DNA from: Alicyclobacillaceae bacterium | GTDB lineage: Bacteria > Bacillota > Bacilli > Kyrpidiales > Kyrpidiaceae | Direction of reading: 5' to 3' | Assembly: GCA_029961045.1 (NCBI GenBank) | Contig: JASBVN010000036.1 | Coordinates: 6,079-70,078 of the forward strand | Length of the DNA stretch: 64,000 nucleotides | In this document: positions 1 through 64,000 of the stretch, piece after piece | Layout: each line of letters begins with the position of its first letter | How positions within the stretch are numbered: position 1 is the first letter of the stretch | Made by a program: the position numbers and the translations under genes | The notes under the pieces: model-generated | Told to the model about the DNA's origin: nothing | Database searches by the model: none | Seen by the model: only the letters and a program-made list of their open reading frames with translations

Positions 1-1
1 G

Positions 2-1102
2 AACCAGCCCATTACAATCAACTACACCAGCGGAACCACTTCGCGCCCCAAGGGCGTGATCATGACCCACCGGGGCAACTATCTCAACGCCGCCGACTTC
101 CTCTTCCACTTGCGGGTTTCCCACGAGGATGTTTACCTGCACATCCTACCCATGTTTCATGTGAACGGTTGGGGCGGCGTCTGGGCGATCACCGCCGTAG
201 GAGCCACCCATGTCTGCCTGCGGAAGGTCGATCCCGCCCACATCCTCGAACTGTTTGAGCGAGAAGGCGTCACCCTGGCCTGCGGGGCGCCCACGGTGTT
301 GAATATGCTCGTGCAGGCGCCGAACCTCGACAAGGTTCGCATCACCACCCGTCCGCGCATGGCTACGGCCGGTTCTCCTCCTCCGGCCGCCATTATCGAC
401 CGGGTCCAGCGGCACCTGCATATGGAGGTCATCCACGTCTACGGTATGACGGAAACTTCCCCCTTTATCAGCTACTGCGAGTGGAGAAAGGAATTCGAAC
501 AGCTTCCTCCCGAGCAGCAGGCGACCATTAAGGCGCGCCAAGGGGTCGAAATGGTGTTTAGCGGCGAAATCAAAGTGGTGCGCAAGGACGGCACCGAGGT
601 GGAATGGAACGGCCAGGAGATCGGGGAAATCGTCGCTCGGGGCAATGTGGTCATGGAGGGATACTACAAACAGCCGGAAGAAACGGCCAATACCATCCGC
701 GACGGCTGGCTCCACACCGGTGACCTGGCGGTGGTTCATCCCGACGGCTATATTGAAATCGTCGACCGGCTGAAGGACGTGATCATCTCCGGCGGAGAAA
801 ACGTATCGTCGGTGGAAGTGGAAGGAGTCCTGTTCCAGCATCCCGCTGTGGCGGACGCCGCGGTCGTCGCCAAACCGGACGAAAAGTGGGGCGAGGTTCC
901 GGTGGCTCTGATCGTCGTCAAACCGGGCATGAACGTCACGGCCGAGGAGTTGAACGAGTTCTGCCGCGCTCGGCTGGCCCACTACAAAACGCCGAAGCAA
1001 TACGAGTTTGTGGACGAGCTTCCCCGCACAGCCACCGGAAAACTGCAGAAGTACAAGTTGCGCGAACGGTTCTGGGCCGGGCGGGAGAAACGGGTCCAGT
1101 AG
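2..1102 (+). CDS. AMP-dependent acyl-CoA synthetase/ligase, 5' end cut by the window edge
   Basis: The frame is open from nt 2. NQPITINYTSGTTSRPKGV is the AMP-binding core motif. It is followed by YGMTETS, TGDLAVVHPDGYIEIVDRLKDVIISGGENV and PRTATGKLQKYKLR. Confidence 0.9.
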   Translation, partial: NQPITINYTSGTTSRPKGVIMTHRGNYLNAADFLFHLRVSHEDVYLHILPMFHVNGWGGVWAITAVGATHVCLRKVDPAHILELFEREGVTLACGAPTVLNMLVQAPNLDKVRITTRPRMATAGSPPPAAIIDRVQRHLHMEVIHVYGMTETSPFISYCEWRKEFEQLPPEQQATIKARQGVEMVFSGEIKVVRKDGTEVEWNGQEIGEIVARGNVVMEGYYKQPEETANTIRDGWLHTGDLAVVHPDGYIEIVDRLKDVIISGGENVSSVEVEGVLFQHPAVADAAVVAKPDEKWGEVPVALIVVKPGMNVTAEELNEFCRARLAHYKTPKQYEFVDELPRTATGKLQKYKLRERFWAGREKRVQ

Positions 1103-1240
1103 TCCAAAAGGCGGTGGGACAGCGCCCCCGAACTCGCATGGGCCCTGGGGCACGCCGGAAGATCCGGCGGGGGGACGGCACTGCCGGAGTGAATGCTTCA
1201 AAGGCTTCACCGAGGCAGATGCCGTCCCCTTCAAATTTGC

Positions 1241-1435
1241 TCATCTTTGGGGCCGGTTGTGCTGTTGCCGCTGCAACCACCCGGCCAGATGCAGAACGCG
1301 CTCTTCCAATTCGCGGAACGTCAACCGGCGATTTTCGCAGACAAAAGCTTCTTTATCAGGAGCCCTGTGGGCAGCCCGCCGGGGCAATTCTCCGATGAGA
1401 AGCTGTTGGGACAACGCCAGGCTCGAAGTCGTCAT
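1241..1435 (-). pseudogene. N-terminal remnant (64 codons) of an AMP-dependent ligase
   Basis: The ATG at 1435 is preceded by GAGGAGG directly after the acyl-CoA dehydrogenase stop. MTTSSLALSQQLLIGELPRRAAHRAPDKEAFVCENRRLTFRELEERVLHLAGWL looks like a ligase N-terminus. The frame stops after 64 codons. Confidence 0.45.
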
Positions 1436-1455
1436 GGCCCGTTCCTCCTCGATCG

Positions 1456-2592
1456 CTACAATCCAAGACTCTTGGCAATGATGCTCTTCATGATCTCGTT
1501 GGTGCCGGCGAAGATCGTGTCGACCCGGACGTTCTGATAATGGCGACAAATCGGATACTCCTCCATATAGCCGTAGCCGCCGTGCAATTGCAACACTTGG
1601 GCGGCAACGCGGTTGGTCATTTCCGAAACCCACCATTTGGCCATGGAAACCTTGGTCACCAATTCCCGCCCTTGGATGTGCTCGGCCACCAACCGTTCGA
1701 CAAAGGTCCGGGCGATCTCGATCTCCGTCGCCATCTCCGCCAATTTGAAACTGTTATACTGAAAAGAACCGATGGGTTTGCCGAAAGCTTTCCGCGTCTT
1801 GGCGTATTCCAGCCCTTCTGCAAACATTTTTTCCGCCGCACACAGAGAACCGATCGCCGCCACGAGGCGTTCCTGCTGCAATTTTTCCATAAGATAGTAA
1901 AATCCTTTTCCTTCTTGCCCTAATAAATGGTTTCGGGGAACCCGGCAGTCTTCGAAGACCAGTTCGGCGGTGCCCTCCGTATGGCGGCCCATTTTTTCCA
2001 TTTTCTTGCTTTTTATGAACCCGGGCGTCCCGTCTTCGACGGCGATCAAACTGATGTTGTGGTGGGGCTTCGGCCGGTTGCCCGTCTTACAAGCCACGAC
2101 GACCAAGTCGCAATCCCAGCCGTTGGTGACAAACACCTTTTGACCGTTGAGAATATAGTAGTCTCCTTCTTCAACCGCCGCCGTCTGAATCGCCGCCAGG
2201 TCGGAACCCGCATCGGGCTCGGTCATGGCGATCGCGGTCAGGAGGTCCCCCGAGGCGCAACCCGGCAACCACCGGCGCTTTTGCTCCTCATCGCCGTAAG
2301 AGAACAAATATGGCACCACCACGTCGGAATGGAGAGAGATGGGAATGTCCACATCCGCCCGGGACATTTCCTCCATGATAATGAGAGAATATTCAAACCC
2401 AACTCCGCTGCCCCCGTACTCCTCCGGAAGCCAAGGACACAAAAACCCGTGACGACCGAAGGATTTCCAGATCTCCTTTGGGACCTGTCGCTCCTTCTCC
2501 CATTTCCGGAAATGGGGGACCACTTCTTTGTGCAAAAATTTCCGCAATGATTGGCGGAACATCTCGTGTTCCCGGGTATAGACGATCGTCAT
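1456..2592 (-). CDS. acyl-CoA dehydrogenase
   Basis: MTIVYTREHEMFRQSLRKF... with GSDLAAIQTAA...NGQKVFVTNG and QLHGGYGYMEEYPICRHYQNVRVDTIFAGTNEIM. The upstream 145 codons of the tracked ORF overlap the ligase gene out of frame, so the start was moved to the ATG at 2592. Confidence 0.9.
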   Translation of the reverse strand: MTIVYTREHEMFRQSLRKFLHKEVVPHFRKWEKERQVPKEIWKSFGRHGFLCPWLPEEYGGSGVGFEYSLIIMEEMSRADVDIPISLHSDVVVPYLFSYGDEEQKRRWLPGCASGDLLTAIAMTEPDAGSDLAAIQTAAVEEGDYYILNGQKVFVTNGWDCDLVVVACKTGNRPKPHHNISLIAVEDGTPGFIKSKKMEKMGRHTEGTAELVFEDCRVPRNHLLGQEGKGFYYLMEKLQQERLVAAIGSLCAAEKMFAEGLEYAKTRKAFGKPIGSFQYNSFKLAEMATEIEIARTFVERLVAEHIQGRELVTKVSMAKWWVSEMTNRVAAQVLQLHGGYGYMEEYPICRHYQNVRVDTIFAGTNEIMKSIIAKSLGL

Positions 2593-2630
2593 GGCGCTTT
2601 CCCCCAGACTTTTAAAATTCCCGCTGAACA

Positions 2631-4442
2631 TCAGCTTCTGCCCGGCGCACTGTTCCGGATCTCCCTTTCCCGAAGCACCCGCTTCAAGACCTTTCCGGCG
2701 GCGCTCACCGGAATTTCGTCTACAAACGCCACCTCCCTCAATTTTTTGTACGGTGCCACCCGCTCGTTCACAAAGTTCATCAGGTCTTCGGCCGTCGCCC
2801 GTTCCCCGGCCTTCAACACCACGAACGCTTTGGGGATCTCGCCGACCTCCTGCACCGGTTTTCCGATCACCGCGGCATTTGCCACGGATGGGTGCCGGAA
2901 GAGGATCTCCTCCAGTTCCCGAGGATAGACGTTGTAACCTTTGTAGATTAACATATCTTTCTTGCGGTCGACGATATACACGTACCCGTCTTCGTCCATC
3001 ATCCCGATGTCTCCCGTATACATCCACCCGTCTTTCAACACGGAGGCCGTTTCTTCCGGTTGATTAAAATATCCCCGCATCACTTGAGGCCCCCGGATGC
3101 AAATCTCGCCGACCGCCTTCGGGGGCAACGGATCCCCGCACCCGTCCAACGACACGATTTTGCACTCGGTGTCAAAGACGGGGATGCCCACGCTGCCGGC
3201 TTTCCTCAATCCGCTTCGCCCCGCCGGATTGGAGATCGCTCCCATCGCGAGTTCCGTCATCCCGTACCCCTCCACCACCGTGGCCTCCGGAAAGAACTCC
3301 GTCAAGGCGCGGAAGATTTCCCCGGGAAGGGGCGCAGCTCCGGACGAAATCTGCCGGACGGATCGCAGATCCCGACGGGGGAGATCGGGATGGCGCAACA
3401 GGGCGACAAAGACCGGCGGGGCTCCCCCGATTGTCGTCACCCGCCTCCTCTCCGCCTCTTCCAGATACAAGCCCGGGTCAAAACGCGAGTGCAGAATCAT
3501 TTCGGCTCCGGTCAAAACTGGATGGTTGAGGTATCCGACGGTCCCCATGGCGTGGAACCAAGGCGTGATGTTGATCAGCACTCCTTTCCCGACGGGCACA
3601 CGGTACTCGGCGGATGGGCCGATCAGGGAGGGATCCGCCGGTCTTAACACCAGCCCGCCGTCCTCGACCGCCGGAAGACATCCCGTGCCCCAACAGGCAA
3701 ACTGCAAAGTGTTGACGACGACGTTATAATGGGTCAACATCACGCCTTTGGAACGGCCGGTGGTACCGCCGGTGTAGGCCAAGTGGGCCAAGTCTTCCAG
3801 AGGATCGACGGCCGCAGCCGGAGGACCGGGAGTTTCGTCCAGAACGAGCCGGCCAAAGCTGTACCATTTATTCCCTAGTGCCTCCGCATTCACCGGGCGG
3901 TACGGGGGACCGGCCTCCTCTTCTCCCGTCACCATCACAAAGCGCAACGGCGTGAGGGATTCGACCGACTGAAGGGCAGAGGCAAATCGCTCGTGGGTCA
4001 CGACCGCGGCGGCGCCGCAATCGTTGAGCTGATACGCGAGGTCGTCGGGGGGAAGAAGGGGGTTGACGGGAGAGAAAATCGCACCGCTCATCAGAATGCC
4101 GTAATAAGCTACGGCGTATTGCGGGGTGTTGTGCATGTGTACGGCGACCACATCCCCCTTCCCGATGCCTTTTTTGCGGAGGGCAACGGCAAAACGGAGA
4201 GAATTTTCATACAGTTCTCGGTACGTATGCCGATGGGGACCGTAGACCAATGCGGTTTTGTTCCCAAAGCGAGCCGCACTCCCTTTGATCACCGCCCAGA
4301 CGGGAACCTCTGGATAGGCGATACTCAAAGGCAAACCTTTCGGCCAATGCCGATGCCACAGTCGTTTATCCACTTTTCCCCACCTCTTCGACTCGAACTC
4401 CGGCGGAACCTTTGACAGAGACCTTCCAAACACGCGAACCAT
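2631..4442 (-). CDS. long-chain fatty-acid--CoA ligase
   Basis: YTGGTTGRSKGVMLTH, GYGMTE, TGDIGMMDEDGYVYIVDRKKDMLIYKGYNVYPRELE and SAAGKVLKR. Confidence 0.9.
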   Translation of the reverse strand: MVRVFGRSLSKVPPEFESKRWGKVDKRLWHRHWPKGLPLSIAYPEVPVWAVIKGSAARFGNKTALVYGPHRHTYRELYENSLRFAVALRKKGIGKGDVVAVHMHNTPQYAVAYYGILMSGAIFSPVNPLLPPDDLAYQLNDCGAAAVVTHERFASALQSVESLTPLRFVMVTGEEEAGPPYRPVNAEALGNKWYSFGRLVLDETPGPPAAAVDPLEDLAHLAYTGGTTGRSKGVMLTHYNVVVNTLQFACWGTGCLPAVEDGGLVLRPADPSLIGPSAEYRVPVGKGVLINITPWFHAMGTVGYLNHPVLTGAEMILHSRFDPGLYLEEAERRRVTTIGGAPPVFVALLRHPDLPRRDLRSVRQISSGAAPLPGEIFRALTEFFPEATVVEGYGMTELAMGAISNPAGRSGLRKAGSVGIPVFDTECKIVSLDGCGDPLPPKAVGEICIRGPQVMRGYFNQPEETASVLKDGWMYTGDIGMMDEDGYVYIVDRKKDMLIYKGYNVYPRELEEILFRHPSVANAAVIGKPVQEVGEIPKAFVVLKAGERATAEDLMNFVNERVAPYKKLREVAFVDEIPVSAAGKVLKRVLREREIRNSAPGRS

Positions 4443-4512
4443 TGCACACTCCCCTATATATTCTAGTATAGCATAGAAGCAGACAATACCGAACTATTTG
4501 AAATAAAAAACA

Positions 4513-5286
4513 TCAAGGCGGCCCGCCCGGTGACGGCGGCTGCCCCGGCGAGGGCACCATTCCCGGAACGGTTGCCGGCGGCGGAACGATCCCCGGCATG
4601 CCCCATCCCGGCGGATAAATCGGAAGGCCCCGAGCATCGAAGAAATACTGAGGCACATCGCCGACGAGGACCATATACACCACCGGAACTTTGGTCTCGA
4701 TGTCCACCGGTTCGCGAACGAAGGGCGCGACGATCTGGATTTTAGCCTGGATCTTGATGCTCACCTCCGTAATCGTCTGATTGATTCCCGCCTGGCGTAC
4801 CGCCTGTTCCACCTGGGACTCCGCTGTTCCAAACGGAATCACCGTCACAGGCACCATCGGGCCGAACGCCGAGAAAATCGAACTGTTCATCGCCTGTCCG
4901 ATGGGAATTTCGATTTTTTGAGTCGAGAGACGGTCTACGACGGATTGCACCCGGGCCGTCACGTCCGTTTGAAGGCGAAGCACTTCCCGTTCGTTCAACG
5001 TCGCTCCCAGGATCCGCCCGTTCCGGTCGGTGTGCAGAGACACCAGCCGGTTGTAATCGACATCCCGCTCCAAGGTCTGAATCAAGGCTTGGTTAATGGC
5101 GTCGGCGGCCAGGCGCCGGGCCATGCCTTTGGCCAATTCCACGAAGACCGGCCGCAAGTTGAAATCCAGGGCGTAGAACAAGAGCAAAAAAAATCCGGCT
5201 ACGGCTACCAGCAGCAAAACGGCCGGCCTCCGGCCGGGAAACCGCCGGCGGCGAAAAAGGCGGCGAAAAAACCGTCTGATTGGCAC
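4513..5286 (-). CDS. yunB: sporulation protein YunB
   Basis: Basic N-terminus plus one TM helix, then a YunB-like core (RLAADAINQAL..., EIPIGQAMNSSIFSAFGPMVPV, ITEVSIKIQAKIQIV). The GTG at 5286 lies 5 nt after GGGGAGGGAAAA. Confidence 0.7.
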   Translation of the reverse strand: MPIRRFFRRLFRRRRFPGRRPAVLLLVAVAGFFLLLFYALDFNLRPVFVELAKGMARRLAADAINQALIQTLERDVDYNRLVSLHTDRNGRILGATLNEREVLRLQTDVTARVQSVVDRLSTQKIEIPIGQAMNSSIFSAFGPMVPVTVIPFGTAESQVEQAVRQAGINQTITEVSIKIQAKIQIVAPFVREPVDIETKVPVVYMVLVGDVPQYFFDARGLPIYPPGWGMPGIVPPPATVPGMVPSPGQPPSPGGPP

Positions 5287-5433
5287 GGGTGTTTTCCCTC
5301 CCCGGCCATAGGTATGCGGACAGCCGCCCAAACATGCCGGACGCCGGGGCAACGAAGCCGGCGGATGGCCCAAGAATCGACGAATAGAGCCCGGGTGCCG
5401 TCTACCGGCAAGCCCAGGGGCCCATAAAGAAGC

Positions 5434-6273
5434 TCATCCTTTCAGGCGCACCCCCCGGCCTGTAAACTCCTCCCTCATCTCCCGGGCCCGTTCGGCCGCC
5501 CGCCAGACGGCCTCGCGGACGGCGCCCGCCACATCCCGGCGATCCAGCACCTCCAAACCGGCCATGGTGGTCCCACCGGGAGACGTCACCTGCCGGCGCA
5601 ACTCCGCAGGAGACTCCCCGGTTTCCCGGATCATCTTCGCCGCCCCGTACAAGGTTTGCTCCACCAGAACCTTCGCCGTTTCCTCGTCGAGTCCGGCGGC
5701 TTTTCCGGCCTCCGTCAAGGCCTCGACAATGTAGTACAGGAAGGCAGGCCCGCTCCCCGAGAGGCCCGTAACGGCGTCCAGCCGGTCCTCGGGGACCACG
5801 ACTACCCTCCCCACGGCGCCGAACATCACCCGAGCGATCTCCAAGTGGGATTCCCCCGCGTGGCGGCCGGCGGCCAAAGCCGTGGCCGACTCTCCCACCG
5901 TACAGGAGGTATTGGGCATGGCCCGGACGACCGGAACGGGTCTCCCGATCCGTTCTTCGATCCAATCCGTCGGGATGCCGGCCAGAACGGAGATCACCAG
6001 AGGTTCTCCGGACAGTTGGGCTCGAACCTCCGACAGGGCTTCCGCCGCATCCTTCGGTTTCATCGCCAAAATCAGAACGTTCGACCGGCGGATTAATTCA
6101 TCGCGGGCCGCCCGGCGAACCCCGTACTGGTCGGCCAACCTTGTCAACCTTTCTCCGTTGTTCCGGTTGGCGACCAGGATCTGGTCCGAGCCCACCACGC
6201 CCGCGCGAAGCAACCCCCGGATCATCGCCTCCGCTATGGATCCCGCCCCCAAAAACCCCAGGATACCCCTCAT
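5434..6273 (-). CDS. proC: pyrroline-5-carboxylate reductase
   Basis: MRGILGFLGAGSIAEAM Rossmann start and the TSPGGTTMAGL motif. The ATG at 6273 follows GAGAGGAGAAAGG. Confidence 0.9.
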   Translation of the reverse strand: MRGILGFLGAGSIAEAMIRGLLRAGVVGSDQILVANRNNGERLTRLADQYGVRRAARDELIRRSNVLILAMKPKDAAEALSEVRAQLSGEPLVISVLAGIPTDWIEERIGRPVPVVRAMPNTSCTVGESATALAAGRHAGESHLEIARVMFGAVGRVVVVPEDRLDAVTGLSGSGPAFLYYIVEALTEAGKAAGLDEETAKVLVEQTLYGAAKMIRETGESPAELRRQVTSPGGTTMAGLEVLDRRDVAGAVREAVWRAAERAREMREEFTGRGVRLKG

Positions 6274-6315
6274 AGCCCTTTCTCCTCTCTCTCCTTCGAC
6301 GCTCTTTCGCGAATC

Positions 6316-6348
6316 AAAAAAAACCCTTCCGCCCTGCAGGGACGGAAG
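6316..6348 (-). terminator. rho-independent terminator after trxA
   Basis: The minus strand reads CTTCCGTCCCtgcaGGGCGGAAGgg followed by TTTTTTTT. Confidence 0.7.
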
Positions 6349-6420
6349 AGTCGACTTCCGCGGCACCATTCTTTGCAACCGCTCGGCGCCGTCCGGCCCG
6401 CCTCCGGCCGCCCGACGCTC

Positions 6421-6741
6421 TCAATTCAAATGCGGTTGCAGGGTAGCGGTGAGCTGGGCTTTGTTCTGATAACCGATGACTTGCTCCACCACTTGACCGT
6501 TTTTGAACAGCAGAAGGGTCGGGATGCTCATAATCCCAAACCGGCCCGCCGTGCCGGGATTCTCGTCGACATTGACCTTGACAATCTGGAGTTTGTCCCC
6601 CAAATCCTTTTCCAACTCATCGAGAACCGGTGCCAGCATGCGGCACGGGCCGCACCACGGCGCCCAAAAGTCGACCAGAACCGGACCGGGGACTTGTTCC
6701 ACCTGGGCCGCAAACGTCGCGTCCGTCACTTCTTTGGCCAT
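6421..6741 (-). CDS. trxA: thioredoxin
   Basis: 106 aa with the WCGPC active site ([15 protein letters not shown]). Confidence 0.93.
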
Positions 6742-6813
6742 CTCCTACTCCTCCTTCCAGCGTCCACACCCCGTAGTATACCGCAAACGAGCGGCGCTGC
6801 ACACCCTCGTCCG

Positions 6814-8061
6814 TCACCCGCTGAGCAACAACGACACCGGATTTTGCAACAAACGGATGACGTGGGCCATAAACCGGCCCGACAGGGCGCCGTCGATGAT
6901 CCGGTGGTCGAAGGTAATCGAAAGGGGCATCATATACCGGCCCACCACCCGATCATCGTCCAGAATCACCGGCCGCCGCACCACCCTGCCCGTCGCCAGG
7001 ATCGCCACTTGCGGGTAGTGAATGACGGGCGTTGCGAACATCCCCCCGAAGGACCCGATGTTGCTGATGGTAAACGTTCCCCCTTGCATCTCCCTTGGAG
7101 TCAGCGACCGCGTTCGAGCCTTTTGCTTTAGTTCTTCGATGTCCCTCGCCAACTCCATCAAGCTCTTCCGGTCCGCGTGCCGGATCACCGGCACCACCAA
7201 GCCATCCGGTGCGTCCACCGCAATCCCGATGTGATAGGCCTTTTTTAGGACGATTTCGCCCCGCTGTTCGTCCAGGCTGGCGTTGAAATACGGATAGGCC
7301 CGAAGAGCCGATACGACCGCTTTGACCACGAAGGGAAGATAGGTCAGGCGCACGCCTTCCGCGGCCGCCGCCTCCTCCGCCCGCCGCCGCCACTCCACCA
7401 GATCCGTCACATCCGCCTCGTCCATTCCCGTGACGTGGGGAATCGTAAACTTCGAACGGACCATGTGTTCGGCGATCACCCGGCGCACTCCGCGCAGGGG
7501 AATTCGCTCTTCCGGATCTTCCCCCTCCTCCGGCGCCCTTTGATCCGTCCCCGTCGTTCTGAATCCGGACATCTCCGGGGGAGCCTGGACCGGAGAGGCA
7601 GCCCTCCGGGCAAACGCCCGCACATCCTCTTCGGTCACCCGGCCTTCCGGGCCCGTCCCCGTCACCTGCCCGAGATCCACCCCCAGTTCCCGGGCCAGTC
7701 TCCGGACCGCCGGCGCCGCCTTGACCCGGCTGCGGGCGCCTCCGTCAGAGGGGGCAACCCGCGGTCCTTCCGCTGCCGCCTGCGGGGAGGCCCCCGACGG
7801 GGCCGCCCCGGTGCGGAGAGCCTGTTCCGTCTCGATCTCCACCAACACCGTTCCAACGGGTACGATCTGCCCTTCCGCTCCGTGCAGCTTGACAATCGTG
7901 CCGGCCACCGGGCTGGGGATTTCCACCGTCGCCTTGTCCGTCTGCACTTCCAATAGGATTTGGTCCTGTTCGACCCGGTCCCCTTCCCGCACCCGCCAAC
8001 GGACGATTTCCGCTTCGTGAATTCCTTCTCCCACGTCGGGGAGTTTCCACTGGAAGATCAT
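6814..8061 (-). CDS. 2-oxoacid dehydrogenase E2 (dihydrolipoamide acyltransferase)
   Basis: Lipoyl domain (LLEVQTDKATVEIPSP), E3/E1-binding segment (AAPAVRRLARELGVDL) and catalytic SITFDHRIIDGA. ATG at 8061; an alternative GTG lies at 8064. Confidence 0.9.
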   Translation of the reverse strand: MIFQWKLPDVGEGIHEAEIVRWRVREGDRVEQDQILLEVQTDKATVEIPSPVAGTIVKLHGAEGQIVPVGTVLVEIETEQALRTGAAPSGASPQAAAEGPRVAPSDGGARSRVKAAPAVRRLARELGVDLGQVTGTGPEGRVTEEDVRAFARRAASPVQAPPEMSGFRTTGTDQRAPEEGEDPEERIPLRGVRRVIAEHMVRSKFTIPHVTGMDEADVTDLVEWRRRAEEAAAAEGVRLTYLPFVVKAVVSALRAYPYFNASLDEQRGEIVLKKAYHIGIAVDAPDGLVVPVIRHADRKSLMELARDIEELKQKARTRSLTPREMQGGTFTISNIGSFGGMFATPVIHYPQVAILATGRVVRRPVILDDDRVVGRYMMPLSITFDHRIIDGALSGRFMAHVIRLLQNPVSLLLSG

Positions 8062-8130
8062 CACCGACTTCCCTCCTGAATTCCGGTCCCCGGTGCCTGC
8101 CGGACTCGGGCACCGCAGTCCGCCCCTGGA

Positions 8131-9111
8131 TCAGATGCGCATCGTTTCCTCCACCGCGGCCATTACTCGTTCCACGTCGGGAAGCCAGACATCCTCGATC
8201 GACGGCACGGGATACGGCGTATCGTATCCGGTGACGCGCACCACCGGAGCCTCCAAAGAGAAGAAGGCCCTCTCCTGGATCCGGGCCGCCACTTCGGCTC
8301 CCACTCCGCCGCTGAGCACCGCCTCGTGCACCACCACCGCCCGGCCGGTTTTCTCCACCGAGGCGACAATCGCATCGGTGTCCATCGGCGAGATGGTTCT
8401 CAGATCGATCACTTCGCAGGAGTAACCCCGTTCTTCATCCAGTCGTTTGGCCGCCTGGGCGATCACCGGAACCGTAGGCCCCCATCCGATGAGCGTCACA
8501 TCGGTACCTTCCGCCACCACCCGGGCCTTTCCGATGGGCACCGTATACCAATCCTCCGGCACCTCCGCCCGGAAAGCCCGGTACAATTTAAGGGGCTCGA
8601 AAAACAGCACCGGATCCGGATCTTCAATGGCCGCCAGCAACAACCCTTTGGCATCGTACGGGTTACTGGGCGTCACCACCTTCAACCCGGGAGTATGCAG
8701 GAACAGCGCCTCCAGGCTGTCGGAATGCAGCTCCGGGGTCCGCACGCCTCCCCCGTAGGGCGCCCGGATCACCAAGGGAACGGTGTACTGTCCATAAGAA
8801 CGGAACCGAATTCGCGCCGCCTGGGACGCGATCTGATCCATCGCCTCGTAAATGAAGCCGAGAAACTGAATCTCCGCGATCGGCCGCATCCCGGCCACCG
8901 CCAGCCCCACGGCGGTCCCGACGATGGCCGATTCCGCCAGGGGCGTGTCGACCACCCGGTGCTCGCCGAATCGTTCCTGCAAACCTTCCGAAGCGCGGAA
9001 CACGCCCCCGTTTTTCCCCACATCCTCCCCGAGCAACATGACCCGCTCGTCCCGTTCCATCGCCAGCCGCATCGCATCGTGAATGGCCTGAATGACGGTC
9101 AGCTCTTTCAT
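8131..9111 (-). CDS. 2-oxoacid dehydrogenase E1 beta subunit
   Basis: MKELTVIQAIHDAMRLAMERDERVMLLGEDVG... is typical of the transketolase-like E1 beta family. It overlaps the E1 alpha stop by ATGA. Confidence 0.9.
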   Translation of the reverse strand: MKELTVIQAIHDAMRLAMERDERVMLLGEDVGKNGGVFRASEGLQERFGEHRVVDTPLAESAIVGTAVGLAVAGMRPIAEIQFLGFIYEAMDQIASQAARIRFRSYGQYTVPLVIRAPYGGGVRTPELHSDSLEALFLHTPGLKVVTPSNPYDAKGLLLAAIEDPDPVLFFEPLKLYRAFRAEVPEDWYTVPIGKARVVAEGTDVTLIGWGPTVPVIAQAAKRLDEERGYSCEVIDLRTISPMDTDAIVASVEKTGRAVVVHEAVLSGGVGAEVAARIQERAFFSLEAPVVRVTGYDTPYPVPSIEDVWLPDVERVMAAVEETMRI

Positions 9112-10193
9112 TCCCGACCCTCCCGCCGGTTCATCCGCCGCTCAAAAGCCGCTTTCTGCCGGGCCAAGTCCGGAGGCACCGTCCCGTACACGTGGTCGAA
9201 CACCGAGGCCGGATTCGGTTTCGGATAGGACTCCGCCCGAACCACCGCTTCCTCCACCCGCCGCTTCGCCTCTTCCTGCCAGTGCCGCTCCTCTTCCTCC
9301 GACCACAATCCGCGGGTCTCTAAAAATTTCCGGAACCGGGGAATCGGATCTCGTTCGTCCCGCCATTTCCGCCATTCGGCCTCGTCCCGATAACGGGTCG
9401 GATCGTCGGCGGTGGTATGCGGTCCGAGGCGATAGGTCACCGCTTCGATCAACGTCGGCCCCTCCCCCGCCCGCGCCCGGTCCACCGCCCGTTTCATGGC
9501 GGCGTAAACCGCCAACACGTCGTTCCCGTCCACGAGAACGCCTTCCATCCCGTAGGCCAGCGCCTTTTGGGCGACCGTCGGCGTCGCCATCTGTTTCGTG
9601 AACGGCACACTGATGGCCCAAAAGTTGTTTTGGCAGAAAAACACCACCGGAATGCGGAACACCGCCGCAAAATTCATCGCCTCGTGGAAATCGCCCTGGG
9701 AGGTGGCCCCGTCGCCGAAATACGCCGTCGCAATGCTCCGTTCGCCCCTCAGCCGGCAAGCCCAGCCCGCCCCCACCGCATGCAACAGTTGCGCCGCGAT
9801 GACGATCTGGACCGGAAAAATGCGCCGGTCAGCGGGCGATTTCGTCCCTTCCGGATGACCCATGGTATAAAGCAGGGCCGTCTCCATGGGAAAACCGTGA
9901 AACATCACACCCGCCAATTCGCGGTAGCTGGTAAAAACCCAGTCCTGCGGGTCCAAAGCGGCAAAGCTCCCGATCTGGGCGGCTTCCTGCCCGCTGAAGG
10001 GGGCATAGGTTCCGATCCGCCCCTGGCGCTGGAGATTCAACGCCCGTTGATCGAAAATCCGGGTCAAGACCATCCACCGGTACAACTCTACCAGGCGTTC
10101 GCCGGACAAATCCGGCGCCTCGCCGACCAACGACCCGTCCTCCGCCAGCACCCGGTAGACCGGAACCGGTTCACAGGCGGCATACGTCTTCAT
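9108..10193 (-). CDS. 2-oxoacid dehydrogenase E1 alpha subunit (TPP-dependent)
   Basis: YFGDGATSQGDFHEAMNFAAV is the TPP-binding region. The start ATG at 10193 follows GAAAGGGG; an upstream in-frame ATG at 10238 is possible. Confidence 0.85.
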   Translation of the reverse strand: MKTYAACEPVPVYRVLAEDGSLVGEAPDLSGERLVELYRWMVLTRIFDQRALNLQRQGRIGTYAPFSGQEAAQIGSFAALDPQDWVFTSYRELAGVMFHGFPMETALLYTMGHPEGTKSPADRRIFPVQIVIAAQLLHAVGAGWACRLRGERSIATAYFGDGATSQGDFHEAMNFAAVFRIPVVFFCQNNFWAISVPFTKQMATPTVAQKALAYGMEGVLVDGNDVLAVYAAMKRAVDRARAGEGPTLIEAVTYRLGPHTTADDPTRYRDEAEWRKWRDERDPIPRFRKFLETRGLWSEEEERHWQEEAKRRVEEAVVRAESYPKPNPASVFDHVYGTVPPDLARQKAAFERRMNRREGRE

Positions 10194-10234
10194 CCCTCTT
10201 CGCCCCTTTCTCCAACCTTCGGCAACCGGCCACG

Positions 10235-11605
10235 TCACGAAAGAACCAGCACTTTTCCGGGGTTCAAGACGCCGTTGGGATCCAACGTCCGCTTGATCGC
10301 CCGCATCAGGGAAACCGACCGGCCGTGTTCTTCTTCCAGAAATTTAATTTTCCCTAAGCCGACGCCGTGTTCCCCCGTACAGGTCCCCCCTCTCTGCAGG
10401 GCATAACGAACAATCTCTGCATTGACTTTTTCCGCCCGCTCGATGTCCCGAGGATCGTCCGGATCGAGGGCAAATCCGGCGTGGTAGTTGCCGTCCCCCA
10501 CATGTCCCAAAATGAACCCGTCCAATCCGTGCGCCTCGATGATCTGTCGCGCGGCCCGCAGGGCTTCCGGTAACTCGGAAATCGGCACGCACACGTCGGT
10601 GGTCATGAGTTTCTTGCCGGGGGCCATGGCCATCAGGGCCAGCGCAGCATGATGCCGCGCTTCCCACAGCTTGGCCCTCGCCTCGGAGTCCCGTTCAAAC
10701 ACGAACGCCTCGCACCCCTCCGAGCGGACGATGTCGCCGGCCAATTCCACATCCTGCTCCACCGCCGTCCGGCTGCCGCTGAATTCCAGAAAAAGGGTCG
10801 GGCTCTCGGTGTAATCCGTCCCTTTAAAGCGGTTGACCGCCCGAATGGTGCCGCCGTCCACCAGTTCCACACGCCCGACGGTCATGCCCGAGCCGATCAG
10901 GGCCACTGCAGCCCGGCCCGCCGATTCGATGTCGGGAAAGACCGCCCGGGCGGCGACGGTGGATTCCGGAATACCGTACACCCGCACAATGATTTCGGTA
11001 AACACGCCCAGAGTTCCTTCCGAGCCGACAAAAAGGCCGGTGAGGTTGTAACCTGCGGAAGATTTCACGGACAAGCCGCCGGTGCGGAGGATCGTGCCGT
11101 CCGCCAGGACCACTTCGAGCCCGAGGACCTGATCCCTCATCGCCCCGTACCGCACCGCGTTGGTCCCGCTGGCGTTCGTAGCCGCCATCCCGCCGATGGT
11201 GGCGTCTGCTCCGGGATCGACGGGAAAAAACAGACCGTAGGAACTCAACGCCTGATTCAATTGATGCCGGGTCACCCCGGGCTGAACCCTCGCCACAAAA
11301 TCCTCGGGACGGATTTCCAGGATCCGGTTCATTCGGGTCAAATCCAAACTGATCCCGCCGCGGACGGGAATGACGTGCCCTTCCAAACTGCTGCCCGCCC
11401 CGAAGGGAACGACGGGAATGCGGTTGGAGTCGGCAAACCGCAAAACCCGGCTCACCTCTTCTTTGTCGAGAGGATACACCACGACATCCGGCGGGTGGGG
11501 CCGGTGGTACGTCAGGTCCCGACTGTGGTGCTCGATCACCGTTTCATTGGCGGTGACCCGCTCTTCGTCCGGAATCAGTTTGCGGAGCTCTTTCAACAGG
11601 CTCAT
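10235..11605 (-). CDS. FAD-linked oxidase (GlcD / D-lactate dehydrogenase family)
   Basis: PCMH-type FAD-binding N-terminal domain (VVPFGAGSSLEGH) and C-terminal GGTCTGEHGVGLGK. A GAAGGAGG RBS is present. Confidence 0.85.
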   Translation of the reverse strand: MSLLKELRKLIPDEERVTANETVIEHHSRDLTYHRPHPPDVVVYPLDKEEVSRVLRFADSNRIPVVPFGAGSSLEGHVIPVRGGISLDLTRMNRILEIRPEDFVARVQPGVTRHQLNQALSSYGLFFPVDPGADATIGGMAATNASGTNAVRYGAMRDQVLGLEVVLADGTILRTGGLSVKSSAGYNLTGLFVGSEGTLGVFTEIIVRVYGIPESTVAARAVFPDIESAGRAAVALIGSGMTVGRVELVDGGTIRAVNRFKGTDYTESPTLFLEFSGSRTAVEQDVELAGDIVRSEGCEAFVFERDSEARAKLWEARHHAALALMAMAPGKKLMTTDVCVPISELPEALRAARQIIEAHGLDGFILGHVGDGNYHAGFALDPDDPRDIERAEKVNAEIVRYALQRGGTCTGEHGVGLGKIKFLEEEHGRSVSLMRAIKRTLDPNGVLNPGKVLVLS

Positions 11606-11799
11606 CGGGAAGCGCCTCCTTCAAAGAGCCGAAATCGAACGATCGTTTGGATTTGCTATTTGAGTATATTTGATACAAAAAATTACGTCAAGAACGGCGA
11701 CCCTTGCTTTCCGGACGGCCCAGCCCCTATGATGAAGTGGAAAAACGGTGCGGTCGTTCGCAGACGCCGCAGGATGTCACGGGGAAGGAGTTCGAAATC

Positions 11800-13314
11800 A
11801 TGGATCAGACACCGGTGCGAGTCCGGTTCGCTCCCAGCCCGACCGGAGCGCTTCACATCGGCGGGGTTCGCACCGCCCTTTTGAACTGGTTGTTCGCCCG
11901 GCACTGCGGAGGCCGGATCGTATTGCGCATCGACGACACCGACTGGACCCGCTCGAACGAAATTTATTTGCGGAAAATCCTGGACGGCTTTCGGTGGCTC
12001 GGCATCACCTTCGACGAGGGAGTCGAGGAAGGGGGCGCTTACGGACCGTATCGCCAATCGGAACGGCTGCCGATCTACCGGCGCCACCTGGAGGCCCTGG
12101 TGCGGCGGGGCATGGCCTACCCTTGTTATTGTTCTCCGGAAGAACTGCAAGCCGTTCGGGAGAAGGCCCAAAGGGAAGGGCGAACTCCGCGCTATCCGAG
12201 GACCTGTTTGCACTTGTCGCCGGAGGAGCGGGCCAAGCGGGAAGCCGAGGGCCTCCGTCCGGTATACCGGCTCAAGGTCGATCTCGCCGAGCCGGTGGTG
12301 GTGGACGACCTGATCCGCGGCCCGGTGTCGTTTCCGCCGGACCAGGTCGACGACTTCGTGATCTTCAAAGGCGACGGCTGGCCCACCTACCATTTCGCCA
12401 CCGTGGTGGACGACCTGGAGATGAAAATCACCCACGTCATCCGGGCGGAGGAACATCTCTCCAATACTCCCCGCCACGTATTGTTGTTTCGGGCTCTCGG
12501 CGGACCGGTCCCCCGGTTCGCCCACGTGCCGATGATCCTGGCTCCCGACCGCTCCAAACTGAGCAAACGGCACGGAGCCACTTCGGTGGACGAATTTCGC
12601 CAGCTGGGATTTCTGCCCGAGGCGCTCGTAAACTATTGTTTGCTGCTCGGATGGTCTCCCGGCGACGGCGAAGAAATCCTATCCCTCGAAGAGGCCGTTG
12701 CACGATTTTCCATCGACAGGATCGTCAAGCACGCCGCGGTATACGATATGCAAAAATTGCGGTGGATCAACGGACACTATCTCCGTTCCCTACCCTTAGA
12801 ACGAATTTGGCAGGAAGCGCGACCTTTTCTCGTAGAGGCGGGGTACCTGCCCGAACGGCCGTCGGAAGCGGAGCAAACGCTGGCCCTCCGCCGGATTGCA
12901 GCGGTGCGGGAGCGGGTGCATACCCTGGAGGAATTGGTCGACGCCCTCTCCTACTTTTATCGCCCGGTGGAAACTTACGACGACAAAGGGGTCCGTAAGC
13001 ATTTCACCCGCCCGGGTACGGCGGAACTTCTCGAAGAGGCCGGCACCCGACTGGAGGCGGTGGAACCGTGGGATTTAGAGTCCACCGAAGGGGCCTGCCG
13101 GCAATTGATCGCCGAGAAGGGAATCAAAGGAGGAGATTTGATCCACCCCGTTCGACTGGCTCTGACCGGTCGCACGGTGGGGCCGGGGTTGTTCGACGTG
13201 ATGGTCCTGTTGGGCAAGGAGGAGACCTTGAATCGACTCCGGCGGGCAGCCGAATGGATTCGCACTCGCCCCTTCGCCGCGCCCGAATCGCCGGACGCCG
13301 ACCCCGTCCGGTGA
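11800..13314 (+). CDS. gltX: glutamate--tRNA ligase
   Basis: HIGH motif (PSPTGALHIGGVRTAL) and KMSKS motif (KLSKRHG). The ATG at 11800 follows GGGGAAGGAG. Confidence 0.93.
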   Translation: MDQTPVRVRFAPSPTGALHIGGVRTALLNWLFARHCGGRIVLRIDDTDWTRSNEIYLRKILDGFRWLGITFDEGVEEGGAYGPYRQSERLPIYRRHLEALVRRGMAYPCYCSPEELQAVREKAQREGRTPRYPRTCLHLSPEERAKREAEGLRPVYRLKVDLAEPVVVDDLIRGPVSFPPDQVDDFVIFKGDGWPTYHFATVVDDLEMKITHVIRAEEHLSNTPRHVLLFRALGGPVPRFAHVPMILAPDRSKLSKRHGATSVDEFRQLGFLPEALVNYCLLLGWSPGDGEEILSLEEAVARFSIDRIVKHAAVYDMQKLRWINGHYLRSLPLERIWQEARPFLVEAGYLPERPSEAEQTLALRRIAAVRERVHTLEELVDALSYFYRPVETYDDKGVRKHFTRPGTAELLEEAGTRLEAVEPWDLESTEGACRQLIAEKGIKGGDLIHPVRLALTGRTVGPGLFDVMVLLGKEETLNRLRRAAEWIRTRPFAAPESPDADPVR

Positions 13315-13369
13315 GCGGGCCGGCGTCCGACCTTTCAAGGGAGACGCTCGATTTCGCGAAAGACCGTGG

Positions 13370-13660
13370 CAGGAGATGACCGGTAGCCCGATGTGATGGA
13401 TGTGAGGAGTGGACCCCGGCGACGAGAAATTCAACAGGAGGCCCCGGCGGGTACGGAAACGCTCGCGGGCAGGACTGACGCTGGCGGTGTGTTTGGGGGC
13501 CTGGCGATCATTTGGATTCCGGGAAACCTGTACTGGTTGGCTTTTGTGCCGGAAGTTTTGCCTTTGCCGGTTTGTTGTTCGGAGGCGTTGGTGTTGGCAT
13601 TTGCGGCATACTGGGGTGGTTGATGCCTCGATATGTCGAACTTCTCGGCGCTTTGCCATG
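13370..13660 (+). pseudogene. degenerate inverted copy of the RBS and first ~90 codons of the 4-TM gene at 15402-15893
   Basis: Hand alignment to the reverse complement of 15618-15906 shows a 54-nt perfect block. The start codon is GTG->GTA. Two G-runs are shortened and there are other indels, so the copy is frameshifted. Confidence 0.8.
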
Positions 13661-13716
13661 GAATCACCCGACTCTTAATCGGATGGTTGGGGGTTCGATT
13701 CCCTCACGGCCCACCA
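13661..13716 (+). pseudogene. tRNA-Lys(CUU) 3' fragment (anticodon arm to CCA only), att-like scar
   Basis: Anticodon loop CTCTTAA, T arm GGGGG-TTCGATT-CCCTC, 3' acceptor strand ACGGCCC, discriminator A and CCA. There is no D arm and no complementary 5' acceptor strand upstream. Confidence 0.7.
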
Positions 13717-13890
13717 CGCATCACGGTGCCGTTCCCTTCGCTTACAAAACTTAGTCGTGTGGCCTTAACTCAATCCCTTTGCTGTTGGCTTCCGAAAACC
13801 GACGGCGAGGATTTTTTTGTGCTTTGTGGAGATCGGGCGGGTTCGCAGCCGGACCGACATTAGACACCCGCCCATCCGGCCCTAACCTCA

Positions 13891-13936
13891 GAAAAAAGAA
13901 AGGGGGCATCCTTCGTGCCTCCGTTTTCGCCCCCTT
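13891..13936 (-). terminator. rho-independent terminator of the islet operon
   Basis: The minus strand reads AAGGGGGC-(21-nt loop)-GCCCCCTT followed by TCTTTTTTC. Confidence 0.65.
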
Positions 13937-13974
13937 CCCAAATGGACCACCCGATTGGATCGCCCCCGGTCCGA

Positions 13975-14331
13975 TCAGATCCGGACGCGTTCGATCAGTT
14001 GTTCGACGGACGACCGGAGTTCCCGGATTTCCGCCTCGAGACGTTGCAATCGTTCCTCCAATTGACGGACATCGTTCCGGACGTCGGAAGAGACCCCCTT
14101 CCGGTTGGAGCGCCACCGCTGGAACCGCTCGAACAACAGCAACAGACTGGGATCATTGACCAGCACGTCAATGATCGCATCCTCGAAAGTTTCCTTGTAC
14201 CCGGGCATGCCGTGGTCTTTGCCGTACAACAAGTGTTTTTGCAACAGCTCCTGAATCCGGGGATTGTGTGGTCCGCCGCTCTGCCGGTAAAAGGCTTCAA
14301 TTCGTTCTTCCATCGTCATCTTTTCTGTCAT
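13975..14331 (-). CDS. hypothetical soluble protein with a C-terminal coiled coil
   Basis: 118 aa. The ATG at 14331 lies 6 nt after AAAGGTGGGG. The C-terminus DVRQLEERLQRLEAEIRELRSSVEQLIERV is heptad-like. I recognise no family. Confidence 0.6.
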   Translation of the reverse strand: MTEKMTMEERIEAFYRQSGGPHNPRIQELLQKHLLYGKDHGMPGYKETFEDAIIDVLVNDPSLLLLFERFQRWRSNRKGVSSDVRNDVRQLEERLQRLEAEIRELRSSVEQLIERVRI

Positions 14332-14379
14332 GAGACTCCCCACCTTTCTCCTCTCTCCTCCGTTTTGCTCGGCCGATGA

Positions 14380-15405
14380 TCAACGCCCGCCTCCCAAAAG
14401 AGGTTTAAGAAGATTGGCGAGATCCAAGGGCGGCGGTGCGGAATTTACCTTTGCCGAACGCTCCCTTTGGCCTTGGGTTGACCCGGTAGAGCCGGACCCG
14501 TACATTGTGCCGTACGAAGACCCCGATCCGGGGAAAAAGGGTATCATCAATTCTCTGGGCATCTCGTTGACGGGGAAAATTTGCATTCCCGACCGCTGTC
14601 CGGTCGAATCCCCCGAACCGCCGCCGGCCGGACCAGACCGGCTGGAGGATGCCGAACGTTGTTCGCGGTTTTCGCCATAACCGGACCTCGCCGCCGCACC
14701 ACCGGACGTCGCTTCCGCCGTTCCCGCCGCGGCGTTCCCCGGCGATTCCGCTTTTTTTCCACCGTCGCCTTGTGGTTCGGAACGGGCTTCCCCTTCCGTT
14801 TTTCCCGCTGCCTCCGATTGATTGCCGGACAACAGACCGTTGATCAAATCGGCCACTCCCTGGCCGTTGATGAGGGTCAGCGATCGCAAGTCGATGAGGG
14901 GCGCCGTCCCGGAATCTTCGATCCTTTTGTCTGTATGCAGGTTCATCGACGGCATCGACACATGGCCGGCCGCCAACCGGCTACAACGCAAGAATACGTC
15001 TTGGAGCGCCAGTTGGGGAATCGACACATCCAGCTTCAAGCCGAGTCCCCGGAGTCCCAGGGCTGTGACATCGGCCACCAAGTCGTCCAGGACCACCGGT
15101 CCGGGGCTGTCGATGCGCATCCCCCACGAAAAATCCGACTGTGTTTCCGACTGGTTGCGGATCAGGCGGAGGCCGTACGCGGTCGCCCGGCGAATTTGCA
15201 ACCGGATCACCAGGCCCCCATCGGAGCCGGTCGCCAAACTGGGCAACAACCCCTGCGCTTCAATCCGGTCTGCGCGCACGACAATCCCCGATGCCGGAGC
15301 GGATTCCTGCGCGGCCGCCGTACCCCTTTCCGGGACACCGGCCCCGAAGACCGCGACGAGGATCGCCGTGGTCCCGGTGATCCATCGCCTCATTCCCGCT
15401 TTCAT
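14380..15405 (-). CDS. hypothetical secreted protein with a Gly/Ser/Ala-rich C-terminal tail
   Basis: The start ATG overlaps the upstream TGA (ATGA). Signal-like N-terminus MKAGMRRWITGTTAILVAVFGAG. The last ~130 aa are low complexity. The tracked 506-aa ORF is an out-of-frame extension over the neighbouring gene. Confidence 0.65.
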   Translation of the reverse strand: MKAGMRRWITGTTAILVAVFGAGVPERGTAAAQESAPASGIVVRADRIEAQGLLPSLATGSDGGLVIRLQIRRATAYGLRLIRNQSETQSDFSWGMRIDSPGPVVLDDLVADVTALGLRGLGLKLDVSIPQLALQDVFLRCSRLAAGHVSMPSMNLHTDKRIEDSGTAPLIDLRSLTLINGQGVADLINGLLSGNQSEAAGKTEGEARSEPQGDGGKKAESPGNAAAGTAEATSGGAAARSGYGENREQRSASSSRSGPAGGGSGDSTGQRSGMQIFPVNEMPRELMIPFFPGSGSSYGTMYGSGSTGSTQGQRERSAKVNSAPPPLDLANLLKPLLGGGR

Positions 15406-15893
15406 CGATACCACCGGCTCCAAGCCCGGTCCTCCTTTGAAGGAAGGGTCCAGATCTCCCCTCCGCCGTCCCTCCCGGAAGCCGCTCCATCGGAAGCCAA
15501 TCGAGGAGCCCTTGTTTCGGGGCTCCACGCGATACACAGCGCTCCGCCGATCACGCTGAGGAGCGTGCCCACCACCATGCCGCCCAAGGCACCAATGATC
15601 GACACAATAGAGATAATCATGGCAAAAGCGCCGAGAAGTCTGACATATCGAGGCATCAACCACCCCAGTACGCCGCACGCCAACACCAACGCTCCGAACA
15701 ACAAACCGGCAAAGGCAAAACTTCCCGGCACAAAAGCCAACCAGTACAGGTTTCCCGGAATCCAAATGATCGCCAGGCCCCCCAAACACACCAGCGTCAG
15801 TCCCGCCCGCGGGCGGCTTCGCACCCGCCGGGGGGCCTCCTGTTGAATTTCCCCGTCGCCGGGGTCCACCTTCACATCCATCACATCGGCCAC
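15402..15893 (-). CDS. hypothetical 4-TM integral membrane protein
   Basis: GTG start 7 nt after GGAGGG. Four hydrophobic helices, for example LTLVCLGGLAIIWIPGNLYWL and LLGAFAMIISIVSIIGALGG. It may resemble DUF6114, from memory and unverified. Confidence 0.7.
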   Translation of the reverse strand: MADVMDVKVDPGDGEIQQEAPRRVRSRPRAGLTLVCLGGLAIIWIPGNLYWLAFVPGSFAFAGLLFGALVLACGVLGWLMPRYVRLLGAFAMIISIVSIIGALGGMVVGTLLSVIGGALCIAWSPETRAPRLASDGAASGRDGGGEIWTLPSKEDRAWSRWYR

Positions 15894-15906
15894 CGGTCAT
15901 CCCTCC
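15618..15906 (-). repeat. right arm of the ~290-bp inverted repeat (functional copy)
   Basis: Its reverse complement aligns with 13370-13660. Homology ends exactly where the left copy abuts the tRNA fragment. Confidence 0.8.
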
Positions 15907-15907
15907 G

Positions 15908-16456
15908 TCACTGTGTCGGATTCAACTGGAACTGCAACCCCATGCCCGGAAGCGAGATGCTGTTGGCAAACAGGTAATGCCCCTGAATCACGGGTTTTTT
16001 CAAAACGATATTGGCAGCCCCCAGGGAAAATTTCTGGGTCGGATCGCCGCTATTGTGCTCGGCGACCTCCAGTTTCGCAAAATCCCCGTCGGAATTCAGC
16101 CGGCTCAGGTCGAGGACCAACCCCGACGCCTTGACGTCCTGGGCCGCGGTGATCATCACCCGCACCTTCCCCTGACCGGCAAAGTCCACATCCTTGTAGA
16201 GCTTCAAGCCCTTGATGACCGCTTCGAGGTTCGCGGCCCCCTGAGGAAATCCATCGGTCTCACTGGTAGGCCCTATCTTGGGAAGCAGCTTGAAATTTTG
16301 AATATTAATCTCATCGGCCTCAATATAAAATCCCCCAATCCCCGCAATGGGGACCGCCAGGGCCACTCCGCCCTTCCAGATGCCCAACACCAACGCGAAC
16401 AACATGGCGAGGGCTCCCGTCATGCTCAACCAGAACCATTTCCACCGATATCGCAT
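15908..16456 (-). CDS. hypothetical N-terminally membrane-anchored protein
   Basis: 182 aa. The ATG follows GAGGGGGAGAG. One N-terminal TM helix (WFWLSMTGALAMLFALVLGIW) precedes a beta-rich-looking domain. It may resemble DUF6230, from memory and unverified. Confidence 0.7.
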   Translation of the reverse strand: MRYRWKWFWLSMTGALAMLFALVLGIWKGGVALAVPIAGIGGFYIEADEINIQNFKLLPKIGPTSETDGFPQGAANLEAVIKGLKLYKDVDFAGQGKVRVMITAAQDVKASGLVLDLSRLNSDGDFAKLEVAEHNSGDPTQKFSLGAANIVLKKPVIQGHYLFANSISLPGMGLQFQLNPTQ

Positions 16457-16566
16457 GCTTCTCTCCCCCTCTGACCCACAAGATCATCACGCCGGAACGA
16501 TCGCCGATCCGTCCCGGGCCGCTGCGCGGCCGGGCCAACCCGACCGACATTTGGTTACCCGGATCG

Positions 16567-18318
16567 CTACGCCCGCCGCGACCGGAGGACGCGCCACAGG
16601 ACGTAACAGCCCAGGATCGTGGAACCCCACAGCACTCCGGTAGTCAGTCCGCGCAACCCCGGGACCGTCTGGACCGCCGGCGACCCGAACGAGATCAAGA
16701 TCGTCCCTCCGGCGAAAAACCCGGCCGACAAGATCCCCAGGGTAAACCGGTTGACGATTTTATTGATCAACACCGAGGTATCCGGCGCCATCCGGGTCTC
16801 CACAATGAATTTCAAATCGTTCCAGGCCAGCTTCTCGAGTATTTTGTTGATTCTTCTAGGAAATGTTCCGATAAGTTTGGCTGTTTCCGTCAAAAAACTC
16901 GCATTGGCGCGGTAGTTGAATCGCCGCCCTAGCCACCGGCGTAAAATTTGGACATCGGCGCTCTCCACCACCGTGTGGTAGGTGATTTCCGGACACAGCC
17001 AGCGGGCCGTCCCCTCGGCCGCCGAAAATCCCTTGGCCCAAAGCGCCAACCCGTTTGGGATCCGGCAGTAGTTTTTCATGCCGATTGTAATAATCTGGAT
17101 GACAAGGTTTCCCCAGTTGTACCGGCTGGCCTGTTCGCTGTTGACGTAATGAATGAGCATCGACCGGAGCTGGTCTTTCAACTCGACCGGATCGGTATAG
17201 GGAGTCGGTTGAATGATATCCAGCGCCGCCTCCGCCGCATCTTCCGCCTGGTTCAACCGGCAGTGCAGGAGCAGACGGAAAATCGCCTCCGTGTGGATGG
17301 AATCCATCCGACCGACCATGCCCCAGTCGATCAACACCGCCTTTTTGGTGTTCCGGTCGATCATGATGTTGGAGCCGTGGGGGTCGGCATGGTAAAAACC
17401 TTCGAGAAACGTCTTGATATAATAATGCGCCAAGTCGGTCATTCGTTCGAATCGCTCTTCAAAGGTTAAGAAATCAACTGGAAATTCTTTTAAATTCCAA
17501 CCGTCGATATATTCCATGACGAGCACGCGCGGGGTCACATGGTACACCCGGGGAATGTGCATGGTGGCAAACTCCGCGGCAATCCGCCGGTGCTCGTCCA
17601 TGTTCTTCGCTTCTGTTCGCAGATCCAGTTCGTCCACCGAACTGCTGTAATAATCTTCAATCAACCCGGGCAGATCGACGGCCGCCGCCAGATTGGCCGG
17701 CAGTAGGCGCTGAACCCGCCGGACCAACCTCTTGATGATCTGGATATCCGTCTGAAACAGCTTATCTACCACGGGCCGGACCACTTTGACGGCACACATC
17801 CGCCCATCCCGAAGTTGCGCCTGATACACTTGGGCCAGCGAGGCCGAGCCCAACGGTTCGACTCGGATCCATTCGAAGGTATCCAGCCCTTCCTCCAGCT
17901 CGTCGTCGAGGATCGTGGCGATATACGGAAATGGCATCGGTGGAACCTGATCCAGCAACTCGGCCAGCTCCGTGGTGATCGGCTCCGGAATCAGCTCCTG
18001 GCGAGTGACCAACACCTGTCCCAACTTAATGAAGGTCGGCCCCAATTCTTCAAACACCAGTCGCAGCCGGCGACCAATTTGACGAAGTTGTTCATCTTCT
18101 TCCTGGGAGCGCCGGCGCCCGAATAGTTTCCACCACCTGCGATCCTGTAGCAGATGCAGCAGGCCGTGTTTCGAGAGCGTTCGGACGATGGCCCGATATC
18201 GCCTTCCCTTGGTGATCCTGCTGCGCATCTCCTCGATTTCCCGCCGAAAACGTTCCTTTTCATGGGGCAACAACCGAGTTCTCGACACTTGAATCCTCTC
18301 TGCCGAAGTCGCGCGCAC
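16567..18318 (-). CDS. ABC1/UbiB atypical kinase family protein
   Basis: FEELGPTFIKLGQVLVTRQELIPEPITTELAELLDQVPP and the HADPHGSNIMI kinase-like motif, with two C-terminal TM helices. Confidence 0.85.
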   Translation of the reverse strand: MRATSAERIQVSRTRLLPHEKERFRREIEEMRSRITKGRRYRAIVRTLSKHGLLHLLQDRRWWKLFGRRRSQEEDEQLRQIGRRLRLVFEELGPTFIKLGQVLVTRQELIPEPITTELAELLDQVPPMPFPYIATILDDELEEGLDTFEWIRVEPLGSASLAQVYQAQLRDGRMCAVKVVRPVVDKLFQTDIQIIKRLVRRVQRLLPANLAAAVDLPGLIEDYYSSSVDELDLRTEAKNMDEHRRIAAEFATMHIPRVYHVTPRVLVMEYIDGWNLKEFPVDFLTFEERFERMTDLAHYYIKTFLEGFYHADPHGSNIMIDRNTKKAVLIDWGMVGRMDSIHTEAIFRLLLHCRLNQAEDAAEAALDIIQPTPYTDPVELKDQLRSMLIHYVNSEQASRYNWGNLVIQIITIGMKNYCRIPNGLALWAKGFSAAEGTARWLCPEITYHTVVESADVQILRRWLGRRFNYRANASFLTETAKLIGTFPRRINKILEKLAWNDLKFIVETRMAPDTSVLINKIVNRFTLGILSAGFFAGGTILISFGSPAVQTVPGLRGLTTGVLWGSTILGCYVLWRVLRSRRA

Positions 18319-18386
18319 CTGATACAGCCTCCCATTTTCTGTATCCTAACCTACCCTCGGATTGCCGGAAAACCGGGCTACAAAGC

Positions 18387-18412
18387 GGAGCCTACCGCCG
18401 GCGATAGGCTCC
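18387..18412 (-). terminator. terminator-like hairpin between the ALDH operon and the kinase gene
   Basis: GGAGCCTA-(10 nt)-TAGGCTCC followed on the minus strand by GCTTTGT. The U-tract is weak. Confidence 0.35.
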
Positions 18413-18639
18413 GTTCGCAGCGCCATCCCAGCCGGCCTTAAGACACAAGCCCGTCCCGGACCTACTCTTTCAAAGACCCGGCACCCCTCCGCGTTTGAAG
18501 CCCTTTAGCCGGGTCCTGAATCGCCTCCGGAACAGACCGGGTCTTGCGGCGCGGCTGGCTCTATGTTAGAGAATTCGGAGAGAGGGTTTATTTTTTAAGG
18601 GGACAGGTCCTGCCATCGCGTCGTCGCATGGATTGCCTC

Positions 18640-20133
18640 TCAGGTCAGATTCACCCAAACACTCTTCACCTCGGTGTAATGTTCCAGAGCGTACCGCCCC
18701 ATTTCCCGGCCAAGGCCACTTTGTTTAAATCCGCCCCAGGGGCTGGTGGGGTCGAGGAGATTGTAACCGTTGATCCAAACCGTCCCCGCTCGCAATTCAT
18801 GAGCCACGCGAATGGCTTGCCTGACGTCCGACGTCCAGATACCGGCGGCGAGTCCGTAATCGGTGTCATTCGCCCGGCGAACGACGTCCTGCAGGCTTTC
18901 AAAGGGCATCACCGCCAGCACCGGGCCAAAGACTTCTTCCCTCGCAACCGTCATGTCATCCCGGGCCTCCAGCACCGTCGGCTCCACAAAATATCCGGAC
19001 GTGCCTTTGCGAATTCCCCCGGTCAGTCGTTTGGCTCCTTCTTCAAGGCCCTTCTCAATGTAACCCAACACCCGGTTCATATGCTGTTCACTCACCAGGG
19101 GACCCATTTGCGTGGCGGGATCCACCCCCACCCCTTGGCGAATGGCTTTGGCGCGATCCACCACCGCCTCCAGAACCCGGTCGTACACCTTTTTGTGCAG
19201 ATACAACCGCGACCCTGCGCAACAGACTTCCCCTTGATTGAAGAAGATACTCATCATAATGCCGCCGGCCACCATGTCCAGATCCGCGTCGGGAAACACG
19301 ATATTCGGCGACTTGCCTCCCAATTCCAAGGAAATGCGCTTGAAATTGTCCGCCGAGGCATGAACGATTTCCCGTCCTACCCGGGTGGAGCCGGTAAAAC
19401 TGATCTTATCCACCCCGCGGTGACGGGTCAGGGCCGCTCCCGCCGTGTGCCCGTACCCCGGGACCACATTGAGGACCCCCGGCGGAATGCCGGCCTCCAG
19501 AGCCAGCTCTCCCAAGCGCAAGGCGGTCAGCGGCGTCAATTCCGAAGGCTTTAATACGACCGTGTTTCCGCACGCCAGCGCCGGGGCGACCTTCCAAGAA
19601 GCGATCATGAGGGGGAAGTTCCACGGCACGATGGCCCCCACCACCCCCACGGGCTCCCGCCGGGTATAGACCAAATGCTGACCCGGCATTGAAACCGGAA
19701 GGTTTTCCCCGCTTAATTTCGTCGTCCACCCGGCGAAATACCGGAAGTGATCGACGGCGTACGGGATGTCCACTGCGGAGGTTTCGGAAATCGGTTTGCC
19801 GGTATCCAAAGACTCCAACTGGCTCAATTCCTCGGCGTGGGCCTCCAAAAGATCGGAGAGCTTCCACAGCAATCGGGCCCGTTCCATCGGACTGATGCTC
19901 TTCCAAGGGCCCTCCAGCGCCCTCCTGGCCGCTTGGACCGCGGCATCCACTTCCGGCTCTTCCGCTTCGTACAGCGTGGCCAACACCTCACCGGTAGCCG
20001 GGTCCACCGTTTGGAAGGTCTTCCCGGAGGCCGATGGCACCCACCGGCCCCCGATCAACATCTTCTTCGGCCCCGATTCGATAAACGCCCGGACGCGATC
20101 CGACACCACCGGGAGTTGCAACGTGCTGGTCAT
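18640..20133 (-). CDS. NAD(P)-dependent aldehyde dehydrogenase
   Basis: ELGGKSP and FFNQGEVCCAGSR (catalytic Cys region). The ATG at 20133 follows GAGGTG, 10 nt after the R2lox stop. Confidence 0.9.
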   Translation of the reverse strand: MTSTLQLPVVSDRVRAFIESGPKKMLIGGRWVPSASGKTFQTVDPATGEVLATLYEAEEPEVDAAVQAARRALEGPWKSISPMERARLLWKLSDLLEAHAEELSQLESLDTGKPISETSAVDIPYAVDHFRYFAGWTTKLSGENLPVSMPGQHLVYTRREPVGVVGAIVPWNFPLMIASWKVAPALACGNTVVLKPSELTPLTALRLGELALEAGIPPGVLNVVPGYGHTAGAALTRHRGVDKISFTGSTRVGREIVHASADNFKRISLELGGKSPNIVFPDADLDMVAGGIMMSIFFNQGEVCCAGSRLYLHKKVYDRVLEAVVDRAKAIRQGVGVDPATQMGPLVSEQHMNRVLGYIEKGLEEGAKRLTGGIRKGTSGYFVEPTVLEARDDMTVAREEVFGPVLAVMPFESLQDVVRRANDTDYGLAAGIWTSDVRQAIRVAHELRAGTVWINGYNLLDPTSPWGGFKQSGLGREMGRYALEHYTEVKSVWVNLT

Positions 20134-20143
20134 CTCCGACACC

Positions 20144-21037
20144 TCACGAGAGAACCCCGACTTCCTGTTCGCTGATCCCGTAGATTTCGTCGACAGGCCG
20201 TCCCTTGGCCCGCTCCAGGACGTCCATGCGAATCTGGAATTGTTTCGAGGCATATTGCACAAAATCATCCGGTTCCAATCCGAAGGGATACGGCTTCTCA
20301 TCCCCTAACAGTTCATTGATGACTCCAATGGCGTACGGGAGCAGTTCTCCCATCCGCTTGTTAATCGTTTTCCAGACCGTGTCATGCTCCGCAATCAGCC
20401 GGGACAGCAGGTAGGTTCCGTATCCGATATGGCGGGATTCGTCCCGCTTCAGATAGTCCACCAGCTTGATCAGGCCCGGCATTTTCCCTTGTTTGGCCAG
20501 GGCATTATAGAACGCGTAATAGCCGGTTTCGGCCAATACGCCTTCCACAATCATGTTGTAGGTGACCGACGCCTCGGCTTGAGCCTCCGGAGACGGGTCG
20601 TGGATCAACCGCTCCATGGCCTGGGGAAGGTATTCGTAGAAAATCTTTCGATAGTTCTCTTTATGATACCCCGCCAAATCTCCGCGATACTCTGCCACCT
20701 CGTCGAAGAATCGACGGAAACTTTCGACATGTTTGGCCTCCTCGAACAGGAAGGTCGTCAGATACATTTCCTCTTCCAGCCGACCTTCGGAAGCCGCAAC
20801 GCGAATGAGCGGAAGAAGGTCCCGCGTCACCGCCTCTTCCCCGGCTTGGAACAACGAACAAATTTTCAGAATCCAATCTTGTTCGGACGGAGTAAATGTC
20901 TTCCAATCCTCTCGGTCCTTTGTGAAATCCAGTTCTTTGGGGTCCCAAATTCCCAGCCTCTTCGCCTTGTGATACAACCGCATCGGCAGAAGTTCATGGT
21001 TCAGCCCCCGTTCACTGGTCGTCGCGAACACCCGCAT
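20144..21037 (-). CDS. R2-like ligand-binding oxidase (ferritin-like Mn/Fe protein)
   Basis: Ligand pattern AGEEAV, FEEAKH, YNMIVEG, RDESRH (E67, E100, H103, E165, E200, H203) plus V70 and Y160. The spacing matches the Geobacillus R2lox numbering I recall, offset by 2. Confidence 0.8.
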   Translation of the reverse strand: MRVFATTSERGLNHELLPMRLYHKAKRLGIWDPKELDFTKDREDWKTFTPSEQDWILKICSLFQAGEEAVTRDLLPLIRVAASEGRLEEEMYLTTFLFEEAKHVESFRRFFDEVAEYRGDLAGYHKENYRKIFYEYLPQAMERLIHDPSPEAQAEASVTYNMIVEGVLAETGYYAFYNALAKQGKMPGLIKLVDYLKRDESRHIGYGTYLLSRLIAEHDTVWKTINKRMGELLPYAIGVINELLGDEKPYPFGLEPDDFVQYASKQFQIRMDVLERAKGRPVDEIYGISEQEVGVLS

Positions 21038-21106
21038 CTATGATCCCCCCAACTTGTCTTTGCGTGGTTTGTCAAGGACGTAGTCAATTCAATTCCGGCA
21101 CTTCTG

Positions 21107-22150
21107 TCAGTTTAGCTTGATCACCACCTTTCCAGCCTGTCTCTGGTCGAACAAACGGTAGCCTTCCGGGGCCTCTTCCAGCGATATCCGGTGCGTCACC
21201 ACCACCGTCGGGTCGATGCGTCCTCCGCGAACCAGGGCCAGGACCGCATCGATGTCGCGATGGATGTTGGCCACGCCGATGCGGAAGGTCAGGTCCTTGA
21301 CCAAACTTTGCATGAGCGGGAAAGCGAACCGATCTTCCGAGGTCACCCCGACCGCCGAGACCCGCCCCCCACCTCGCACCAGCTCAAAGGCAAGCTGCAG
21401 GGTCGCCGGCCCCCCCACCGCTTCGATGACGACATCCACCCCTTCGCCGTCGGTCCACTCGTTGATTTTCGAGACGGGGTTGACTTCCTTAGACGGAACC
21501 GGAATGGCCCCCAGTCGAGCGGCCAGCTCCGTCCGCTCCCGAACCAAATCCACGGCAAACACTTTGGAAGCGCCGACGGCGAGGGCGCTCATCACCGCCA
21601 TGATGCCTACCGGGCCGCATCCGACGACGGCGACCGTCTCGCCCGGAGACAACCCGCTGTTGCGGACGGCTCCGTAGGCGGTGGTCAAGATGTCTCCCGC
21701 GAAGAGGGCTTGTTCATCCGTCAACCCTTCGGGCACCTTGCGGAGAGTATAGTCCGCAAAGGGGATCCTCGCGTATTCCGCTTGGGTGCCTTCCAGATTT
21801 CCGAAGGCCATTCCATAACCGAGCACTCCGCCCCGTTCGCACTGGTTGTAAGCCCCCCGCCGGCATTGCCGGCAGCACCCACAGGCCACATGAAAAGCCC
21901 CTACCACCCGATCGCCCTTTCGAAACGCCCGGACTTGGGGGCCCACCTCTTCCACGATCCCGACATATTCGTGGCCCATGACCATCCCAGGCAGCATCCC
22001 GGGAATCTTCCCATGGTACAAGTGAAGATCGGAGCCGCAGATGGCCGCCGTAGTCACCCGCAAAATCACGTCGGCAGGGTCCTTGATGACGGGGTCGTTC
22101 ACCGTTTCAACCCTGACGTCGCCGACCCCCTGAAAGGTGACCGCCTTCAT
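21107..22150 (-). CDS. zinc-dependent alcohol dehydrogenase
   Basis: GHEYVGIVEEVG, structural-Zn cysteines CGCCRQCRRGAYNQC and the Rossmann motif VVGCGPVG. The ATGA overlaps the SCP2 gene stop. Confidence 0.9.
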   Translation of the reverse strand: MKAVTFQGVGDVRVETVNDPVIKDPADVILRVTTAAICGSDLHLYHGKIPGMLPGMVMGHEYVGIVEEVGPQVRAFRKGDRVVGAFHVACGCCRQCRRGAYNQCERGGVLGYGMAFGNLEGTQAEYARIPFADYTLRKVPEGLTDEQALFAGDILTTAYGAVRNSGLSPGETVAVVGCGPVGIMAVMSALAVGASKVFAVDLVRERTELAARLGAIPVPSKEVNPVSKINEWTDGEGVDVVIEAVGGPATLQLAFELVRGGGRVSAVGVTSEDRFAFPLMQSLVKDLTFRIGVANIHRDIDAVLALVRGGRIDPTVVVTHRISLEEAPEGYRLFDQRQAGKVVIKLN

Positions 22151-22575
22151 CGCAACCCCTCCGGAAGTTCCGTGTCAATCCCCAGGGCGCTTTCCACCAA
22201 GTACTTGGCCGCCATGACATACCCCGACAAGGTCGACATGTTGCCTTTTACCAACTTCAGCCTCCCCCGCATGATCGAAGAGATCGCCTCCAACTCGCCG
22301 TCCAGCACCTGTTTCCATGTATACGGATCGGCGCTGATCACATAGGGTGCTTTCTCTTGATCCTCCGGAGTGGCCGCCCTCGCCTCGCGACATTCTCCGT
22401 GCCACAGATCCAAGTACACGGCGCGGTCCTCCTCCAAACCCACAGACGGATCCCGCTCCATCACCAGCACGAGGGGCCACTCCCACGTCTGGGCCGATTG
22501 GCGGTATTGGACGTTTTGATTTAACCTCTCCCCCCACTGTTTTGCCCACTCCGGTCCAAAGACGGGTACACCCAA
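22147..22575 (-). CDS. SCP2 sterol/lipid-carrier domain protein
   Basis: 142 aa. TWKQVLDGELEAISSIMRGRLKLVKGNMSTL is a typical SCP2 C-terminal pattern. TTG start after AAGGAGGAG. Confidence 0.7.
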   Translation of the reverse strand: MGVPVFGPEWAKQWGERLNQNVQYRQSAQTWEWPLVLVMERDPSVGLEEDRAVYLDLWHGECREARAATPEDQEKAPYVISADPYTWKQVLDGELEAISSIMRGRLKLVKGNMSTLSGYVMAAKYLVESALGIDTELPEGLR

Positions 22576-22722
22576 CTGAAACTCCTCCTTGTGGTCGTGA
22601 GTTAATTGTATCTTCGTGATTTATCCTACATTTCTTCACAAATGATGGTACCCCTGAAATGCGGGAATTTTATCCCGTTGATTTTGAGGGCCCGGGCTAG
22701 ACATCCAGACGGGGCCGCCCCA

Positions 22723-23670
22723 TCAGCAGACGGACAGTTCCCGCAAAAGCCGTTGGGCAGCCGCCTCTCCGGCAGCGATCGCCTCCCGGGCCCGGTCGAA
22801 GCGATGGGCGTCGATGTGCTCCACATCGGGATGGAGGACCCAATCGGCGGTTCGGGCCTTGTCTTGTTGGGCCGCCAATTGGGCTTCCAAAACATCGATG
22901 CTGGCGAAAAGGGCGCGCAAAAGACCGTAGTGGGTTCGCGGTTCGGGAGGATGTCCGCCGAGAACACCGATAATCTCCAGCGCGCGGGACAAGGGGGAAG
23001 GGGGGATCGCATCCCGGGCTTCCTGCAACAAAGACCGCAACCGGTTCAAGCGAACCCGGGCAAAGGTGGCTGTGACGGTCCAGGTGTCACGGGCTGATCC
23101 GACGTCCACAGCTACCGTCAGGGCCGGAGACAAGGTGCGGGCCACGTCGGAAGGGACGCGGTTGCTCACGCCGCCGTCGACCAACAACCGGGCTCCGCGG
23201 TGTACGGGGGCAAAAAGGCCCGGGACGGAGATACTGGCCCGCACGGCGTCGGTAAGCGAACCGTCCCGCAACACGACGGTTTCACCCGTCCGGAGATCCG
23301 TCGCCACAACGGCTACAGGCATCCTCAGGTCCCGAAATTCAACATCTCCGATGAGCGTGCGCAGTTGTTCGGAAATTCGGTCCCCTTGAATCAGCCCGCC
23401 TCGAAAAAAAGCAAAATCGGCGAATTTTATCAGATCCGCCATGCGAATGTCCAGGGCGGCCTTCTCCAAGCGCTCCAGGGCCCCCGCCGCATAGGCCGCG
23501 GCAACCAGGGCGCCCATGCTGCATCCCGCGATTCCCGCAATGGGGACGCCCTCCCTCTCGAAAGCCCGCAGAACGCCGATGTGGGCCAGCCCCCGGGCCG
23601 CGCCTCCCCCCAAGGCCAAGTTCACGCCACTTGCAAGATTGTTGGGTGTTCGCGCCTCTTCCTTTGGCAT
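22723..23670 (-). CDS. patatin-like phospholipase
   Basis: GGGAARG oxyanion motif, GCSMG (GxSxG) and the VDGG catalytic Asp motif. AAGGAGGG RBS. Confidence 0.88.
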   Translation of the reverse strand: MPKEEARTPNNLASGVNLALGGGAARGLAHIGVLRAFEREGVPIAGIAGCSMGALVAAAYAAGALERLEKAALDIRMADLIKFADFAFFRGGLIQGDRISEQLRTLIGDVEFRDLRMPVAVVATDLRTGETVVLRDGSLTDAVRASISVPGLFAPVHRGARLLVDGGVSNRVPSDVARTLSPALTVAVDVGSARDTWTVTATFARVRLNRLRSLLQEARDAIPPSPLSRALEIIGVLGGHPPEPRTHYGLLRALFASIDVLEAQLAAQQDKARTADWVLHPDVEHIDAHRFDRAREAIAAGEAAAQRLLRELSVC

Positions 23671-23881
23671 TTGTACCCTCCTTTTCCCGTTCCCGGCCAG
23701 CGGTTCGGCAAGTCTCCGATCCTTTAATGTCCCCCCGCCCGGGTCTTATACTCGCCGTAATGACAAAATGAAGGGGTACCCCAATAAATGAGAGGCATCC
23801 CCTCGAATGTTTCTAGATAGTACACCTTTTTCTCCCGTCGCTTGTCCTACAGCACAGCCCGAAAAAAGGGGAGATGCGACA

Positions 23882-25417
23882 GTGTTTGCTCAAGGACCTG
23901 TCTTTGCCCTTCCCTTGCTGTCTCACCGATTGTGGAACAAAATCGCCGAGCTGACCGGCAACCGGTACTCCGAGTTCCTCGTACCGTGGACCGTCAAACT
24001 CAACAGCATGGAGCTCACAGAGCGCCAAAGGGAAGCTCTCCAGGACTTGCTGGCGTTTCTCTTTCAGCAATTGCGGGCGGCCGGAGGACAGGGGTCGACC
24101 CTCATCCGATCGTTTCAGGCGTACATGATCGACAACCACCAGGTGTTGGAGCCGGTTCATGTGTTGGCGGCCCTCGCTTATTTTGAGGAGACGGTGTGCG
24201 AACTTTTGCGCCGGAAGCTCGACAAAGCCGACGCCAATCCGGCGTGCGCGTGGATCCGCAGCCTGGTTTTGAATCTGCAATACACCACCTTCGAAGCCAC
24301 CTGTCTGCCCGTATGTCCGTCCCGGGAAAACAACGAAGAATGGTCGTCCCCCTTAGTTCGGATGCTGAACCGCACCGCGTTGCGGGAACGGTGGCAATGG
24401 GTAGCCCTTTTTACTTCGGCGCCCCAAATCCGGATCTTGGAATTGGCCGTTCGGGATGAAGAGGGCACCGGTTGGAAAGCGGCAGCCGTCCAGTTGGATT
24501 TGACACGGCAGGCCCTGGCCGGCCTTCAGGGGCACGACCCGCAGATTTGCCGCCAAACGGTCATCCCGGGCATCGGGCTGGCCGCTGCGGGGGCGGCGGA
24601 TCCCCCCGGCCGCCACCGCTTGGCTCAGATCGCCCGTTGGCTGCAAGCGGCTTTTGAGTTGTCGGCCCATCTCGGCGCTCCGCCGTCTCAGAGTTCCAAC
24701 CTGCTCCGGCGGTACGAAGCCGTCCTGCAATTCGACGAAGCCCTTCTCCAATCGAGGGACCTCCAGGACATTTTTTCGGCAACCGTGGAAAACGCGTGCC
24801 GGATCGGCGGGTTTCGCCGCAGCGCCCTCTTCTGGTACACACCGCTGACCCGCACGATCCAAGGCGTGCACTCCTTCAACGTCCCTCGGGAAGACATCCA
24901 GAGCATCCGCGAACCGGTCGAAAATTTGTCCGGAATCCAAGAAGTGTTCGAGAAGCGCAAACCCGTTCATTTTGAGCGCATCCACCAAAGATTGCCGGAT
25001 CACTATGTCGAGTCTTTCCATCTATCTTCTTTGCTGGTCTGTCCGATCCCCGGCACTGCGGAAACACCGCCGATGGCGGTCCTGTTGATCGACCAGGACG
25101 GCGTGCCCTTTCAGGCGGACGAAGGAACCCTTACCGTCCTCGAGGCCATGATGTCCCGGGTATCTAAAACGGTCTCCGCCCGGTTGCTCAATCCGGTGAC
25201 AAAAGCGAGCCTCCCCTCCTCGGGGGTGTTGACTCCCCGAGAACAACAGATCCTCCAATTCATCGCAGAAGGATTGGATACGAAAGAAATTTCTCAACAA
25301 CTCCATCTTAGTGAATATACTGTATCAGAATATGTCGGAACAATACTCAGAAAATTGCGTGCATCCAACCGGGCGGAAGCCGTCGCCAAAGCGATACGCC
25401 AGAATATCATCCAATAA
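23882..25417 (+). CDS. LuxR-family transcriptional regulator with a central GAF-like domain
   Basis: C-terminal HTH LTPREQQILQFIAEGLDTKEISQQLHLSEYTVSEYVGTILRKLRASNRAEA. GTG at 23882 lies 8 nt after AAAGGGGAG; the tracked ATG at 23807 is an alternative. Confidence 0.8.
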   Translation: MFAQGPVFALPLLSHRLWNKIAELTGNRYSEFLVPWTVKLNSMELTERQREALQDLLAFLFQQLRAAGGQGSTLIRSFQAYMIDNHQVLEPVHVLAALAYFEETVCELLRRKLDKADANPACAWIRSLVLNLQYTTFEATCLPVCPSRENNEEWSSPLVRMLNRTALRERWQWVALFTSAPQIRILELAVRDEEGTGWKAAAVQLDLTRQALAGLQGHDPQICRQTVIPGIGLAAAGAADPPGRHRLAQIARWLQAAFELSAHLGAPPSQSSNLLRRYEAVLQFDEALLQSRDLQDIFSATVENACRIGGFRRSALFWYTPLTRTIQGVHSFNVPREDIQSIREPVENLSGIQEVFEKRKPVHFERIHQRLPDHYVESFHLSSLLVCPIPGTAETPPMAVLLIDQDGVPFQADEGTLTVLEAMMSRVSKTVSARLLNPVTKASLPSSGVLTPREQQILQFIAEGLDTKEISQQLHLSEYTVSEYVGTILRKLRASNRAEAVAKAIRQNIIQ

Positions 25418-25426
25418 AAATATTAA

Positions 25427-25484
25427 GGAGACCTCACCCGGCCGTTGCCCCCGCCCGGTAGACCGGGGAAAAGGTGAGGTCTCC
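25427..25484. terminator. long hairpin between convergent genes
   Basis: GGAGACCTCACC ... GGTGAGGTCTCC is a 12-bp stem enclosing a smaller CCCGG/CCGGG hairpin. Confidence 0.45.
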
Positions 25485-25541
25485 CGCCGATTCTCTGTGC
25501 CAGGATGCCGGATCCGCGGCCAAGCCGGACCCGATCACCGG

Positions 25542-26021
25542 TCATGGCCCCTTTCTTTCTCCAACGAACCCCGCGCGAACGGCGCTCCACCACGCCCCGC
25601 TGACTCCACCGGCCATGCCGCCCATCCCGCCTCCCATCATCACATTTACAATGGACATGAAATCCATCATGGTGGGCATATGCCCCATATACCATACCCA
25701 TCCGACGGCAGCCACCCCCGCCCCCACCGTAGATCCGATCACTCCGCCGACCATCGCACCCATCAGCGACCACATGGCCCCATGTTGTTTGTGGATTCCG
25801 ACGATCTCTAGAGGGAAATCCGTCTGAGTCACGAGGTTTTCGGTCCCTTTCAATCCGATCCTCCAACCGACCCCACTGCCCAAAAGTGAACCGGCGCCGG
25901 CGAACACAAGGGCCAGCAGCCCGCATGTGCCCACAAAGAAATCGATGATACCGCCAAAAAGGGCTCCGGAAACGCTTCCCCAAGCACAACCCCATCCCGT
26001 TGTCCGGTAAAGCCGGTCCAT
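25542..26021 (-). CDS. hypothetical glycine-zipper membrane protein
   Basis: MDRLYRTTGWG... with GxxxG-rich hydrophobic segments (GALFGGIIDFFVGTCGLLALVFAGAGSLLGSGVG, GAMVGGVIGSTVGAGVAAVG, MMGGGMGGMAGG). An alternative GTG start lies at 26057. Three other frames overlap here. Confidence 0.5.
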   Translation of the reverse strand: MDRLYRTTGWGCAWGSVSGALFGGIIDFFVGTCGLLALVFAGAGSLLGSGVGWRIGLKGTENLVTQTDFPLEIVGIHKQHGAMWSLMGAMVGGVIGSTVGAGVAAVGWVWYMGHMPTMMDFMSIVNVMMGGGMGGMAGGVSGAWWSAVRAGFVGERKGP

Positions 26022-26077
26022 GCGATCAACCGCCTTTCTGTTTACTGGAATTTCCACTCAGAATCCGCGAAAACATC

Positions 26078-26136
26078 GATCCGGTATTCAGAAATACCCA
26101 TTTGGGTGTATTACATACCGATTCTAACATTATACA
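26078..26136 (-). promoter_or_regulatory. conserved promoter/operator block, copy B (TATAAT plus inverted repeat AATACCCA-TT-TGGGTGTATT)
   Basis: The reverse complement matches 34799-34857 at 47 of 59 positions without gaps (hand count). Back-to-back -10 boxes face the glycine-zipper gene (-) and xdhC (+). Confidence 0.6.
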
Positions 26137-26172
26137 ATCGTTTTACGAGGCAGAAAGAACCCAATTGAGTCT

Positions 26173-26188
26173 ACACACATATGTGTGT
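26173..26188. promoter_or_regulatory. perfect 16-bp palindrome ACACACATATGTGTGT upstream of xdhC
   Basis: Read directly from the sequence. It is flanked by a further GAGTCT...AGACTC pairing and lies ~40 nt before the xdhC GTG. Confidence 0.5.
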
Positions 26189-26228
26189 GTCGAATCAGAC
26201 TCCTGTTGCACAAAGGAGGGGACCACCC

Positions 26229-27278
26229 GTGTCACGCATCGATGAAGCGCGCGAAGTGTTCGGCCGAATGGAACAAGCCTGGTCGGACGGGGAACAATCC
26301 GCCCTCTTGACGATCACCCAAGTCAAAGGCTCCGCCTACCGCCTTCCCGGCGCCAAAATGATGATGACGGAAACCGGCAAAATGCTGGGTACACTCAGCG
26401 GCGGTTGCCTCGAATCGGATCTCTACGGATGGGCTGAAAAGGCGATCAAAGAGGGGCGGCCCCGCCTCGTCCATTACGATCTCAGTGAAAGCGAACTGTG
26501 GACCCTTGGAATCGGTTGCAAAGGAACGATGGAAGTCGCCATCTTTCCCATCCGTCCGGAAGATCCCTTTTGGCAATCGGTGCGGAAAGCTGTGGCCCGG
26601 GATCGGGTCATCTCACTGGCCATCGAATTGCCGAGCGGAATCCGCGCCGCATTTGAAGGGACGACTCCAATCGCCGGAGATGTGGACCGGTTGCCGGAAC
26701 CCGTCGTCCAGCAGTTGACAAGCCGCGTCTGGAGCCGGACGAAAGCGGAAGTGGCCGAAGTGGATGGGCGGCGTTTCTACATCGACACGATGCGGCCCAA
26801 CGAACGGTTGATCATCTGCGGCGCAGGCCACGACGCCGTACCCGTGGCGGCACTCGCCGCCAAGTGCGGATTTCGCGTCACCGTGCTGGATCCGCGCAAA
26901 GAGTTTAATGGAGCCGGCCGGTTCCCCGAGGCCGAACACCTGATCACCGAACCGGACCAAGCCGATCCCGCCCAACTCACGGACAGTTGGTGGCTGATCA
27001 TGAACCACTTGCAAATGCGCGACGAAGCGGCACTGCGTCTGGCCTTGCAGGCCAAGCCCAAATACGTGGGCGTGCTCGGCCCCTTGTCGCGGACGCTCGA
27101 GATGCTCAACCACATCGGCGCCGACATGAACAGCGGTCCGATCTACGCGCCCGTTGGACTGAACGTCGGAGCAGAAACGATCGACGAAGTGGCGGTTTCG
27201 ATCGTGTCCGAATTGCTCGCCGTGCGATCCGGCCGTTCGGGAGAACCCTTGCGCGGAAAAGAAAAAATCCACAATTGA
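26229..27278 (+). CDS. XdhC/CoxI-family molybdoenzyme maturation protein
   Basis: VKGSAYRLPGAKMMM...GTLSGGCLESDL N-terminal domain and LIICGAGHDAVP Rossmann-like domain. GTG at 26229 follows AAAGGAGGGG. Confidence 0.85.
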   Translation: MSRIDEAREVFGRMEQAWSDGEQSALLTITQVKGSAYRLPGAKMMMTETGKMLGTLSGGCLESDLYGWAEKAIKEGRPRLVHYDLSESELWTLGIGCKGTMEVAIFPIRPEDPFWQSVRKAVARDRVISLAIELPSGIRAAFEGTTPIAGDVDRLPEPVVQQLTSRVWSRTKAEVAEVDGRRFYIDTMRPNERLIICGAGHDAVPVAALAAKCGFRVTVLDPRKEFNGAGRFPEAEHLITEPDQADPAQLTDSWWLIMNHLQMRDEAALRLALQAKPKYVGVLGPLSRTLEMLNHIGADMNSGPIYAPVGLNVGAETIDEVAVSIVSELLAVRSGRSGEPLRGKEKIHN

Positions 27279-27282
27279 CGGC

Positions 27283-28410
27283 TCAGGGCGCCGCTGTTCG
27301 CAGCGCCCCGCCCGTCACCACCTTTTTCCAAGTCGCGACGTCGTGCACATCGACGAAGGCGTCGATATAGGGCAAGGCCGCCGACATCCCCGTCGACTTC
27401 GGCTCATATCCCGGTTCGCCGAGCAGGGGATTGATCCACACCACCCGCCCGACACGGGAGGCCAAATCGCGCATGGCCGAATGCAAACGCTGCGGATGAC
27501 CGGCGTCGAATCCATCCGACACGATGATGACGCACGTACGCCGGTGCAGGAGACTGGGATACCGGCGAAGCAACTGCTCCAGCGCGCCGCCGATCCTCGT
27601 GCCGCCCCGCAATCCCGGCAAATCGGAAAAGGGGATGCCCGCCACCCCTTTCCGCGCGATGAGGGACGTCACCCGCAACAGGCGGGTGGAAAAGAGAAAA
27701 ATTTGTGTGCGCGCCCGGGCGCGCGTGAACGACCAGGCGAGGGAAGTGATAAAAGGCGCATACGGCTTCATGGATCCGGAAATATCGATCATCAGGACAA
27801 TTCGCGGTTTGTCGGGACGGCGTTTGCGCATTTTGAGGACAAAGGGCTCCCCCGCACGGCGCAAGGCGCACCGCATGGTTTGGCGAAGATCGATTTTCTC
27901 CTTGCCCCGTAACCGCCACTTGCGGCCGCGCGGCGCATTCATCCTGCGAACGGCCAACCGGGTCAGCTGAACCACGTCCTTCAACACCCGCTCATCCGCC
28001 CGCAACGCAAACCGTTCGCCGTCGTCGGGATGATAACCGGCCAGAAACCCCTGCACAACATCCACCGGCGGACGCGACGCCCTTTCACCGGCACCGGCAC
28101 CGCCGGCCAACTCATCCGGTTGCAGGCGGCGCTTTTCCTCCAGGCGCACCTCCCGACCGAAAAAATATTGTTCAAACAAATTCGGAAAAATTCCCCATTC
28201 CGCCGGCGTCCGCGCATAAATGGCCCGGAACGCGCTACAGACCTCCTCCATGCAGTCCACGTTCAATTCGGCCAAGGCGGCAATCGCCGTCAACGTTTCG
28301 GGTATTCCCGCACGAAATCCGCGCTTTCGCAGCCAAGGCGCAAAGCCGATCACTTGCTTCACGATGTCGCCCGTCAAGCGGCCGAGCACTTCAGCCGTCA
28401 GGCGCTCCAT
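27283..28410 (-). CDS. coxE: VWA-domain CoxE-like protein
   Basis: MIDAS motif VLMIDISGSM, with the CoxE-like length and position after coxD. Confidence 0.8.
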   Translation of the reverse strand: MERLTAEVLGRLTGDIVKQVIGFAPWLRKRGFRAGIPETLTAIAALAELNVDCMEEVCSAFRAIYARTPAEWGIFPNLFEQYFFGREVRLEEKRRLQPDELAGGAGAGERASRPPVDVVQGFLAGYHPDDGERFALRADERVLKDVVQLTRLAVRRMNAPRGRKWRLRGKEKIDLRQTMRCALRRAGEPFVLKMRKRRPDKPRIVLMIDISGSMKPYAPFITSLAWSFTRARARTQIFLFSTRLLRVTSLIARKGVAGIPFSDLPGLRGGTRIGGALEQLLRRYPSLLHRRTCVIIVSDGFDAGHPQRLHSAMRDLASRVGRVVWINPLLGEPGYEPKSTGMSAALPYIDAFVDVHDVATWKKVVTGGALRTAAP

Positions 28411-29258
28411 AGCACATCGAGTCCCTTCTCTCGCAAGACGTCCATGTCTTCCTGAGTCTTCAACAAACATCCGAGGGTCAGCCGTATCACATCTTCATCC
28501 AATTCCTCCGCCCCCAGTTCCGTCAAGGCCTGGGCAAAATCGATGGATTCGGCCAATCCCGGGGGCTTGAGCAGCGACAACTTGCGCAGGCGCCGCACGC
28601 CGCGCGCCACTTGCTTGGCCAGTTGGGGGGCAATCTCCGGGACGTGCAAGGAGATGATGTCCGCTTCTTGTTCCAGCGACGGGTAATCGACCCAAACGTA
28701 CAGACAACGGCGGCGCAAAGCGTCCGACAAATCGCGCGTGCGATTGGACGTCAAGATCACAATGGGCGGCTCGTCGGCGCGAAATGTCCCCATCTCGGGA
28801 ATGGTAATTTGAAATTCCGACAGAAATTCTAACAACAACGCCTCAAATTCCTCGTCGGCGCGGTCCACTTCGTCGATCAACAGGACGGGCGCCGGCCTCT
28901 CCCTCAGTGCCCGCAAAAGCGGCCGTTCGATCAGAAACGGCTCACTGTAAAGCGCCGCCTGGTTCACGGCGCCATCGGCCAATGCCGTGCGCGCCATCAG
29001 CAACTGTTTGGGGTAATCCCAATCGTACAGCGCCTGACTCGCGTCCAACCCTTCATAGCACTGCAAGCGGACCAGGTTCACGGAACGAACGGTGGCGAGG
29101 GCTTTAGCCAGTGCCGTTTTTCCCACACCTGCAGGGCCTTCCAACAACAACGGACGGGCCAGCCGCTGCGCTAAGTACAATACAGTGGCCAGCCCTTCCT
29201 CCGCCACATAGTGGGCACGGCGCAATTCCTCCTGCAGTCGGCGCACCTGTTCGTTCAT
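28398..29258 (-). CDS. coxD: MoxR-type AAA+ ATPase CoxD
   Basis: Walker A LLEGPAGVGKT and Walker B VLLIDEVDRA. The ATG at 29258 follows GGAGGAGGAA. Confidence 0.85.
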   Translation of the reverse strand: MNEQVRRLQEELRRAHYVAEEGLATVLYLAQRLARPLLLEGPAGVGKTALAKALATVRSVNLVRLQCYEGLDASQALYDWDYPKQLLMARTALADGAVNQAALYSEPFLIERPLLRALRERPAPVLLIDEVDRADEEFEALLLEFLSEFQITIPEMGTFRADEPPIVILTSNRTRDLSDALRRRCLYVWVDYPSLEQEADIISLHVPEIAPQLAKQVARGVRRLRKLSLLKPPGLAESIDFAQALTELGAEELDEDVIRLTLGCLLKTQEDMDVLREKGLDVLWSA

Positions 29259-29283
29259 CCGTTCCTCCTCCACTTCGGTCCGT

Positions 29284-29778
29284 TCAACCTTCGTCCGACG
29301 CCGCTTTCTCCGCTACCGCGGCCCTCGTTTCCTTCGACAGGACATTCAGCGCATTCTTCAGATTGGTGAAGACCTTTTCTGTAATTTTCCGCGCCTCTCC
29401 ATCGATCAAACGTCCTCCGAGACTGGCGATCGGCCCGCTGACCACCGCGTCGCACCGCCATTTCATGTGGGTTCCGCCATCCACGTCGCTGAGCGACATT
29501 TCGGCCTTCATATCGACCCCGCTGCCCATTCCGCCGCCGCGAATCGCCAGTGAAGCCGCCGCCCCCGGTTCCGTCACGGTTAATTCGCAGGTGAGATCAA
29601 ACTTGCCGCGCACGGGTCCCACGCCGACCCTCACCAAAGTGCGAAAACGATTTTCACTCTCCACGTTCAATTCGATTAAATCGGGAATGCACGTGCCCAT
29701 TTTATGAGGATCCGTGACAAACGCCCAAACGGTCTCCCTCGGCCGATCAATTGTAAATTCTCCCTCGTATGTCCGCAT
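29284..29778 (-). CDS. coxG: SRPBCC-fold CoxG protein
   Basis: MRTYEGEFTIDRPRETVWAFVTDPHKMGTCIPD... is a typical CoxG N-terminus. GAGAGGAGG RBS. Confidence 0.8.
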   Translation of the reverse strand: MRTYEGEFTIDRPRETVWAFVTDPHKMGTCIPDLIELNVESENRFRTLVRVGVGPVRGKFDLTCELTVTEPGAAASLAIRGGGMGSGVDMKAEMSLSDVDGGTHMKWRCDAVVSGPIASLGGRLIDGEARKITEKVFTNLKNALNVLSKETRAAVAEKAASDEG

Positions 29779-29849
29779 CGCGGTGCCTCCTCTCTTGTTC
29801 TGACCAGGTCCTTATAGGGCCGTCTTCAGCCCCGGCATTCGGCGTTTCC

Positions 29850-30863
29850 TCACGCATGACTGTGCACATACTTTTCCGGATCGCGCGCAAAGCGATCCCG
29901 GCAGCCGGAGCAGCAAAAGCCGTAGGTCGTTCCGTCCCATTCAAGACGGTAGGGAGACGTCGCCAAGTCTACCGTCATCCCGCAGACCGGATCGACGACT
30001 TGCCTGCGCACCTCCCCACCTCCGTCATGGACCGGCAATTCCAACGAGCCCGAGGTTTTCTCCGGCGGTCGCCCCTCCCAGCGCGCACGCCCATTCCGGC
30101 GCCGGCGTTCCACGAGCTGCGCCAGAATACTGAGAGCGATCTCTTGCGGCCCCACGGCGCCGATATCAAACCCCGCGGGCGCGGTGATGAATTCGATCAA
30201 TTCCCTCGGCGCACCCGCCTCCGCCAGCCCGGTGCGCACCGTCGCCCAGCGCTTCGGACTGGCGACCAATCCGAGATACCGCAGCGGCAAATCGGCGAGC
30301 GCCATCAATCCCTCGACATCGTACAGGCCCATCGTGGCCACCACGCCGTACATCCCCGTCTTGGCGCGGACGGACAGTTGGCGGCGCAGCCTCGTCAGCG
30401 GATCATCCGCACTCCTTCCGGGCCCCGCTTCTTCCAGCGAGATCCGGTGCGGCGCAAACGACAACCGGGGCGCCAATTCTTCCAGCGCGCGCGCAATCGG
30501 GGAATGCCCCACAATGATCAACAGGGGATCCACATTTCTGGGCTCCAGGAACAGTTCCACCGTTCCCTCGGAGGAGCAGGTCATCGGCAGGACCGTCACA
30601 CCTTCTTCCACGTCGGCAGGCGGCTGCGGCGTCACCAGCACGAGTTTGCTTTCGCCGGTGTTCAGGCAGTCCTGCGCTTGGCCGATGACCAGTTCCCGCG
30701 TACAGTGGCCTCCGACAAACCCTTCCATCTCGCCGTCCGCCGTGACAATCGCTTTATCGCCTACCGCCGCCGAACTCGGCCGCACGCGGCGAACCACCGT
30801 CACCATCACATACGGTTCCGCCCGTTCGTCCAATTTCCGCACCGTTTCCCAGAAATGATTCAT
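29850..30863 (-). CDS. XdhC/CoxF-like maturation protein fused to a C-terminal YHS (TRASH-like) metal-binding domain
   Basis: XdhC N and Rossmann-like parts (VMVTVVRRVRPSS..., LLIIVGHSPIARAL). The C-terminus DPVCGMTVDLATSPYRLEWDGTTYGFCCSGCRDRFARDPEKYV is a YHS pattern. The start is uncertain because the RBS is weak. Confidence 0.8.
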   Translation of the reverse strand: MNHFWETVRKLDERAEPYVMVTVVRRVRPSSAAVGDKAIVTADGEMEGFVGGHCTRELVIGQAQDCLNTGESKLVLVTPQPPADVEEGVTVLPMTCSSEGTVELFLEPRNVDPLLIIVGHSPIARALEELAPRLSFAPHRISLEEAGPGRSADDPLTRLRRQLSVRAKTGMYGVVATMGLYDVEGLMALADLPLRYLGLVASPKRWATVRTGLAEAGAPRELIEFITAPAGFDIGAVGPQEIALSILAQLVERRRRNGRARWEGRPPEKTSGSLELPVHDGGGEVRRQVVDPVCGMTVDLATSPYRLEWDGTTYGFCCSGCRDRFARDPEKYVHSHA

Positions 30864-30872
30864 CCTTTCGAC

Positions 30873-30893
30873 CCGGCGGCCTAAGGCCGCCGG
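30873..30893 (-). other. intercistronic perfect hairpin between coxL and the coxF-like gene
   Basis: CCGGCGGCC-TAA-GGCCGCCGG is a 9-bp perfect stem. Confidence 0.4.
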
Positions 30894-30929
30894 ATCTTCC
30901 CCTCCTCCATCCAACCTGGCGATCCGAGT

Positions 30930-33281
30930 TCATTCTTCAATCCCGTGCTCCCTCAAAATGCTCCACACCTTCCACGGATAAATCGGCATGTCGATGTGCT
31001 CCACGCCCAGGGGAGACAGGGCATCCACCACCGCATTGACAAACGCCGCGGGAGAACCGACATTCGGCGACTCGCCCACCCCTTTCGCGCCGATCGGATG
31101 GTGCGGAGACGGCGTCACCGTCCGGTCCGTTTCCCATTTCGGGGTGTCGAGGGAAGTGGGAACCAGATAGTCCATCCAGTTCGGCGCGAGACAGTTGCCG
31201 TCCGCGTCATACGGAATGTCTTGCATGAACGCGATCGCAAACCCCTCTGTGAGCCCCCCGTGCACTTGTCCTTCGACGATCATGGGATTGATCACATTGC
31301 CGCAATCATCGACGGCCAAGAAACGCCGCACCTTGACGGCCCCCGTGCCCTTGTCGATATCGACCACCGCGATGTAAGCACCGTTTGGAAAGGTGAGGTT
31401 TGGAGGATTGTAGTAGTACGTCGCTTCCAAACCCGGTTCCATACCTTCTGGCACATTCGTATATGCGGCAAGGGCCACATCTTTCATCGTGACCGACCGG
31501 CCGGGCAGCCCCTTCGCGGAAAAGGAAGTGCCGTCCCACACCACATCGTCTTCGCCGACTTCCAACAAATGAGCGGCGATTTTGCGCGCCTTTTCGCGAA
31601 TCCTGCGCCCGCAGAGGGCCGCCGCCGCGCCGGCCGTCGGCGTGGAACGGCTGCCGTACGTGCCCAACCCGTAGGGAGCCGTGTCGGTATCGCCTTCTTC
31701 GATCAACACGTCATCCGCGCTGAGTCCCAGCTCTTCCGCGATAATTTGAGCGAAGGTCGTTTCGTGTCCCTGCCCCTGATGCCGCACGCCGAGCCGCGCG
31801 ATCACTTTGCCGGTCGGATGGACGCGGATCTCCGCGCTGTCGAACATCTTGATGCCGAGGATGTCGAAGCTGTGGGCCGGACCGGCTCCGACAATTTCGG
31901 TGAAAGTCGAAATGCCGATTCCCATGAATTCTCCCCGGGCCCGCTTTTCCGCCTGCTCTTTGCGCAATTCATCGTACCCGATGCGTTCCAGCGCGAGCTT
32001 CAGCGTTTTTTCGTAATCTCCGCTGTCGTAGACCCATCCGGTCGGGCAGCGATACGGGAACTGCTCCTTCCGAATGAAATTGCGCAGGCGCAATTCGGCC
32101 GGGTCCATCTGCAACCGGCGGGCCAATATGTCCACCACTCGTTCGATCAGGTACGAGGCTTCCGTGACGCGGAAAGAACAGCGGTATGCCACACCGCCCG
32201 GGGGCTTATTCGTATGGACGCCGTCCACCTCGACGAAGGCCGCTTTGAAATCATACGATCCTGTCACAATGCTGAACAGCCCCGCAGGGTATTTGGTCGG
32301 ATTGGCTGTGGCATCAAACGCCCCGTGGTCGGCGATCGTCTTCACGCGGAGCGCCAGCATCTTGCCGTCCTCCGTCGCCGCAATCTCCGCGGTCATGTGG
32401 TAATCGCGGGCGAAATGGGTGCTGGCGATGTTTTCCGTCCGCGTCTCAATCCACTTCACAGGCACTCCCAACTTCATGGAAGCGACAATCGCGCACACGT
32501 AACCGGGATAGATGGGGACTTTGTTGCCGAACCCACCGCCCACATCGGGGGAAATGACGTGAATCTGATGTTCGGGGAACCCCGTCACCATCGCGATCGC
32601 CGTCCGGTGGACGTGGGGCGCCTGGGAAGTGACATAAAAAGTCAACCTGCCCGTCGCGGAATTGTAGTCGGCCACGCACCCGCACGGTTCGAGCGGCGAA
32701 GGATGGACGCGCTGGAAGCGCACATCTTGTTTGACGACAACCGGCGCGTCGCGGAAAATCGCTTCGGTTTCCTCGCGGTCTCCCGCCTCCCAATGCCAGA
32801 TGTGATTCGATTTTTTCTCCTTGTCTTCGCGGAGAATGGGAGCGTCCGGCTCGAGGGCCTTGAACGGGTCCACCACAGCCGGCAAGGGTTCATAATCGAC
32901 TTCAATCAATTGAATCGCGTCCTCTGCCTGTGCGCGCGTCTCTGCGACAACCGCAGCGACCTCTTGGTATTGAAACAAGACTTTGCCCGTGGCCAACACC
33001 ATCTGCTGGTCTCCCGCCAGGGTCGGCATCCAGGCGAGGTTCATCTTGGCCAAATCCTCTCCCGTCATCACCAGCTTGACCCCCGGTGCGGCCTGGGCAG
33101 CGGACGTATCGATGCGGCGAATGCGCGCGTGCGCATACGGACTCCGCAAGATGCAGAGATAGAGCATATTCGGCAACATAATGTCGTCCACATACCGGCC
33201 TTTTCCACGGATCAGCCGCGGATCTTCCTTGCGGAGAATCGATTTACCCATCGGTCGCAATTCAGTCTGCGGCAGTGCCAC
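30930..33281 (-). CDS. coxL: aerobic carbon monoxide dehydrogenase large (Mo-Cu) subunit, form I
   Basis: The form-I active-site signature VAYRCSFR is present ([16 protein letters not shown]), plus [20 protein letters not shown] and [14 protein letters not shown] at 33281 lies 6 nt after GGGGAGGTGG; an alternative ATG lies at 33251. Confidence 0.9.
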
Positions 33282-33777
33282 TGGTAGCCACCTCCCCCAT
33301 TGCTTTCCCGGTTTCACCCGCCATTTTGCGAGCAGCCGATTGAACGGCCTTGACGATATTCATATATCCCGTGCAACGGCAGACGTTTCCGGAAAGTCCC
33401 TCGCGAATCTCCTCCTCCGTCGGCATCGGATTGTCCTGCAACAAGGCGTAGGAAGCCATGAGCATGCCGGGTGTGCAATAACCGCAATGGAGCGCGTGCT
33501 CTTCCCAAAACGCGCTCTGCAACGGGTGCAGTTCACCGTCCTTTTCCAGCCCTTCAACGGTCAACACTTCGCAACCATCGGCTTGCACCGCCAGTACGGT
33601 GCACGACTTGACCGCTTTCCCGTCCAACAGCACCGTGCAGGCGCCGCAACTGGTGGTATCACAGCCAATGTGCGTGCCCGTCAGTTTCAGTTCTTCGCGC
33701 AGAAAGTAGGCCAGCAACGTGCGCGGTTCCACATCCGCTTCGTACAGAGTCCCGTTGACTTTGACCCGGATCTTCAT
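33262..33777 (-). CDS. coxS: CO dehydrogenase small [2Fe-2S] subunit
   Basis: [11 protein letters not shown] and CGYCTPGM ... CRCTGY cysteine clusters. ATGA overlap with the coxM stop. Confidence 0.92.
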
Positions 33778-34658
33778 TGGACCCCCACCTTTCCGTGCAA
33801 CTCTTCCGCGATTTCGCGAAGTGCGCGGGCGGCAAATACGCGCAACAGATCGCGCTTATAGGCCGCGCTGCCCCGCAGGTCATCGGCGGGTTCGGCGTCT
33901 TCCGGCACCAACCTCGACGCGTTTGCGATCGTTTCCTCCGTCAGGGGTTGTCCGATGAGAGCTTTCTCCGCCCTGGCCGCTCGCAGCGGAATCGGACCGC
34001 AGGCGCAAATGCCGATCCCCGCATCGGATACGCGGCCGTCGCTCCCGAGCGCAATGTGTACAGCCAGCCCGGCAATGGCGAAATCGCCCGCCTTGCGTTC
34101 CAGTTTCATATAACGGGAAGCAGCCGGTCCGGTTGGAGACGGGAGATGCAGCGCCACGACGAGTTCATCTTCGTTCAGCGAAGTCGCAAAGGTGTCCACA
34201 AAGAAATCGTCAATGGGAATGAGCCGGTTTCCGTGCGGCCCACGCGCTTCCACCTCGGCCCTGAGCGCAATCATCGCCGTCCCCCAATCCGAAGCGGGAT
34301 CGGCGTGAACGAGCGAGCCGCCGATGGTCCCGCGGTTGCGGATCAATGGGTCGGCAATCCACCGGGCCGTGCGGGAGAGCAACGGAAAACTGTCGAAAAG
34401 TTCCGTTGCATGTTCCAATTCGGAGTGGCGCGTCATCGCCCCAATCCGCAATTTCCCGTCGACCCGGCGCCAGCCTTTGAGATCATCGATGCGGTTAATG
34501 TCGATGAGCACGGCCGGGGCTGCGATGCGTAATTTCATCATCGGCAGCAAGCTTTGGCCGCCCGCCAACACTTTGCCGTCGTAACCGTACTCGGTCATGA
34601 GGCGGATGGCCTCGTCGACCGACTCCGGGGCTTCGTACTTGAACGCATTGGGAAACAC
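33774..34658 (-). CDS. coxM: CO dehydrogenase medium FAD-binding subunit
   Basis: [31 protein letters not shown] and [16 protein letters not shown] at 34658 lies 7 nt after AAAGGAGG. Confidence 0.88.
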
Positions 34659-34798
34659 CGCGAAACCTCCTTTGTCTACCAGAGTGAGGTTGCAAGAGGT
34701 TACAAGAGGACGGGTGGCGCACTGCAATGCGAAGAATTTCCGGCTTTAAGGGCGATTTCAAGATGATAATGAAGGATATTTCTGCTTCCTGCGACCAT

Positions 34799-34857
34799 TA
34801 TATAATGTTAGAATTAATACGTAATACACCCGACCGGGTGTTTCTCAATACCTGATT
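34799..34857 (+). promoter_or_regulatory. conserved promoter/operator block, copy A (ATTATATAAT plus inverted repeat ACACCCG-AC-CGGGTGT)
   Basis: Matches the reverse complement of 26078-26136 at 47 of 59 positions. The palindromic -10 serves the kinase operon (+) and coxM (-). The inverted repeat is centred near -43 of the putative coxM promoter. Confidence 0.6.
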
Positions 34858-34910
34858 CGGTACGTGCGATCTCCTGCCGCCAAAGCCCTCGAAAGGACGG
34901 GAGACAGCGT

Positions 34911-36167
34911 ATGCGTGAACCCTCGGATCACGCTGAAGTCGCGCAGATTTTGTCCGAAGCCCTGGAGCGCCTACAGCCGTGGATGGAGGCGGGACTGGAA
35001 TCCCTCTTGCAAGCGGTCGTGGACTACGCGCGCAAATTGGTGCGCGCTTCGTTTGCCGGAATCATCATTTTCGAACCGGAGGACCCGTCCACATTCCGGT
35101 ACTTTAAGGTTTCCGGATGGCATTTGAAGCCCGCCGAATTTCCGAAAGGGCACGGGATGTACTTTGTGCCGGCGAAAACCGGACACTCGCTGCGGGTCGA
35201 ATCCATTTCCGGACACCCCCTGTCCGTCGGTGTGCCGCCAAACCACCCGCCCGTCGAAGCATTGCTGGCCATCCCCTTGCGGCACCACGGCAAGCCGATG
35301 GGTTGCCTGTTTTTCGGCAAACCGCCCAAGGCAGGGGCGTTTACCGAAAACGATGAAGACATCATGAACGGGTTTGCTTCGATGTGCGCCACCGCCATTG
35401 CCTGGTGCGACCAAAAAGATGAAAACCGCTTTCAGATCATGGCGGAAGAACGGCGGCGAATTGCGGAGGAATTGCACGATTCCCTGTCGCAAACGTTGTT
35501 CGCGGTGGCGCGCGAGATCGACCGTTTGGAACGAGCCCTGCCGACGGTCGAGGAGAAAGATGAGTGGCGGGCACGTGTCGCGCGCTTGCGCGAATTGACC
35601 GAGCAATGCCAGGCGGAACTGCGCGCCATCTTATTCCGCCTCATGAACGATGAGCCAACCCCCAAAGTGACGGCCTTGACCCATCTGGTACAAGAATTTG
35701 AACGAGTGAGCGGAATTTCCACACAACTGATCACAGAGGGGAACTTCGGCCGGTTGAGCTTGCCCGTCCGCCAAACGATTCTCAAGATCATCGCGGAATC
35801 CTTGACCAATATTTACCGCCACGCAAACAGCCCAACCGCCCTCGTCCACGTGCTGGTCGGTGCCAATCAGGTCACCGTGGCCGTACAGGATGCCGGGGTC
35901 GGCATTTCCGACGAGGCCCTTCACTTGATGAACCATCCGACCGGTCACTTTGGATTGCACTCGATGGCGCGGTCCGTCGCCGATCTCAAGGGAAAGTTGG
36001 AGATTTTTCGCAATGAGGACGGGGGAACCACCGTGCGCTGCACGTTTCCGGTTCACGGAGACTCGAATCCGGAACAAAACCGGAACGACAATCTCGACTC
36101 GATTCCGGTCGGCCCGAGCCCAGTCTACGGTCCGGCTGCCGATTCGCAAAGAGGGTGGAATCCTTGA
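34911..36167 (+). CDS. soluble GAF-domain sensor histidine kinase (HisKA_3 type)
   Basis: No TM segment by eye. GAF-like N-terminal half, H-box EERRRIAEELHDSLSQTL, then N, G1 and G2 boxes (LTNIYRHANS, VQDAGVGIS, GHFGLHSM). Confidence 0.85.
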   Translation: MREPSDHAEVAQILSEALERLQPWMEAGLESLLQAVVDYARKLVRASFAGIIIFEPEDPSTFRYFKVSGWHLKPAEFPKGHGMYFVPAKTGHSLRVESISGHPLSVGVPPNHPPVEALLAIPLRHHGKPMGCLFFGKPPKAGAFTENDEDIMNGFASMCATAIAWCDQKDENRFQIMAEERRRIAEELHDSLSQTLFAVAREIDRLERALPTVEEKDEWRARVARLRELTEQCQAELRAILFRLMNDEPTPKVTALTHLVQEFERVSGISTQLITEGNFGRLSLPVRQTILKIIAESLTNIYRHANSPTALVHVLVGANQVTVAVQDAGVGISDEALHLMNHPTGHFGLHSMARSVADLKGKLEIFRNEDGGTTVRCTFPVHGDSNPEQNRNDNLDSIPVGPSPVYGPAADSQRGWNP

Positions 36168-36796
36168 CGGAGCGCATTGTCGTCGTTGACGACCACGAAC
36201 TGGTTCAGATCGGGTTGCACACCCTCCTGACCGATCGCGGGTTGGAGGTGGTTGGGCAGGCCAGCACCGGATCGGAGGGACTTGAGCTCATCCAATCTTT
36301 GCAACCGGATCTCGCCCTGATCGACGTGCGCCTGCCGGATATGAGCGGGATCGAGCTGTGCCAGTCTGTGCGGAAAACCAACCCCCACATCCGCCTGGCC
36401 GTCCTCACCGCGGCAATGGATAAAAATGTCGTCCACGCTTGCCTTCAAACAGGGGTTCAGGGCTACCTGCTGAAGGATATGCCCGGGGAAGAGTTGTTCC
36501 GGTCGATTCGCAAGATTTTGGACGGCAAATCCGTGCTCGATCCGTCCGTGACGGAGTACGCTTTGCACTGGATCGAATCACACAGGGAGAGCGAACCGTG
36601 CAAAGATGCGCTCGGCCTTCGGGATGTGGAGATCCTGCGGCTGATGGCCCAAGGGCGGACCAATCAAGAAATCGGAAGGCACTTGCACTTGTCCGAAAAC
36701 ACCGTGAAAGTCATCGTGAATGAAATCTACCGTCGCCTCGGCGTCAGGAGCCGCGTGGAAGCCGTGATGGAGGCACACCGGCGCGGATTGCTATAA
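36164..36796 (+). CDS. NarL/LuxR-family response regulator
   Basis: Receiver domain (IVVVDDHELV ... LALIDVRLPDMSG) and HTH (LGLRDVEILRLMAQGRTNQEIGRHLHLSENTVKV). The TTG at 36164 overlaps the kinase stop (TTGA); an alternative GTG lies at 36155. Confidence 0.88.
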   Translation: MTERIVVVDDHELVQIGLHTLLTDRGLEVVGQASTGSEGLELIQSLQPDLALIDVRLPDMSGIELCQSVRKTNPHIRLAVLTAAMDKNVVHACLQTGVQGYLLKDMPGEELFRSIRKILDGKSVLDPSVTEYALHWIESHRESEPCKDALGLRDVEILRLMAQGRTNQEIGRHLHLSENTVKVIVNEIYRRLGVRSRVEAVMEAHRRGLL

Positions 36797-36802
36797 TAAC
36801 AC

Positions 36803-36826
36803 GGCCGCCGGATTTCTCCGGCGGCC
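36803..36826. terminator. hairpin between the convergent regulator and moaA genes
   Basis: GGCCGCCGGA-tttc-TCCGGCGGCC is a 10-bp perfect stem. The T-runs are poor. Confidence 0.5.
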
Positions 36827-36846
36827 ATTCATAGGAAAACTCTGCA

Positions 36847-37881
36847 TTATCCTCCGATTTGGGACATGCGCCGCACGGTTGGCGTGTGGCTGCGGCTCTT
36901 GCCCTCCAGCGCTTCCGCCATCTCATGGCGTTCCGGCTTGATGTCCAGGGCCCGGAAAAACAATTCTTCAATGGCCTTTTCATCCCCGCCGCAACGCCGC
37001 ACGTTGAATTCCTCCTGCCAGTACAAACACGGCTTGAGGTAGCCGTCGGCCGTCAAACGCAGGCGGTTGCACGCGGCGCAAAAATGCTCGCTGACGGGAT
37101 GGATCAAACCAAAGGCCCCGAGCCCACCGCGTATCCGCCAGTTTTCCGCCGGACCGTTGCCCGGCACCTGAACCGGTTCGATCTCATATCCCAACTCCTC
37201 ACACCGGTCCAGTACCCGCCGCAATGGCAGATACGCATTCTTCCAGGTCTCATCTTCGTGACCGATCGGCATGTACTCGATAAACCGCACCACATAGGGT
37301 TTTTCGATCGACAGTCGCAGAAAATCGTCGATCTCGTCTTCATTGAATCCTTTCAGCAACACCACGTTGATCTTGATCGGCGACATCCCGGCCCGCTCCG
37401 CCGCCTTCAATCCCTCCAACACCCGGGAGAGATCCCCGCCGCGGGTGATGACCGCAAACCGGTCCGGCCGGAGCGAGTCGATGCTGATGTTGATCCGCCG
37501 CAGGCCCGCCCGGCGCAGGCGCTCCGCCCGCCGGGCCAAAAGGACGCCGTTGGTGGTCATCGCCATGTCTTCGATCCCGGGAATGGCTCCCAAGGCCTCG
37601 ATGAGCCGGTCGATGCCCGGACGGACCAGGGGTTCTCCCCCGGTGATCCGCAGGCGCCGGACGCCCAACCGCGCCGCCACGCGGACGACCCGCACGATTT
37701 CTTCATCGGTCATCAACCGCCCGGAATCCATGAACTGGACCCCTTCGGCGGGCATGCAATACAGACAGCGAAGGTTACACCGGTCGGTGACGGAGATTCG
37801 AAGATAATCGTGAACGCGGCCGAATCGATCGACGAGACGGCCGGTACCGATATTCTCGCTAAGGGACACCAGAGGTCCCAC
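36847..37881 (-). CDS. moaA: GTP 3',8-cyclase (molybdenum cofactor biosynthesis, radical SAM)
   Basis: CNLRCLYCMP radical-SAM cluster motif and C-terminal CAACNRLRLTADGYLKPCL. Confidence 0.92.
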   Translation of the reverse strand: MGPLVSLSENIGTGRLVDRFGRVHDYLRISVTDRCNLRCLYCMPAEGVQFMDSGRLMTDEEIVRVVRVAARLGVRRLRITGGEPLVRPGIDRLIEALGAIPGIEDMAMTTNGVLLARRAERLRRAGLRRINISIDSLRPDRFAVITRGGDLSRVLEGLKAAERAGMSPIKINVVLLKGFNEDEIDDFLRLSIEKPYVVRFIEYMPIGHEDETWKNAYLPLRRVLDRCEELGYEIEPVQVPGNGPAENWRIRGGLGAFGLIHPVSEHFCAACNRLRLTADGYLKPCLYWQEEFNVRRCGGDEKAIEELFFRALDIKPERHEMAEALEGKSRSHTPTVRRMSQIGG

Positions 37882-37901
37882 GGGCTCTCCCCCATTTCCT
37901 T

Positions 37902-38546
37902 CTATGATGAACCGGCGGGGCGGTTATCCCCTTCCGGCGACAACCATTCTTGAATCATTTCGTAGTCTTCCGGGGTATCGACGTCCACTCCGGTCCAGAG
38001 GTCATCCCAGGGAATGACCTTCATGGCCTCGCGAAACCTCTGAAGAACCGACCTCCCGCCTTCATCCCCTTCTAAATTTTCAAAAAAAGGAAAGAGCGCA
38101 GCGTCCAAAACGACCGGGTGGCCCGGCACTCCTTGAAACAGAGGCCGGACAATTTTCACCCCGCGTATGCGGTTCACCCGGTACTCATGCACCAACGCCT
38201 TCATCAGAGCCCGGGAAACGAGGGGTTGATCCGCCAATAAAATGAATCCCGCATCCACCTGCCCCTGCAATTGCCGGATGCCGACTTTCAGAGAAGACGA
38301 CATCCCTTTCTGAAAATCCGGATTCTCGACGATTCGAACGTCAAGGTCGGCCGTCTCCCGCCGGAAGCGCTCCGCGTCACCGCCCGCCACGACGACCACA
38401 GGTTGCAGCCCCGCCCCTAAAGCGGTTTCAACGCTATAGCGGAACAGCGGCTTACCGCCAAGGGGCAGCCACAATTTGGGCCTCCCCATGCGGGTGGACA
38501 TGCCCGCAGCGAGGACGACGGCACCGATGCGCAACGGCTGGTCCAC
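37902..38546 (-). CDS. molybdenum cofactor cytidylyltransferase-like (MobA/MocA family) nucleotidyltransferase
   Basis: AVVLAAGMSTRMGRPKLWLPLGGKPL is the N-terminal signature. The MocA versus MobA assignment is inferred from the CODH context (MCD cofactor). Confidence 0.75.
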   Translation of the reverse strand: MDQPLRIGAVVLAAGMSTRMGRPKLWLPLGGKPLFRYSVETALGAGLQPVVVVAGGDAERFRRETADLDVRIVENPDFQKGMSSSLKVGIRQLQGQVDAGFILLADQPLVSRALMKALVHEYRVNRIRGVKIVRPLFQGVPGHPVVLDAALFPFFENLEGDEGGRSVLQRFREAMKVIPWDDLWTGVDVDTPEDYEMIQEWLSPEGDNRPAGSS

Positions 38547-38620
38547 CGGATCACCCCGCCCGGAACAGGTTTCAAAATTAGTTTTTCCGCATAATTGTTT
38601 ATATTTTATTTTATGTATTA

Positions 38621-38649
38621 AGTGTATTTTGGTAAAACCCCTTTGTCAA
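38621..38649 (-). promoter_or_regulatory. sigma-A-type promoter for mocA-moaA
   Basis: The minus strand reads TTGACA-17 nt-TACACT. The -35 box overlaps the WYL gene stop codon. Confidence 0.5.
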
Positions 38650-39647
38650 GCACGATCTCCAGACATGGGACCTTTCGGGTCCTGGTACCGCTCCAACCAC
38701 TGCGACAGCGTCTCTCGCATTTCCCGGCGGTATTCGGCCGGTTCCAAAATTTCCGCCTCCGGTCCGTATGTGCGGAGCCATCGCAAAAATTCGTCCGGAC
38801 CGTTGACGGTCACTTCAAACAGGAGCGACCCGTCCTCGAGATCCCGAATCCTCGGGCGCAAAAACAACTCTTCCTCTTTGACGTAGCGGGCCGCGTCGGG
38901 GGAAAACCGGACGCGGAATGTCACCTTTTTATCCCCCCGTTCAATGGACCACGTGTCTTTCATGTACTCCTCGAGATCAAACTCCCGCTGGGGATACACT
39001 TCATCCAACACCCGAACTTCCAGAAAACGGCTCACCCGAAAGGTGCGAAACTCCCCGTTTTTATGACAGAATCCGACCAAGTAAAAGCGGTGTTCCCTCG
39101 GCAGCAAATGATAGGGATCGATTCGCCGCCAAGAGGTTTCGTTCCGCCTCTGAGAGTGGTACAGGGCGTCCACTGTCTTCCGGTGCAACATCGCCTGCAA
39201 CAGTTCGGGAAACACATTGTGTACCTCCGGCGCCCACACCGGTTTGCCGAGTTGAACGATTTCCTGCAATCGCTGCAAAAACTCCTCGTTCACCCGTTTT
39301 TCCTTGGTGTGGGCGGCCACGACCTTTTCGTAAACCGTCTTCCAGCCCGGGGGCAAAGGTCGAGGGGCCGATTCCAACCATTTGGCCGCCGTTTGGAACG
39401 CCGCCATTTCCTGTTCAGTTAAATCGAGAGGGTAGAGGGCAAAACGCCCGGTAAACCGGTATCCCCTCCCGTACCCCTCATTGCTCAGGGGGACGTTCGC
39501 CATCGTGAGGTCCACCAGGTCTCTGTAAATCGTCCGGTCGGTCACTTCGCACCTTTCCGCCAATTCCTTCGCCTGAATTCCGGGGTAGGATTGAATCAAA
39601 TAAATCAACCTCAGCAATCGGATCAGCCGGTCGCGCAATTTCCTCAT
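38646..39647 (-). CDS. HTH + WYL domain transcriptional regulator (YafY-like)
   Basis: N-terminal HTH (LIRLLRLIYLIQSYPGIQAKELAERCEVTDRTIYRDLVDL) and a central WYL-like region (HRFYLVGFCHKNGEFRTFRVSR). Strong RBS GAAGGAGGAGGGAGG. Confidence 0.8.
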   Translation of the reverse strand: MRKLRDRLIRLLRLIYLIQSYPGIQAKELAERCEVTDRTIYRDLVDLTMANVPLSNEGYGRGYRFTGRFALYPLDLTEQEMAAFQTAAKWLESAPRPLPPGWKTVYEKVVAAHTKEKRVNEEFLQRLQEIVQLGKPVWAPEVHNVFPELLQAMLHRKTVDALYHSQRRNETSWRRIDPYHLLPREHRFYLVGFCHKNGEFRTFRVSRFLEVRVLDEVYPQREFDLEEYMKDTWSIERGDKKVTFRVRFSPDAARYVKEEELFLRPRIRDLEDGSLLFEVTVNGPDEFLRWLRTYGPEAEILEPAEYRREMRETLSQWLERYQDPKGPMSGDRA

Positions 39648-39950
39648 TCGCCTCCCTCCTCCTTCTGCCACAAACCGCCCGCCCCCACCTCCGGACCGGC
39701 CCTTCCTCCTTTATACACCTGGAAGACTGACATCTGTTCGACAGCAAAAATTCATTCGCTCGATTCGATCCAATCCCCGCCGTGTATTCCCGGGCCCCTT
39801 CCGTGATATAATGAGTGGGCAAACCTAAAACCGCCCCTTCCCGGTACGACGCCGGAATCCCTGTTCGTCCAGAAAATTATGTTTCTACCCACTCTTTGCC
39901 CCCGCGCCGGAAGCTCGTACCGCCGCCCACTGCGAAAGGAGGTTCAATGG

Positions 39951-40910
39951 ATGCCGCTTCATCCGAAAGCCGCCGCGCTGTTGGAACAACTGGCCCGCTC
40001 GGGCGCACCTCCCCTGCACACCTTGCCCCCCGAGGTGGCCCGCCGGGCCTTCGACGCCCTGTTCGGGCGGCTGAACGCGGCCCGGTCCGGAGAAGGCGCC
40101 GATCTCACAAAACGGGACCTCACCATTCCCGGGCCGAAACGCGATATCCCCCTCCGGTTGTACTCCCCGCAGGCTCCGGGCCCGCATCCGGTACTGGTCT
40201 ATTTTCACGGAGGCGGATTCGTCCTGGGAACGCTGGACATGTACGACTCCCTGTGCGCCACCCTGGCCCGGGAAGCCTCCTGCGCCGTCATATCGGTGGA
40301 TTACGCCCTGGCGCCCGAACATCCGTTTCCCGAGCCGGTGGAGGAAGCATACGCCGCCACCTCGTGGATTCAGACAAACGGCGGTGAGCTGGGGCTGGAT
40401 CCCTCTCGGGTCGCCGTCGGCGGAGATAGCGCGGGCGGCAACCTGGCGGCGGTGGTCTGCCTTTTGAACCGCGATCGGGGCGGACCGGACCTGTGCGGCC
40501 AACTGCTCATTTACCCGGCCACCGACCTGTCCGGACAACCGTTTCCTTCTAAGAAAGAATACCTGCACGGCTATTTTTTAGAGCGAGAGGACTTGATCTG
40601 GTTTCAGAGAAATTATTTACCGAATCTAGAGGATGCCCGCAACCCCCTGGCCTCGCCGCTGTTGGCGGAAAATCTGGCCGGTCTGCCCCCCGCCATGGTG
40701 ATGACCGCGGAATTCGATCCGCTCCGGGACGAGGGGGAAGCCTATGCCGACCGCCTTCGCGAAACCGGAACTCCGGTACAGAGCCGGCGTTACGAAGGCA
40801 TGATCCACGGATTCGTCTCCATGGGGGACGTGTTCCCGGAGGCGAGGGAAGCCTTGAAAGAGATCGGCCGCTGGCTTCGCGACGCCTTTGCCGGAAAAAC
40901 CGGAACTTGA
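39951..40910 (+). CDS. alpha/beta hydrolase, hormone-sensitive-lipase-type esterase
   Basis: HGGGF oxyanion motif, GDSAGG nucleophile elbow and C-terminal HGF. ATG after GAAAGGAGG. Confidence 0.88.
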   Translation: MPLHPKAAALLEQLARSGAPPLHTLPPEVARRAFDALFGRLNAARSGEGADLTKRDLTIPGPKRDIPLRLYSPQAPGPHPVLVYFHGGGFVLGTLDMYDSLCATLAREASCAVISVDYALAPEHPFPEPVEEAYAATSWIQTNGGELGLDPSRVAVGGDSAGGNLAAVVCLLNRDRGGPDLCGQLLIYPATDLSGQPFPSKKEYLHGYFLEREDLIWFQRNYLPNLEDARNPLASPLLAENLAGLPPAMVMTAEFDPLRDEGEAYADRLRETGTPVQSRRYEGMIHGFVSMGDVFPEAREALKEIGRWLRDAFAGKTGT

Positions 40911-41021
40911 GCGACTGTTGACCGGTCTTCCATCGGCCGCAGCCCGTCACGCGCCGGCCGCTCCCTCACGTATGGTATTCCAAAGGGTCTTCAACCCGGT
41001 TTTCCAAGGAGGGAGCCCGCC

Positions 41022-41363
41022 ATGTGGTGGATGCGGCGGCCGCCCTGGCCGATTGCGCGGCTGGACCTGGATTTGCCCCGACTTCCCCGCTGCCGAATCT
41101 CCGAAAACGAGCGGACTGTCGAAGTGGAGGTGGAGGTGCCGCCTTGGTGCGATCCCGATGACATCGAAGTGCGGATCGAACCGCGCGCAGCTCATTTTCG
41201 CGCCGGGACGCTCCACGAGGTAAAGCGGGACCGCCCTCCATCCTTCCACCGCCGGCAACAGGCGTGGCATCACAGCGTCACTCTCCCGGCGGAAGTCGTA
41301 CCGCAATCTGTCCGGAGGCGAACCGGATCCGGAGTACTCCATCTGACCCTGGACAAAGCCTGA
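41022..41363 (+). CDS. Hsp20/alpha-crystallin-like small heat-shock protein (divergent)
   Basis: ENERTVEVEVEVPPWCDPDDIEVRIEP ... SVTLPAEVVPQSVRRRTGSGVLHLTLDKA follows the ACD pattern. AAGGAGGGA RBS. Confidence 0.6.
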   Translation: MWWMRRPPWPIARLDLDLPRLPRCRISENERTVEVEVEVPPWCDPDDIEVRIEPRAAHFRAGTLHEVKRDRPPSFHRRQQAWHHSVTLPAEVVPQSVRRRTGSGVLHLTLDKA

Positions 41364-41377
41364 CCCTGGACAAAGCC
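41344..41377 (+). repeat. perfect 17-bp tandem duplication (TGACCCTGGACAAAGCC x2)
   Basis: Read directly from the sequence. The TGA of the second copy is the hsp20 stop codon. Confidence 0.95.
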
Positions 41378-41440
41378 GGCCGGTCGCCGGAGGGAGGGCC
41401 TCCGGCAGTTGTTAAGTCGATTTTCTCAACTGGGCAAAAA

Positions 41441-41482
41441 GGGTGCAAGACGGAACGGCGTCCGTCCTGCACCCTGCTTTTG
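41441..41482. terminator. bidirectional rho-independent terminator
   Basis: GGGTGCAAGACGGA-acggcg-TCCGTCCTGCACCC (one mismatch) with TGCTTTTGG downstream on the plus strand and TTTTTG on the minus strand. Confidence 0.7.
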
Positions 41483-41494
41483 GCATCTGTCGAT

Positions 41495-42601
41495 TTACAC
41501 TCCGACCGGATCCGGGCGCCCGGCGCGGAGAGAGTCCGCCGACCGCCGGGTCCGCTCCACCGCCTCTCGCGTGAGAGCGCGCTCAAAACTGCGAAACGCC
41601 CCCAAGCGGAACCCGTGTTTCCGGGCGAGACGGTCGATTTCCCATACCCGTTCGGCCGTGAGATTCCGGCCCAGGGTAAACGGTTCGATCCGCCCTTCCA
41701 GAGCCAGCACCATGGTTTCCGCCATGCAGGCGTACACCGTTCCGGGCGGAAGACCCAGGTCCAACTTCCCCGCATACCCGCCCGGTACCTTTACCAATCC
41801 CCCGTCGATCACCAGCACGTCCGGACGAAGATCCGCCACTTGCCGGGAAACGTCCCGGGGCCGCGCCACGTCGCAAACCACGGCACCGGGCAACAGATCG
41901 GACGCTTCGACCACCGCTTCCAGCGCACTGGAACAAGCCACCACCAGGGGAGCCCGGCGCAAAATCCGGCGGATGTCGTCTTCGACCGACAGCCGCGCCT
42001 CCAATCCCCGCTGGCGAAAATATTCCCAGAGTACCTCCGCCTTCTGAGCATTCCGCACATGAGCGTACACAAAACGGCCGCGGGCTAAGAGGATTTCTGC
42101 GCACACTCTCCCGATCGCCCCCGTCGCTCCGAGCACCGCCCAGGGGGTCCTCTCCCCGTCCCACCCCATCCACGCCGCTCCTTGCTCGGCCGCTTCCAGG
42201 GCGACCGCCACCGTATAGCTGTTCCCCGTCGTCACGGCCAGCGGGAGGGCCTTAGACAGACTCACGCCGGCGTCGCCGGCCACCGCCGTGAAGGCGCCGA
42301 GCCCCAAGATGTCCGCCCCCAGTTTGGCGGCCCGCCTGCCGGCCGCCAGAAGTTTTCGATAGACCACAGGCCACGGCCATTCGAGCAGCTGGCGGGAGGT
42401 CAGCGGCGTGCCCACCAGCCATCCCGACGTCCGGGCCCCCGCCTCGCTTTCCACCCTTTCGATCCGGTCGGCCACCAAGGGCGGAAAATGTCGCAGGAGG
42501 CGATCCAACACCGGGTCCGGCAGCGCGGCCAACCCCGGCAATTTTCTCGCCACATCCTGCCGCTCAAGAGGATGGATCAAAAACGCGAACCGGAACGCCA
42601 C
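41495..42601 (-). CDS. acyl-ACP/acyl-CoA reductase-like (cyanobacterial AAR family) NAD(P)-dependent reductase
   Basis: Collinear by eye with Synechococcus AAR as I recall it: FAFLIHPLE, LGLGAFTAV, VTTGNSYTV, LGATGAIGRV, VIDGG, and VYACMAETMVLALEG, which contains the Cys aligned with the catalytic Cys. GTG start after GGAGGTGA. Confidence 0.7.
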   Translation of the reverse strand: MAFRFAFLIHPLERQDVARKLPGLAALPDPVLDRLLRHFPPLVADRIERVESEAGARTSGWLVGTPLTSRQLLEWPWPVVYRKLLAAGRRAAKLGADILGLGAFTAVAGDAGVSLSKALPLAVTTGNSYTVAVALEAAEQGAAWMGWDGERTPWAVLGATGAIGRVCAEILLARGRFVYAHVRNAQKAEVLWEYFRQRGLEARLSVEDDIRRILRRAPLVVACSSALEAVVEASDLLPGAVVCDVARPRDVSRQVADLRPDVLVIDGGLVKVPGGYAGKLDLGLPPGTVYACMAETMVLALEGRIEPFTLGRNLTAERVWEIDRLARKHGFRLGAFRSFERALTREAVERTRRSADSLRAGRPDPVGV

Positions 42602-43049
42602 GGTCGCTCACCTCCGTCCGGCTCTGCAACGCCCGCAACAGTTTGGCCATGCTCTGACCCAACTTCCACTGCGCCACCGGGTGCAACATCGCCGCCAATC
42701 CCGGCAGGCCGATCTCAAAATCGCAAAAGAACTCCACCGCCGTCCGGTCCGTTCCTTCCGAACACACGTCCCAATAACCGGCGAACCGTTTCAAATCGCC
42801 GTGCAACTGCCGGTACGCAATGCGTCCCCCGGCTTCCCCTTCCGTCCATTCATCCCGTTCGGTCCAACGGACCCGGCTTCCGCCGAGACGGGCCTCCCAG
42901 GCGCTGACCGTCCACCCTTCCCCGCGTTCGACGATGTGAACCGAGACCAAATCGGACACCCGTTCGGGATACCGTTCAAAATCCCCGACCCATTGAAACA
43001 CCTCACGCCAAGGCTTCTCGCAGACTTCCCTCACCCGGACCGTCGGCAC
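42564..43049 (-). CDS. SRPBCC (START/polyketide-cyclase-like) ligand-binding protein
   Basis: Size and the WREVFQWVGDFERYPERV ... RTAVEFFCDFEIG pattern. GTG at 43049 follows AGGAAGGAGGGG. It overlaps both neighbouring genes. Confidence 0.65.
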   Translation of the reverse strand: MPTVRVREVCEKPWREVFQWVGDFERYPERVSDLVSVHIVERGEGWTVSAWEARLGGSRVRWTERDEWTEGEAGGRIAYRQLHGDLKRFAGYWDVCSEGTDRTAVEFFCDFEIGLPGLAAMLHPVAQWKLGQSMAKLLRALQSRTEVSDRGVPVRVFDPSS

Positions 43050-44421
43050 CCGCTTCCCCTCCTTCCTGTGGCCGTCCGGCTTCCCCGGCACTTCCCTCCC
43101 GATCGCCGTACGCGCCCCAATCGGCGTCCCCGACGAGGGCCTCCAAGCGCGCCAGCACGCCGGCCCACCTCTCCACGACCCCCGACAGCACGAGGCGGTC
43201 GGCGATGAGCGGCGGTTCGATCCGGACGACCCGGTGCGAATTCAGAGCGAAGGCGGTCAGCACGCCCTGCTCCACCAATGCGCTCATGACGAGGCCACCC
43301 CGCGCCTCGTCGGCAAACTCCACGCCGAGCAAAAAACCCTCTCCCCGGACTTCTCGAATCCAAGCCGGATATTCGGCGGACAAGCGAACCAGTTGCCGTT
43401 TCAACCACGCCCCGGTTTCCGCCACCCGTTCCGGAATTTCGGCTTCCTCCAGAAAACGGAGGGTCGCCAACCCGGCCGCCGCAGCCAGGGCATTGCCGCC
43501 GAAGGTCGACGTATGAACCAGGGGGTCGCCCCAAAAGGCCCGGGCCGCATCCGGGCGCGCGACAAAACACCCGATCGGCATCACGCCGCCCCCCAGGGCC
43601 TTGGCCAGACATACGATATCCGGCACCACGTTTTCCTTTTCCATGGCGAACCATCGACCCGTGCGCCCGAGACCCGTCTGCACTTCGTCCAAGATCAACA
43701 GCGTTCCGGTGCGGTCGCAGATCCCCCGCACGGCGCGCAAATACCCCTCCGGCGGCACGCGGACGCCCCCCTCTCCCTGTACCGGCTCCAGGATGACGGC
43801 TGCCGTACGGTTTGTCACGGCTTTCTCTAAAGCCTTGACGTCCCCGTACGGCACGTGCGTCACACCGGGCAACAGGGGATAAAACGGGGCGCGGTACCGT
43901 TCCCGGCCGGAGACCGACAGGGCGCCCAAAGTCTTGCCGTGAAACCCTCCTCGGGCGGCCACGAACTCCGTCCGTCCGGTGGCGGCCCTGGCCAATTTCA
44001 GCGCCCCTTCCACCGCTTCGGCTCCACTGTTGCAAAAGAAACTGTACTGCAGGTCTCCCGGCAGCCGCGCAGCCAGCGCTTCCGCAAGTTCCGCCGCGGG
44101 GCGGCCGGGCATGACTTTCGACGACAGCGCCATGCGCTCCAACTGATCCCGCACCGCCCGGAGCACCGCGAGGGGTCGGTGCCCGAAAGGCAAGGATCCG
44201 TATCCGGACACGCAGTCGATGTACCGCCGCCCTTCTTCGTCATACAGAAAACAACCTTCTCCCCGGGCTTCACCGGAACTCACTCCCATCAAGCGATAAA
44301 GCTTGGCCAGGCCGGGGTTGATGTAAGACTCATACAGTTCCGCCACGCCGATCTTGCCTTCTGAACGCAACACTTCCTCACCTCCGGACACCCTTAGAAT
44401 GTCCGGTTCCAAATTTTCCAT
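43003..44421 (-). CDS. class III (omega) PLP-dependent aminotransferase
   Basis: FFCNSGAEAVEGALKLAR, LILDEVQTGLGRTGRWF and HTSTFGGN. The start is uncertain; a TTG 17 codons downstream has a better RBS. Confidence 0.85.
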   Translation of the reverse strand: MENLEPDILRVSGGEEVLRSEGKIGVAELYESYINPGLAKLYRLMGVSSGEARGEGCFLYDEEGRRYIDCVSGYGSLPFGHRPLAVLRAVRDQLERMALSSKVMPGRPAAELAEALAARLPGDLQYSFFCNSGAEAVEGALKLARAATGRTEFVAARGGFHGKTLGALSVSGRERYRAPFYPLLPGVTHVPYGDVKALEKAVTNRTAAVILEPVQGEGGVRVPPEGYLRAVRGICDRTGTLLILDEVQTGLGRTGRWFAMEKENVVPDIVCLAKALGGGVMPIGCFVARPDAARAFWGDPLVHTSTFGGNALAAAAGLATLRFLEEAEIPERVAETGAWLKRQLVRLSAEYPAWIREVRGEGFLLGVEFADEARGGLVMSALVEQGVLTAFALNSHRVVRIEPPLIADRLVLSGVVERWAGVLARLEALVGDADWGAYGDREGSAGEAGRPQEGGEAGADGPGEGSLREALA

Positions 44422-44545
44422 TCAAAGGAATAACAAAAAATCACCACCGGAATCCGACTTGAAAAGCGGGGAAGAAACCGGAATGAAGAGCCGTTCGTTG
44501 GGGAAAGGTGGAGAAAGAACTTTCCGGGAAGGAGGAAACAAGCCC

Positions 44546-44785
44546 GTGAGATTTCGACCGCGTCCGAAAAAAAACCGCTTAACCTTTGAAACGGGGTGGA
44601 GACAGAACATCTTACCCGAAGAGTTTCCGGAAGGACCGTACGGGATGGCCGACGATCCCCAGCCCTCCGGCAAATCGACACCTTGGGAACAAGGGCAGCG
44701 AGTCGTGTCGCGGTTCCGGGACGAAAATCCCGCCTTTTCCGACCGCAAGAGCCCAGACGGAAACGAGTTGCCAGACCTGACTTAA
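44546..44785 (+). CDS. possible small hypothetical protein (79 aa)
   Basis: GTG lies 9 nt after GGAAGGAGG. VRFRPRPKKNRLTFETGWRQNILPEEFPEGPYGMADDP... I recognise no family. Confidence 0.3.
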   Translation: MRFRPRPKKNRLTFETGWRQNILPEEFPEGPYGMADDPQPSGKSTPWEQGQRVVSRFRDENPAFSDRKSPDGNELPDLT

Positions 44786-44870
44786 CCCGAACCGCCGGCG
44801 CGGTGCGGCGCCCTTTCCACTCCCGTTTCGGATGCGGCCGGGGAGTACCTTCCCCGGCCGCGCCGCGCTT

Positions 44871-46601
44871 TCAGTCCTCCATCGTCGACAGGTCGCCGGT
44901 CGGCAAGCCCAGTTCCCAAGCTTTCAGCACCCGGCGCATAATTTTGCCGCTGCGGGTCTTCGGCAATTTATCCCGAAACTCGATCTCCCGGGGCGCGGCG
45001 TGGGCCGCCAATCCCTTTTTCACGAATTCGCGGATTTCCTCTTTCAGGGCTTCGGACGGTTCGTATCCCTGGCGGAGGGAAACAAAGGCCTTGATAATCT
45101 CTCCGCGGATGGGATCGGGTTTTCCGATCACGCCCGCTTCGGCGACCGCCGGATGCTCGACCAGTTTGCTTTCCACTTCGAAGGGGCCGACCCGTTCCCC
45201 GGCGGTGTTGATCACATCGTCTACCCGGCCCTGGAACCAGAAATAGCCGTCTTCGTCCTTATACGCCGAATCCCCCGAGATGTACCAGCCTTCGAGCCGG
45301 AAATATTCCTGGTATTTGGAAGGATTGTTCCAAATCGCGCGCATCATCGAGGGCCAGCCTTTGCGAATGGCCAGATTTCCCATCCGGTAGGGCGGCAGTT
45401 CGTTGCCTTGGTCGTCGACGATCGCCGCATAAATTCCCGGAAAGGGCTTGCCCATGGACCCCGGTTTGATCTCCATGCAAGGATAGTTGCAGATCAGTTG
45501 GGCTCCCGTCTCCGTCATCCACCACGTGTCGTGGATCCGCTGGCCGTACACCTTCAACCCCCATCGCACCACTTCGGGGTTCAACGGTTCCCCCACCGAC
45601 AGGACGTGCCGCAAGGACGACAGGTCATACCGTTTGACCAGCTCGTCTCCGGCGGCCATGAGCATCCGCAGGGCCGTGGGCGCCGTATACCACACCGTCA
45701 CTTTGTTGTCTTGGATCGTCTGATACCAGTCTTCCGGACTGAACCGGCCGCCGCGGACGACATTGGTCACCCCGTTCAACCATGGGGCAAAAATACCGTA
45801 TGAAGTCCCCGTGACCCATCCCGGGTCCGCGGTACACCAATAAATGTCCCCAGGCCGCAGATCCAACACCCAGAGGCCCGTGATATAATGTTGAATCATC
45901 GCGTTGTGGACGTGGAGGACTCCCTTGGGCTTCCCCGTGGAACCGGAGGTGTAGTGGAGCAACATCCCGTCTTCCCGGTCGACCCATTCGATGTCCAGAG
46001 ACTCGGGAGCTTGTGCCATCAACGCTTCAAAGGAATGTTCTTTCGGTCCCGGCGTTCCCTTCAGACCGTATACCACTACATGTTCCAAATGCGGAAGGTC
46101 CTGAACCGGAATCCGTCCTTTTAAGGCCTCCGTGGTCACAATCACCTTTGCCTGGCTGTCTTCCAGCCGGTCCCGAACCGCCGCTTCCATAAAAGCTTCG
46201 AACAGAGGCCCGACGATGGCTCCCACTTTCAAAGCGCCGAGAAATGCCACGTACAATTCCGGACTCCGGGGCATAAAAATGAACACCCGATCCCCTTTTT
46301 TCACCCCGAGTCCCCGGAGCACGTTGCCAAATTGATTCGAAAGATTACGTAAATTACGGAACGTATAGGATTCCCTTCGATTGGCATCACTATACAAAAG
46401 GGCGATCCGGTCCCCCCGTCCCTCGTCTACATGCCGGTCGATCGCTTCGTAGGCCGCGTTGACCTTACCTGTCCGGTGCCACGTAAAGTAGGATTCCACG
46501 TCTTCCCATTTAAAGGTGCGGCAGGCCTCCTCGTAATCTTTCAGATTAAAGTCCTTGGCCATCACCGGAATGCGTTCGTCATGGTTCAGTCCTCGCTCCA
46601 C
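44871..46601 (-). CDS. acsA: acetyl-CoA synthetase (Bacillus AcsA type)
   Basis: FNLKDYEEACRTFKWEDVESYFTWHRTGKVNAAYEAIDRH resembles the B. subtilis AcsA N-terminus. YTSGSTGKPKGV is present, and SGKIMRR carries the acetylatable Lys. It is divergent from acuABC. Confidence 0.9.
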   Translation of the reverse strand: MERGLNHDERIPVMAKDFNLKDYEEACRTFKWEDVESYFTWHRTGKVNAAYEAIDRHVDEGRGDRIALLYSDANRRESYTFRNLRNLSNQFGNVLRGLGVKKGDRVFIFMPRSPELYVAFLGALKVGAIVGPLFEAFMEAAVRDRLEDSQAKVIVTTEALKGRIPVQDLPHLEHVVVYGLKGTPGPKEHSFEALMAQAPESLDIEWVDREDGMLLHYTSGSTGKPKGVLHVHNAMIQHYITGLWVLDLRPGDIYWCTADPGWVTGTSYGIFAPWLNGVTNVVRGGRFSPEDWYQTIQDNKVTVWYTAPTALRMLMAAGDELVKRYDLSSLRHVLSVGEPLNPEVVRWGLKVYGQRIHDTWWMTETGAQLICNYPCMEIKPGSMGKPFPGIYAAIVDDQGNELPPYRMGNLAIRKGWPSMMRAIWNNPSKYQEYFRLEGWYISGDSAYKDEDGYFWFQGRVDDVINTAGERVGPFEVESKLVEHPAVAEAGVIGKPDPIRGEIIKAFVSLRQGYEPSEALKEEIREFVKKGLAAHAAPREIEFRDKLPKTRSGKIMRRVLKAWELGLPTGDLSTMED

Positions 46602-46745
46602 GGCTTGACCCCCCGAATCTTAAAATTGAATACAAATCCATGCAGTTACAATTTTAGCACGATAGTTTTCGTTGCCGCAAGCCAAAGACTTTTTGAAGCT
46701 TTTTCTTGAATTTTTCGCAACATCCACTGTGCCCTCCTGCAGTTC

Positions 46746-46776
46746 TGCAGGGCGTTCCAGTATAATCGAGGTACAA
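46746..46776 (+). promoter_or_regulatory. putative acuA promoter -10 (TATAAT 46771-46776) with an overlapping inverted repeat CCTGCAG-TT-CTGCAGG
   Basis: Read directly from the sequence. The -35 box is weak. Confidence 0.4.
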
Positions 46777-46806
46777 AGTCTCGACGACGATGGAGGTATC
46801 GGCCCC

Positions 46807-47469
46807 ATGTCCAATTCCCAAAAGCTGCCCGAGGCGCCCCCCCATCCCAAACAATACCACGCCAAGATCCTGACCACACCTCGCGGGGATTTGATCGTCG
46901 AAGGCCCTGTGCCCTCCCAAACCCTGCGATCTTTAGTATTTCACGAAGGGTTAAATGCCTTTCGCCCCCCCGACCGGCAGCACAAGGCCCTGATCCACAT
47001 CGCGGACCTCCCCGAAGGCCGGATCATCATCGCGAGGACCCAGCAAGTGGTCGTCGGCTACGTGACGTTTTTGTATCCCGACCCCCTCGAGAGATGGTCG
47101 CAGGGCAACATGCCGGACCTCCTGGAACTGGGGGCGATCGAAGTGGCGGCTCCATACCGGAACGGAGGGGTGTCCAAGGCCCTGTTGGAAGTGGCCTATA
47201 TGGACGAGGCCATGGAAAACTACATCGTGATCTCCACCGAATACTATTGGCATTGGGATCTCGACGGGACCGGCCTTAACGTCTGGGAATACAAGGAAGT
47301 CATGAGAAAAGTCATGGGCAGCGTGGGAATGGAAGTGTACACCACCGACGATCCGGAGATATGCAGTCATCCGGCCAACATGCTGATGGCCCGGATCGGC
47401 CGCAATGTACCTCCCGAGTCGATCGAGAACTTCCACCGACTGCGCCTGCAAAACCGGCCCATGCTCTAA
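46807..47469 (+). CDS. acuA: acetoin-utilisation protein AcuA (GNAT acetyltransferase acting on AcsA)
   Basis: GAIEVAAPYRNGGVSKALLE and position in the conserved acsA/acuABC arrangement. Confidence 0.85.
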   Translation: MSNSQKLPEAPPHPKQYHAKILTTPRGDLIVEGPVPSQTLRSLVFHEGLNAFRPPDRQHKALIHIADLPEGRIIIARTQQVVVGYVTFLYPDPLERWSQGNMPDLLELGAIEVAAPYRNGGVSKALLEVAYMDEAMENYIVISTEYYWHWDLDGTGLNVWEYKEVMRKVMGSVGMEVYTTDDPEICSHPANMLMARIGRNVPPESIENFHRLRLQNRPML

Positions 47470-47481
47470 GGAGGGCTTTTC

Positions 47482-48126
47482 ATGCTTGTGGAGCAAATCA
47501 TGACGCGAGACGTCGTCACGGTCAACCCCCATACGCCTTTGATCGAAGCTCTGCAATTGAGTCGCGCCCGCCGCATCCGCCATTTTCCCGTCATGCAGGG
47601 ACAGGAATTGGTGGGAATCGTCTCCGATCGCGACATGCGGGACATCTGCCCCTCGATCCTCGACCCGAACTGGGAATCGGCCGTCCGATCCCTTCACATC
47701 CGGGACTGCATGAAACGGGACGTCATCACCGTCCACCCGTGGGATTTCATCGAAGACGCCGCCGCCGAGATGTTCCGCCAGCGGGTCAGTTGTCTGCCCG
47801 TCGTGCAAGACGGGAAATTGGTCGGCATTCTGACGGAACGGGACATCTTGCACACCCTCATCGACATGATGGGCGTCCTCGCTCCCTCGAGCCGCATTGA
47901 AGTCGAATTGCCCAACCGGCCGGGAGGACTCGCCGACGTGGCCGACATCCTCCGCGCCCGGAAGGTGAACGCTTGCTCCGTTTTGGTATTCCCCGGCGAC
48001 ACGCCCCAGACCCGGCGCCTCGTTTTGCGGGTGCAAACCATGGACCCGCGCCACATCATCGACGACATCACGGCCGCCGGCTACCGGGTGATTGGGCCGC
48101 TGCGAACCGGGGGCCGGGCGGGATGA
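47482..48126 (+). CDS. acuB: AcuB (CBS-pair + ACT domain protein)
   Basis: Two CBS repeats (IMTRDVVTVNP..., VSCLPVVQDGKLVGILTERDIL) and a C-terminal ACT-like segment. AAGGAGGG RBS. Confidence 0.85.
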   Translation: MLVEQIMTRDVVTVNPHTPLIEALQLSRARRIRHFPVMQGQELVGIVSDRDMRDICPSILDPNWESAVRSLHIRDCMKRDVITVHPWDFIEDAAAEMFRQRVSCLPVVQDGKLVGILTERDILHTLIDMMGVLAPSSRIEVELPNRPGGLADVADILRARKVNACSVLVFPGDTPQTRRLVLRVQTMDPRHIIDDITAAGYRVIGPLRTGGRAG

Positions 48127-49298
48127 AAAGACGTTCGGTCATCATCTACAGCGAGGACGTCCTGCGGTACAGATTTGGCGAGGAACACCCTTTTAATCCG
48201 TTGCGGCTGCGGATGACGTGGGACTTAATGAATGAACTGGGGCTTGTGACGGAGGACCACATCCGGGTCCCCCGTCCGGCCTCCGAAGAAGAACTGGCGC
48301 TCGTCCACTCCCCCGCGTACATCGAAGCCGTCAAGCGGGCCGGCTCGGGACAAGCCCCGCCCTCGCCGCCGGGCGGCGGCGAACCCACGTGGGAAGCCTT
48401 CGGCCTGGGAACGGAGGACACCCCGATCTTTCCAGACATGCACGAGGCTTCGGCCCTGATCGCGGGCGGCACCTTGCTGGCCGCCCAATTGGTGATGGAA
48501 GGCGAGGCCGAACACGCCTTCAATCTGGCTGGGGGCCTGCACCACGCCCACCGGCACATGGCCTCCGGTTTTTGCGTCTACAACGACATCGGCGTGGCCA
48601 TCGCCTGGCTCCGCCGGGAATACAATGTCCGCGTCGCGTATATCGACACCGACGCCCACCACGGAGACGGGGTCCAGTGGCTGTTTTACGAAGATCCGAA
48701 CGTGTTGACCATTTCTTTTCACGAAACGGGAAAATACCTGTATCCCGGAACCGGGGACATTCACGAGCGGGGGGACGGTCCGGGATACGGCTACGCGGTA
48801 AATTTCCCGCTGGAACCGTTCACCGAAGACGATTCTTGGATCGAAATGCTGCATCAGGCCCTTCCGACGTTGATCAAGGGGTTCGAGCCGGACATCATCA
48901 TCAGCCAGAACGGGTGCGACGGCCACCACTGGGACCCGCTGACCCATTTGTCGGCGACGACCCGCCTGTACCGGGAAATCCCTCGCCTCGTTCATCAGCT
49001 CGCCCATGAGGTGTGCGGGGGCCGGTGGGTGGCCGTGGGGGGAGGCGGCTACGACATCTGGCGGGTGGTCCCGCGGGCATGGACGATGCTGTGGGCGGAA
49101 TTATCCCATCAATCGATTCCCGACGAGATTCCCACAGCCTGGCTGGCCCGCTGGCAACCCCTCGCCCCCGATCCACTTCCGGTCTTCTTCATCGATCCGC
49201 CGGGTACGTTCCCGGCCATCCCCCGGCGGCAGGAAATCGAAAACCGCAACCGGATCACCCTGCGCAGATCGCTGATGGGCACTCCGTTTTTCACCTGA
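48123..49298 (+). CDS. acuC: AcuC (class I histone-deacetylase-family protein deacetylase)
   Basis: HPFNPLRL, GGLHHA, DTDAHHGDGVQ and Y..GGGGY. ATGA overlap with the acuB stop. Confidence 0.9.
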   Translation: MKRRSVIIYSEDVLRYRFGEEHPFNPLRLRMTWDLMNELGLVTEDHIRVPRPASEEELALVHSPAYIEAVKRAGSGQAPPSPPGGGEPTWEAFGLGTEDTPIFPDMHEASALIAGGTLLAAQLVMEGEAEHAFNLAGGLHHAHRHMASGFCVYNDIGVAIAWLRREYNVRVAYIDTDAHHGDGVQWLFYEDPNVLTISFHETGKYLYPGTGDIHERGDGPGYGYAVNFPLEPFTEDDSWIEMLHQALPTLIKGFEPDIIISQNGCDGHHWDPLTHLSATTRLYREIPRLVHQLAHEVCGGRWVAVGGGGYDIWRVVPRAWTMLWAELSHQSIPDEIPTAWLARWQPLAPDPLPVFFIDPPGTFPAIPRRQEIENRNRITLRRSLMGTPFFT

Positions 49299-49308
49299 CA
49301 TCACCGAA

Positions 49309-49337
49309 GGACCTCACCCCGGGGAGGTCCTCTTTTC
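49309..49337 (+). terminator. terminator after acuC
   Basis: GGACCTC-acccccggg-GAGGTCC followed by TCTTTTCT. Confidence 0.6.
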
Positions 49338-49406
49338 TCCACTCCCCATTCCAGCCGGCCCCCGAAGCCGTTCCCGCCGCCCGGCACCGGAAAACCCCGC
49401 CTGGCG

Positions 49407-49441
49407 AAAAAAAACGCCTCCCCGGATCGCCGGGAAAGCGT
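49407..49441 (-). terminator. rho-independent terminator after aroA(G)
   Basis: The minus strand reads ACGCTTTCCCGG-cgat-CCGGGGAGGCGT followed by TTTTTTTT. Confidence 0.7.
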
Positions 49442-49465
49442 ATGAAGCCTCTTCGCGAACCCGCC

Positions 49466-50560
49466 TTAGCGCACCGCCTGTTGCGCCGGCTCGGGCAAAA
49501 AGCCCCCTTGGCGAAGGGAATCCATCAGTTTAGCAAACTGATCCAGATCGATTTGTTGCTTCGCGTCGGACAGAGCCACACTGGGCTCCGGGTGCACCTC
49601 CACCATGATGCCGTCCGCTCCCGCCGCCAGCGCCGCCTTCGCCACCGGAGCGAGGATGTCTTTCCGGCCCGTGGAGTGGCTGATGTCCACCAACACCGGC
49701 AAATGGCTCTCTTGCTTCAGGATCGGCACAGCGGATATGTCCAGCGTATTGCGCGTGGCCTTTTCGTATGTGCGGATGCCCCGCTCGCAGAGAATAATCT
49801 GACTGTTGCCCCGGGACATGATGTATTCCGCAGCAAACAACAACTCTTCGATGGTCGCCGACAGCCCCCGCTTCAGCAGCACCGGCGTCCGGACAGATCC
49901 GGCCGCTTTGAGCAATTCGAAGTTTTGCATGTTCCGGGCGCCGATCTGGATGATGTCCACGTACTGGGTCGCCATCTCGATGTCCGCAGGGGTCACGATT
50001 TCGCTGATCACAACCATCCCGTATTTGTCCGCCGTCTCGCGCAGAAGGATCAACCCTTCTCGACCCAGTCCCTGGAAATCATAGGGCGATGTGCGGGGTT
50101 TGTACGCTCCGCCCCGGAGCAGCACGATCCCCTGGGCTCTCAAGCCCGCGCCGACCCGTTCCATCTGCTCCCGGGTCTCCACCGAACACGGCCCGGCGAC
50201 CACCACCGGGCGGCCGTCCCCGATGCGAACCCCCTTGACCTCGACCACGGTGTCCTCCGCCCGCCGCTTCCGGCTCACCAGGAGGTGCATTTTCTCCTCT
50301 TCCTGCAATTGGAGGGAAGCTTGGAAAATCTGCTTGAATAGATGCCGGATCGTGCTGTCGTCAAAGGGCCCCGGATTGGCCGCCACGATTTTGTCCAGCA
50401 TCTCTTTCTCCCGGGCCGGATCGAATCGCTGTACCCCTTGTGCCTGTTTGAGCCGGCCAATCCGCTGGACGATGTCCGCCCGCTGGCTCAGCAGGCGAAG
50501 CAGATCCATGTTGATCTCGTCGAGTTTAGCGCGCAATTGTTCCATCGTTTCCCCACTCAT
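49466..50560 (-). CDS. aroA: bifunctional chorismate mutase / 3-deoxy-7-phosphoheptulonate synthase (Bacillus AroA(G) type)
   Basis: N-terminal AroQ-type chorismate mutase ([30 protein letters not shown]) fused to a KDO8PS-like DAHP synthase ([23 protein letters not shown]). Confidence 0.88.
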
Positions 50561-50597
50561 CTTCGCTTCCTCCCTCTCCCTTTGGGATGCGTTTCTC

Positions 50598-51725
50598 TCA
50601 ACGCGCCCGTTGCAGGGCCATTTCCTGCAAGACTTCGGCCATCGCCTTCAACAGGCGTTCGTTTTCGTCCGCGGTTCCAATGGTGATCCGCAGATAATCC
50701 GGAAGCCCGAAAGCCGCGCCGTCCCGGACGATGACGCCCCGGCGCAGCAGCTGTTGAAAAATGTCGGTGGACCGGTAGGGCACGCGTACGAGAATGAAAT
50801 TAGCCTCCGTCGGGACACAGCGACAGCCCAACGATTCCAGGCCTTCGTACAGTTGCCGTTTGCCCTCGCGATTGGACGTCAGGCTGCGCCGGCGGTGTTC
50901 GTCGTCTTCCAGAGCCGCCGCGGCGGCCGCCTGAGCGAGGGCGTTGACGTTAAAAGGCTCGCGCACCCGGTTGATCAACGCGATGATCTCCGGATCGCCG
51001 ATCGCGTAACCCACCCGCAGGGCCGCCAGGGCGTATAACTTGCTGAAGGTCCGGAGGACCACCACCTTGTACCCCTGCTTCAGAAGCGCCAAGCCGTCCC
51101 CGCAATCGGGAGCCTCCACATACTCGTGATACGCTTCGTCGAGGACCACCAGAACGCCCTCGGGCACCCGGCGGAGAAAAGCTTCCAGTTCCCCGGCCGG
51201 AATGTAGGTCCCCGTCGGGTTGTTGGGAGTGCAAAGGTAAATGATTTTCGTCCGCGGGGTAACGGCCTCGAGAAACGCATCCAGTTCGTAGCGAAACCCC
51301 TCACCGAGGGGGACGGGAACCGTTTTTCCCGCCATCACCCGGGCCGCAAACTCGTACTCCGAAAAAGACGGGGTCGGGACGATGACTTCGTCCCCCGGTT
51401 CGACAAAAGTCTCCGCAATGAGCTTGATCAGTTCGTCCGATCCGTTTCCGACCAGGAGGCTGCTTTCCGGAACCTGGTAATACCGGGCGAGGGCCTCCCG
51501 CAGATGCGTCGCGCCCCCGTCGGGATACCGGTGCAAGCTGGCCGCCGCGCGAACCACCGCTTCCTGAACCTTCGGCGAAGGACCGAGAGGGTTCTCGTTG
51601 GACGCGAGTTTGACCACCTCGCTCAGGCCGAATTCCCGTTGAACTTCTTCAATCGGCTTACCCGGTACGTAAGGCTCAATGCCCAGAATCGTCGGGCGTA
51701 CCCGAGATCCGATCGCGCCGCCCAT
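50598..51725 (-). CDS. hisC: histidinol-phosphate / aromatic aminotransferase
   Basis: [23 protein letters not shown] and [16 protein letters not shown] (PLP Lys). The ATG at 51725 follows AAGGGAGGGAG. Confidence 0.88.
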
Positions 51726-51812
51726 CTGTTGTGACTCCCTCCCTTGACGGGGCCGCCGCCCCCGATTCACGACGGATCGCCGGCCGGGTCACGGGGTCCT
51801 CTAAATACAATG

Positions 51813-52105
51813 AAAAAAGAGCCGCACCCCAAGGGGCGAAGCACGGCTCCGCGGTACCACCCTCATTGACGGCCGTCAAACGACCGCCCACTTTGCGCGT
51901 CCCTTTTTTCGGGACGCCGTCCGAATAACGGGGACGAACCGGCTCAAACTACTCGCCCGCCGGACTTCGCTTCCGGCGGCTTTCCCCTGAGCGGCCCAGG
52001 AGTGAACTTCGGCGGGTTTCCCCCAGGGGCGCTTCCAGTCGCGGCGCCCCCTCCCTGTGAGTTAACGCCCGCTTACTCTCTCCTGCATTGCCTTGGCAAA
52101 ACTAT
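51813..52105 (-). promoter_or_regulatory. T-box riboswitch leader (specifier probably UUC, Phe) with a terminator
   Basis: The minus strand carries AGAGAGUA near the 5' end, an F-box-like CCGUUA and the T-box AGGGUGGUACCGCG (51850-51863). A hairpin (51819-51849) plus UUUUUU follows. The GAAGUUCA specifier loop has UUC at 52004-52006. Confidence 0.8.
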
Positions 52106-52114
52106 TTGGCGAGG

Positions 52115-52143
52115 ATTATAGCATACCTTTGGGGGAGCGGCAA
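52115..52143 (-). promoter_or_regulatory. sigma-A promoter for the T-box leader
   Basis: The minus strand reads TTGCCG-17 nt-TATAAT with an extended -10 TGc. Confidence 0.65.
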
Positions 52144-52416
52144 TAGGAGGGGCGCGGATTTTCAGCCATTTTCACCGGGGAAATGACCGGAGAAATGCCG
52201 GCAGGGGGAGATAGCCCGAAGTTTCATGGCCGGACATCCGGAAAGTCCGCTCAGAACGGGCAGGCCCGTCCTTTTCGGGTGAAAAGGCAGAGGCGGGCGG
52301 ACGCCCGATGCCCCGGGCCGGCATACGGGAAAACCGCAAAGCGGAAGCAGGACATACGGACAAAACGGACGAAATTTAGCCCGGATACAGTCCCGGAACG
52401 GAGGGAAACTCCTGAC

Positions 52417-53283
52417 ATGGACAGACCGGTCGTGAACGGCATCGGTCCGAATGACCGCCGCCCGATTCCTTTGGAAAACCGGAGCCGCTTCTCCGATGCG
52501 GCCGCCGCCGGCGCTTTCGCCCGGAAGCTCTCGGAGGCGATCGACGCCCGCCGCAACTTCGCCCCGGACGTGACGGCCGTGTCCACCGCGAAGTCGCCGG
52601 TCGGGGAGGACGTTCAAACGGGCCGGAAAGCCGGCGTCTCCTCCTTCGATGACGAAGCGTGGCTGTCCATGGTGCGCCTCTGGGCAGCGGAACGCATGGC
52701 CGCCCTCCCCGGCGCGGAAAACAACTCCACCCCCGGCCTGTCCGAACCGGCCTTCGGCGACTTGGGGTGGTGGTGGTTGTGGGAAGCGGCCGCGGGCCGG
52801 AACGGTTCCGGCCGGCCTCCGTCCCTGCGGTCCCCGGGCGCCCCGGTCGCTGCTGAAACCGTTTTGCCGGGCCGGCCGAAGGCCCCCGATGGAGCGGCCG
52901 GAACGGAGCGATGGATGCCGCTGATTCTGCAAACGGCCGGCCGCTACGGCCTTGATCCGGCCTTGCTCCGGGCGGTCATGGCGGTCGAAAGCGGCGGGAA
53001 CCCCTCCGCCCGCTCGCCGGCCGGCGCCCTCGGCCTCATGCAACTGATGCCTTCAACGGCCCGGAGCCTGGGGGTTGACCCCCTCGATCCCGCCCAAAAC
53101 CTGGACGGAGGCGCCCGGTATCTCCGGGATCTTTTGGCGCGGTTCCGGGGAGACGTCGTCCTGGCGCTGGCGGCCTACAACGCCGGCCCCGCCGCTGTGG
53201 AACGACACGGCGGGATTCCGCCCTACCCGGAAACCCGGGAGTACGTCCGCCGCGTTACGGAGCTGTACCGCAGGTTCCGCTAG
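52417..53283 (+). CDS. lytic transglycosylase (SLT domain)
   Basis: LLRAVMAVESGGNPSARSPAGALGLMQLMPSTA ... AAYNAGP. The ATG at 52417 follows GGAGGGA. The upstream part of the tracked ORF looks noncoding. Confidence 0.85.
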   Translation: MDRPVVNGIGPNDRRPIPLENRSRFSDAAAAGAFARKLSEAIDARRNFAPDVTAVSTAKSPVGEDVQTGRKAGVSSFDDEAWLSMVRLWAAERMAALPGAENNSTPGLSEPAFGDLGWWWLWEAAAGRNGSGRPPSLRSPGAPVAAETVLPGRPKAPDGAAGTERWMPLILQTAGRYGLDPALLRAVMAVESGGNPSARSPAGALGLMQLMPSTARSLGVDPLDPAQNLDGGARYLRDLLARFRGDVVLALAAYNAGPAAVERHGGIPPYPETREYVRRVTELYRRFR

Positions 53284-53298
53284 TCCCGGATTTCAAGG

Positions 53299-54354
53299 TT
53301 AAATCAAATAAAATCCCAGTCCCATGATGATATAGGCTCCCAGGGCCATCGCCCCTTCCAGCCAATTGGACTCCCCGTCCAGGGACAGCAGGGTGATCAA
53401 AGCCACTCCCAAGACCATCGCCGCAATCTCCGGCCATGTAAACACCAGCGTCATGGGATGGCCGACAAACAAACTCGTGAACACCAACAAGGGCGCCACG
53501 AACATGGCGATTTGCAAACTGCTGCCGATGGCGATCTCCAGGCTGACATCCATGCGGTTTCGCCACGCCATCAGCACCGCCGAACTGTGTTCCGCGGCAT
53601 TGCCGATGATCGCCACGACAATGACCCCGATAAACACCTCCGACCATCCCAGAGCCCGGGACACATGCTCGATGGTTTGAACCAGCAGTTCGCTTTCATA
53701 GGCAACGGCGGCGGTCGCCCCGGCCAGCACCGCGAGCGACCGCGCCATTCCCCACTCTGCCTCTTCCTGCGACAAATCTTCCGTGTAATTAAAGATATTC
53801 TTATGGGTAAACAAGGAAAAGAAAAGCCCCAATAAGTAGATGGCCAGACTCACGGCCGCCACGCCGATGCTCAACTCCACGCCGATGGCGGGGCGCTGCA
53901 TGGTGAAGATCGCGGGGATGACCAAGGCGATGACCACCCCGATCAACATCATGGAAGCGTTGGTGCCCGCGGCCCTCTGATTGAACGTTTGAATCGGGTG
54001 GCGGATTCCCCCGATTAAAAAACTCAAGCCCCCGACCAGGAGCAAGTTCCCCAGGATCGAGCCCGTTAGGGACGCCTGGACCACCTGTACGAGGCCTTCC
54101 CGAATGGCAAAAAAGCCGATGATCAATTCCACCGCGTTGCCGAAGGTGGCGTTCAGCAGACCGCCGATGCGCGGACCGCTCAAAACGGCGATGTTCTCGG
54201 TGGCCTTCCCCATCAAGCCGGCCAGCGGGATGATGGCGATACACGCCAACCAGAACAAGGCCATTTCCGGCCAGTGCAAAATATCCCCAATAACGGTCAG
54301 GGGCAGCGCAATCACCAGTATCCACGTCATCCACCGGTCCAATGGATGCGTCAA
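53299..54354 (-). CDS. Ca2+/H+ antiporter (CaCA/CAX family)
   Basis: Two alpha-repeats, GNAVELIIG and GNAAEHSSAV. About 11 TM helices by eye. Confidence 0.88.
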   Translation of the reverse strand: MTHPLDRWMTWILVIALPLTVIGDILHWPEMALFWLACIAIIPLAGLMGKATENIAVLSGPRIGGLLNATFGNAVELIIGFFAIREGLVQVVQASLTGSILGNLLLVGGLSFLIGGIRHPIQTFNQRAAGTNASMMLIGVVIALVIPAIFTMQRPAIGVELSIGVAAVSLAIYLLGLFFSLFTHKNIFNYTEDLSQEEAEWGMARSLAVLAGATAAVAYESELLVQTIEHVSRALGWSEVFIGVIVVAIIGNAAEHSSAVLMAWRNRMDVSLEIAIGSSLQIAMFVAPLLVFTSLFVGHPMTLVFTWPEIAAMVLGVALITLLSLDGESNWLEGAMALGAYIIMGLGFYLI

Positions 54355-54412
54355 CCTCCTTCATCCGTCCCAGACTGCCACCGTCATCGTAACATGTTTC
54401 ACCCTCCCGTGC

Positions 54413-54439
54413 AAAAGAAAATACCGCCCTTTGGGCGGC
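54413..54439 (-). terminator. rho-independent terminator downstream of actP
   Basis: The minus strand reads GCCGCCC-aaa-GGGCGGt followed by ATTTTCTTTT. Confidence 0.65.
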
Positions 54440-54490
54440 TTCGCGCCTTCTTCCGCTTTGGAGCCCGCCTGTGGGGAACCGGTCGCCGGG

Positions 54491-54523
54491 GGTTCGGGCC
54501 GCGACGGGAGCGCGGCCCGAACC
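54491..54523. other. 13-bp perfect GC-rich hairpin just after the actP stop
   Basis: GGTTCGGGCCGCG-acgggag-CGCGGCCCGAACC. Confidence 0.6.
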
Positions 54524-54538
54524 GTCTCCCCGGAACCC

Positions 54539-56044
54539 TTACTCGGCCCCGATACCCGTCTGAGACCGGACGAACAATTCCGCAAACTTGCTGTCCGCAT
54601 CCGCCTCGCGGCGTCCCAAATAAGTCCCCAGCCATGCGGCCAAAAACCCAAGCGGGATGCTGACCACACCCGGATTTTGCAACGGAAACAGGGCGCTCTT
54701 GGCATCCATGACCGCCGGGCTGATAAACACCAGAATCAGCGAAGACAACAATCCGACCGCCATGCCCGTCACCGCCCCCGCCGTGTTAAACCGTTTCCAG
54801 AACAGCGAGAACACGATCACCGGGACGTTCGCGCTCGCCGCCACCGCGAAGGCGAGAGCCACCATGTACGCGACATTCCACTGGCGGGCCGCAATGCCGA
54901 GGGCGATGGACGCCAAACCCACCACCAGCGACGTGTACCGGGCCACCCGAACCTGTTCTTCCTCTTTCGCCTGTCCGCGGCGGATCACATTGGCGTAAAA
55001 GTCGTGGGCAAAGGCCGAAGACGCCGCGATGGTCAGACCGGCCACCACAGCGAGAATGGTGGCAAACGCGACGGCGGCGATAAACGCCATCATGAAGTCT
55101 CCGCCCAAATGTTTCGCCAACAGCGGCGCCGCCATGTTCCCGCCTTTATCAAGTTTCAGAATTTCTTCCTTTCCAACCAACGCCGCCGCTCCGAATCCGA
55201 GGAACGTGGTGAGAATATAGAAGGTTCCGATGATCACCGTCGCCCAGACGACCGATTTGCGGGCCTCTTTTGCAGAGGGGACGGTGTAAAAGCGAATCAG
55301 GATGTGCGGCAGGCCGGCCGTGCCCAGGATCAGCGCCAGACCGAGAGAAATTTGATCGATGGGGTTCTTGAACCGAAGGCCCGGTTCCAAATACGCCGGA
55401 CCGTACTTGTCCACCACGGCCTGGAACATTTCGTTTACACTGAAATGAAACTTGACAAGAACCAGCAGACTGATGATGATGGTCCCGGCCATCAGGAGAA
55501 CGGCTTTGATAATCTGCACCCAAGTGGTCCCGAGCATCCCGCCGAAGACCACGTACAGCACCATCAGAATCCCTACGACGAGGATCGCCGTGGTGTATTC
55601 CATCCCGAGTAGAAGGTGGATCAGTCCGCCCGCACCGACCATCTGGGCGATCATGTAAAAAGTGCTGATGACGAGGGTGCTCAGAGCCGCCATCGAGCGA
55701 ACCGGCACCGGACTCAACCGAAAGGCCACCACGTCGGCCATGGTGTATTTTCCGGAATTGCGCAGGGGCTCGGCCACCACCAACAGGACCGTCAGGTAAG
55801 CCACGAGCCATCCCACCGAGTACATAAACCCGTCGTAACCGCTCAGGGCGATCATACCCGAAATGCCCAGAAAAGAAGCCGCGCTCATGTAATCGCCCGC
55901 AATGGCCAAGCCGTTCTGCCACCCGGTCAGGGAACGGCCGGCTGCGTAGAATTCCGAGACGGTTCGCGTCCTTCTCGACGCCCAATACGTGACGGCCAAG
56001 GTCACCAGAACGATCAGACCGAACAAAATAAACGCTTGATTCAT
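54539..56044 (-). CDS. actP: cation/acetate symporter (SSS family)
   Basis: SEFYAAGRSLTGWQNGLAIAGDYMSAASFLGISG is the ActP-type N-terminus. It is coupled to the upstream DUF485 gene. Confidence 0.88.
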   Translation of the reverse strand: MNQAFILFGLIVLVTLAVTYWASRRTRTVSEFYAAGRSLTGWQNGLAIAGDYMSAASFLGISGMIALSGYDGFMYSVGWLVAYLTVLLVVAEPLRNSGKYTMADVVAFRLSPVPVRSMAALSTLVISTFYMIAQMVGAGGLIHLLLGMEYTTAILVVGILMVLYVVFGGMLGTTWVQIIKAVLLMAGTIIISLLVLVKFHFSVNEMFQAVVDKYGPAYLEPGLRFKNPIDQISLGLALILGTAGLPHILIRFYTVPSAKEARKSVVWATVIIGTFYILTTFLGFGAAALVGKEEILKLDKGGNMAAPLLAKHLGGDFMMAFIAAVAFATILAVVAGLTIAASSAFAHDFYANVIRRGQAKEEEQVRVARYTSLVVGLASIALGIAARQWNVAYMVALAFAVAASANVPVIVFSLFWKRFNTAGAVTGMAVGLLSSLILVFISPAVMDAKSALFPLQNPGVVSIPLGFLAAWLGTYLGRREADADSKFAELFVRSQTGIGAE

Positions 56045-56391
56045 GCCCGTACCCCCTCCGCCTTGCGGGACCGCTCGTGCTCGTCGCGTACCAATTGTTC
56101 TGCTAATTGGTCAAATTCCGACGCTTTTCGCACATAGATCCAGCACAGCACCCAGACCATTGCGAATTGCGAGAGGGCAAACAGGTAACCAAAGGTGATC
56201 TGACCGACGACCCGCCAGCCCATCAGGGATTTCGCCCACCCGGCGAATATGGGCAGCAAAAAGTAGTACACGAGGAAAAAGACGATGGCCGGAATGAGGA
56301 ACCTCTTCTTTTTTTTCACCAGCTTTTGAAAGGTCGGTGATTCGGCCAGCTCCTTCCAAGACGGAGAAACGGGGGTGTGAAAAGCGGCCAT
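56041..56391 (-). CDS. yjcH: DUF485 (YjcH-like) small membrane protein
   Basis: 116 aa, two TM helices. It overlaps the actP start, which is the standard yjcH-actP pairing. Confidence 0.8.
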   Translation of the reverse strand: MAAFHTPVSPSWKELAESPTFQKLVKKKKRFLIPAIVFFLVYYFLLPIFAGWAKSLMGWRVVGQITFGYLFALSQFAMVWVLCWIYVRKASEFDQLAEQLVRDEHERSRKAEGVRA

Positions 56392-56429
56392 AGGATCCCT
56401 CCTCCAAGAAGATTATGATTACACCGTTA

Positions 56430-56459
56430 AATGTAATATATAGACAAAAAGCTTGTCAA
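56430..56459 (-). promoter_or_regulatory. putative promoter of yjcH-actP
   Basis: The minus strand reads TTGACA-18 nt-TACATT in an AT-rich divergent intergenic region. Confidence 0.4.
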
Positions 56460-56689
56460 CCATAATTTTTCTTAATAAAAGGTTTTTTCTATCTGCTAAG
56501 TCCATTATAATGGCGCAGGGTATGCAACACTTAGAGGGCCCTCGAACGCCCTTCGTTCGTTGACGGACAGGTGACAAAACGGTACGCTGAAGGTACGAGC
56601 AACTCCCGGGCCGGAAGGAGGACGGGGGAACCCCCATTCCACGATCGGCCCCGGGCGCGAAAACCTCAGAGACGGAGGAGGTTTCTTCT

Positions 56690-57181
56690 TTGGAGACGGA
56701 CAAACTCATCGTAGACGCTTTCATTGAAATCCCGAGTGGCAGCCAAAACAAGTACGAATTCGACAAAGAAAAGGGCGTTTTTCGGTTGGACCGGGTGCTG
56801 TATTCGCCGATGCACTATCCCACCGAATACGGGTACATCCAGGAAACCCTGGCCGAGGACGGCGATCCGCTGGACGTCCTGGTCCTCACCACGTTTCCGA
56901 CCTTTCCGGGCTGCGTGATTGAAACCCGGGTGGTGGGAGTCCTCTTGATGACCGACGACAAAGGCAAGGACGAAAAGCTCCTCGGCGTGCCGACGGAGGA
57001 TCCCAGGTGGAAACAGGTCCGGTCCCTCGAAGACGTTCCTCCGCACATTCTCGAGGAAATCGCCCACTTCTTCTCGGTGTACAAACAACTGGAAGGCAAA
57101 GAGGTCAAAGTAGAAGGCTGGCGTGGAACGGACGAAGCGGCCCGACTGCTGGAGGACGCGCGCAGGCGGTACCGGTCATGA
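56690..57181 (+). CDS. ppa: inorganic pyrophosphatase (family I)
   Basis: EIPSGSQNKYEFDKE, YGYIQETLAEDGDPLDVLVL and DDKGKDEKLL. The TTG start lies 8 nt after GGAGGAGG. Confidence 0.92.
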   Translation: METDKLIVDAFIEIPSGSQNKYEFDKEKGVFRLDRVLYSPMHYPTEYGYIQETLAEDGDPLDVLVLTTFPTFPGCVIETRVVGVLLMTDDKGKDEKLLGVPTEDPRWKQVRSLEDVPPHILEEIAHFFSVYKQLEGKEVKVEGWRGTDEAARLLEDARRRYRS

Positions 57182-57241
57182 CCGCCGGTCGGAGGGATCG
57201 GGAGCCCTTGCACTTCCGCCCGGAGGTGTAAGGGCTCGCGG

Positions 57242-57499
57242 TCACCGAAACATCCGGAAACCGCGACGCCGGAGGGCGCGGATCGTCAGACCGCTGGCCG
57301 CCGCCCCGACTGCCCCGATGCAGACGAGGGTCCAATCGAAAGCCTTGAGATGCCCCCCCGTCTTCGCGAGGACGTACAGAATCAACACCGCGTAAACGGC
57401 CGAACTGGTCCACCAGGGGGCGATCATGTTCACGATAAACCCCACCCCGAAGGTGACCACCAAGGCCAACAAAGACAGCACGATCAAAAGGGCAATCAT
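57242..57499 (-). CDS. small hypothetical membrane protein (85 aa, ~3 TM)
   Basis: MIALLIVLSLLALVVTFGVGFIVNMIAPWW... The ATG follows GAAAGGAAG. The longer tracked ORF overlaps the crotonase gene end. Confidence 0.5.
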   Translation of the reverse strand: MIALLIVLSLLALVVTFGVGFIVNMIAPWWTSSAVYAVLILYVLAKTGGHLKAFDWTLVCIGAVGAAASGLTIRALRRRGFRMFR

Positions 57500-57687
57500 C
57501 GCGAGGCTCTTCCTTTCGTCGTCCCCGTTTGGGAGGGCGCCGGCCGGGGCGCCCATCCGAGACGCTTCCAGTGTGCCAGCCGCGGCGAAGATTGTCAAAC
57601 CGGCCGGCCGGTCCGGGGGCTCGATGTGGAACATACCGGCGAACGATCTGCGGACCGTTCGCGGATCGCCGCGTCCACCAGCCGGAC

Positions 57688-58473
57688 TCACCGGTGTTTA
57701 AACTTCGGGGCCCTCTTCTCGAGGAAGGCCTGCACTCCCTCTTTGACGTCTTCCGTCTGAAACACTTCGTCGAACAGGTCGGCTTCGTACTCGAGCGCTT
57801 CTTTGAGGGGACGCTCCAGCCCCTGATCGACCAGTCGTTTGATCCGGCTCAAAGAAACCAGCGTCCTGGAGGCGATCGTCTTGGCCAGGTCCTTTGCCGC
57901 TTCCATGACCTGGTCATCCGGAACCACCCGGTTTACCAGCCCGATCCGCAAGGCTTCCTCGGCGGAAATCGGATCACCCGTGAACATGAGTTCCTTGGCC
58001 TTCGCCTCGCCGACGAGCCGGGGCAACCGCTGGGTCCCTCCGGCGCCGGGAAACAGGCCCAGCTTGATCTCCGGCAATCCCAATTGGGCGCTCTTTCCCG
58101 CGATGCGAATGTCGCAGGCCAACGCCAGTTCGCACCCTCCCCCCAACGCATAGCCCAAAATGGCGGCGATGGTGGGCTTTTCGAGGTCGTCGAGACGGTT
58201 CAACACCTTCTGCAATTCCCTGGACATGGCCCCCGCCGCACCGGGTTTCATCCGGGAAGGAAACTCCTTGATGTCGGCGCCCGCCATGAAGGCTTTCGTG
58301 CCCGCTCCGGTCACGATGACGGCGACAACCTCCCCGTCGGCCGCGACTTCCTCCACACACTCCCCGAGTTCTCGGGCCACCGCCTCGCTCATCACGTTGA
58401 GGGGTGGATTGTCGATGGTGATCACCGCATACCCTTCCTCTTTGGTCCATTGCACCTTCGTCCTCTGCGTCAT
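57688..58473 (-). CDS. enoyl-CoA hydratase/isomerase (crotonase family)
   Basis: KAFMAGADIKEF, ILGYALGGGCELALACDIRIA and GLPEIKLGLFPGAGGTQRLPRLVG. Confidence 0.92.
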   Translation of the reverse strand: MTQRTKVQWTKEEGYAVITIDNPPLNVMSEAVARELGECVEEVAADGEVVAVIVTGAGTKAFMAGADIKEFPSRMKPGAAGAMSRELQKVLNRLDDLEKPTIAAILGYALGGGCELALACDIRIAGKSAQLGLPEIKLGLFPGAGGTQRLPRLVGEAKAKELMFTGDPISAEEALRIGLVNRVVPDDQVMEAAKDLAKTIASRTLVSLSRIKRLVDQGLERPLKEALEYEADLFDEVFQTEDVKEGVQAFLEKRAPKFKHR

Positions 58474-58674
58474 TTCCTCGCCTCCTGTTCAACTGGGCAT
58501 CCAAATGAATGTCCTAATTTTACAATATTCCACGCCGGCCGCAGAAATCCTGCCCGAACCTCCCGGAGGAGGCGGCGTTCGCCGGAAGGAAACGACCGCC
58601 GTGTGGACAGCGGGATTTAAATTGTTATATGATACACCCGTCAGACGCACATCGTCCATAGACGGAGGATGCTC

Positions 58675-59811
58675 ATGTTGGAATTGATTTTGTTCGACGT
58701 CGACGGAGTATTGTTGAGCGAAGAACGCTATTTCGACGGATCGGCGCTCACGGTATGGGAACTGCTGTACAGTCCGAATTACCTGGGATTGTCCGGAACC
58801 TATACCCCCGATCCTTCAGAGGAACAGATTCGAGCCGTCCGCCGCGAAGTCTTCTTAGACGACCGGATCTTACACCTGCTGAAAAGCAAAGGCGTCAATT
58901 CGAACTGGGACATGGTCTATCTGAGCTTTTCGTTCCAACTCCTCCTGGGTTTGAAAAAAATTCGTGAAATTTCGGTTCAAGAAGCGGAAAAATGGCTTCA
59001 GAAACCGATCGATCGGGATGCGCTGCCGGAGCTGGGCGCCCGCCTTCGGGACGCGGGGTTCCAACCGGATTTTTCAGCCTTTTATGAAGCCCTCTCCAAC
59101 GCCTCCGCGGTCCAGCACCAACTGTTACAGGCATTGAACGATTGGGCGGAAGCGCTGACGGGGATCCCGACCCGCCAGTTCGGGCGGATCAGCCCCTTGT
59201 GGTCGGTCACCATGAACGCCTTTCAAGAATGGTATTTGGGAGCCGATCACTACCTGGAACGGTACGGCCGGACGCCGGTGGAACGCAAACGCGGTTTTCT
59301 CTACGATGAAATTCCGATCCGGCCGGCCCCCGAAATCCGCCGGGTTCTCGACTGGCTCAGGAACCGGGGCTACCTGCTGGGAATGGGCACCGGCCGTCCC
59401 CGGGTGGAAACCCGGGTGCCCTTATCCGCCCTCAACCTGTTGGAGCCCTTTGAAGACGACCGGATCGTGACCGCCGACGACGTCTTGGAAGCGGAGCGAA
59501 AGGCCCCCCGTTTCGCTCCGCTGGCCAAACCCCACCCCTACACGTATCTGCGCGCCATCGATCCCGTTTCCGAAGTCGGGGAACTGCTGGAGAGGCCATT
59601 GCCGATCCGGGACGCCGACAAAATCTTAATCGTCGGCGACTCCCTCGCGGATTGGATCGCGGCCCAAAAGATCGGATGCCGTTTCGCCGCCACCCTGACC
59701 GGGCTCAGCGGCGCCAAAGCCCGAAGCAGTTTTGAGGAGCGGGGAGTGGAGTGGATCCTCGACGATGTGACCGGCTTGCCGGATCTCCTCGAACGCCCGG
59801 CGGCCCGCTGA
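58675..59811 (+). CDS. HAD-superfamily hydrolase (long cap variant)
   Basis: Motif I LFDVDGVL, motif IV-like VGDSLADWIAA. ATG at 58675 lies 5 nt after GGAGGA; an alternative ATG lies at 58669. Confidence 0.75.
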   Translation: MLELILFDVDGVLLSEERYFDGSALTVWELLYSPNYLGLSGTYTPDPSEEQIRAVRREVFLDDRILHLLKSKGVNSNWDMVYLSFSFQLLLGLKKIREISVQEAEKWLQKPIDRDALPELGARLRDAGFQPDFSAFYEALSNASAVQHQLLQALNDWAEALTGIPTRQFGRISPLWSVTMNAFQEWYLGADHYLERYGRTPVERKRGFLYDEIPIRPAPEIRRVLDWLRNRGYLLGMGTGRPRVETRVPLSALNLLEPFEDDRIVTADDVLEAERKAPRFAPLAKPHPYTYLRAIDPVSEVGELLERPLPIRDADKILIVGDSLADWIAAQKIGCRFAATLTGLSGAKARSSFEERGVEWILDDVTGLPDLLERPAAR

Positions 59812-59848
59812 CGGCCCGGACGGCCCGCTCCCCCCGATATACGGCACA

Positions 59849-59894
59849 GGGGGCGTCCCTCCCCCGAAACCGGAGAGACGCCCCCGTTTCGTTT
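59849..59894 (+). terminator. rho-independent terminator after the HAD gene
   Basis: GGGGGCGTC-(19 nt)-GACGCCCCC followed by GTTTCGTTT. Confidence 0.6.
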
Positions 59895-59918
59895 ACGTGA
59901 CGGTACAATCCGAAGCGA

Positions 59919-60368
59919 TCACGAAGGGCGATCGGCCGCACGGAGGGGTTGCGGTTCCGGCGATTCCAACACCTCCGCCAAGGTCAGCCCGTCCAACGCT
60001 TTCGCGATGCCCTCGCTCAGCTTGACCCACACCTTGCGGGTGTGACACGTCGGAATCCGGTCGCACCACAGGGTGTCCACATCTTCCGCGACGCAGCCGA
60101 TGGGTACGAGAGAGCCTTCGAGAACCCGGACCACGTCCCCGACGTACAGGCGATCGGGGGGCTGGGCCAACAAAAACCCGCCGTTGACCCCCCGCACGCT
60201 TTTGACGATTCCCGCCTTGCGCAGGGAGACCATGATCTGATCGAGAAACGGCTCCGGGATTCCCTCGATCTCCGCAATCTGCCGAGTGGACATCGGACGG
60301 CCCCCCGATCGCTCGGCCAGGGTCACCAGCGCCCGCAACCCGTATTCCGTGCGATTGGACAACCTCAT
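59919..60368 (-). CDS. Rrf2-family transcriptional regulator (three-Cys, possibly Fe-S binding)
   Basis: MRLSNRTEYGLRALVTLAE ... winged HTH, with a cysteine cluster GCVAEDVDTLWCDRIPTCH. Confidence 0.85.
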   Translation of the reverse strand: MRLSNRTEYGLRALVTLAERSGGRPMSTRQIAEIEGIPEPFLDQIMVSLRKAGIVKSVRGVNGGFLLAQPPDRLYVGDVVRVLEGSLVPIGCVAEDVDTLWCDRIPTCHTRKVWVKLSEGIAKALDGLTLAEVLESPEPQPLRAADRPS

Positions 60369-60405
60369 GCGAGCCACCTCATCTCCTGTCGTCCGATTCC
60401 ATGGC

Positions 60406-60720
60406 TTACAGATCGTCCGCGTCGATCCAAATTCCGCCGTCGCGAACGTGGACTTCATACGTACGCAACGGCGAGAAAGCGGGCAGGTGAACGGCCGCCC
60501 CGGTCCGGACGTCGAAACGGCCTCCGTGTTTTGGACAGGTGACCACCGGTCCGTCCAGCGTACCCTCCGTGAGGGACGCCACCGCGTGGGTGCATAAATC
60601 GGACGTCGCGTAAAACCGGCCGCCGACATTGTACAGGGCTACATCCGCATCCTCCACCCGGACCCGCTTCATTTGACCCGGTTGCAGTTCGTCCACCGAC
60701 GCAATTTTGACCAACGCCAT
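60406..60720 (-). CDS. Rieske [2Fe-2S] ferredoxin-like protein
   Basis: CTH ... CPKHGGRF (CxH / CxxH Rieske ligands). 104 aa. Confidence 0.85.
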   Translation of the reverse strand: MALVKIASVDELQPGQMKRVRVEDADVALYNVGGRFYATSDLCTHAVASLTEGTLDGPVVTCPKHGGRFDVRTGAAVHLPAFSPLRTYEVHVRDGGIWIDADDL

Positions 60721-60743
60721 GCCGTTCGACTCCTTCGTCCCGG

Positions 60744-62141
60744 TTAACCGATCGATCCTTCCATCTCAAACTTGATCAAGCGGTTCATTTCCACCGCGTA
60801 TTCCATGGGCAACTCCCTCGTAAAGGGCTCGATGAACCCCATGACGATCATGCGCGTCGCCTCTTCTTCGGTCAGTCCCCGGCTCATCAGGTAGAACAGC
60901 TGTTCCTCGCTGACCCGGGACACCGTCGCCTCGTGCTCCAGCGTCACGTCGTCGTTCAAAATCTCGTTGTACGGGATGGTATCCGACGTGGACGCTTCGT
61001 CGAGGATCAAAGTGTCGCATTTGATGTTTGCCTTGGCCCCCTTCGCCTGGGGCGCAAAATGGGCCAAACCGCGGTAGGTGGTCTTGCCGCCCTGTTTGCT
61101 GATGGACTTGGACACGATCGTCGAGGTGGTATCCGGCGCCGCGTGGATCACCTTTGCGCCGGCGTCTTGATGTTGGCCCTTGCCCGCCACGGCGATCGAC
61201 AGGACCGTCGCCTTGGCGCGCGGCCCCATCATGTACACCGCCGGATACTTCATTGTCAATTTCGAGCCGATGTTGCCGTCGATCCACTCCATGGTCGCAT
61301 CGGCATAGGCCACCGCCCTCTTGGTCACCAGGTTGTAAATGTTCGGCGCCCAATTCTGGATGGTGGTATACCGGCAGCGGGCCCGGTCCTTCACGATGAT
61401 CTCCACCACCGCGCTGTGCAAGGAATCGGTGCTGTAGATGGGCGCGGTACAGCCCTCGACGTAGTGGACGAAACTGTCCTCATCGGCGATGATGAGAGTT
61501 CGCTCGAACTGCCCCATGTTTTCGGAGTTGATGCGGAAATACGCCTGAAGGGGCACCTCGCACTTCACTCCTTTGGGCACGTAAATGAAACTCCCGCCGC
61601 TCCACACCGCCGAATTGAGGGCCGCGAACTTGTTGTCCTCCGGCGGCACCACCGTTGCAAAATATTGCTTGAACAACTCGGGATACTCCCGCAGCGCGGT
61701 ATCGGTGTCGGTGAAAATGACGCCCTGTTCCGCCAGTTCCTTTTGAATGCTGTGGTATACGACCTCCGATTCGTATTGAGCCGACACGCCCGCCAGGAAT
61801 TTCCGTTCCGCCTCCGGAATCCCCAACCGGTCGAACGTGTTTTTGATCTCCTCCGGGACTTCCTCCCACGTTTTCCCCTGTCGCTCCGTCGGCTTGACGT
61901 AATAGGTAATGTCGTCAAAGTTCAGCTCCGACAGATCGCCGCCCCAAGCCGGCAGCGGCTTCGACTGGAAAATCTCCAAAGCCCGCAGCCGAAAGTCGGT
62001 CATCCAGCCGGGTTCGTTTTTCATCATGGACAGTTCTTCGACGACCTTGCGGTTGAGTCCCTTTTGAAACTTGACCACCGCAATGTCGGGATCGCGGAAC
62101 CCATACTGGTATTCTTGAATATCGGGTATGACCTTCGCCAC
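60744..62141 (-). CDS. sufB: Fe-S cluster assembly scaffold SufB
   Basis: [17 protein letters not shown] parallels the B. subtilis SufB N-terminus. GTG at 62141 lies 5-6 nt after AAAGGAGGGG. Confidence 0.92.
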
Positions 62142-62157
62142 GGCAACCCCTCCTTTT

Positions 62158-64000
<1,843 letters not shown>

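What the first reader, a model, noticed from the sequence alone, without database searches (positions are those of the whole stretch)
13370..15906. ~290-bp inverted duplication of a gene 5' end brackets a 1.96-kb segment (fossil inversion or invertible element?)
13370-13660 (+) copies the RBS and first ~90 codons of the 4-TM gene, that is, the reverse complement of 15618-15906. My hand alignment shows long identical runs, including a 54-nt perfect block (gcctggcgatcatttggattccgggaaacctgtactggttggcttttgtgccgg).

The left copy is frameshifted. Its start codon is GTG->GTA, two G-runs are shorter (G6->G5, G3->G2), and there are further indels.

The two arms are inverted relative to each other and enclose 13661-15617. 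That segment holds the tRNA scar, the terminator, the coiled-coil gene, the secreted-protein gene and the 3' two-thirds of the 4-TM gene. Homology ends exactly at the junction with the tRNA fragment.

There are two readings. It may be a relic of the event that built the islet. Or it may be a substrate for homologous inversion that would uncouple three genes from their promoter and place them downstream of gltX.
Basis: partly seen in the sequence, partly recalled or inferred. Interest (0 to 1): 0.6.

Follow-up and report, generated by a model that had tools for sequence, protein, structure and literature searches.

The report
Repair scar that erased tRNA genes
A broken, backwards 294-base copy of the start of a membrane-protein gene sits where three tRNA genes used to be; it is most likely the leftover of one faulty DNA-break repair, not a working genetic switch.

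Summary
Window 13367-13660 (+) is an inverted pseudo-copy of 15618-15911, which holds the DUF6230 stop codon, the RBS and the first 92 codons of a DUF6114 gene. BLAST gives 90.75% identity over 292 nt (E 4e-104). There are only two copies in the genome.

The interpretation needs revising.
- The "islet" is not an islet. The four genes next to the ABC1 kinase gene are conserved in Kyrpidia.
- The tRNA-Lys(CUU) fragment is not an att scar. It is the last 52 nt of the ancestral gene, still in place. In every relative examined, gltX is followed by tRNA-Gln(CUG), tRNA-Glu(CUC) and tRNA-Lys(CUU).
- The left arm replaces that operon's promoter, two tRNAs and 24 nt of the third.
- A sister strain (2.3% divergence at four-fold sites) keeps the ancestral sequence beyond 13366, so the arm is derived.

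The layout, reverse-complement copy – 1,957-bp single-copy spacer – original, with a 4-nt filler, matches a fold-back or template-switch repair product. The copy carries too many errors for its apparent age.

I found no nearby recombinase, no second orientation in any assembly, and no conservation of the arrangement. This is a fossil of ordinary kind with modest interest. The scan has noted fold-back scars before on other DNA.

The parts
11800..13314 (+). gltX (glutamate--tRNA ligase, 504 aa), the conserved left neighbour.
   Evidence: Pfam tRNA-synt_1c E 7e-101 plus Anticodon_2. The best named relatives are Kyrpidia spormannii (74%) and K. tusciae (73%).
13275..13325 (+). Strong hairpin overlapping the gltX stop codon. 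The ancestral 3' flank continues to 13366.
   Evidence: Folding gives -42.3 kcal/mol, z -4.2. The sister-strain contig L019 matches the window up to 13366.
13367..13660 (+). Left arm: an inverted, frameshifted pseudo-copy of the DUF6230 stop codon, the RBS and DUF6114 codons 1-92.
   Evidence: Searches give 22 substitutions and 10 indel events against the source. It is absent at this position from the sister strain, whose sequence continues the homology to the Kyrpidia gltX flank.
13661..13664 (+). A 4-nt filler (GAAT) at the junction between the arm and the tRNA remnant.
   Evidence: It is not assignable to either parent sequence.
13665..13716 (+). Remnant of tRNA-Lys(CUU), nt 25-76: anticodon arm, variable loop, T arm, 3' acceptor strand and CCA. 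It lies in the ancestral position and orientation.
   Evidence: It is 52/52 identical to the Kyrpidia tRNA-Lys(CTT) that follows gltX-tRNA-Gln-tRNA-Glu. Rfam tRNA scores 22.9 bits, below the threshold. ARAGORN finds no tRNA.
13772..13818 (+). Terminator-like hairpin followed by U7, probably the native terminator of the lost tRNA operon.
   Evidence: Folding gives -16.9 kcal/mol with a stem followed by UUUUUUU. The assignment is an inference.
13892..13939 (-). Terminator of the DUF6230-DUF6114-secreted-coiled-coil operon. The sister strain diverges from the window immediately after its U-run, at 13892/13893.
   Evidence: Fold. L016 matches window 18934-13893 and then differs.
13661..15617 (.). 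Single-copy spacer of 1,957 bp between the arms (the fold-back loop in the proposed model).
   Evidence: Geometry.
13975..14343 (-). Coiled-coil protein gene (122 aa).
   Evidence: ORF. It is 77% identical to its K. tusciae counterpart.
14380..15405 (-). Secreted 341-aa protein gene. Its start overlaps the DUF6114 stop.
   Evidence: ORF and gene calls. There is no Pfam hit.
15402..15893 (-). Intact DUF6114 four-TM protein gene (163 aa).
   Evidence: PF19609 E 3.9e-21. The identical protein occurs in two independent Logan assemblies.
15618..15911 (-). Right arm: the source sequence of the duplication. It is native on both flanks.
   Evidence: It is identical in the sister strain.
15908..16456 (-). 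DUF6230 membrane-anchored protein gene (182 aa), the first gene of the operon.
   Evidence: PF19741 E 4.9e-7.

Best explanation
This is a rearrangement scar with no present function.

Ancestral layout. In the ancestor, gltX was followed by its own hairpin, a promoter, then tRNA-Gln(CUG), tRNA-Glu(CUC), tRNA-Lys(CUU) and a terminator. This unit converged tail-to-tail on the DUF6230-DUF6114-secreted-coiled-coil operon.

The event. A DNA break or collapsed fork in the tRNA operon was repaired by microhomology-primed, templated synthesis in inverted orientation, either by fold-back/snap-back or by a strand switch.
- About 294 nt were copied backwards, from the inner edge of the present right arm (15618) outwards to the DUF6230 stop codon (15911).
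- The new DNA was then joined to the other broken end at 13366.
- The product is reverse-copy – 1,957-bp single-copy spacer – original.
- The cost was the tRNA promoter, two tRNA genes and the first 24 nt of tRNA-Lys.

State of the copy. The copy carries about 30 errors. Either it was made by error-prone repair synthesis, or it has decayed since.

What is shown and what is inferred. Shown: the structure, the ancestral state, the derived status in this lineage, and the loss of the tRNA genes at this locus. Inferred: the repair mechanism and its timing.
For: - Arms: 292 nt at 90.75% identity, E 4e-104, and only two copies in the genome.
- The right arm is native on both sides and sits in an intact DUF6114 gene. 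The left arm has two novel junctions.
- gltX followed by tRNA-Gln(CTG), tRNA-Glu(CTC) and tRNA-Lys(CTT) is seen in K. tusciae and K. spormannii. A third Kyrpidia genome and a 78%-identity relative show its start before their contigs end. The window keeps only nt 25-76 of tRNA-Lys, in the same place and orientation.
- A sister strain (four-fold-site divergence 2.26%) matches the window up to 13366. It then continues with sequence homologous to the Kyrpidia gltX 3' flank. The arm is therefore derived.
[quoted passage not shown] Human examples have spacers of 766-70,466 bp (PMC3907307). In yeast, fold-back synthesis is combined with second-end capture by end joining (PMC11724301). SD-MMEJ is described in PMC2943611.
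- A 4-nt filler sits at one junction, and an imperfect 4-nt match (ACCG/ACAG) at the other.
- Ku is encoded in the genome.
- The copy has far more changes than neutral divergence since the strain split predicts: 14-22 substitutions against 3-6 expected, P 6e-3 to 5e-12. It has 10 indels, whereas the two strains differ by only 2 single-base gaps and one ~85-bp indel across ~16.6 kb. The adjoining 52-nt tRNA remnant has none (P 0.003-0.013). This fits error-prone synthesis of the copied stretch only.
- Neither of the two recombinase families searched (PF00589, PF00239) has a match on this contig.
Against: - Microhomology at the priming junction is at best 1 bp plus a filler, so the mechanism is read from geometry alone.
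- The excess of differences can also be explained by an older duplication, with the sister strain's allele exchanged by recombination.
- Differences between the arms are unevenly spread. A 90-column stretch has at most one difference (permutation P 0.003). This could be a later gene-conversion tract, which would mean the arms have interacted since.
- It is not shown that locus A and locus B are adjacent in the sister strain, because both of its contigs end within 50-470 nt of the breakpoints.
- The two novel junctions rest on one assembly of an 80%-complete MAG. No reads could be examined.
Confidence: 0.62

Rival explanations
1. An old segmental inverted duplication that has simply decayed. 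The copy arose several times earlier than the split of the two known strains and accumulated its differences at the neutral rate. The sister strain regained the ancestral gltX flank by homologous recombination with another lineage. It is still a fossil; only the timing differs, and the claim of error-prone synthesis is dropped.
For: - Left-derived substitutions of about 5% are 4-5 times the per-lineage four-fold-site divergence.
- Divergence between the strains is locally raised next to the locus: 3 differences in the last 92 nt before 13366, and 2.4% in 13893-14860 against 1.1% further out. An exchanged tract would look like this.
- Third-codon positions carry 9 of 18 coding substitutions.
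Against: - The 52-nt tRNA remnant beside the arm is untouched (P about 0.003-0.013 at the arm's rate).
- The ratio of 10 indel events to 22 substitutions is far above what the two strains show elsewhere.
- It needs a recombination endpoint exactly at the arm's edge.
Confidence: 0.2
2. A live substrate for RecA-dependent inversion. Crossing-over in the 54-nt or 34-nt identical blocks flips 13661-15617 at low frequency. This disconnects the DUF6114 3' part and the secreted and coiled-coil genes from the DUF6230 promoter, and places them behind gltX. It would be a crude on/off switch for an envelope operon.
For: - The geometry allows it.
- The longest identical blocks are 54 and 34 nt.
- A 90-column near-identical core (P 0.003) could be a gene-conversion tract, which would show that the arms have paired.
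Against: - The left copy is a frameshifted pseudogene with a mutated start codon (GTG->GTA), so most products would be dead genes.
- The arrangement is not conserved in the sister strain or in any relative examined.
- The three assemblies that cover the right arm all show one orientation, and contig L017 passes both arm boundaries without a break.
- No dedicated recombinase was found nearby.
- From my own knowledge, 9% divergence and identical blocks of 54 nt or less sharply depress RecA recombination in Bacillota.
Confidence: 0.07
3. An assembly artefact. The MAG contig is a chimera that joins gltX, a DUF6114 fragment from another population member, and a tRNA-containing contig.
For: - The genome is a 55-contig, 79.6%-complete MAG.
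- The two novel junctions were not found in any other assembly or collection.
- The Logan contig L017 stops inside the tRNA remnant, at 13688.
Against: - The arms are 91% identical, not 100%, and lie 13-16 kb into the window, in the interior of a 112.8-kb contig. Fold-back chimeras are perfect and sit at contig ends.
- The left arm carries 10 frameshifting indels, so it is a pseudogene wherever it lives, not a piece of another organism's working gene.
- The tRNA remnant lies where the ancestral tRNA-Lys should be relative to gltX: 351 nt after the stop codon, against about 346 nt in K. tusciae.
- The rest of the contig is base-perfect against an independent assembly.
Confidence: 0.05
4. An att scar of an excised or decayed tRNA-integrating island, with the left arm as island cargo.
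For: The retained piece (anticodon stem to CCA) is the part of a tRNA that tyrosine-integrase elements typically duplicate.
Against: - There is no second copy of the 52 nt and no intact tRNA-Lys(CUU) in the assembly.
- The only tyrosine recombinases are two on another contig.
- The fragment lies in the ancestral gene's own position.
- The supposed island genes are syntenic chromosomal genes in Kyrpidia.
- The neighbouring arm is a copy of a resident gene 2 kb away.
Confidence: 0.04

Closest known systems
Fold-back (snap-back) inverted duplications with a single-copy spacer. Examples: human inv-dup chromosomes (PMC3907307); yeast fold-back templated insertions with second-end capture by NHEJ or alt-EJ (PMC11724301); SD-MMEJ snap-back synthesis in Drosophila (PMC2943611).
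   Same: - The inverted copy and its source are separated by a single-copy spacer.
- The junction links the broken end to the spacer-proximal edge of the duplicated stretch.
- A short insertion sits at the junction.
- Sequence is lost at the break.
- The spacer of 1,957 bp falls inside the human range of 766-70,466 bp.
   Different: - This is a bacterial chromosome.
- The copied stretch is only about 294 nt and ends by capture of the second end, not by running to a chromosome end.
- It is much longer than the 5-34 nt yeast events.
- Microhomology at the priming site is not evident.
- The copy is heavily mutated.
Campylobacter fetus sap locus: RecA-dependent inversion between oppositely oriented sapA homologues that share conserved 5' regions (from my own knowledge; no paper was retrieved).
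   Same: Inverted copies of a gene's 5' end bracket a segment. Homologous recombination between them would re-couple genes and promoter.
   Different: - Here one copy is a 294-nt frameshifted stub, not an alternative full-length gene.
- The promoter is outside the bracketed segment.
- There is no conservation among strains.
- No second orientation has been seen.
Displaced tRNA 3' fragments at integration sites of tyrosine-integrase islands.
   Same: An orphan 3' part of a tRNA gene (anticodon stem to CCA) lies next to non-tRNA DNA.
   Different: - There is no integrase, no direct repeat partner and no intact tRNA.
- The fragment is the in-place remnant of the chromosomal gene.
- The adjoining DNA is a copy of a resident gene, not foreign cargo.
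Break-induced replication and other error-prone repair synthesis that leave mutation clusters (from my own knowledge).
   Same: There is a local excess of substitutions and, above all, frameshifts, confined to the newly made stretch. The flanking old DNA (the tRNA remnant and the gltX flank) is clean.
   Different: The timing is not proven, so decay over a longer time can mimic it. No polymerase is identified.

Membership tests
Fold-back / templated inverted-insertion repair scar | Layout rc(D)-spacer-D, with the novel junction joining the far end of the spacer to the spacer-proximal edge of D. | tested here: met
   Left-arm base 13660 corresponds to 15618, the base next to the spacer's inner end at 15617. 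The spacer's other end is the tRNA remnant.
Fold-back / templated inverted-insertion repair scar | The ancestral, unrearranged state is known, and sequence is lost at the break. | tested here: met
   gltX-tRNA-Gln-tRNA-Glu-tRNA-Lys is found in the relatives examined. The sister strain keeps the ancestral flank beyond 13366. The window lacks the promoter, two tRNAs and 24 nt of the third.
Fold-back / templated inverted-insertion repair scar | Short inverted microhomology, or a small insertion, at the junctions. | tested here: inconclusive
   There is a 4-nt filler GAAT at the arm/tRNA junction, and at most 1 bp of clean microhomology. The gltX-side junction has an imperfect ACCG/ACAG match.
Fold-back / templated inverted-insertion repair scar | Source and break lie on the same molecule, within resection distance, at the time of the event. 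| tested here: inconclusive
   Convergent terminators at 13772-13818 (+) and 13892-13939 (-) suggest a native tail-to-tail junction. Adjacency in the sister strain could not be shown.
Site-specific invertible DNA switch (Hin/Fim/shufflon type) | A dedicated recombinase gene at or near the element. | tested here: not met
   PF00589 hits lie only on contig C34. One weak PF00239 hit lies on C33. Neither has a match on C30.
Site-specific invertible DNA switch (Hin/Fim/shufflon type) | Both orientations are present in a population. | not testable with these tools
The contigs (C30, L017, L016) show one orientation only, and contigs drop rare variants.
RecA-dependent gene-5'-end inversion system (C. 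fetus sap type) | Two or more intact alternative genes share the conserved 5' region. | tested here: not met
   The left copy is a 294-nt stub with a mutated start codon (GTG->GTA) and 10 indels.
tRNA-targeting integrative island (att scar) | A direct repeat of the tRNA 3' part, with an intact tRNA at the other end and an integrase inside. | tested here: not met
   The 52 nt occur once, and no tRNA-Lys(CTT), tRNA-Gln(CTG) or tRNA-Glu(CTC) is in the assembly. No integrase is on the contig. Caveat: the assembly is 79.6% complete.
tRNA-targeting integrative island (att scar) | The enclosed genes are foreign and variable among relatives. | tested here: not met
   The four genes lie beside the ABC1 kinase gene in K. 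spormannii (same order) and K. tusciae (rearranged order).
DUF6114 (PF19609) for the right-arm gene | A match over Pfam's gathering score. | tested here: met
   76.1 bits against a cut-off of 27.9, E 3.9e-21.

The most novel reading that the evidence does not exclude
The copy was born mutated. On this reading a recent fold-back or template-switch repair, after the split from the sister strain, wrote about 20 substitutions and 10 frameshifts into 294 nt. The old DNA on both sides stayed clean. A possible trail of GC->AT changes was left in the first kilobase of the looped-out spacer. That would make it a natural bacterial example of a repair-synthesis mutation cluster, caught in a thermophilic spore-former, which also cost the cell three tRNA genes.
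Probability: 0.3. Interest if true: 0.5.

Novelty: new member of a known kind. Interest (0 to 1): 0.3.

Why it matters
- It corrects the reading of the locus. There is no islet and no att site; there is a broken tRNA operon.
- It documents, with a known ancestral state and a near-identical unrearranged sister strain, a templated inverted insertion in a bacterial chromosome. This class of rearrangement is well studied in yeast, flies and humans, but seldom pinned down in wild bacteria.
- It predicts that this organism decodes CAG, GAG and AAG without the C-starting anticodon tRNAs, unless copies exist in the unassembled fifth of the genome.
- As a candidate regulatory device it is weak.

Tried and rejected
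- Exact-protein look-ups of gltX and of ORFs spanning the left arm and its junction found nothing. A 52-aa ORF in the 176-nt stretch after the tRNA remnant is only in L017.
- Junction-specific and flank-specific patterns gave 0 hits in JGI metagenome contigs and GTDB genome contigs.
- No third strain was found in the 90% clusters of the four operon proteins.
- Polarising the window/sister differences in the spacer with Kyrpidia as outgroup failed: 21 of 32 sites were undecidable.
- A strand bias of G->A over C->T in the arm (9 against 1) is not significant once base composition is allowed for (Fisher P 0.10). I dropped it as evidence.
- A DGR-like adenine-specific pattern and a retro-copy primed on the tRNA were both considered. 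I rejected them because the changes are not at adenines and the tRNA piece is in its ancestral place.
- A staggered-break simple inversion was rejected because the left arm has two novel flanks, not one.
- No paper was found on DUF6114 or DUF6230 function or on the C. fetus sap inversion in the held library.
Full report
**1. The observation**

The region was read and searched for repeats.
- A MAFFT alignment and blastn against the whole assembly agree. Window 13375-13660 (+) matches 15618-15901 (-) over 292 columns at 90.75% identity, with 13 mismatches and 10 gap openings, E 4e-104.
- No third copy exists in the 2.19-Mb, 55-contig, 79.6%-complete assembly. The window is C30:6079-70078.
- A global alignment of 13367-13660 with rc(15618-15911) has 265 identical columns of 301, with 22 substitutions and 10 indel events.
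- With K. spormannii as outgroup, every indel and 14 of the 18 substitutions that can be polarised fall in the left copy. The four apparently right-derived sites are about what chance homoplasy gives.

So the left arm is a decaying or damaged copy of the resident gene's 5' end.

**2. The genes**

On the minus strand lie:
- an ABC1/UbiB-type kinase gene (18318..16567);
- a DUF6230 gene (16456..15908, PF19741);
- a DUF6114 four-TM gene (15893..15402, PF19609, E 3.9e-21);
- a 341-aa secreted protein gene (15405..14380);
- a 122-aa coiled-coil protein gene (14343..13975).

gltX is at 11800..13314 on the plus strand. The copied stretch starts at the DUF6230 stop codon (15908-15910) and ends in DUF6114 codon 92.

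**3. The organism and its relatives**

The gltX product is closest to Kyrpidia spormannii (74%) and K. tusciae (73%) among named organisms. The genome search places the genome in the same family but in a genus of its own.

In both complete Kyrpidia genomes, gltX is followed by tRNA-Gln(CTG), tRNA-Glu(CTC) and tRNA-Lys(CTT).
- In a third Kyrpidia genome, tRNA-Gln follows gltX at the contig edge.
- In a 78%-identity relative from a Logan assembly, tRNA-Gln and the start of tRNA-Glu follow gltX before the contig ends.
- The cluster is single-copy in both complete genomes.

Window 13665-13716 is identical, 52 of 52, to nt 25-76 of that tRNA-Lys. It has the same orientation and almost the same distance from the gltX stop: 351 nt, against about 346 nt in K. 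tusciae. ARAGORN finds no tRNA in the window. Rfam's tRNA model scores 22.9 bits, below threshold. Neither the two other tRNAs nor the 5' part of tRNA-Lys is anywhere in the assembly.

The tRNA fragment is therefore the in-place remnant of an ancestral gene, not a displaced att copy. The left arm occupies the place of the tRNA promoter, tRNA-Gln, tRNA-Glu and 24 nt of tRNA-Lys.

**4. The "islet"**

In K. spormannii the order ABC1 kinase, DUF6230, DUF6114, secreted protein, coiled-coil protein is the same as here. In K. tusciae the order is ABC1 kinase, secreted, coiled-coil, then a diverged DUF6230 and a long DUF6114-ending protein. The genes beyond the kinase (aldehyde dehydrogenase and others) are also syntenic. 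The four genes are thus old chromosomal residents of the family.

What differs among genomes is the neighbour on the coiled-coil side. In Kyrpidia that side carries genes that lie on contig C52 in this genome, and the gltX locus is about 460 kb away.

**5. A sister strain**

Exact-protein look-ups found two Logan contigs that carry the identical DUF6114 protein.
- L017 (SRR24392716) is 100% identical to window 16978-13688. It stops 29 nt into the tRNA remnant. A k=31 graph would break there if another tRNA-Lys-like 3' end exists in that sample (the explanation is an inference).
- L016 (SRR21197399) is 98.7% identical to window 18934-13893. It then diverges right after the U-run of the coiled-coil operon's terminator, into AT-richer DNA with a weak ParE-toxin-like remnant.
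- The same run holds a gltX contig, L019, found through the 90% cluster of the gltX protein. It matches the window up to 13366 and then diverges.
- Its 47-nt continuation aligns with the hairpin region that follows gltX in Kyrpidia. So at the left junction the sister strain has the ancestral sequence and the window has the novelty.
- Four-fold degenerate sites differ by 2.26% between the two strains (59 of 2,608). Other coding sites differ by 0.80%.

**6. Anatomy of the junctions**

- Left junction: the ancestral sequence ...GAAAGACCG reads on as TGGCAGGAG... in the window, whereas the source reads ...ACAGTGACGGAGG.... The match ACCG/ACAG is imperfect.
- Right junction: the arm ends ...TTTGCCATG (13660 = rc of 15618). 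GAAT follows, and then CACCCGACTC... of the tRNA.
- Terminators: a plus-strand hairpin with U7 at 13772-13818 looks like the lost tRNA operon's own terminator. The minus-strand terminator of the envelope operon is at 13939-13892. Two convergent terminators about 70 nt apart suggest that the tail-to-tail contact of the two transcription units predates the event.

**7. The mechanism (inferred)**

The layout is rc(D)-spacer-D. The base of the copy next to the spacer's far end corresponds to the base of D next to the spacer's near end. That is what fold-back priming produces:
1. a break at tRNA-Lys nt 24/25;
2. resection of at least 2.25 kb;
3. the 3' end snapping back and priming at 15617/15618;
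4. synthesis outwards for about 294 nt;
5. capture by the other end, which had been trimmed back to 13366.

A strand switch of the left 3' end onto single-stranded plus-strand DNA at 15911 gives the same product.

The same architecture is documented for human inverted duplications, with spacers of 766-70,466 bp (median 3,428 bp) and either 2-8 bp microhomology or small insertions at the junction (PMC3907307). It is also documented for yeast fold-back insertions finished by NHEJ or alt-EJ (PMC11724301), and for SD-MMEJ (PMC2943611). The genome encodes Ku. The weak point is that I see no convincing microhomology at the priming site, only a 4-nt filler.

**8. Age, and an oddity**

If the event followed the split from the sister strain, 3-6 neutral substitutions and well under one indel are expected in the arm. 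Observed are 14-22 substitutions and 10 indels (Poisson P 6e-3 to 5e-12). The two strains differ by only 2 single-base gaps and one indel of about 85 bp in 16.6 kb. The 52-nt tRNA remnant next to the arm has no change at all (P 0.003-0.013 at the arm's rate).

Two readings fit.
- The copied stretch was made by error-prone synthesis and was born mutated.
- The duplication is several times older than the strain split, and one strain's allele was swapped by recombination. The tRNA remnant would then be kept intact by chance or by conversion from an unseen tRNA copy.

The differences are also uneven. A 90-column core has at most one difference (permutation P 0.003). This could be a later conversion tract or uneven error-making.

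**9. Is it a switch?**

- Neither recombinase family searched (PF00589 tyrosine, PF00239 serine/resolvase) has a match on the contig.
- The left copy cannot supply a working 5' end.
- The arrangement is missing from the sister strain and from all 40 relatives searched.
- Every assembly that covers the right arm shows the same orientation, and L017 crosses both arm boundaries without a graph break.
- The identical blocks (54 and 34 nt) could still support rare RecA crossing-over.

I put an active switch at about 7%.

**10. Artefact?**

Fold-back chimeras made during amplification or assembly are perfect and terminal. Here the arms are 91% identical and lie 13-16 kb into the window, in the interior of a 112.8-kb contig. 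The copy carries frameshifts, and the tRNA remnant is where it should be. I put an artefact at about 5%. The two novel junctions nevertheless rest on one assembly.

**11. Verdict**

The best reading is a rearrangement scar of a known kind that erased a three-tRNA operon, with no present function. Interest is modest at 0.3. The case is unusually well framed by an ancestral state and an unrearranged near-identical strain. The error-laden copy is the one feature that might repay a closer look.

The scan has reported fold-back scars before on other DNA (e1-652877, e1-1278217).

Noticed in passing
window 13893-14860: Against the sister strain, this first kilobase of the spacer has 23 differences (2.4%, against 1.1% in 16000-18934; Fisher P 0.007). 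In 18 of 21 transitions the window has A/T where the sister has G/C (binomial P 0.0015). This could be a trail of damage from the repair event, an exchanged recombination tract, or fast evolution of the low-complexity C-terminus of the secreted protein. Polarisation with Kyrpidia failed.
   Followed up: partly
L016:5043-5515 (sister strain, SRR21197399): Directly after the coiled-coil operon's terminator the sister strain carries AT-richer DNA that is absent from this assembly. It includes a short ORF with a weak ParE/RelE-toxin-like end, GLRSSRVGDWRILFTVNE (Pfam ParE_toxin E 0.024, below the cut-off). It is probably an insertion between the two convergent terminators.
   Followed up: partly
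L013:8400-12240 (K. tusciae) against L015:7570-10150 (K. spormannii): The order of the two gene pairs differs within Kyrpidia. K. tusciae has kinase, secreted, coiled-coil, then a diverged DUF6230 (41% identity) and a 350-aa protein whose C-terminus is DUF6114-like. K. spormannii has the order seen in this window. The locus has been rearranged more than once in the family.
   Followed up: partly
window 13688 (end of Logan contig L017): The independent contig stops 29 nt into the tRNA remnant. This is expected from a k=31 graph if another sequence with the same tRNA-Lys 3' end, such as an intact gene, exists in that sample.
   Followed up: no
window 4425-4509: The window has about 85 nt that the sister-strain contig L019 lacks. 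The alignment breaks between 4424 and 4510.
   Followed up: no
window 14380-15900 (-): A 506-aa open frame overlaps the whole DUF6114 gene in another frame. It is most likely a high-GC artefact, with the real secreted-protein gene starting at 15405, where a signal peptide begins.
   Followed up: no
whole assembly G000: Only 19 tRNA genes were found, and none for Gln or Glu. The assembly is 79.6% complete, so the tRNA complement cannot be judged.
   Followed up: partly

Follow-up and report, generated by a model that had tools for sequence, protein, structure and literature searches.

The closest described counterparts of the proteins analyzed here are P21 and P16, two alkane-inducible proteins of Geobacillus thermoleovorans B23 (Kato et al. 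2009, PMC2676291). Long-chain alkanes induce them strongly; the response grows with chain length and tracks the onset of alkane degradation, and neither palmitate nor triglycerides induce them. Both proteins are abundant, giving Coomassie-stained bands in lysates of whole cells. They are recovered in the insoluble fraction assigned to the membrane, with processing sites at 38 and 45 residues and Edman-sequenced N-termini that follow an A-x-A site. Disruption of the P16 and P21 genes was not achieved (PMC2676291). Their counterparts in G. kaustophilus are GK2770 and GK3040. The published P21 peptides IDVVVTGGNVSGQNLK and TDNPLNVIDLSAPSLTLDK map to a Geobacillus DUF6230 ORF adjoining R2lox, and the P16 N-terminus VPISGVGEF occurs in DUF6230 ORFs of five Geobacillus loci, with a short DUF6114 gene next each time. 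By sequence, P21 and P16 are members of DUF6230. The Pfam DUF6230/DUF6114 neighbor pair is mostly actinobacterial.

The P21 orthologue GK2770 lies in the cluster of GkR2loxI (GK2771), which PMC10867098 proposes to be an alkane hydroxylase/monooxygenase; the evidence behind that proposal comes from assays of E. coli lysates. A structural study of 2022 continued to call the function of R2lox undetermined and treats its in vivo substrate as an open question (PMC9314684). The locus described here bears on that substrate and on the uptake of water-insoluble long-chain alkanes by monoderm thermophiles. FadL/AlkL channels and Mce systems share with it only the proposed role, capture of long-chain hydrophobics beside an oxidation pathway. 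No sequence or fold relationship was detected. The locus encodes entirely different components, a small, predicted secreted beta domain and a 4-TM protein, and FadL and AlkL are outer-membrane channels whereas the host, as a monoderm, lacks an outer membrane. In a Foldseek search with the P1 model, FadL appeared solely among the non-significant matches (E 0.8 or worse).

Gene content and conservation of the cluster

The window is the whole 64,000-nt stretch of DNA that was analyzed, and its host is represented only by a metagenome-assembled genome of the Alicyclobacillaceae. A minus-strand run encodes SCP2, ADH, R2lox, ALDH, ABC1/UbiB, DUF6230 (P1), DUF6114 (P2), P3 and P4, accompanied by a divergent GAF-LuxR regulator (Table 1). 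The original prediction read P1 to P4 as four coupled minus-strand genes, envelope-associated or of unknown role, and the ORFs and their couplings are as it described them. It also saw an islet between housekeeping genes with a ubiB-type gene as one border, and this did not hold: the ubiB-type, ALDH, R2lox, ADH, SCP2 and GAF-LuxR genes are syntenic with P1 to P4 elsewhere. The gene set recurs in several Gram-positive families. We found the SCP2-to-P4 run again in Kyrpidia, Alicyclobacillus, Laceyella, Melghirimyces and Planifilum. Synteny with the window extends to Kyrpidia spormannii, Laceyella putida, Melghirimyces profundicolus and Alicyclobacillus pomorum, which keep its gene order, and to others, and the SCP2-to-ABC1 synteny together with the four genes P1 to P4 is kept across two Bacillales families. 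P1 to P4 are the distal, envelope-facing end of a conserved, putative lipid/alkane-oxidation cluster, not an isolated islet.

Table 1. Positions of the cluster genes and of adjacent features in the window.
Feature	Position	Strand	Description
Decayed inverted P2 copy	13375-13654	(+)	DUF6114 pseudogene fragment; ribosome-binding site and codons 1-89
tRNA remnant	13646-13713	(+)	anticodon arm (CUU), T arm, 3' acceptor strand
Intrinsic terminator	about 13888-13939	(-)	12-bp G+C-rich hairpin, then U-run UUUCUUUUUUCU; just past P4
P4	13975-14331	(-)	118 aa; cytoplasmic; helical head and C-terminal coiled-coil helix
P3	14380-15405	(-)	341 aa; predicted exported; signal-like N-terminus, DUF6230-like domain, tail
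P3 DUF6230-like domain	14821-15300	(-)	residues ~36-195; hhalign
P2	15402-15893	(-)	163 aa; DUF6114 Gly-rich integral membrane protein, four TM helices
P1	15908-16456	(-)	182 aa; DUF6230 protein, P21/P16 family
ABC1/UbiB-family atypical kinase	16567-18318	(-)	Pfam ABC1 E 9e-48; two C-terminal hydrophobic helices
Aldehyde dehydrogenase (ALDH)	18640-20133	(-)	Pfam Aldedh E 3e-186
R2lox	20144-21037	(-)	top PDB matches R2lox 7qbk, 3ee4, 4hr0, 1e-66 to 1e-69
Zn-dependent alcohol dehydrogenase (ADH)	21107-22150	(-)	Pfam ADH_N, ADH_zinc_N
SCP2-type lipid carrier	22147-22575	(-)	Pfam SCP2 E 3.8e-6; first gene of minus-strand run
Patatin-like lipase	22723-23670	(-)	between cluster and regulator
GAF + LuxR/GerE-type transcription regulator	23807-25417	(+)	Pfam; divergent from cluster

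True ribonucleotide reductase R2 subunits in the PDB matched the R2lox gene product at 6e-13 or worse. The likely ALDH start, MTSTLQ, gives a 497-aa protein, matching the lengths of its orthologues, and the ABC1/UbiB gene lies immediately upstream of P1 with a 110-nt spacer. On one side the cluster is flanked by a 2-oxoacid dehydrogenase complex, an FAD oxidase and gltX, and on the other by a Cox/Xdh-type molybdoenzyme cluster.

As in the gk2769-gk2782-type cluster of Geobacillus, the window encodes R2lox, ADH and ALDH together with a P21/P16-type protein. Common to both are R2lox, Zn-ADH, ALDH, ABC1, a P4 homologue and DUF6230, with DUF6114 as a further common part seen in related loci, whereas the gene order differs. 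Acyl-CoA dehydrogenase, enoyl-CoA hydratase, thiolase and CoA ligase genes belong to the Geobacillus cluster only; no beta-oxidation genes (acyl-CoA ligase, dehydrogenase, hydratase or thiolase) were found beside the window's cluster. In its searched text, PMC10867098 holds no discussion of the DUF6114, P4 or ABC1 genes. The label uncharacterized, given to the four genes by the original prediction, holds only in part: induction, processing and localization are shown within the family, though for Geobacillus P21/P16 only (PMC2676291), and PMC10867098 offers a functional proposal for the surrounding cluster. The window is one more instance with two annotation-level insights, concerning P3 and P4, and not a new kind of system.

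The envelope proteins P1, P2 and P3

P1 matched Pfam DUF6230 (PF19741) with 30.6 bits, above the gathering score of 27.5, over profile positions 5-139 of 145, and P2 matched DUF6114 (PF19609) with 76.1 bits (gathering score 27.9; E 4e-21). The neighbor pair suggested by the original prediction is therefore present, with both proteins above threshold and their genes adjacent and co-directional. The window proteins form part of a Firmicutes branch, P1 being ~23% identical to an actinobacterial example (Micromonosporaceae, L032). Closer relatives are Geobacillus P21 (32% identity, E 4e-17) and a P16 orthologue (35%, E 3e-23). With P21 and P16, P1 has in common the Pfam family, a long hydrophobic leader, the A-x-A site, the motif [AV][PF][IL]xGxGxF, a ~150-aa beta-rich domain and a neighboring DUF6114 gene, and with P21 also the adjoining R2lox-ALDH-ADH-ABC1-P4 genes. 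The differences are that identity is only 32-35%, and that P21 has a long (~320 aa) DUF6114 and lacks a P3-type gene, whereas the DUF6114 next to P1 is short, like that of P16, and P3 is present as well.

P1 had been read as carrying a single N-terminal TM anchor. Hydropathy shows a lone hydrophobic stretch at residues 7-41, so that part of the claim stands; the stretch is, however, most likely a long cleaved signal peptide, because the Edman N-termini of P21 and P16 follow an A-x-A site that aligns with the junction of VALA and VPIAGIGGF in P1. Cleavage there would most likely remove residues 1-34 and leave a mature, all-beta protein of ~148 aa. P1 fits the mature-N-terminus motif after a hydrophobic leader ending in A-x-A, with VALA followed by VPIAGIGGFYIEAD, where P21 has AFA followed by AFPLSGVGGFTISAD and P16 has AYA followed by VPISGVGEFTVQFD. 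In the AF2 model of P1 (pLDDT 63), an N-terminal helix precedes 10 strands, and a Foldseek search with this model gave no PDB match. At this low model confidence, a ligand-binding barrel is no more than a candidate reading of P1.

For P2, the length, the four TM helices and the spacing of the GTG start all agree with the earlier description. The start codon lies 14 nt past the P1 stop and 7 nt past GGAGGG, and residues 30-125 are hydrophobic and compatible with four TM helices. The protein has conserved Gly and Pro positions. Both the N-terminus (RRVRSRPR) and the C-terminus are predicted to be cytoplasmic, with very short external loops.

The features assigned to P3 in the original prediction were likewise borne out. 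Its ATG overlaps the P2 TGA as ATGA, its N-terminal hydrophobic region falls short of the length needed for a TM call and so resembles a signal peptide, and its last 130-146 residues form a low-complexity tail (45% Gly+Ser+Ala). A direct Pfam scan of P3 gave no match. Alignment with DUF6230 by hhalign reached 95.6% probability (E 1.2e-8, 123 columns), and 14 of 38 members of the P3 family matched PF19741 at E 0.01 or better. The N-terminal domain of P3 is best regarded, from these alignments, as a divergent DUF6230 paralogue below the Pfam threshold, an assignment that is new here. The P3 family is rare, with 40 clusters among 1.84 billion representatives, and in some members the C-terminus consists of amphipathic repeats like those of apolipoprotein, apolipophorin or perilipin. 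In this locus, the family of the alkane-induced P21 and P16 forms one part of a conserved three-gene envelope module of DUF6230, DUF6114 and a second, divergent DUF6230-like protein.

Linkage of the envelope genes and of P4

Loci were retrieved through homologues of the P1 to P4 proteins themselves, so the following co-occurrence counts describe a biased sample. In 27 of 28 loci (a count that takes in locus L009), the gene immediately upstream of DUF6114 is DUF6230, as in the window, where a 14-nt spacer separates the two. A third, DUF6230-like gene comes next in 16/28, and a homologous GAF-LuxR regulator lies within 10 kb of the pair in 21/28. R2lox and ABC1 are absent within 10 kb of many DUF6230-DUF6114 loci.

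P4 follows a different linkage. Its gene comes right behind ABC1 in Geobacillus, Thermaerobacter, Paludifilum, Planifilum, Carbobacillus and Bacillaceae G1, adjoins ABC1 in every context examined, and travels with the ABC1 gene even where P1 to P3 are elsewhere or absent, which is at odds with the idea of four genes as one unit. P1 to P4 are instead two modules, an envelope trio of P1, P2 and P3 set between the kinase gene and its usual neighbor P4. On this linkage, P4 pairs with the ABC1/UbiB kinase and not with the envelope trio, a point that is also new here. The protein is soluble and ends in a coiled coil, as had been described: it has no hydrophobic segment, the C-terminal heptad register is hydrophobic at 10 of 11 a/d positions, and the AlphaFold (AF2) model (pLDDT 79) contains a long helix at residues 61-117. 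A conserved helical head of ~60 aa carries the motifs FxxQSGGP and HLxxGKDHG among its homologues (n=63).

P4 belongs to no Pfam family and matched nothing in the PDB by sequence or fold. Searched against Pfam directly, P1 and P2 matched their DUFs while P3 and P4 had no match. No catalytic or nucleotide-binding domain was detectable in P1 to P4, in agreement with the original prediction, and the PADLOC defense-system models gave 0 matches among the four proteins at E 0.01 or better.

A proposed role in substrate capture

The reading we favor, to which we give an even chance, is that P1 to P4 would capture a long-chain hydrophobic substrate at the envelope and hand it over to R2lox, ADH and ALDH. 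P1 and P3 would be exported by Sec and cut by signal peptidase after A-x-A, a step for which Edman proof comes from the homologues P21/P16 only. Their all-beta DUF6230 domains would remain at the outer face of the membrane, where again the membrane fraction was determined for P21/P16 only. The Gly-rich 4-TM protein P2, encoded beside DUF6230 in 27/28 of the homologue-retrieved loci, may hold P1 and P3 there. P1 and P3 would then bind long-chain aliphatics (alkanes or related lipids) and feed them into the membrane. From the cytoplasmic face, the substrate could be drawn out by the membrane-anchored UbiB-type ATPase/kinase with coiled-coil P4, and SCP2 could carry it to R2lox for hydroxylation and then to ADH and ALDH. 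Points that count against this reading are the low confidence of the P1 model, the reliance of the alkane-hydroxylase proposal on lysate assays, the lack of beta-oxidation genes beside the window's cluster, and the many DUF6230-DUF6114 loci that have no R2lox or ABC1 within 10 kb.

A wider claim, possible but doubtful, is that P1, P3, P2 and the UbiB-type kinase with P4 form a previously unrecognized uptake route for long-chain alkanes or lipids in organisms that have no outer membrane. If true, this route would span Bacillales, Actinobacteria and some haloarchaea and would be an equivalent of FadL/AlkL or Mce made from unrelated parts, delivering the long-sought physiological substrate of R2lox. 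The repeated wiring of the envelope module into the SCP2-ADH-R2lox-ALDH-UbiB cluster provides a concrete parts list for substrate delivery to R2lox, and a functional context for two Pfam DUFs and two unnamed families.

The DUF6230 proteins might instead protect the envelope, as abundant structural coat proteins anchored by DUF6114 without any transfer of substrate; in the presence of hydrophobic compounds, they would shield or stiffen the membrane or alter surface hydrophobicity for sticking to oil or lipid droplets. P21 and P16 are Coomassie-abundant and stay insoluble, and their authors list 'uptake, tolerance, or degradation' (PMC2676291). The P3-family tails are low-complexity, collagen-like or built of amphipathic repeats, as is typical of surface or coat proteins, and the many DUF6230-DUF6114 loci that have no oxidation genes nearby also fit. 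We nevertheless consider protection unlikely, since the genes lie repeatedly within the SCP2-ADH-R2lox-ALDH-ABC1 run with a common type of regulator, the induction of P21/P16 tracks the onset of alkane degradation (PMC2676291), and pure tolerance would leave the tight linkage to a lipid carrier and a UbiB-type protein unexplained.

Quite improbable, in our view, is that DUF6230 proteins are secreted lipolytic enzymes, esterases akin to the Streptomyces lavendulae 'cholesterol esterase', which would hydrolyze wax or steryl esters and supply the freed fatty alcohols or acids to ADH and ALDH. Kato et al. did see N-terminal similarity of P21/P16 to the S. lavendulae esterase, but over the full length it is negligible (BLASTP E 5.7 and about 10; PMC2676291). 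ADH and ALDH would suit fatty alcohol products, and a patatin-like lipase gene is present in the window's cluster. However, the candidate Ser/His residues S65 and H160 of P1, invariant in close relatives, are replaced by Glu in P21 and by Val in P16, respectively, and no hydrolase family was matched in Pfam, NCBIfam, a PDB sequence search or Foldseek.

Rearrangement beside the operon

The original prediction took the operon to be horizontally acquired, citing an adjacent tRNA 3' scar and a duplicated gene fragment, and it placed a hairpin and T-run terminator after P4. All three features are real. The terminator was found by folding; a generic terminator scan did not report it, the loop being longer than that scan allows. 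ARAGORN returned no tRNA from the whole window, and the tRNA remnant, in which the end of the DUF6114 fragment stands in for the 5' third, scored 22.9 bits against the Rfam tRNA model (E 0.032), below the gathering score of 29. A close relative (L037, 96% identical) is identical through the P4 terminator up to its T-run, and synteny ends there. A recent rearrangement starts just past the operon terminator; because L037 diverges only beyond that point, the remnant and the fragment mark this rearrangement beside the operon and not an acquisition.

That the four genes are a self-contained, horizontally acquired envelope islet, functionally unrelated to their neighbors, is very improbable. The adjoining remnant and fragment speak for it, as does the patchy distribution of the DUF6230-DUF6114 pair, haloarchaea included, which implies that the pair moved laterally over long periods. 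Against it, the SCP2-to-ABC1 synteny with P1 to P4 across two Bacillales families largely refutes such an islet, G+C shows no anomaly (operon 0.56-0.66, flanks 0.53-0.65), the L037 breakpoint lies outside the operon, and P4 is linked to ABC1 rather than to the trio.

The fragment and its counterpart at 15625-15901 form ~280-bp inverted repeats, 91% identical, around a 1,970-bp segment, but a switch that inverts the segment with the 3' part of P2, P3 and P4 to turn expression on or off is scarcely credible, since the left copy has 13 frame-breaking gap columns, the arms have diverged and show no trace of current gene conversion, no recombinase gene occurs among the annotated ORFs (Pfam, 6.8-36 kb of the window), and L037 lacks the arrangement. 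The inverted P2 copy is an in-lineage duplication, because it shares 91% identity with the resident P2 but just 74% with its K. spormannii counterpart.

The four genes and their signals

The four minus-strand genes of the original prediction, P1 to P4 in 5' to 3' order, were all present and coupled as it had described. The GTG start of P2 lies 14 nt beyond the P1 stop and 7 nt beyond GGAGGG, and the ATG of P3 overlaps the TGA of P2 as ATGA. By simple hydropathy, P1 contains a single hydrophobic stretch (residues 7–41) and P2 an unbroken hydrophobic block (residues 30–125) with four helices by inspection; no segment of transmembrane strength was found in P3 or P4. Gly, Ser and Ala make up 45% of the P3 tail, and the C-terminus of P4 forms a clean heptad in which 10 of 11 a/d positions are hydrophobic. 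The expected terminator was likewise found 3' of P4: its hairpin is G+C-rich with a 12-bp stem, and UUUCUUUUUUCU comes next. A promoter/terminator scan, which overlooked this terminator, gave the operon no sigma-70-like promoter. The 110-nt ubiB–P1 spacer, which has no recognisable sigma-70 promoter, carries a G+C-rich hairpin (CCCGGCCGC-GCA-GCGGCCCGGG) without a T-run; this spacer is just 35–45 nt in Laceyella and Melghirimyces. Counting the presence of 8-mers upstream of DUF6230 genes at 27 loci revealed no operator motif common across taxa.

Positions of the features in the window
Feature	Position	Strand	Remark
Inverted repeat, left arm (duplicated fragment)	13375-13654	plus	280-bp repeats, 91% identical
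tRNA(CUU)-like remnant	13646-13713
P1-P4 block	13975-16456	minus	end of SCP2-to-P4 run
P4	13975-14331	minus	118 aa
P3	14380-15405	minus	341 aa
P2	15402-15893	minus	163 aa
Inverted repeat, right arm	15625-15901	minus
P1	15908-16456	minus	182 aa
ubiB-P1 spacer	16457-16566
ABC1/UbiB	16567-18318	minus	Pfam/PDB searches of window neighbours
ALDH	18640-20133	minus	Pfam/PDB searches of window neighbours
R2lox	20144-21037	minus	Pfam/PDB searches of window neighbours
Zn-ADH	21107-22150	minus	Pfam/PDB searches of window neighbours
SCP2	22147-22575	minus	Pfam/PDB searches of window neighbours
Patatin-like phospholipase	22723-23670	minus
Cox/Xdh-type molybdenum hydroxylase cluster	26181-34727 and 34911-36167		including sensor kinase

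P1 and P2 form a conserved DUF6230–DUF6114 pair

The suggested likeness of the first two proteins to a DUF6230/DUF6114 neighbour pair was right. Both exceed the Pfam gathering scores, P1 for DUF6230 (30.6 bits versus 27.5) and P2 for DUF6114 (76.1 bits versus 27.9). No Pfam, NCBIfam or PADLOC model matched P3 or P4; the NCBIfam search returned sub-threshold matches only, and the PADLOC defence-system models none. At 100% identity, P1 and P4 match proteins of a metagenome-assembled genome of an "Alicyclobacillaceae bacterium", which assigns the window to that lineage, near Kyrpidia. Linkage was counted at 28 non-redundant loci, a sample that is not unbiased, having been found via homologues of these same proteins. 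DUF6230 lies directly upstream of DUF6114 at 27 of these loci, and a third DUF6230-like gene comes next at 16. At 21 loci a GAF-LuxR regulator is encoded no more than 10 kb away; R2lox, ABC1 and P4 genes occur at 8, 9 and 8, respectively. The family identity and the conserved linkage are matters of observation. A genome scan with a 5-sequence DUF6114 alignment reached a single actinobacterial locus, and the pair is also found in a Haladaptatus genome. On the Halorientalis marina chromosome (L030, 8372–10408), a polytopic ORF of ~680 aa ends in a DUF6114 module; this ORF has three internal repeats and adjoins an SCP2 gene, and no DUF6230 gene was detected nearby.

P1 is related to the alkane-inducible proteins P21 and P16

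In the literature searched, DUF6230 was mentioned by a single paper, in an unrelated setting; the connection to published work was made via R2lox instead. The gk2769–gk2782 cluster of Geobacillus kaustophilus has been described, with an alkane monooxygenase role proposed for GkR2loxI (GK2771), and P21, an alkane-inducible membrane protein of Geobacillus thermoleovorans B23, has its orthologue in GK2770 (PMC10867098). In Geobacillus, the ORF that follows R2lox carries a PF19741 annotation and includes both published P21 peptides, IDVVVTGGNVSGQNLK and TDNPLNVIDLSAPSLTLDK, together with the first 12 residues of the P21 N-terminal peptide. Five Geobacillus loci have the N-terminus of P16, VPISGVGEF, in a DUF6230 ORF, in every case with a GAF-LuxR regulator before the ORF and a short DUF6114 gene after it. 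The sequence identity of P1 is 32% to P21 (E 4e-17) and 35% to a P16 orthologue (E 3e-23).

Contrary to what had been supposed, these relatives mean that the locus is not entirely uncharacterised: induction, processing and fractionation of P21 and P16 are published, as is the R2lox cluster proposal. In Geobacillus, the two homologues are induced by alkanes, more strongly with longer chains, and not by palmitate, triglycerides or DCPK; they lose 38 and 45 N-terminal residues, respectively, as signal peptides and are found in the insoluble membrane fraction (Kato et al., PMC2676291). Induction of R2lox by hexadecane in a Halorientalis species is cited both by PMC9314684, in which no analysis of gene context is found, and by PMC10867098.

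The P21/P16 cleavage site lines up with VALA/VPIAGIGGF of P1. The hydrophobic stretch first read as a single N-terminal membrane anchor is real, but this alignment makes it more likely a long signal peptide, which would leave a mature protein of ~16 kDa. An AF2 model of P1 from an 18-sequence alignment, weak at pLDDT 63, has an N-terminal helix then ten strands. Foldseek comparison of this model with the PDB gave nothing below E 0.04, and sequence searches of the PDB with profiles of P1 and P4 brought up nothing but coiled-coil noise. For P21 and P16, the AlphaFold DB models are described as a beta-barrel that has a helix at its N-terminus (PMC10867098), which agrees with the P1 model without being independent proof.

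P3 is a putative second DUF6230 protein

A word-indexed search yielded four relatives of P3, and an exhaustive HMMER search 40 clusters among 1.84 billion representatives. The N-terminal domain of ~160 aa is kept in the third gene of the Thermoactinomycetaceae loci. Aligned with the DUF6230 profile by hhalign, it matched over 123 columns, almost the whole domain (95.6% probability, E 1.2e-8), and 14 of 38 P3-family members match Pfam DUF6230 (best E 9.8e-9). These matches identify P3 as a putative second DUF6230 protein, one that has diverged and whose tail varies, low-complexity in the window and HPr-like, DUF948-like, apolipoprotein- or perilipin-like, or collagen-like elsewhere.

Three Thermoactinomycetaceae P3 orthologues (L004 8117–9172, L005 8078–9274 and L006 8469–9437) end in a PTS-HPr match (best Pfam E in the family 2.5e-15) with a signal-peptide-like N-terminus ahead of it, which would unexpectedly place an HPr-like domain on a predicted exported protein. 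Long C-terminal regions of several family representatives (P0094–P0121) match DUF948, Apolipoprotein A1/A4/E, ApoLp-III and Perilipin_2 at E 1e-4 to 4e-6. Such regions are amphipathic helix repeats, which are typical of lipid-surface-coating proteins; all these matches could also be compositional, of a coiled-coil kind.

P4 is the usual partner of the ABC1 kinase gene

Homologues of P4 (n=63) come from Kyrpidia, Alicyclobacillus, Thermoactinomycetaceae, Thermaerobacter, Geobacillus and Carbobacillus. Where the DUF6230 trio is absent or elsewhere, as in Geobacillus, Thermaerobacter, Paludifilum, Planifilum, Carbobacillus and Bacillaceae G1, the P4 gene lies directly 3' of the ABC1 kinase gene in each case. 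The four genes are coupled, as predicted, but are not one unit: the "four-gene operon" is therefore a three-gene envelope module that separates the kinase gene from its customary partner. In its AF2 model (pLDDT 79), P4 consists of three short helices and one of 57 residues, and no fold neighbour was found in the PDB.

The genes lie at the end of an R2lox-type cluster

SCP2, Zn-ADH, R2lox, ALDH, ABC1/UbiB and P1–P4 form a single co-directional run. In the PDB search, R2lox crystal structures were matched at about 1e-69 and true RNR R2 subunits at 6e-13 or worse. The same order, with homologues of all four genes at its end, was found in Kyrpidia spormannii, Laceyella putida, Melghirimyces profundicolus and Alicyclobacillus pomorum, and Planifilum has a rearranged version. 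The locus is the P21/P16–DUF6114 envelope module of R2lox-type clusters, a kind known but poorly understood. Past SCP2 in the window lie a patatin-like phospholipase gene, which was not detected in the other annotated loci, and then a divergent GAF-LuxR regulator.

On this basis, P1 and P3 would be exported and kept at the membrane surface by P2, where they would capture long-chain aliphatic molecules as substrate. Hand-over to R2lox, ADH and ALDH would then fall to the UbiB-type protein, anchored in the membrane, and P4, with SCP2. We consider this model about evenly balanced between right and wrong; its transport step is much less secure than the identification from context. At the level of annotation, P3 as a putative DUF6230 paralogue and P4 as a putative UbiB partner are new, and they open substrate delivery to R2lox to experiment. 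That P1–P3 instead make up a protective or adhesive coat is conceivable, at somewhat under half the probability of capture and hand-over. A lipolytic role for P1 and P3 is improbable: a candidate triad in P1, Ser65/Asp116/His160, is invariant among close homologues and was rejected, S65 and H160 being unconserved in P21 or P16.

The rearrangement beside the operon

Slighter still is the case for an independent, horizontally acquired islet between gltX and the ubiB-type kinase gene. The tRNA scar and duplicated gene fragment behind that prediction do exist. The fragment repeats the 5' end of P2 in inverted orientation, covering the DUF6114 ribosome-binding site and codons 1–89, and indels break its reading frame. 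Its 3' end is joined to the tRNA remnant, which keeps a CUU anticodon loop, has a substituted 5' third and, with 22.9 bits for the Rfam tRNA model, stays under threshold. Against acquisition stand the SCP2-to-P4 synteny, the lack of any G+C discontinuity at the operon, and the breakpoint in a close relative (L037; P3 96% identical). Its DNA is the same as the window through the T-run of the P4 terminator and unrelated beyond, and the inverted-copy/tRNA-remnant arrangement is absent from the 550 nt available after the terminator. On these grounds, the tRNA remnant, pseudo-DUF6114 fragment and gltX junction are a lineage-specific rearrangement beside the operon, not evidence of its acquisition. 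An invertible switch working through the 280-bp repeats is the least credible reading of all.

After P4 in K. spormannii (L001, 9528–12482), the opposite strand carries a sortase gene and four small ORFs without Pfam match, which may be substrates of the sortase; there is no counterpart in the window. The molybdenum hydroxylase cluster of the window comprises two XdhC/CoxF-like genes (one with a YHS domain), a CoxE-like VWA gene, a CoxD-like AAA gene and the large and FAD-binding subunits, with a GAF-HisKA_3 sensor kinase next. At L003 (Logan SRR3924100 contig, 6009–11629), P1–P2 orthologues are missing, so that P3 and P4 come straight after ABC1. Next in line are another DUF6230 gene, of P21-like type, a long DUF6114 of 318 aa and a 167-aa protein rich in Gly and Tyr. 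This layout shows the modules to be interchangeable and the locus recombination-prone.

Follow-up and report, generated by a model that had tools for sequence, protein, structure and literature searches.

The CoxF maturation factor encoded in a form-I molybdenum-copper CO dehydrogenase (CODH) cluster of an Alicyclobacillaceae bacterium ends in a YHS domain, and this XdhC-YHS fusion is not rare but is the usual architecture of CoxF outside the Alphaproteobacteria. That the gene is the counterpart of CoxF and that its YHS domain is a true one we regard as almost certain. The best explanation of the fusion, and probably the correct one, is a CoxF for form-I CODH that carries a Cu(I)-binding YHS domain on a tether of roughly 35 residues and thus has its copper chaperone built in. 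Aerobic CO dehydrogenase accounts for much of the atmospheric CO that bacteria consume. The model in the literature for the insertion of copper into this enzyme rests on unconserved short motifs of one alphaproteobacterial CoxF. A domain of the copper-pump type that is present on CoxF in most lineages, and only together with form-I coxL, supports independently, from genome data, the view that CoxF donates the copper; for experiments, the fusion offers specific residues for mutagenesis and a small soluble domain for assays.

Both domain families are already known. The earlier note on this DNA knew of no description of such a fusion, and our full-text search agrees with it: in the openly readable literature no paper was found that joins CoxF or XdhC with YHS or TRASH. 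Public databases label the fusion proteins generically as “XdhC family protein” or “YHS domain-containing protein”, and a preprint on Parageobacillus sp. G301 that gives the same gene order calls the gene simply CoxF. New here are a census of the class (16/16 versus 0/31 genomes), a survey of Actinomycetes (28/30 loci), the nesting of a YHS-less clade within YHS-bearing CoxF, and the finding that the copper-handling motifs proposed in 2014 are unconserved.

The gene and its place in the cox cluster

Throughout the text “the window” means the whole 64,000-nucleotide stretch of contig JASBVN010000036.1 that was analysed, and positions are counted from its first letter. The genes of the cluster are as follows.

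33774..34727, minus strand: coxM, FAD-binding medium subunit (Pfam FAD_binding_5 and CO_deh_flav_C)
33262..33777, minus strand: coxS, [2Fe-2S] small subunit (Pfam Fer2_2 and Fer2)
30930..33317, minus strand: coxL, form-I Mo-Cu CO dehydrogenase large subunit (TIGR02416, active-site loop)
29850..30863, minus strand: coxF-YHS, CoxF-type XdhC-family maturation factor with a C-terminal YHS domain (337 aa plus stop)
29284..29778, minus strand: coxG, SRPBCC protein (Pfam COXG, 107 bits)
28398..29273, minus strand: coxD, MoxR-type AAA+ ATPase (Pfam AAA_5, AAA and AAA_3; position as in other cox clusters)
27283..28470, minus strand: coxE, VWA-domain protein (Pfam VWA_CoxE, 160 bits)
26181..27278, plus strand: second XdhC-family gene, without YHS, a CoxI-like paralogue (Pfam, BLASTP, trees)

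The minus-strand order is coxM-S-L-F-G-D-E, with coxF-YHS as the fourth gene, and the YHS-less XdhC gene, probably a Moco chaperone, converges on it from the plus strand. The position directly after coxL given in the earlier note is borne out, and this coxL is of form I, with a score of 1280 bits against the TIGR02416 cut-off of 991 and the loop VAYRCSFR. Its longest frame runs to 33317, and translation probably begins at the ATG at 33251, 10 nt past the coxS stop; coxM probably starts further downstream than the TTG at 34727. The cluster is flanked by genes for MoaA and a MocA-like nucleotidyltransferase and by a GAF histidine kinase/NarL pair.

The coxF-YHS frame runs uninterrupted from an ATG at 30863 to the stop at 29850-29852; a longer frame from a TTG at 30914 would add 17 residues, and the homologues start at the ATG. 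The earlier note recognised that its reading would fall if a frameshift or an assembly error had joined two genes, which here would be xdhC and a separate small YHS gene. The genome is a 55-contig draft that is about 80% complete, and beyond this we found no support for such an artefact. The frame is continuous and is conserved by relatives: a single frame of similar length occurs in 16/16 related genomes with form-I coxL, complete single-contig genomes included, and the same open frame recurs across at least 12 phyla at 31-73% identity. Relatives at 35-73% identity match the protein in length and have all three of its domains. This excludes a frameshift or a false join in the assembly, and we give an artefact practically no chance.

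Domain make-up and predicted structure

The protein is divided as follows.

30639..30827, minus strand: XdhC_CoxI N-terminal domain, residues 13-75 (Pfam PF02625)
30114..30521, minus strand: XdhC_C Rossmann-like domain, residues 115-250 (Pfam PF13478, AF2, Foldseek)
30000..30113, minus strand: Arg-rich helix end and variable low-complexity linker, residues 251-288 (AF2, alignment)
29862..29999, minus strand: YHS domain, residues 289-334 (Pfam PF04945, AF2, conservation)

Both halves of the XdhC-family body that the earlier note had read from the sequence score well above their Pfam cut-offs (PF02625, 57.0 versus 24.3 bits; PF13478, 69.2 versus 29.7 bits). Two cysteines stand out in this body. 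Cys54, in a GGxC motif, is invariant both in an alignment of 35 sequences (34-73% identity) and in 82 CoxF sequences, and Cys96 lies in the invariant M94-T95-C96-x-S98-x-G100 just ahead of the XdhC_C domain; the pair (GGxC and xC-x-S-x-G) is kept in every CoxF compared.

The C-terminal tail quoted in the earlier note, DPVCGMTVDLATSPYRLEWDGTTYGFCCSGCRDRFARDPEKYV, is found exactly at residues 291-333, and its assignment to the YHS family is upheld by Pfam: PF04945 matches with 56.8 bits against a cut-off of 30.3 (E 2.3e-15, profile positions 1-45 of 47), and in a profile search of the whole genome the domain scores 60.6 bits. The ligand pattern of the family, D/C-x2-C ... C-x3-C with about 19-22 residues in the spacer, is present here with one Asp and three Cys. 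The layout is D291-P-V-C294-G-M296, a 22-residue spacer and F316-C317-C318-S-G-C321, in which Asp291, Cys294, Cys317 and Cys321, with Met296 nearby, form a predicted thiolate metal site. Pfam also gives sub-threshold TRASH and zf-FCS matches and finds no HMA domain (PF00403) on the protein.

In the AF2 model the body has pLDDT values above 90 and matches the XdhC structures 2WE8 and 3ON5 (Foldseek E about 1e-14, TM-score about 0.48), and the YHS domain has values of about 91-96. Residues 270-285 fall below 50, which suggests a flexible tether between two confident domains, and the full-length model (pTM 0.67) shows no defined docking of the YHS domain on the body. The domain is predicted to fold as two beta-hairpin knuckles followed by a C-terminal helix. 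Over 28-30 residues its model lies within 0.7 A of the YHS modules of both ToMO and phenol hydroxylase (match probability 0.96-0.99), and the fit to ribosomal protein L24e is weaker; the E-values of these fold matches are weak because the domain is short. A PDB search found neither a copper-bound YHS structure nor a CoxF-type structure.

The nearest solved relatives of the domain are the YHS modules in the alpha subunits of phenol, toluene and xylene monooxygenases, together with L24e, and they suggest a different reading, in which the YHS domain would be a structural zinc ribbon of the treble-clef type that serves docking or dimerisation, for example of CoxF on CoxL, CoxE or CoxD. The YHS module of phenol hydroxylase binds Zn through four Cys, and we know of no copper function for the diiron hydroxylase modules or for L24e. 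The weak zf-FCS and TRASH matches point the same way, as does L24e itself, in which four Cys bind Cd (PMC4626032). In CoxF-YHS, however, the first knuckle has Asp in place of a Cys and a Met follows the first Cys, as in the N-termini of Cu-ATPases, and the same pattern occurs in the copper-specific adenylyl cyclase of Mycobacterium phlei, on which Zn is without effect. A long disordered tether and the tandem duplication of the domain in some relatives would moreover be unusual for a fixed structural interface. We therefore consider a zinc ribbon unlikely, although it is the foremost competitor of copper binding.

Assignment to CoxF rather than CoxI

The reference proteins were CoxF and CoxI encoded on plasmid pHCG3 of Oligotropha (Afipia) carboxidovorans OM5. 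In BLASTP searches CoxF-YHS matches the former with 111 bits (35% identity over 265 aa) and the latter with 25 bits, whereas the second XdhC protein of the window matches CoxI over its full length with 82 bits and CoxF only partially with 53 bits. A maximum-likelihood tree was built from the XdhC bodies only, the YHS columns having been removed, and included 82 CoxF-like sequences and two CoxI-type outgroups. It separates a CoxF clade from CoxI-type XdhC with 99/98 support, and the second XdhC protein of the window falls in the outgroup. From the opposite BLAST preferences and the split in the tree it follows that the fusion protein is the counterpart of CoxF, as the earlier note had supposed, and that its plain XdhC neighbour is the CoxI-like paralogue. 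Three other assignments were rejected: canonical XdhC (TIGR02964, 26.8 bits against a cut-off of 161.6), AOR-type XdhC (NF045664, 66.6 bits against 350) and, by reciprocal BLAST, a CoxI role for CoxF-YHS.

Conservation and distribution of the fusion

Among the 120 best homologues in a collection of 5.8 billion proteins, 119 carry PF04945 and share the same three domains, the lone exception being a fragment of 204 aa. They include proteins of Alicyclobacillus, Bacillus methanolicus, Geobacillus, Hydrogenibacillus, Polycladomyces and Chloroflexota; it is NCBI that gives some of them the name “YHS domain-containing protein”. The Chloroflexota members have two tandem YHS domains. In the 35-sequence alignment D291, P292, C294, M296, F316, C317, C321, F325 and P329 are invariant, and the columns of the linker are unconserved and variable in length.

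The earlier note raised the questions of how widespread such fusions are and whether they track form-I coxL; both surveys described here and below answer in favour of a broad, coxL-linked distribution. For the first, one genome per species was scanned and CoxF loci were picked by patterns of the XdhC body, which yielded 80 loci from at least 12 phyla. A YHS tail is present at 68 of these 80 loci, in Bacillota, Chloroflexota, Acidobacteriota, Actinomycetota, Bacteroidota, Gemmatimonadota, Myxococcota, Rokubacteria/Methylomirabilota, Burkholderiales, Fidelibacterota and Thermoplasmatota (a Thermoplasmata archaeon). Across the 68 domains the three YHS Cys are invariant, the Asp is kept in 63, the Met after the first Cys in 62 and the C-to-C spacing of 22 in 64; a variant in Bacteroidota replaces both Asp and Met (NPVCG[VI]), and the fourth Cys (C318) is variable among relatives. 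In relatives, 22-92 residues (median 33) separate the start of the YHS domain from the EIALS motif in the body's last helix. CoxF-YHS is also encoded on complete plasmids of Thermomicrobium roseum, Natronorubrum bangense, Deinococcus and Paraburkholderia aromaticivorans, within a cox cluster wherever this was inspected. In Actinomycetes a CoxF-like gene occurs in 69 of 301 genomes, and 28 of the best 30 loci have the YHS domain.

Linkage to form-I coxL

A CoxL homologue at 56-73% identity accompanies 71 of the 80 CoxF loci, and in every case where the active-site loop is covered its sequence is [AS]Y[RA]CSFR. The remaining nine loci are contig-edge cases, in which coxD, coxE or coxG is seen where a flank exists; one locus has coxE and no coxL within about 7 kb. 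The gene order varies (M-S-L-F, L-G-D-E-F and xdhC-F-D-E-M-S-L), and coxF lies inside the cluster wherever the flank is available.

The second survey covered 301 genomes from the class to which the window belongs, and form-I CoxL was defined in it as a score above the TIGR02416 cut-off. All 16 genomes with form-I CoxL, and only these, have a CoxF match that extends to residue 333 or beyond; each lies on the contig of coxL, no more than a few hundred bases away from it. By comparison, none of the 31 genomes that have only CoxL-like genes below the cut-off (form II and others) carries an intact CoxF-YHS. One genome without form-I coxL retains a CoxF-YHS remnant that is broken by a TGA.

CoxF proteins without a YHS domain

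All ten alphaproteobacterial CoxF proteins, that of O. carboxidovorans included, lack the YHS domain, and they form one clade (100/99 support) that is nested in YHS-bearing CoxF, the enclosing nodes having supports of 56-92. The whole CoxF tree requires only four changes of YHS state. Loss of the domain in the alphaproteobacterial lineage is the most parsimonious reading of this tree, although it falls short of proof because the root rests on long outgroup branches. To our knowledge the sole CoxF studied at the bench is alphaproteobacterial and YHS-less, and since this one CoxF works without it, the domain is not universally required.

The other YHS-less proteins are isolated cases. Short Cys-containing tails take the place of the domain in a myxobacterium (GSCCHG) and in Actinomadura (GGGHCCG); one further protein ends in RCSEG, and in another the frame continues into CoxD-like sequence. 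Some actinobacterial CoxF proteins have His-rich linkers or tails. That Cys- and His-rich sequences stand in for the domain at this position indicates that the C-terminus of CoxF handles metal through thiols or imidazoles, and they suggest metal handling in place of the fixed docking surface that a zinc ribbon would provide. We looked for an anticorrelation of the YHS domain with an internal M-C-x-x-H motif in YHS-less CoxF and found none, alphaproteobacterial CoxF keeping only C-P-S.

Proposed role of the tethered domain

Outside CoxF, the closest YHS domains are at the N-termini of P-type ATPases (52-62% identity over about 45 residues), whose genes adjoin cueR, a multicopper oxidase, a four-helix-bundle copper protein or a CsoR-like regulator. 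Because the Asp and three Cys are conserved and the nearest YHS domains outside the family are on these copper-locus ATPases, capture and delivery of Cu(I) is the best reading of the domain, and we hold a role in copper delivery to be reasonably likely. The YHS domain would take up Cu(I) in the cytoplasm, perhaps from a donor of the CopZ type, swing on its tether and hand the copper over, either directly or via Cys54 and Cys96 of the XdhC body. The recipient would be the sulfurated Mo site under the Cys of the AYRCSFR loop, in the active-site funnel of a folded apo-CoxL, and CoxD and CoxE may assist as in the published model.

We extend this proposal to a more general one, for which the chances appear about even: that the CODH assembly line acquires its Cu(I) at the tethered YHS domain and that the YHS-bearing form is the ancestral as well as the predominant CoxF. 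If so, the CoxF of O. carboxidovorans would be a derived, YHS-less protein, which would explain why its copper-binding site stayed speculative and possibly also the reported difficulty of producing copper-loaded CODH heterologously. In that case no copper insertase of a molybdenum enzyme would have been defined before YHS-type CoxF, and YHS-type CoxF from thermophiles may help the heterologous production of active Mo-Cu CODH.

Comparison with known systems

The CoxF of O. carboxidovorans (280 aa, pHCG3) has the same two XdhC domains as the window's protein, with the invariant GGxC and xC-x-S-x-G cysteines, and likewise belongs to a form-I cox cluster with coxD, coxE and coxG. Unlike the window's CoxF it has no YHS domain and no Cys in its C-terminus, and its gene order is coxMSL-D-E-F-G as opposed to coxMSL-F-G-D-E. 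Mutants of O. carboxidovorans in coxE and coxF make a fully folded CODH that contains Mo and sulfane sulfur but no Cu and to which chemical treatment with Cu(I)-thiourea restores the centre (PMC4240915); the need for CoxF in the insertion of copper into the Mo-S site derives from the F::km mutant of this organism only (PMC4240915). Three motifs of its CoxF were proposed in 2014 to handle copper: MCPSHGTM, RHGxRxP (RHGQRQS, “phytase”) and RGD (PMC4240915). As copper handlers they fail in the window's CoxF, where MCPSHGTM keeps its Cys only, RHG is replaced by RRN and RGD is absent. Across CoxF, RGD is found in 13/83 sequences and RHGxRx[PS] in 2/83; being unconserved among other CoxF proteins, the 2014 motifs do not define the family.

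We know of no persulfide role for YHS or TRASH domains, but the mutants also bear on a reading in which the Cys of the tail would bind no metal and instead relay persulfide for the sulfuration of Mo. Such a relay would suit XdhC proteins, which are partners of cysteine desulfurases and shield the sulfurated cofactor. It would also suit the heterogeneous sulfur species in the CODH of coxE and coxF mutants (PMC4240915). In O. carboxidovorans, however, sulfuration has been assigned to CoxD, and the enzyme of the coxF mutant retains sulfane sulfur (PMC4240915). The YHS/TRASH fold binds metal and its Asp/Cys geometry is fixed, and the closest YHS relatives are on copper pumps; a persulfide relay accordingly seems to us very improbable.

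The N-terminal YHS domain of CopA-type P-type ATPases shares the pattern DPVCGM...FC-x3-C with CoxF-YHS, the difference being that it is attached to a membrane pump and that of CoxF to a cofactor-maturation chaperone. Copper binding by these ATPase domains is itself putative (PMC4626032). The class III adenylyl cyclase of M. phlei has, like CoxF-YHS, a C-terminal YHS domain with Asp and three Cys behind a short linker; Cu2+ at 1-10 µM activates it, whereas Zn, Fe, Co, Ni and Cr do not (Linder 2015, PMC4626032). In that enzyme, unlike in CoxF, the domain has a sensory, regulatory role outside the assembly of a metallocentre. In this fusion, the only one with a YHS domain to have been studied biochemically, copper acts through that domain to switch the catalytic domain on (PMC4626032), and it is the precedent for reading the CoxF domain as a copper sensor that would gate the activity of CoxF or its interaction with CoxD or CoxE without donating copper. 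CoxF, however, has no known enzymatic activity to switch, and the tandem YHS domains and Cys tails fit capacity or delivery better. Since coxF is genetically needed for the insertion of copper itself (PMC4240915), delivery is simpler than sensing, and a sensor is in our judgement improbable, if less so than a persulfide relay.

CoxI and the Rv0376c-type XdhC proteins (PDB 2WE7/2WE8; BH1974, 3ON5) share the XdhC fold of the body and belong to a different XdhC subfamily. A parallel to the logic of copper delivery that we propose is provided by HMA-type chaperones (CopZ/Atx1) and by the built-in domains of CCS, in which a small thiolate site passes Cu(I) to a target. Elsewhere in the window's genome are a 79-aa open frame with a stand-alone, CopZ-like HMA domain and two HMA-bearing frames of ATPase size. 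The fold of HMA chaperones is unrelated to YHS, and the genome encodes its CopZ-like protein as a separate gene, whereas in CoxF-YHS the candidate copper site is part of the maturation factor itself.

Other YHS and CoxL-like genes in the genome

Besides coxF-YHS, the genome to which the window belongs holds just one YHS domain, which lies in the alpha subunit of a soluble diiron monooxygenase (G000:C18; L084:1321-2829, minus strand). This subunit is 502 aa long and scores 190 bits for Phenol_Hydrox and 41 bits for YHS. This YHS domain is of the hydroxylase type, a type without a known copper role. A second CoxL-like gene (G000:C6:524-2806) reaches 831 bits against the form-I cut-off of 991 and has no CoxF-YHS partner; it probably encodes a form-II enzyme or another molybdenum hydroxylase. 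In a relative of the same family that lacks form-I CoxL, a remnant of coxF-YHS covering residues 89-336 at 68% identity and broken by a TGA is found at G021:C1:2835865-2836602, and it looks like a maturation factor co-decaying as the enzyme is lost.

Variation at the C-terminus of CoxF

The YHS domain and its surroundings vary among CoxF homologues. Tandem YHS domains, two per protein, occur in CoxF of Chloroflexota (Anaerolineae, Ardenticatenaceae), as seen in alignment A1 (35 sequences; P0074, P0079, P0080, P0099, P0100, P0114, P0115 and P0118). Four Bacteroidota loci (L021, L035, L050 and L059) carry the variant NPVCG[VI]/NPVC[NQ]I, in which Asp is replaced by Asn and Met by Val or Ile, and replacement of Asp by Cys at locus L020 (CLPCGM) gives a four-Cys site. 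In Actinomycetes, a His-rich linker, EPDEHHDHGAEHGDEHPGHAHPE, precedes the YHS domain at locus L096 and a His-rich extension, SESHDHTDLHPHGAP, follows it at L106; both stretches recall the His tracts of metallochaperones.

Some CoxF proteins encoded next to form-I coxL lack the YHS domain and terminate in short cysteine tails:

L053:9977-10903, tail …KGSCCHG
L079:9920-10744 (= L087), tail …GGGHCCG
L092, tail …GSRCSEG

Such tails may provide a different thiol site for metal where the YHS domain would otherwise sit. A further CoxF-like frame without YHS, in Acidobacteriota (L056:9929-11836), runs on for 629 aa into CoxD-like sequence, which may reflect a real fusion or deletion, or else a sequencing frameshift.

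The coxL-coxF spacer

The 66-nt spacer between coxL and coxF contains a perfect, GC-rich inverted repeat of 9 bp, flanked by a GGAGGAGGGG stretch on one side and the start codon on the other:

30930-30932, coxL stop codon
30873-30893 (minus-strand RNA), inverted repeat CCGGCGGCC-TTA-GGCCGCCGG
30863, coxF ATG

No T-run follows the repeat, which could form an intercistronic hairpin for stability or translation control.

Comparison with Thermomicrobium roseum

On the megaplasmid of Thermomicrobium roseum (L082), the XdhC-YHS gene is the sole accessory gene adjoining coxMSL, and a GAF histidine kinase and a NarL-type regulator lie upstream. This pair is shared with the window, where it adjoins the cox cluster (34911-36796).
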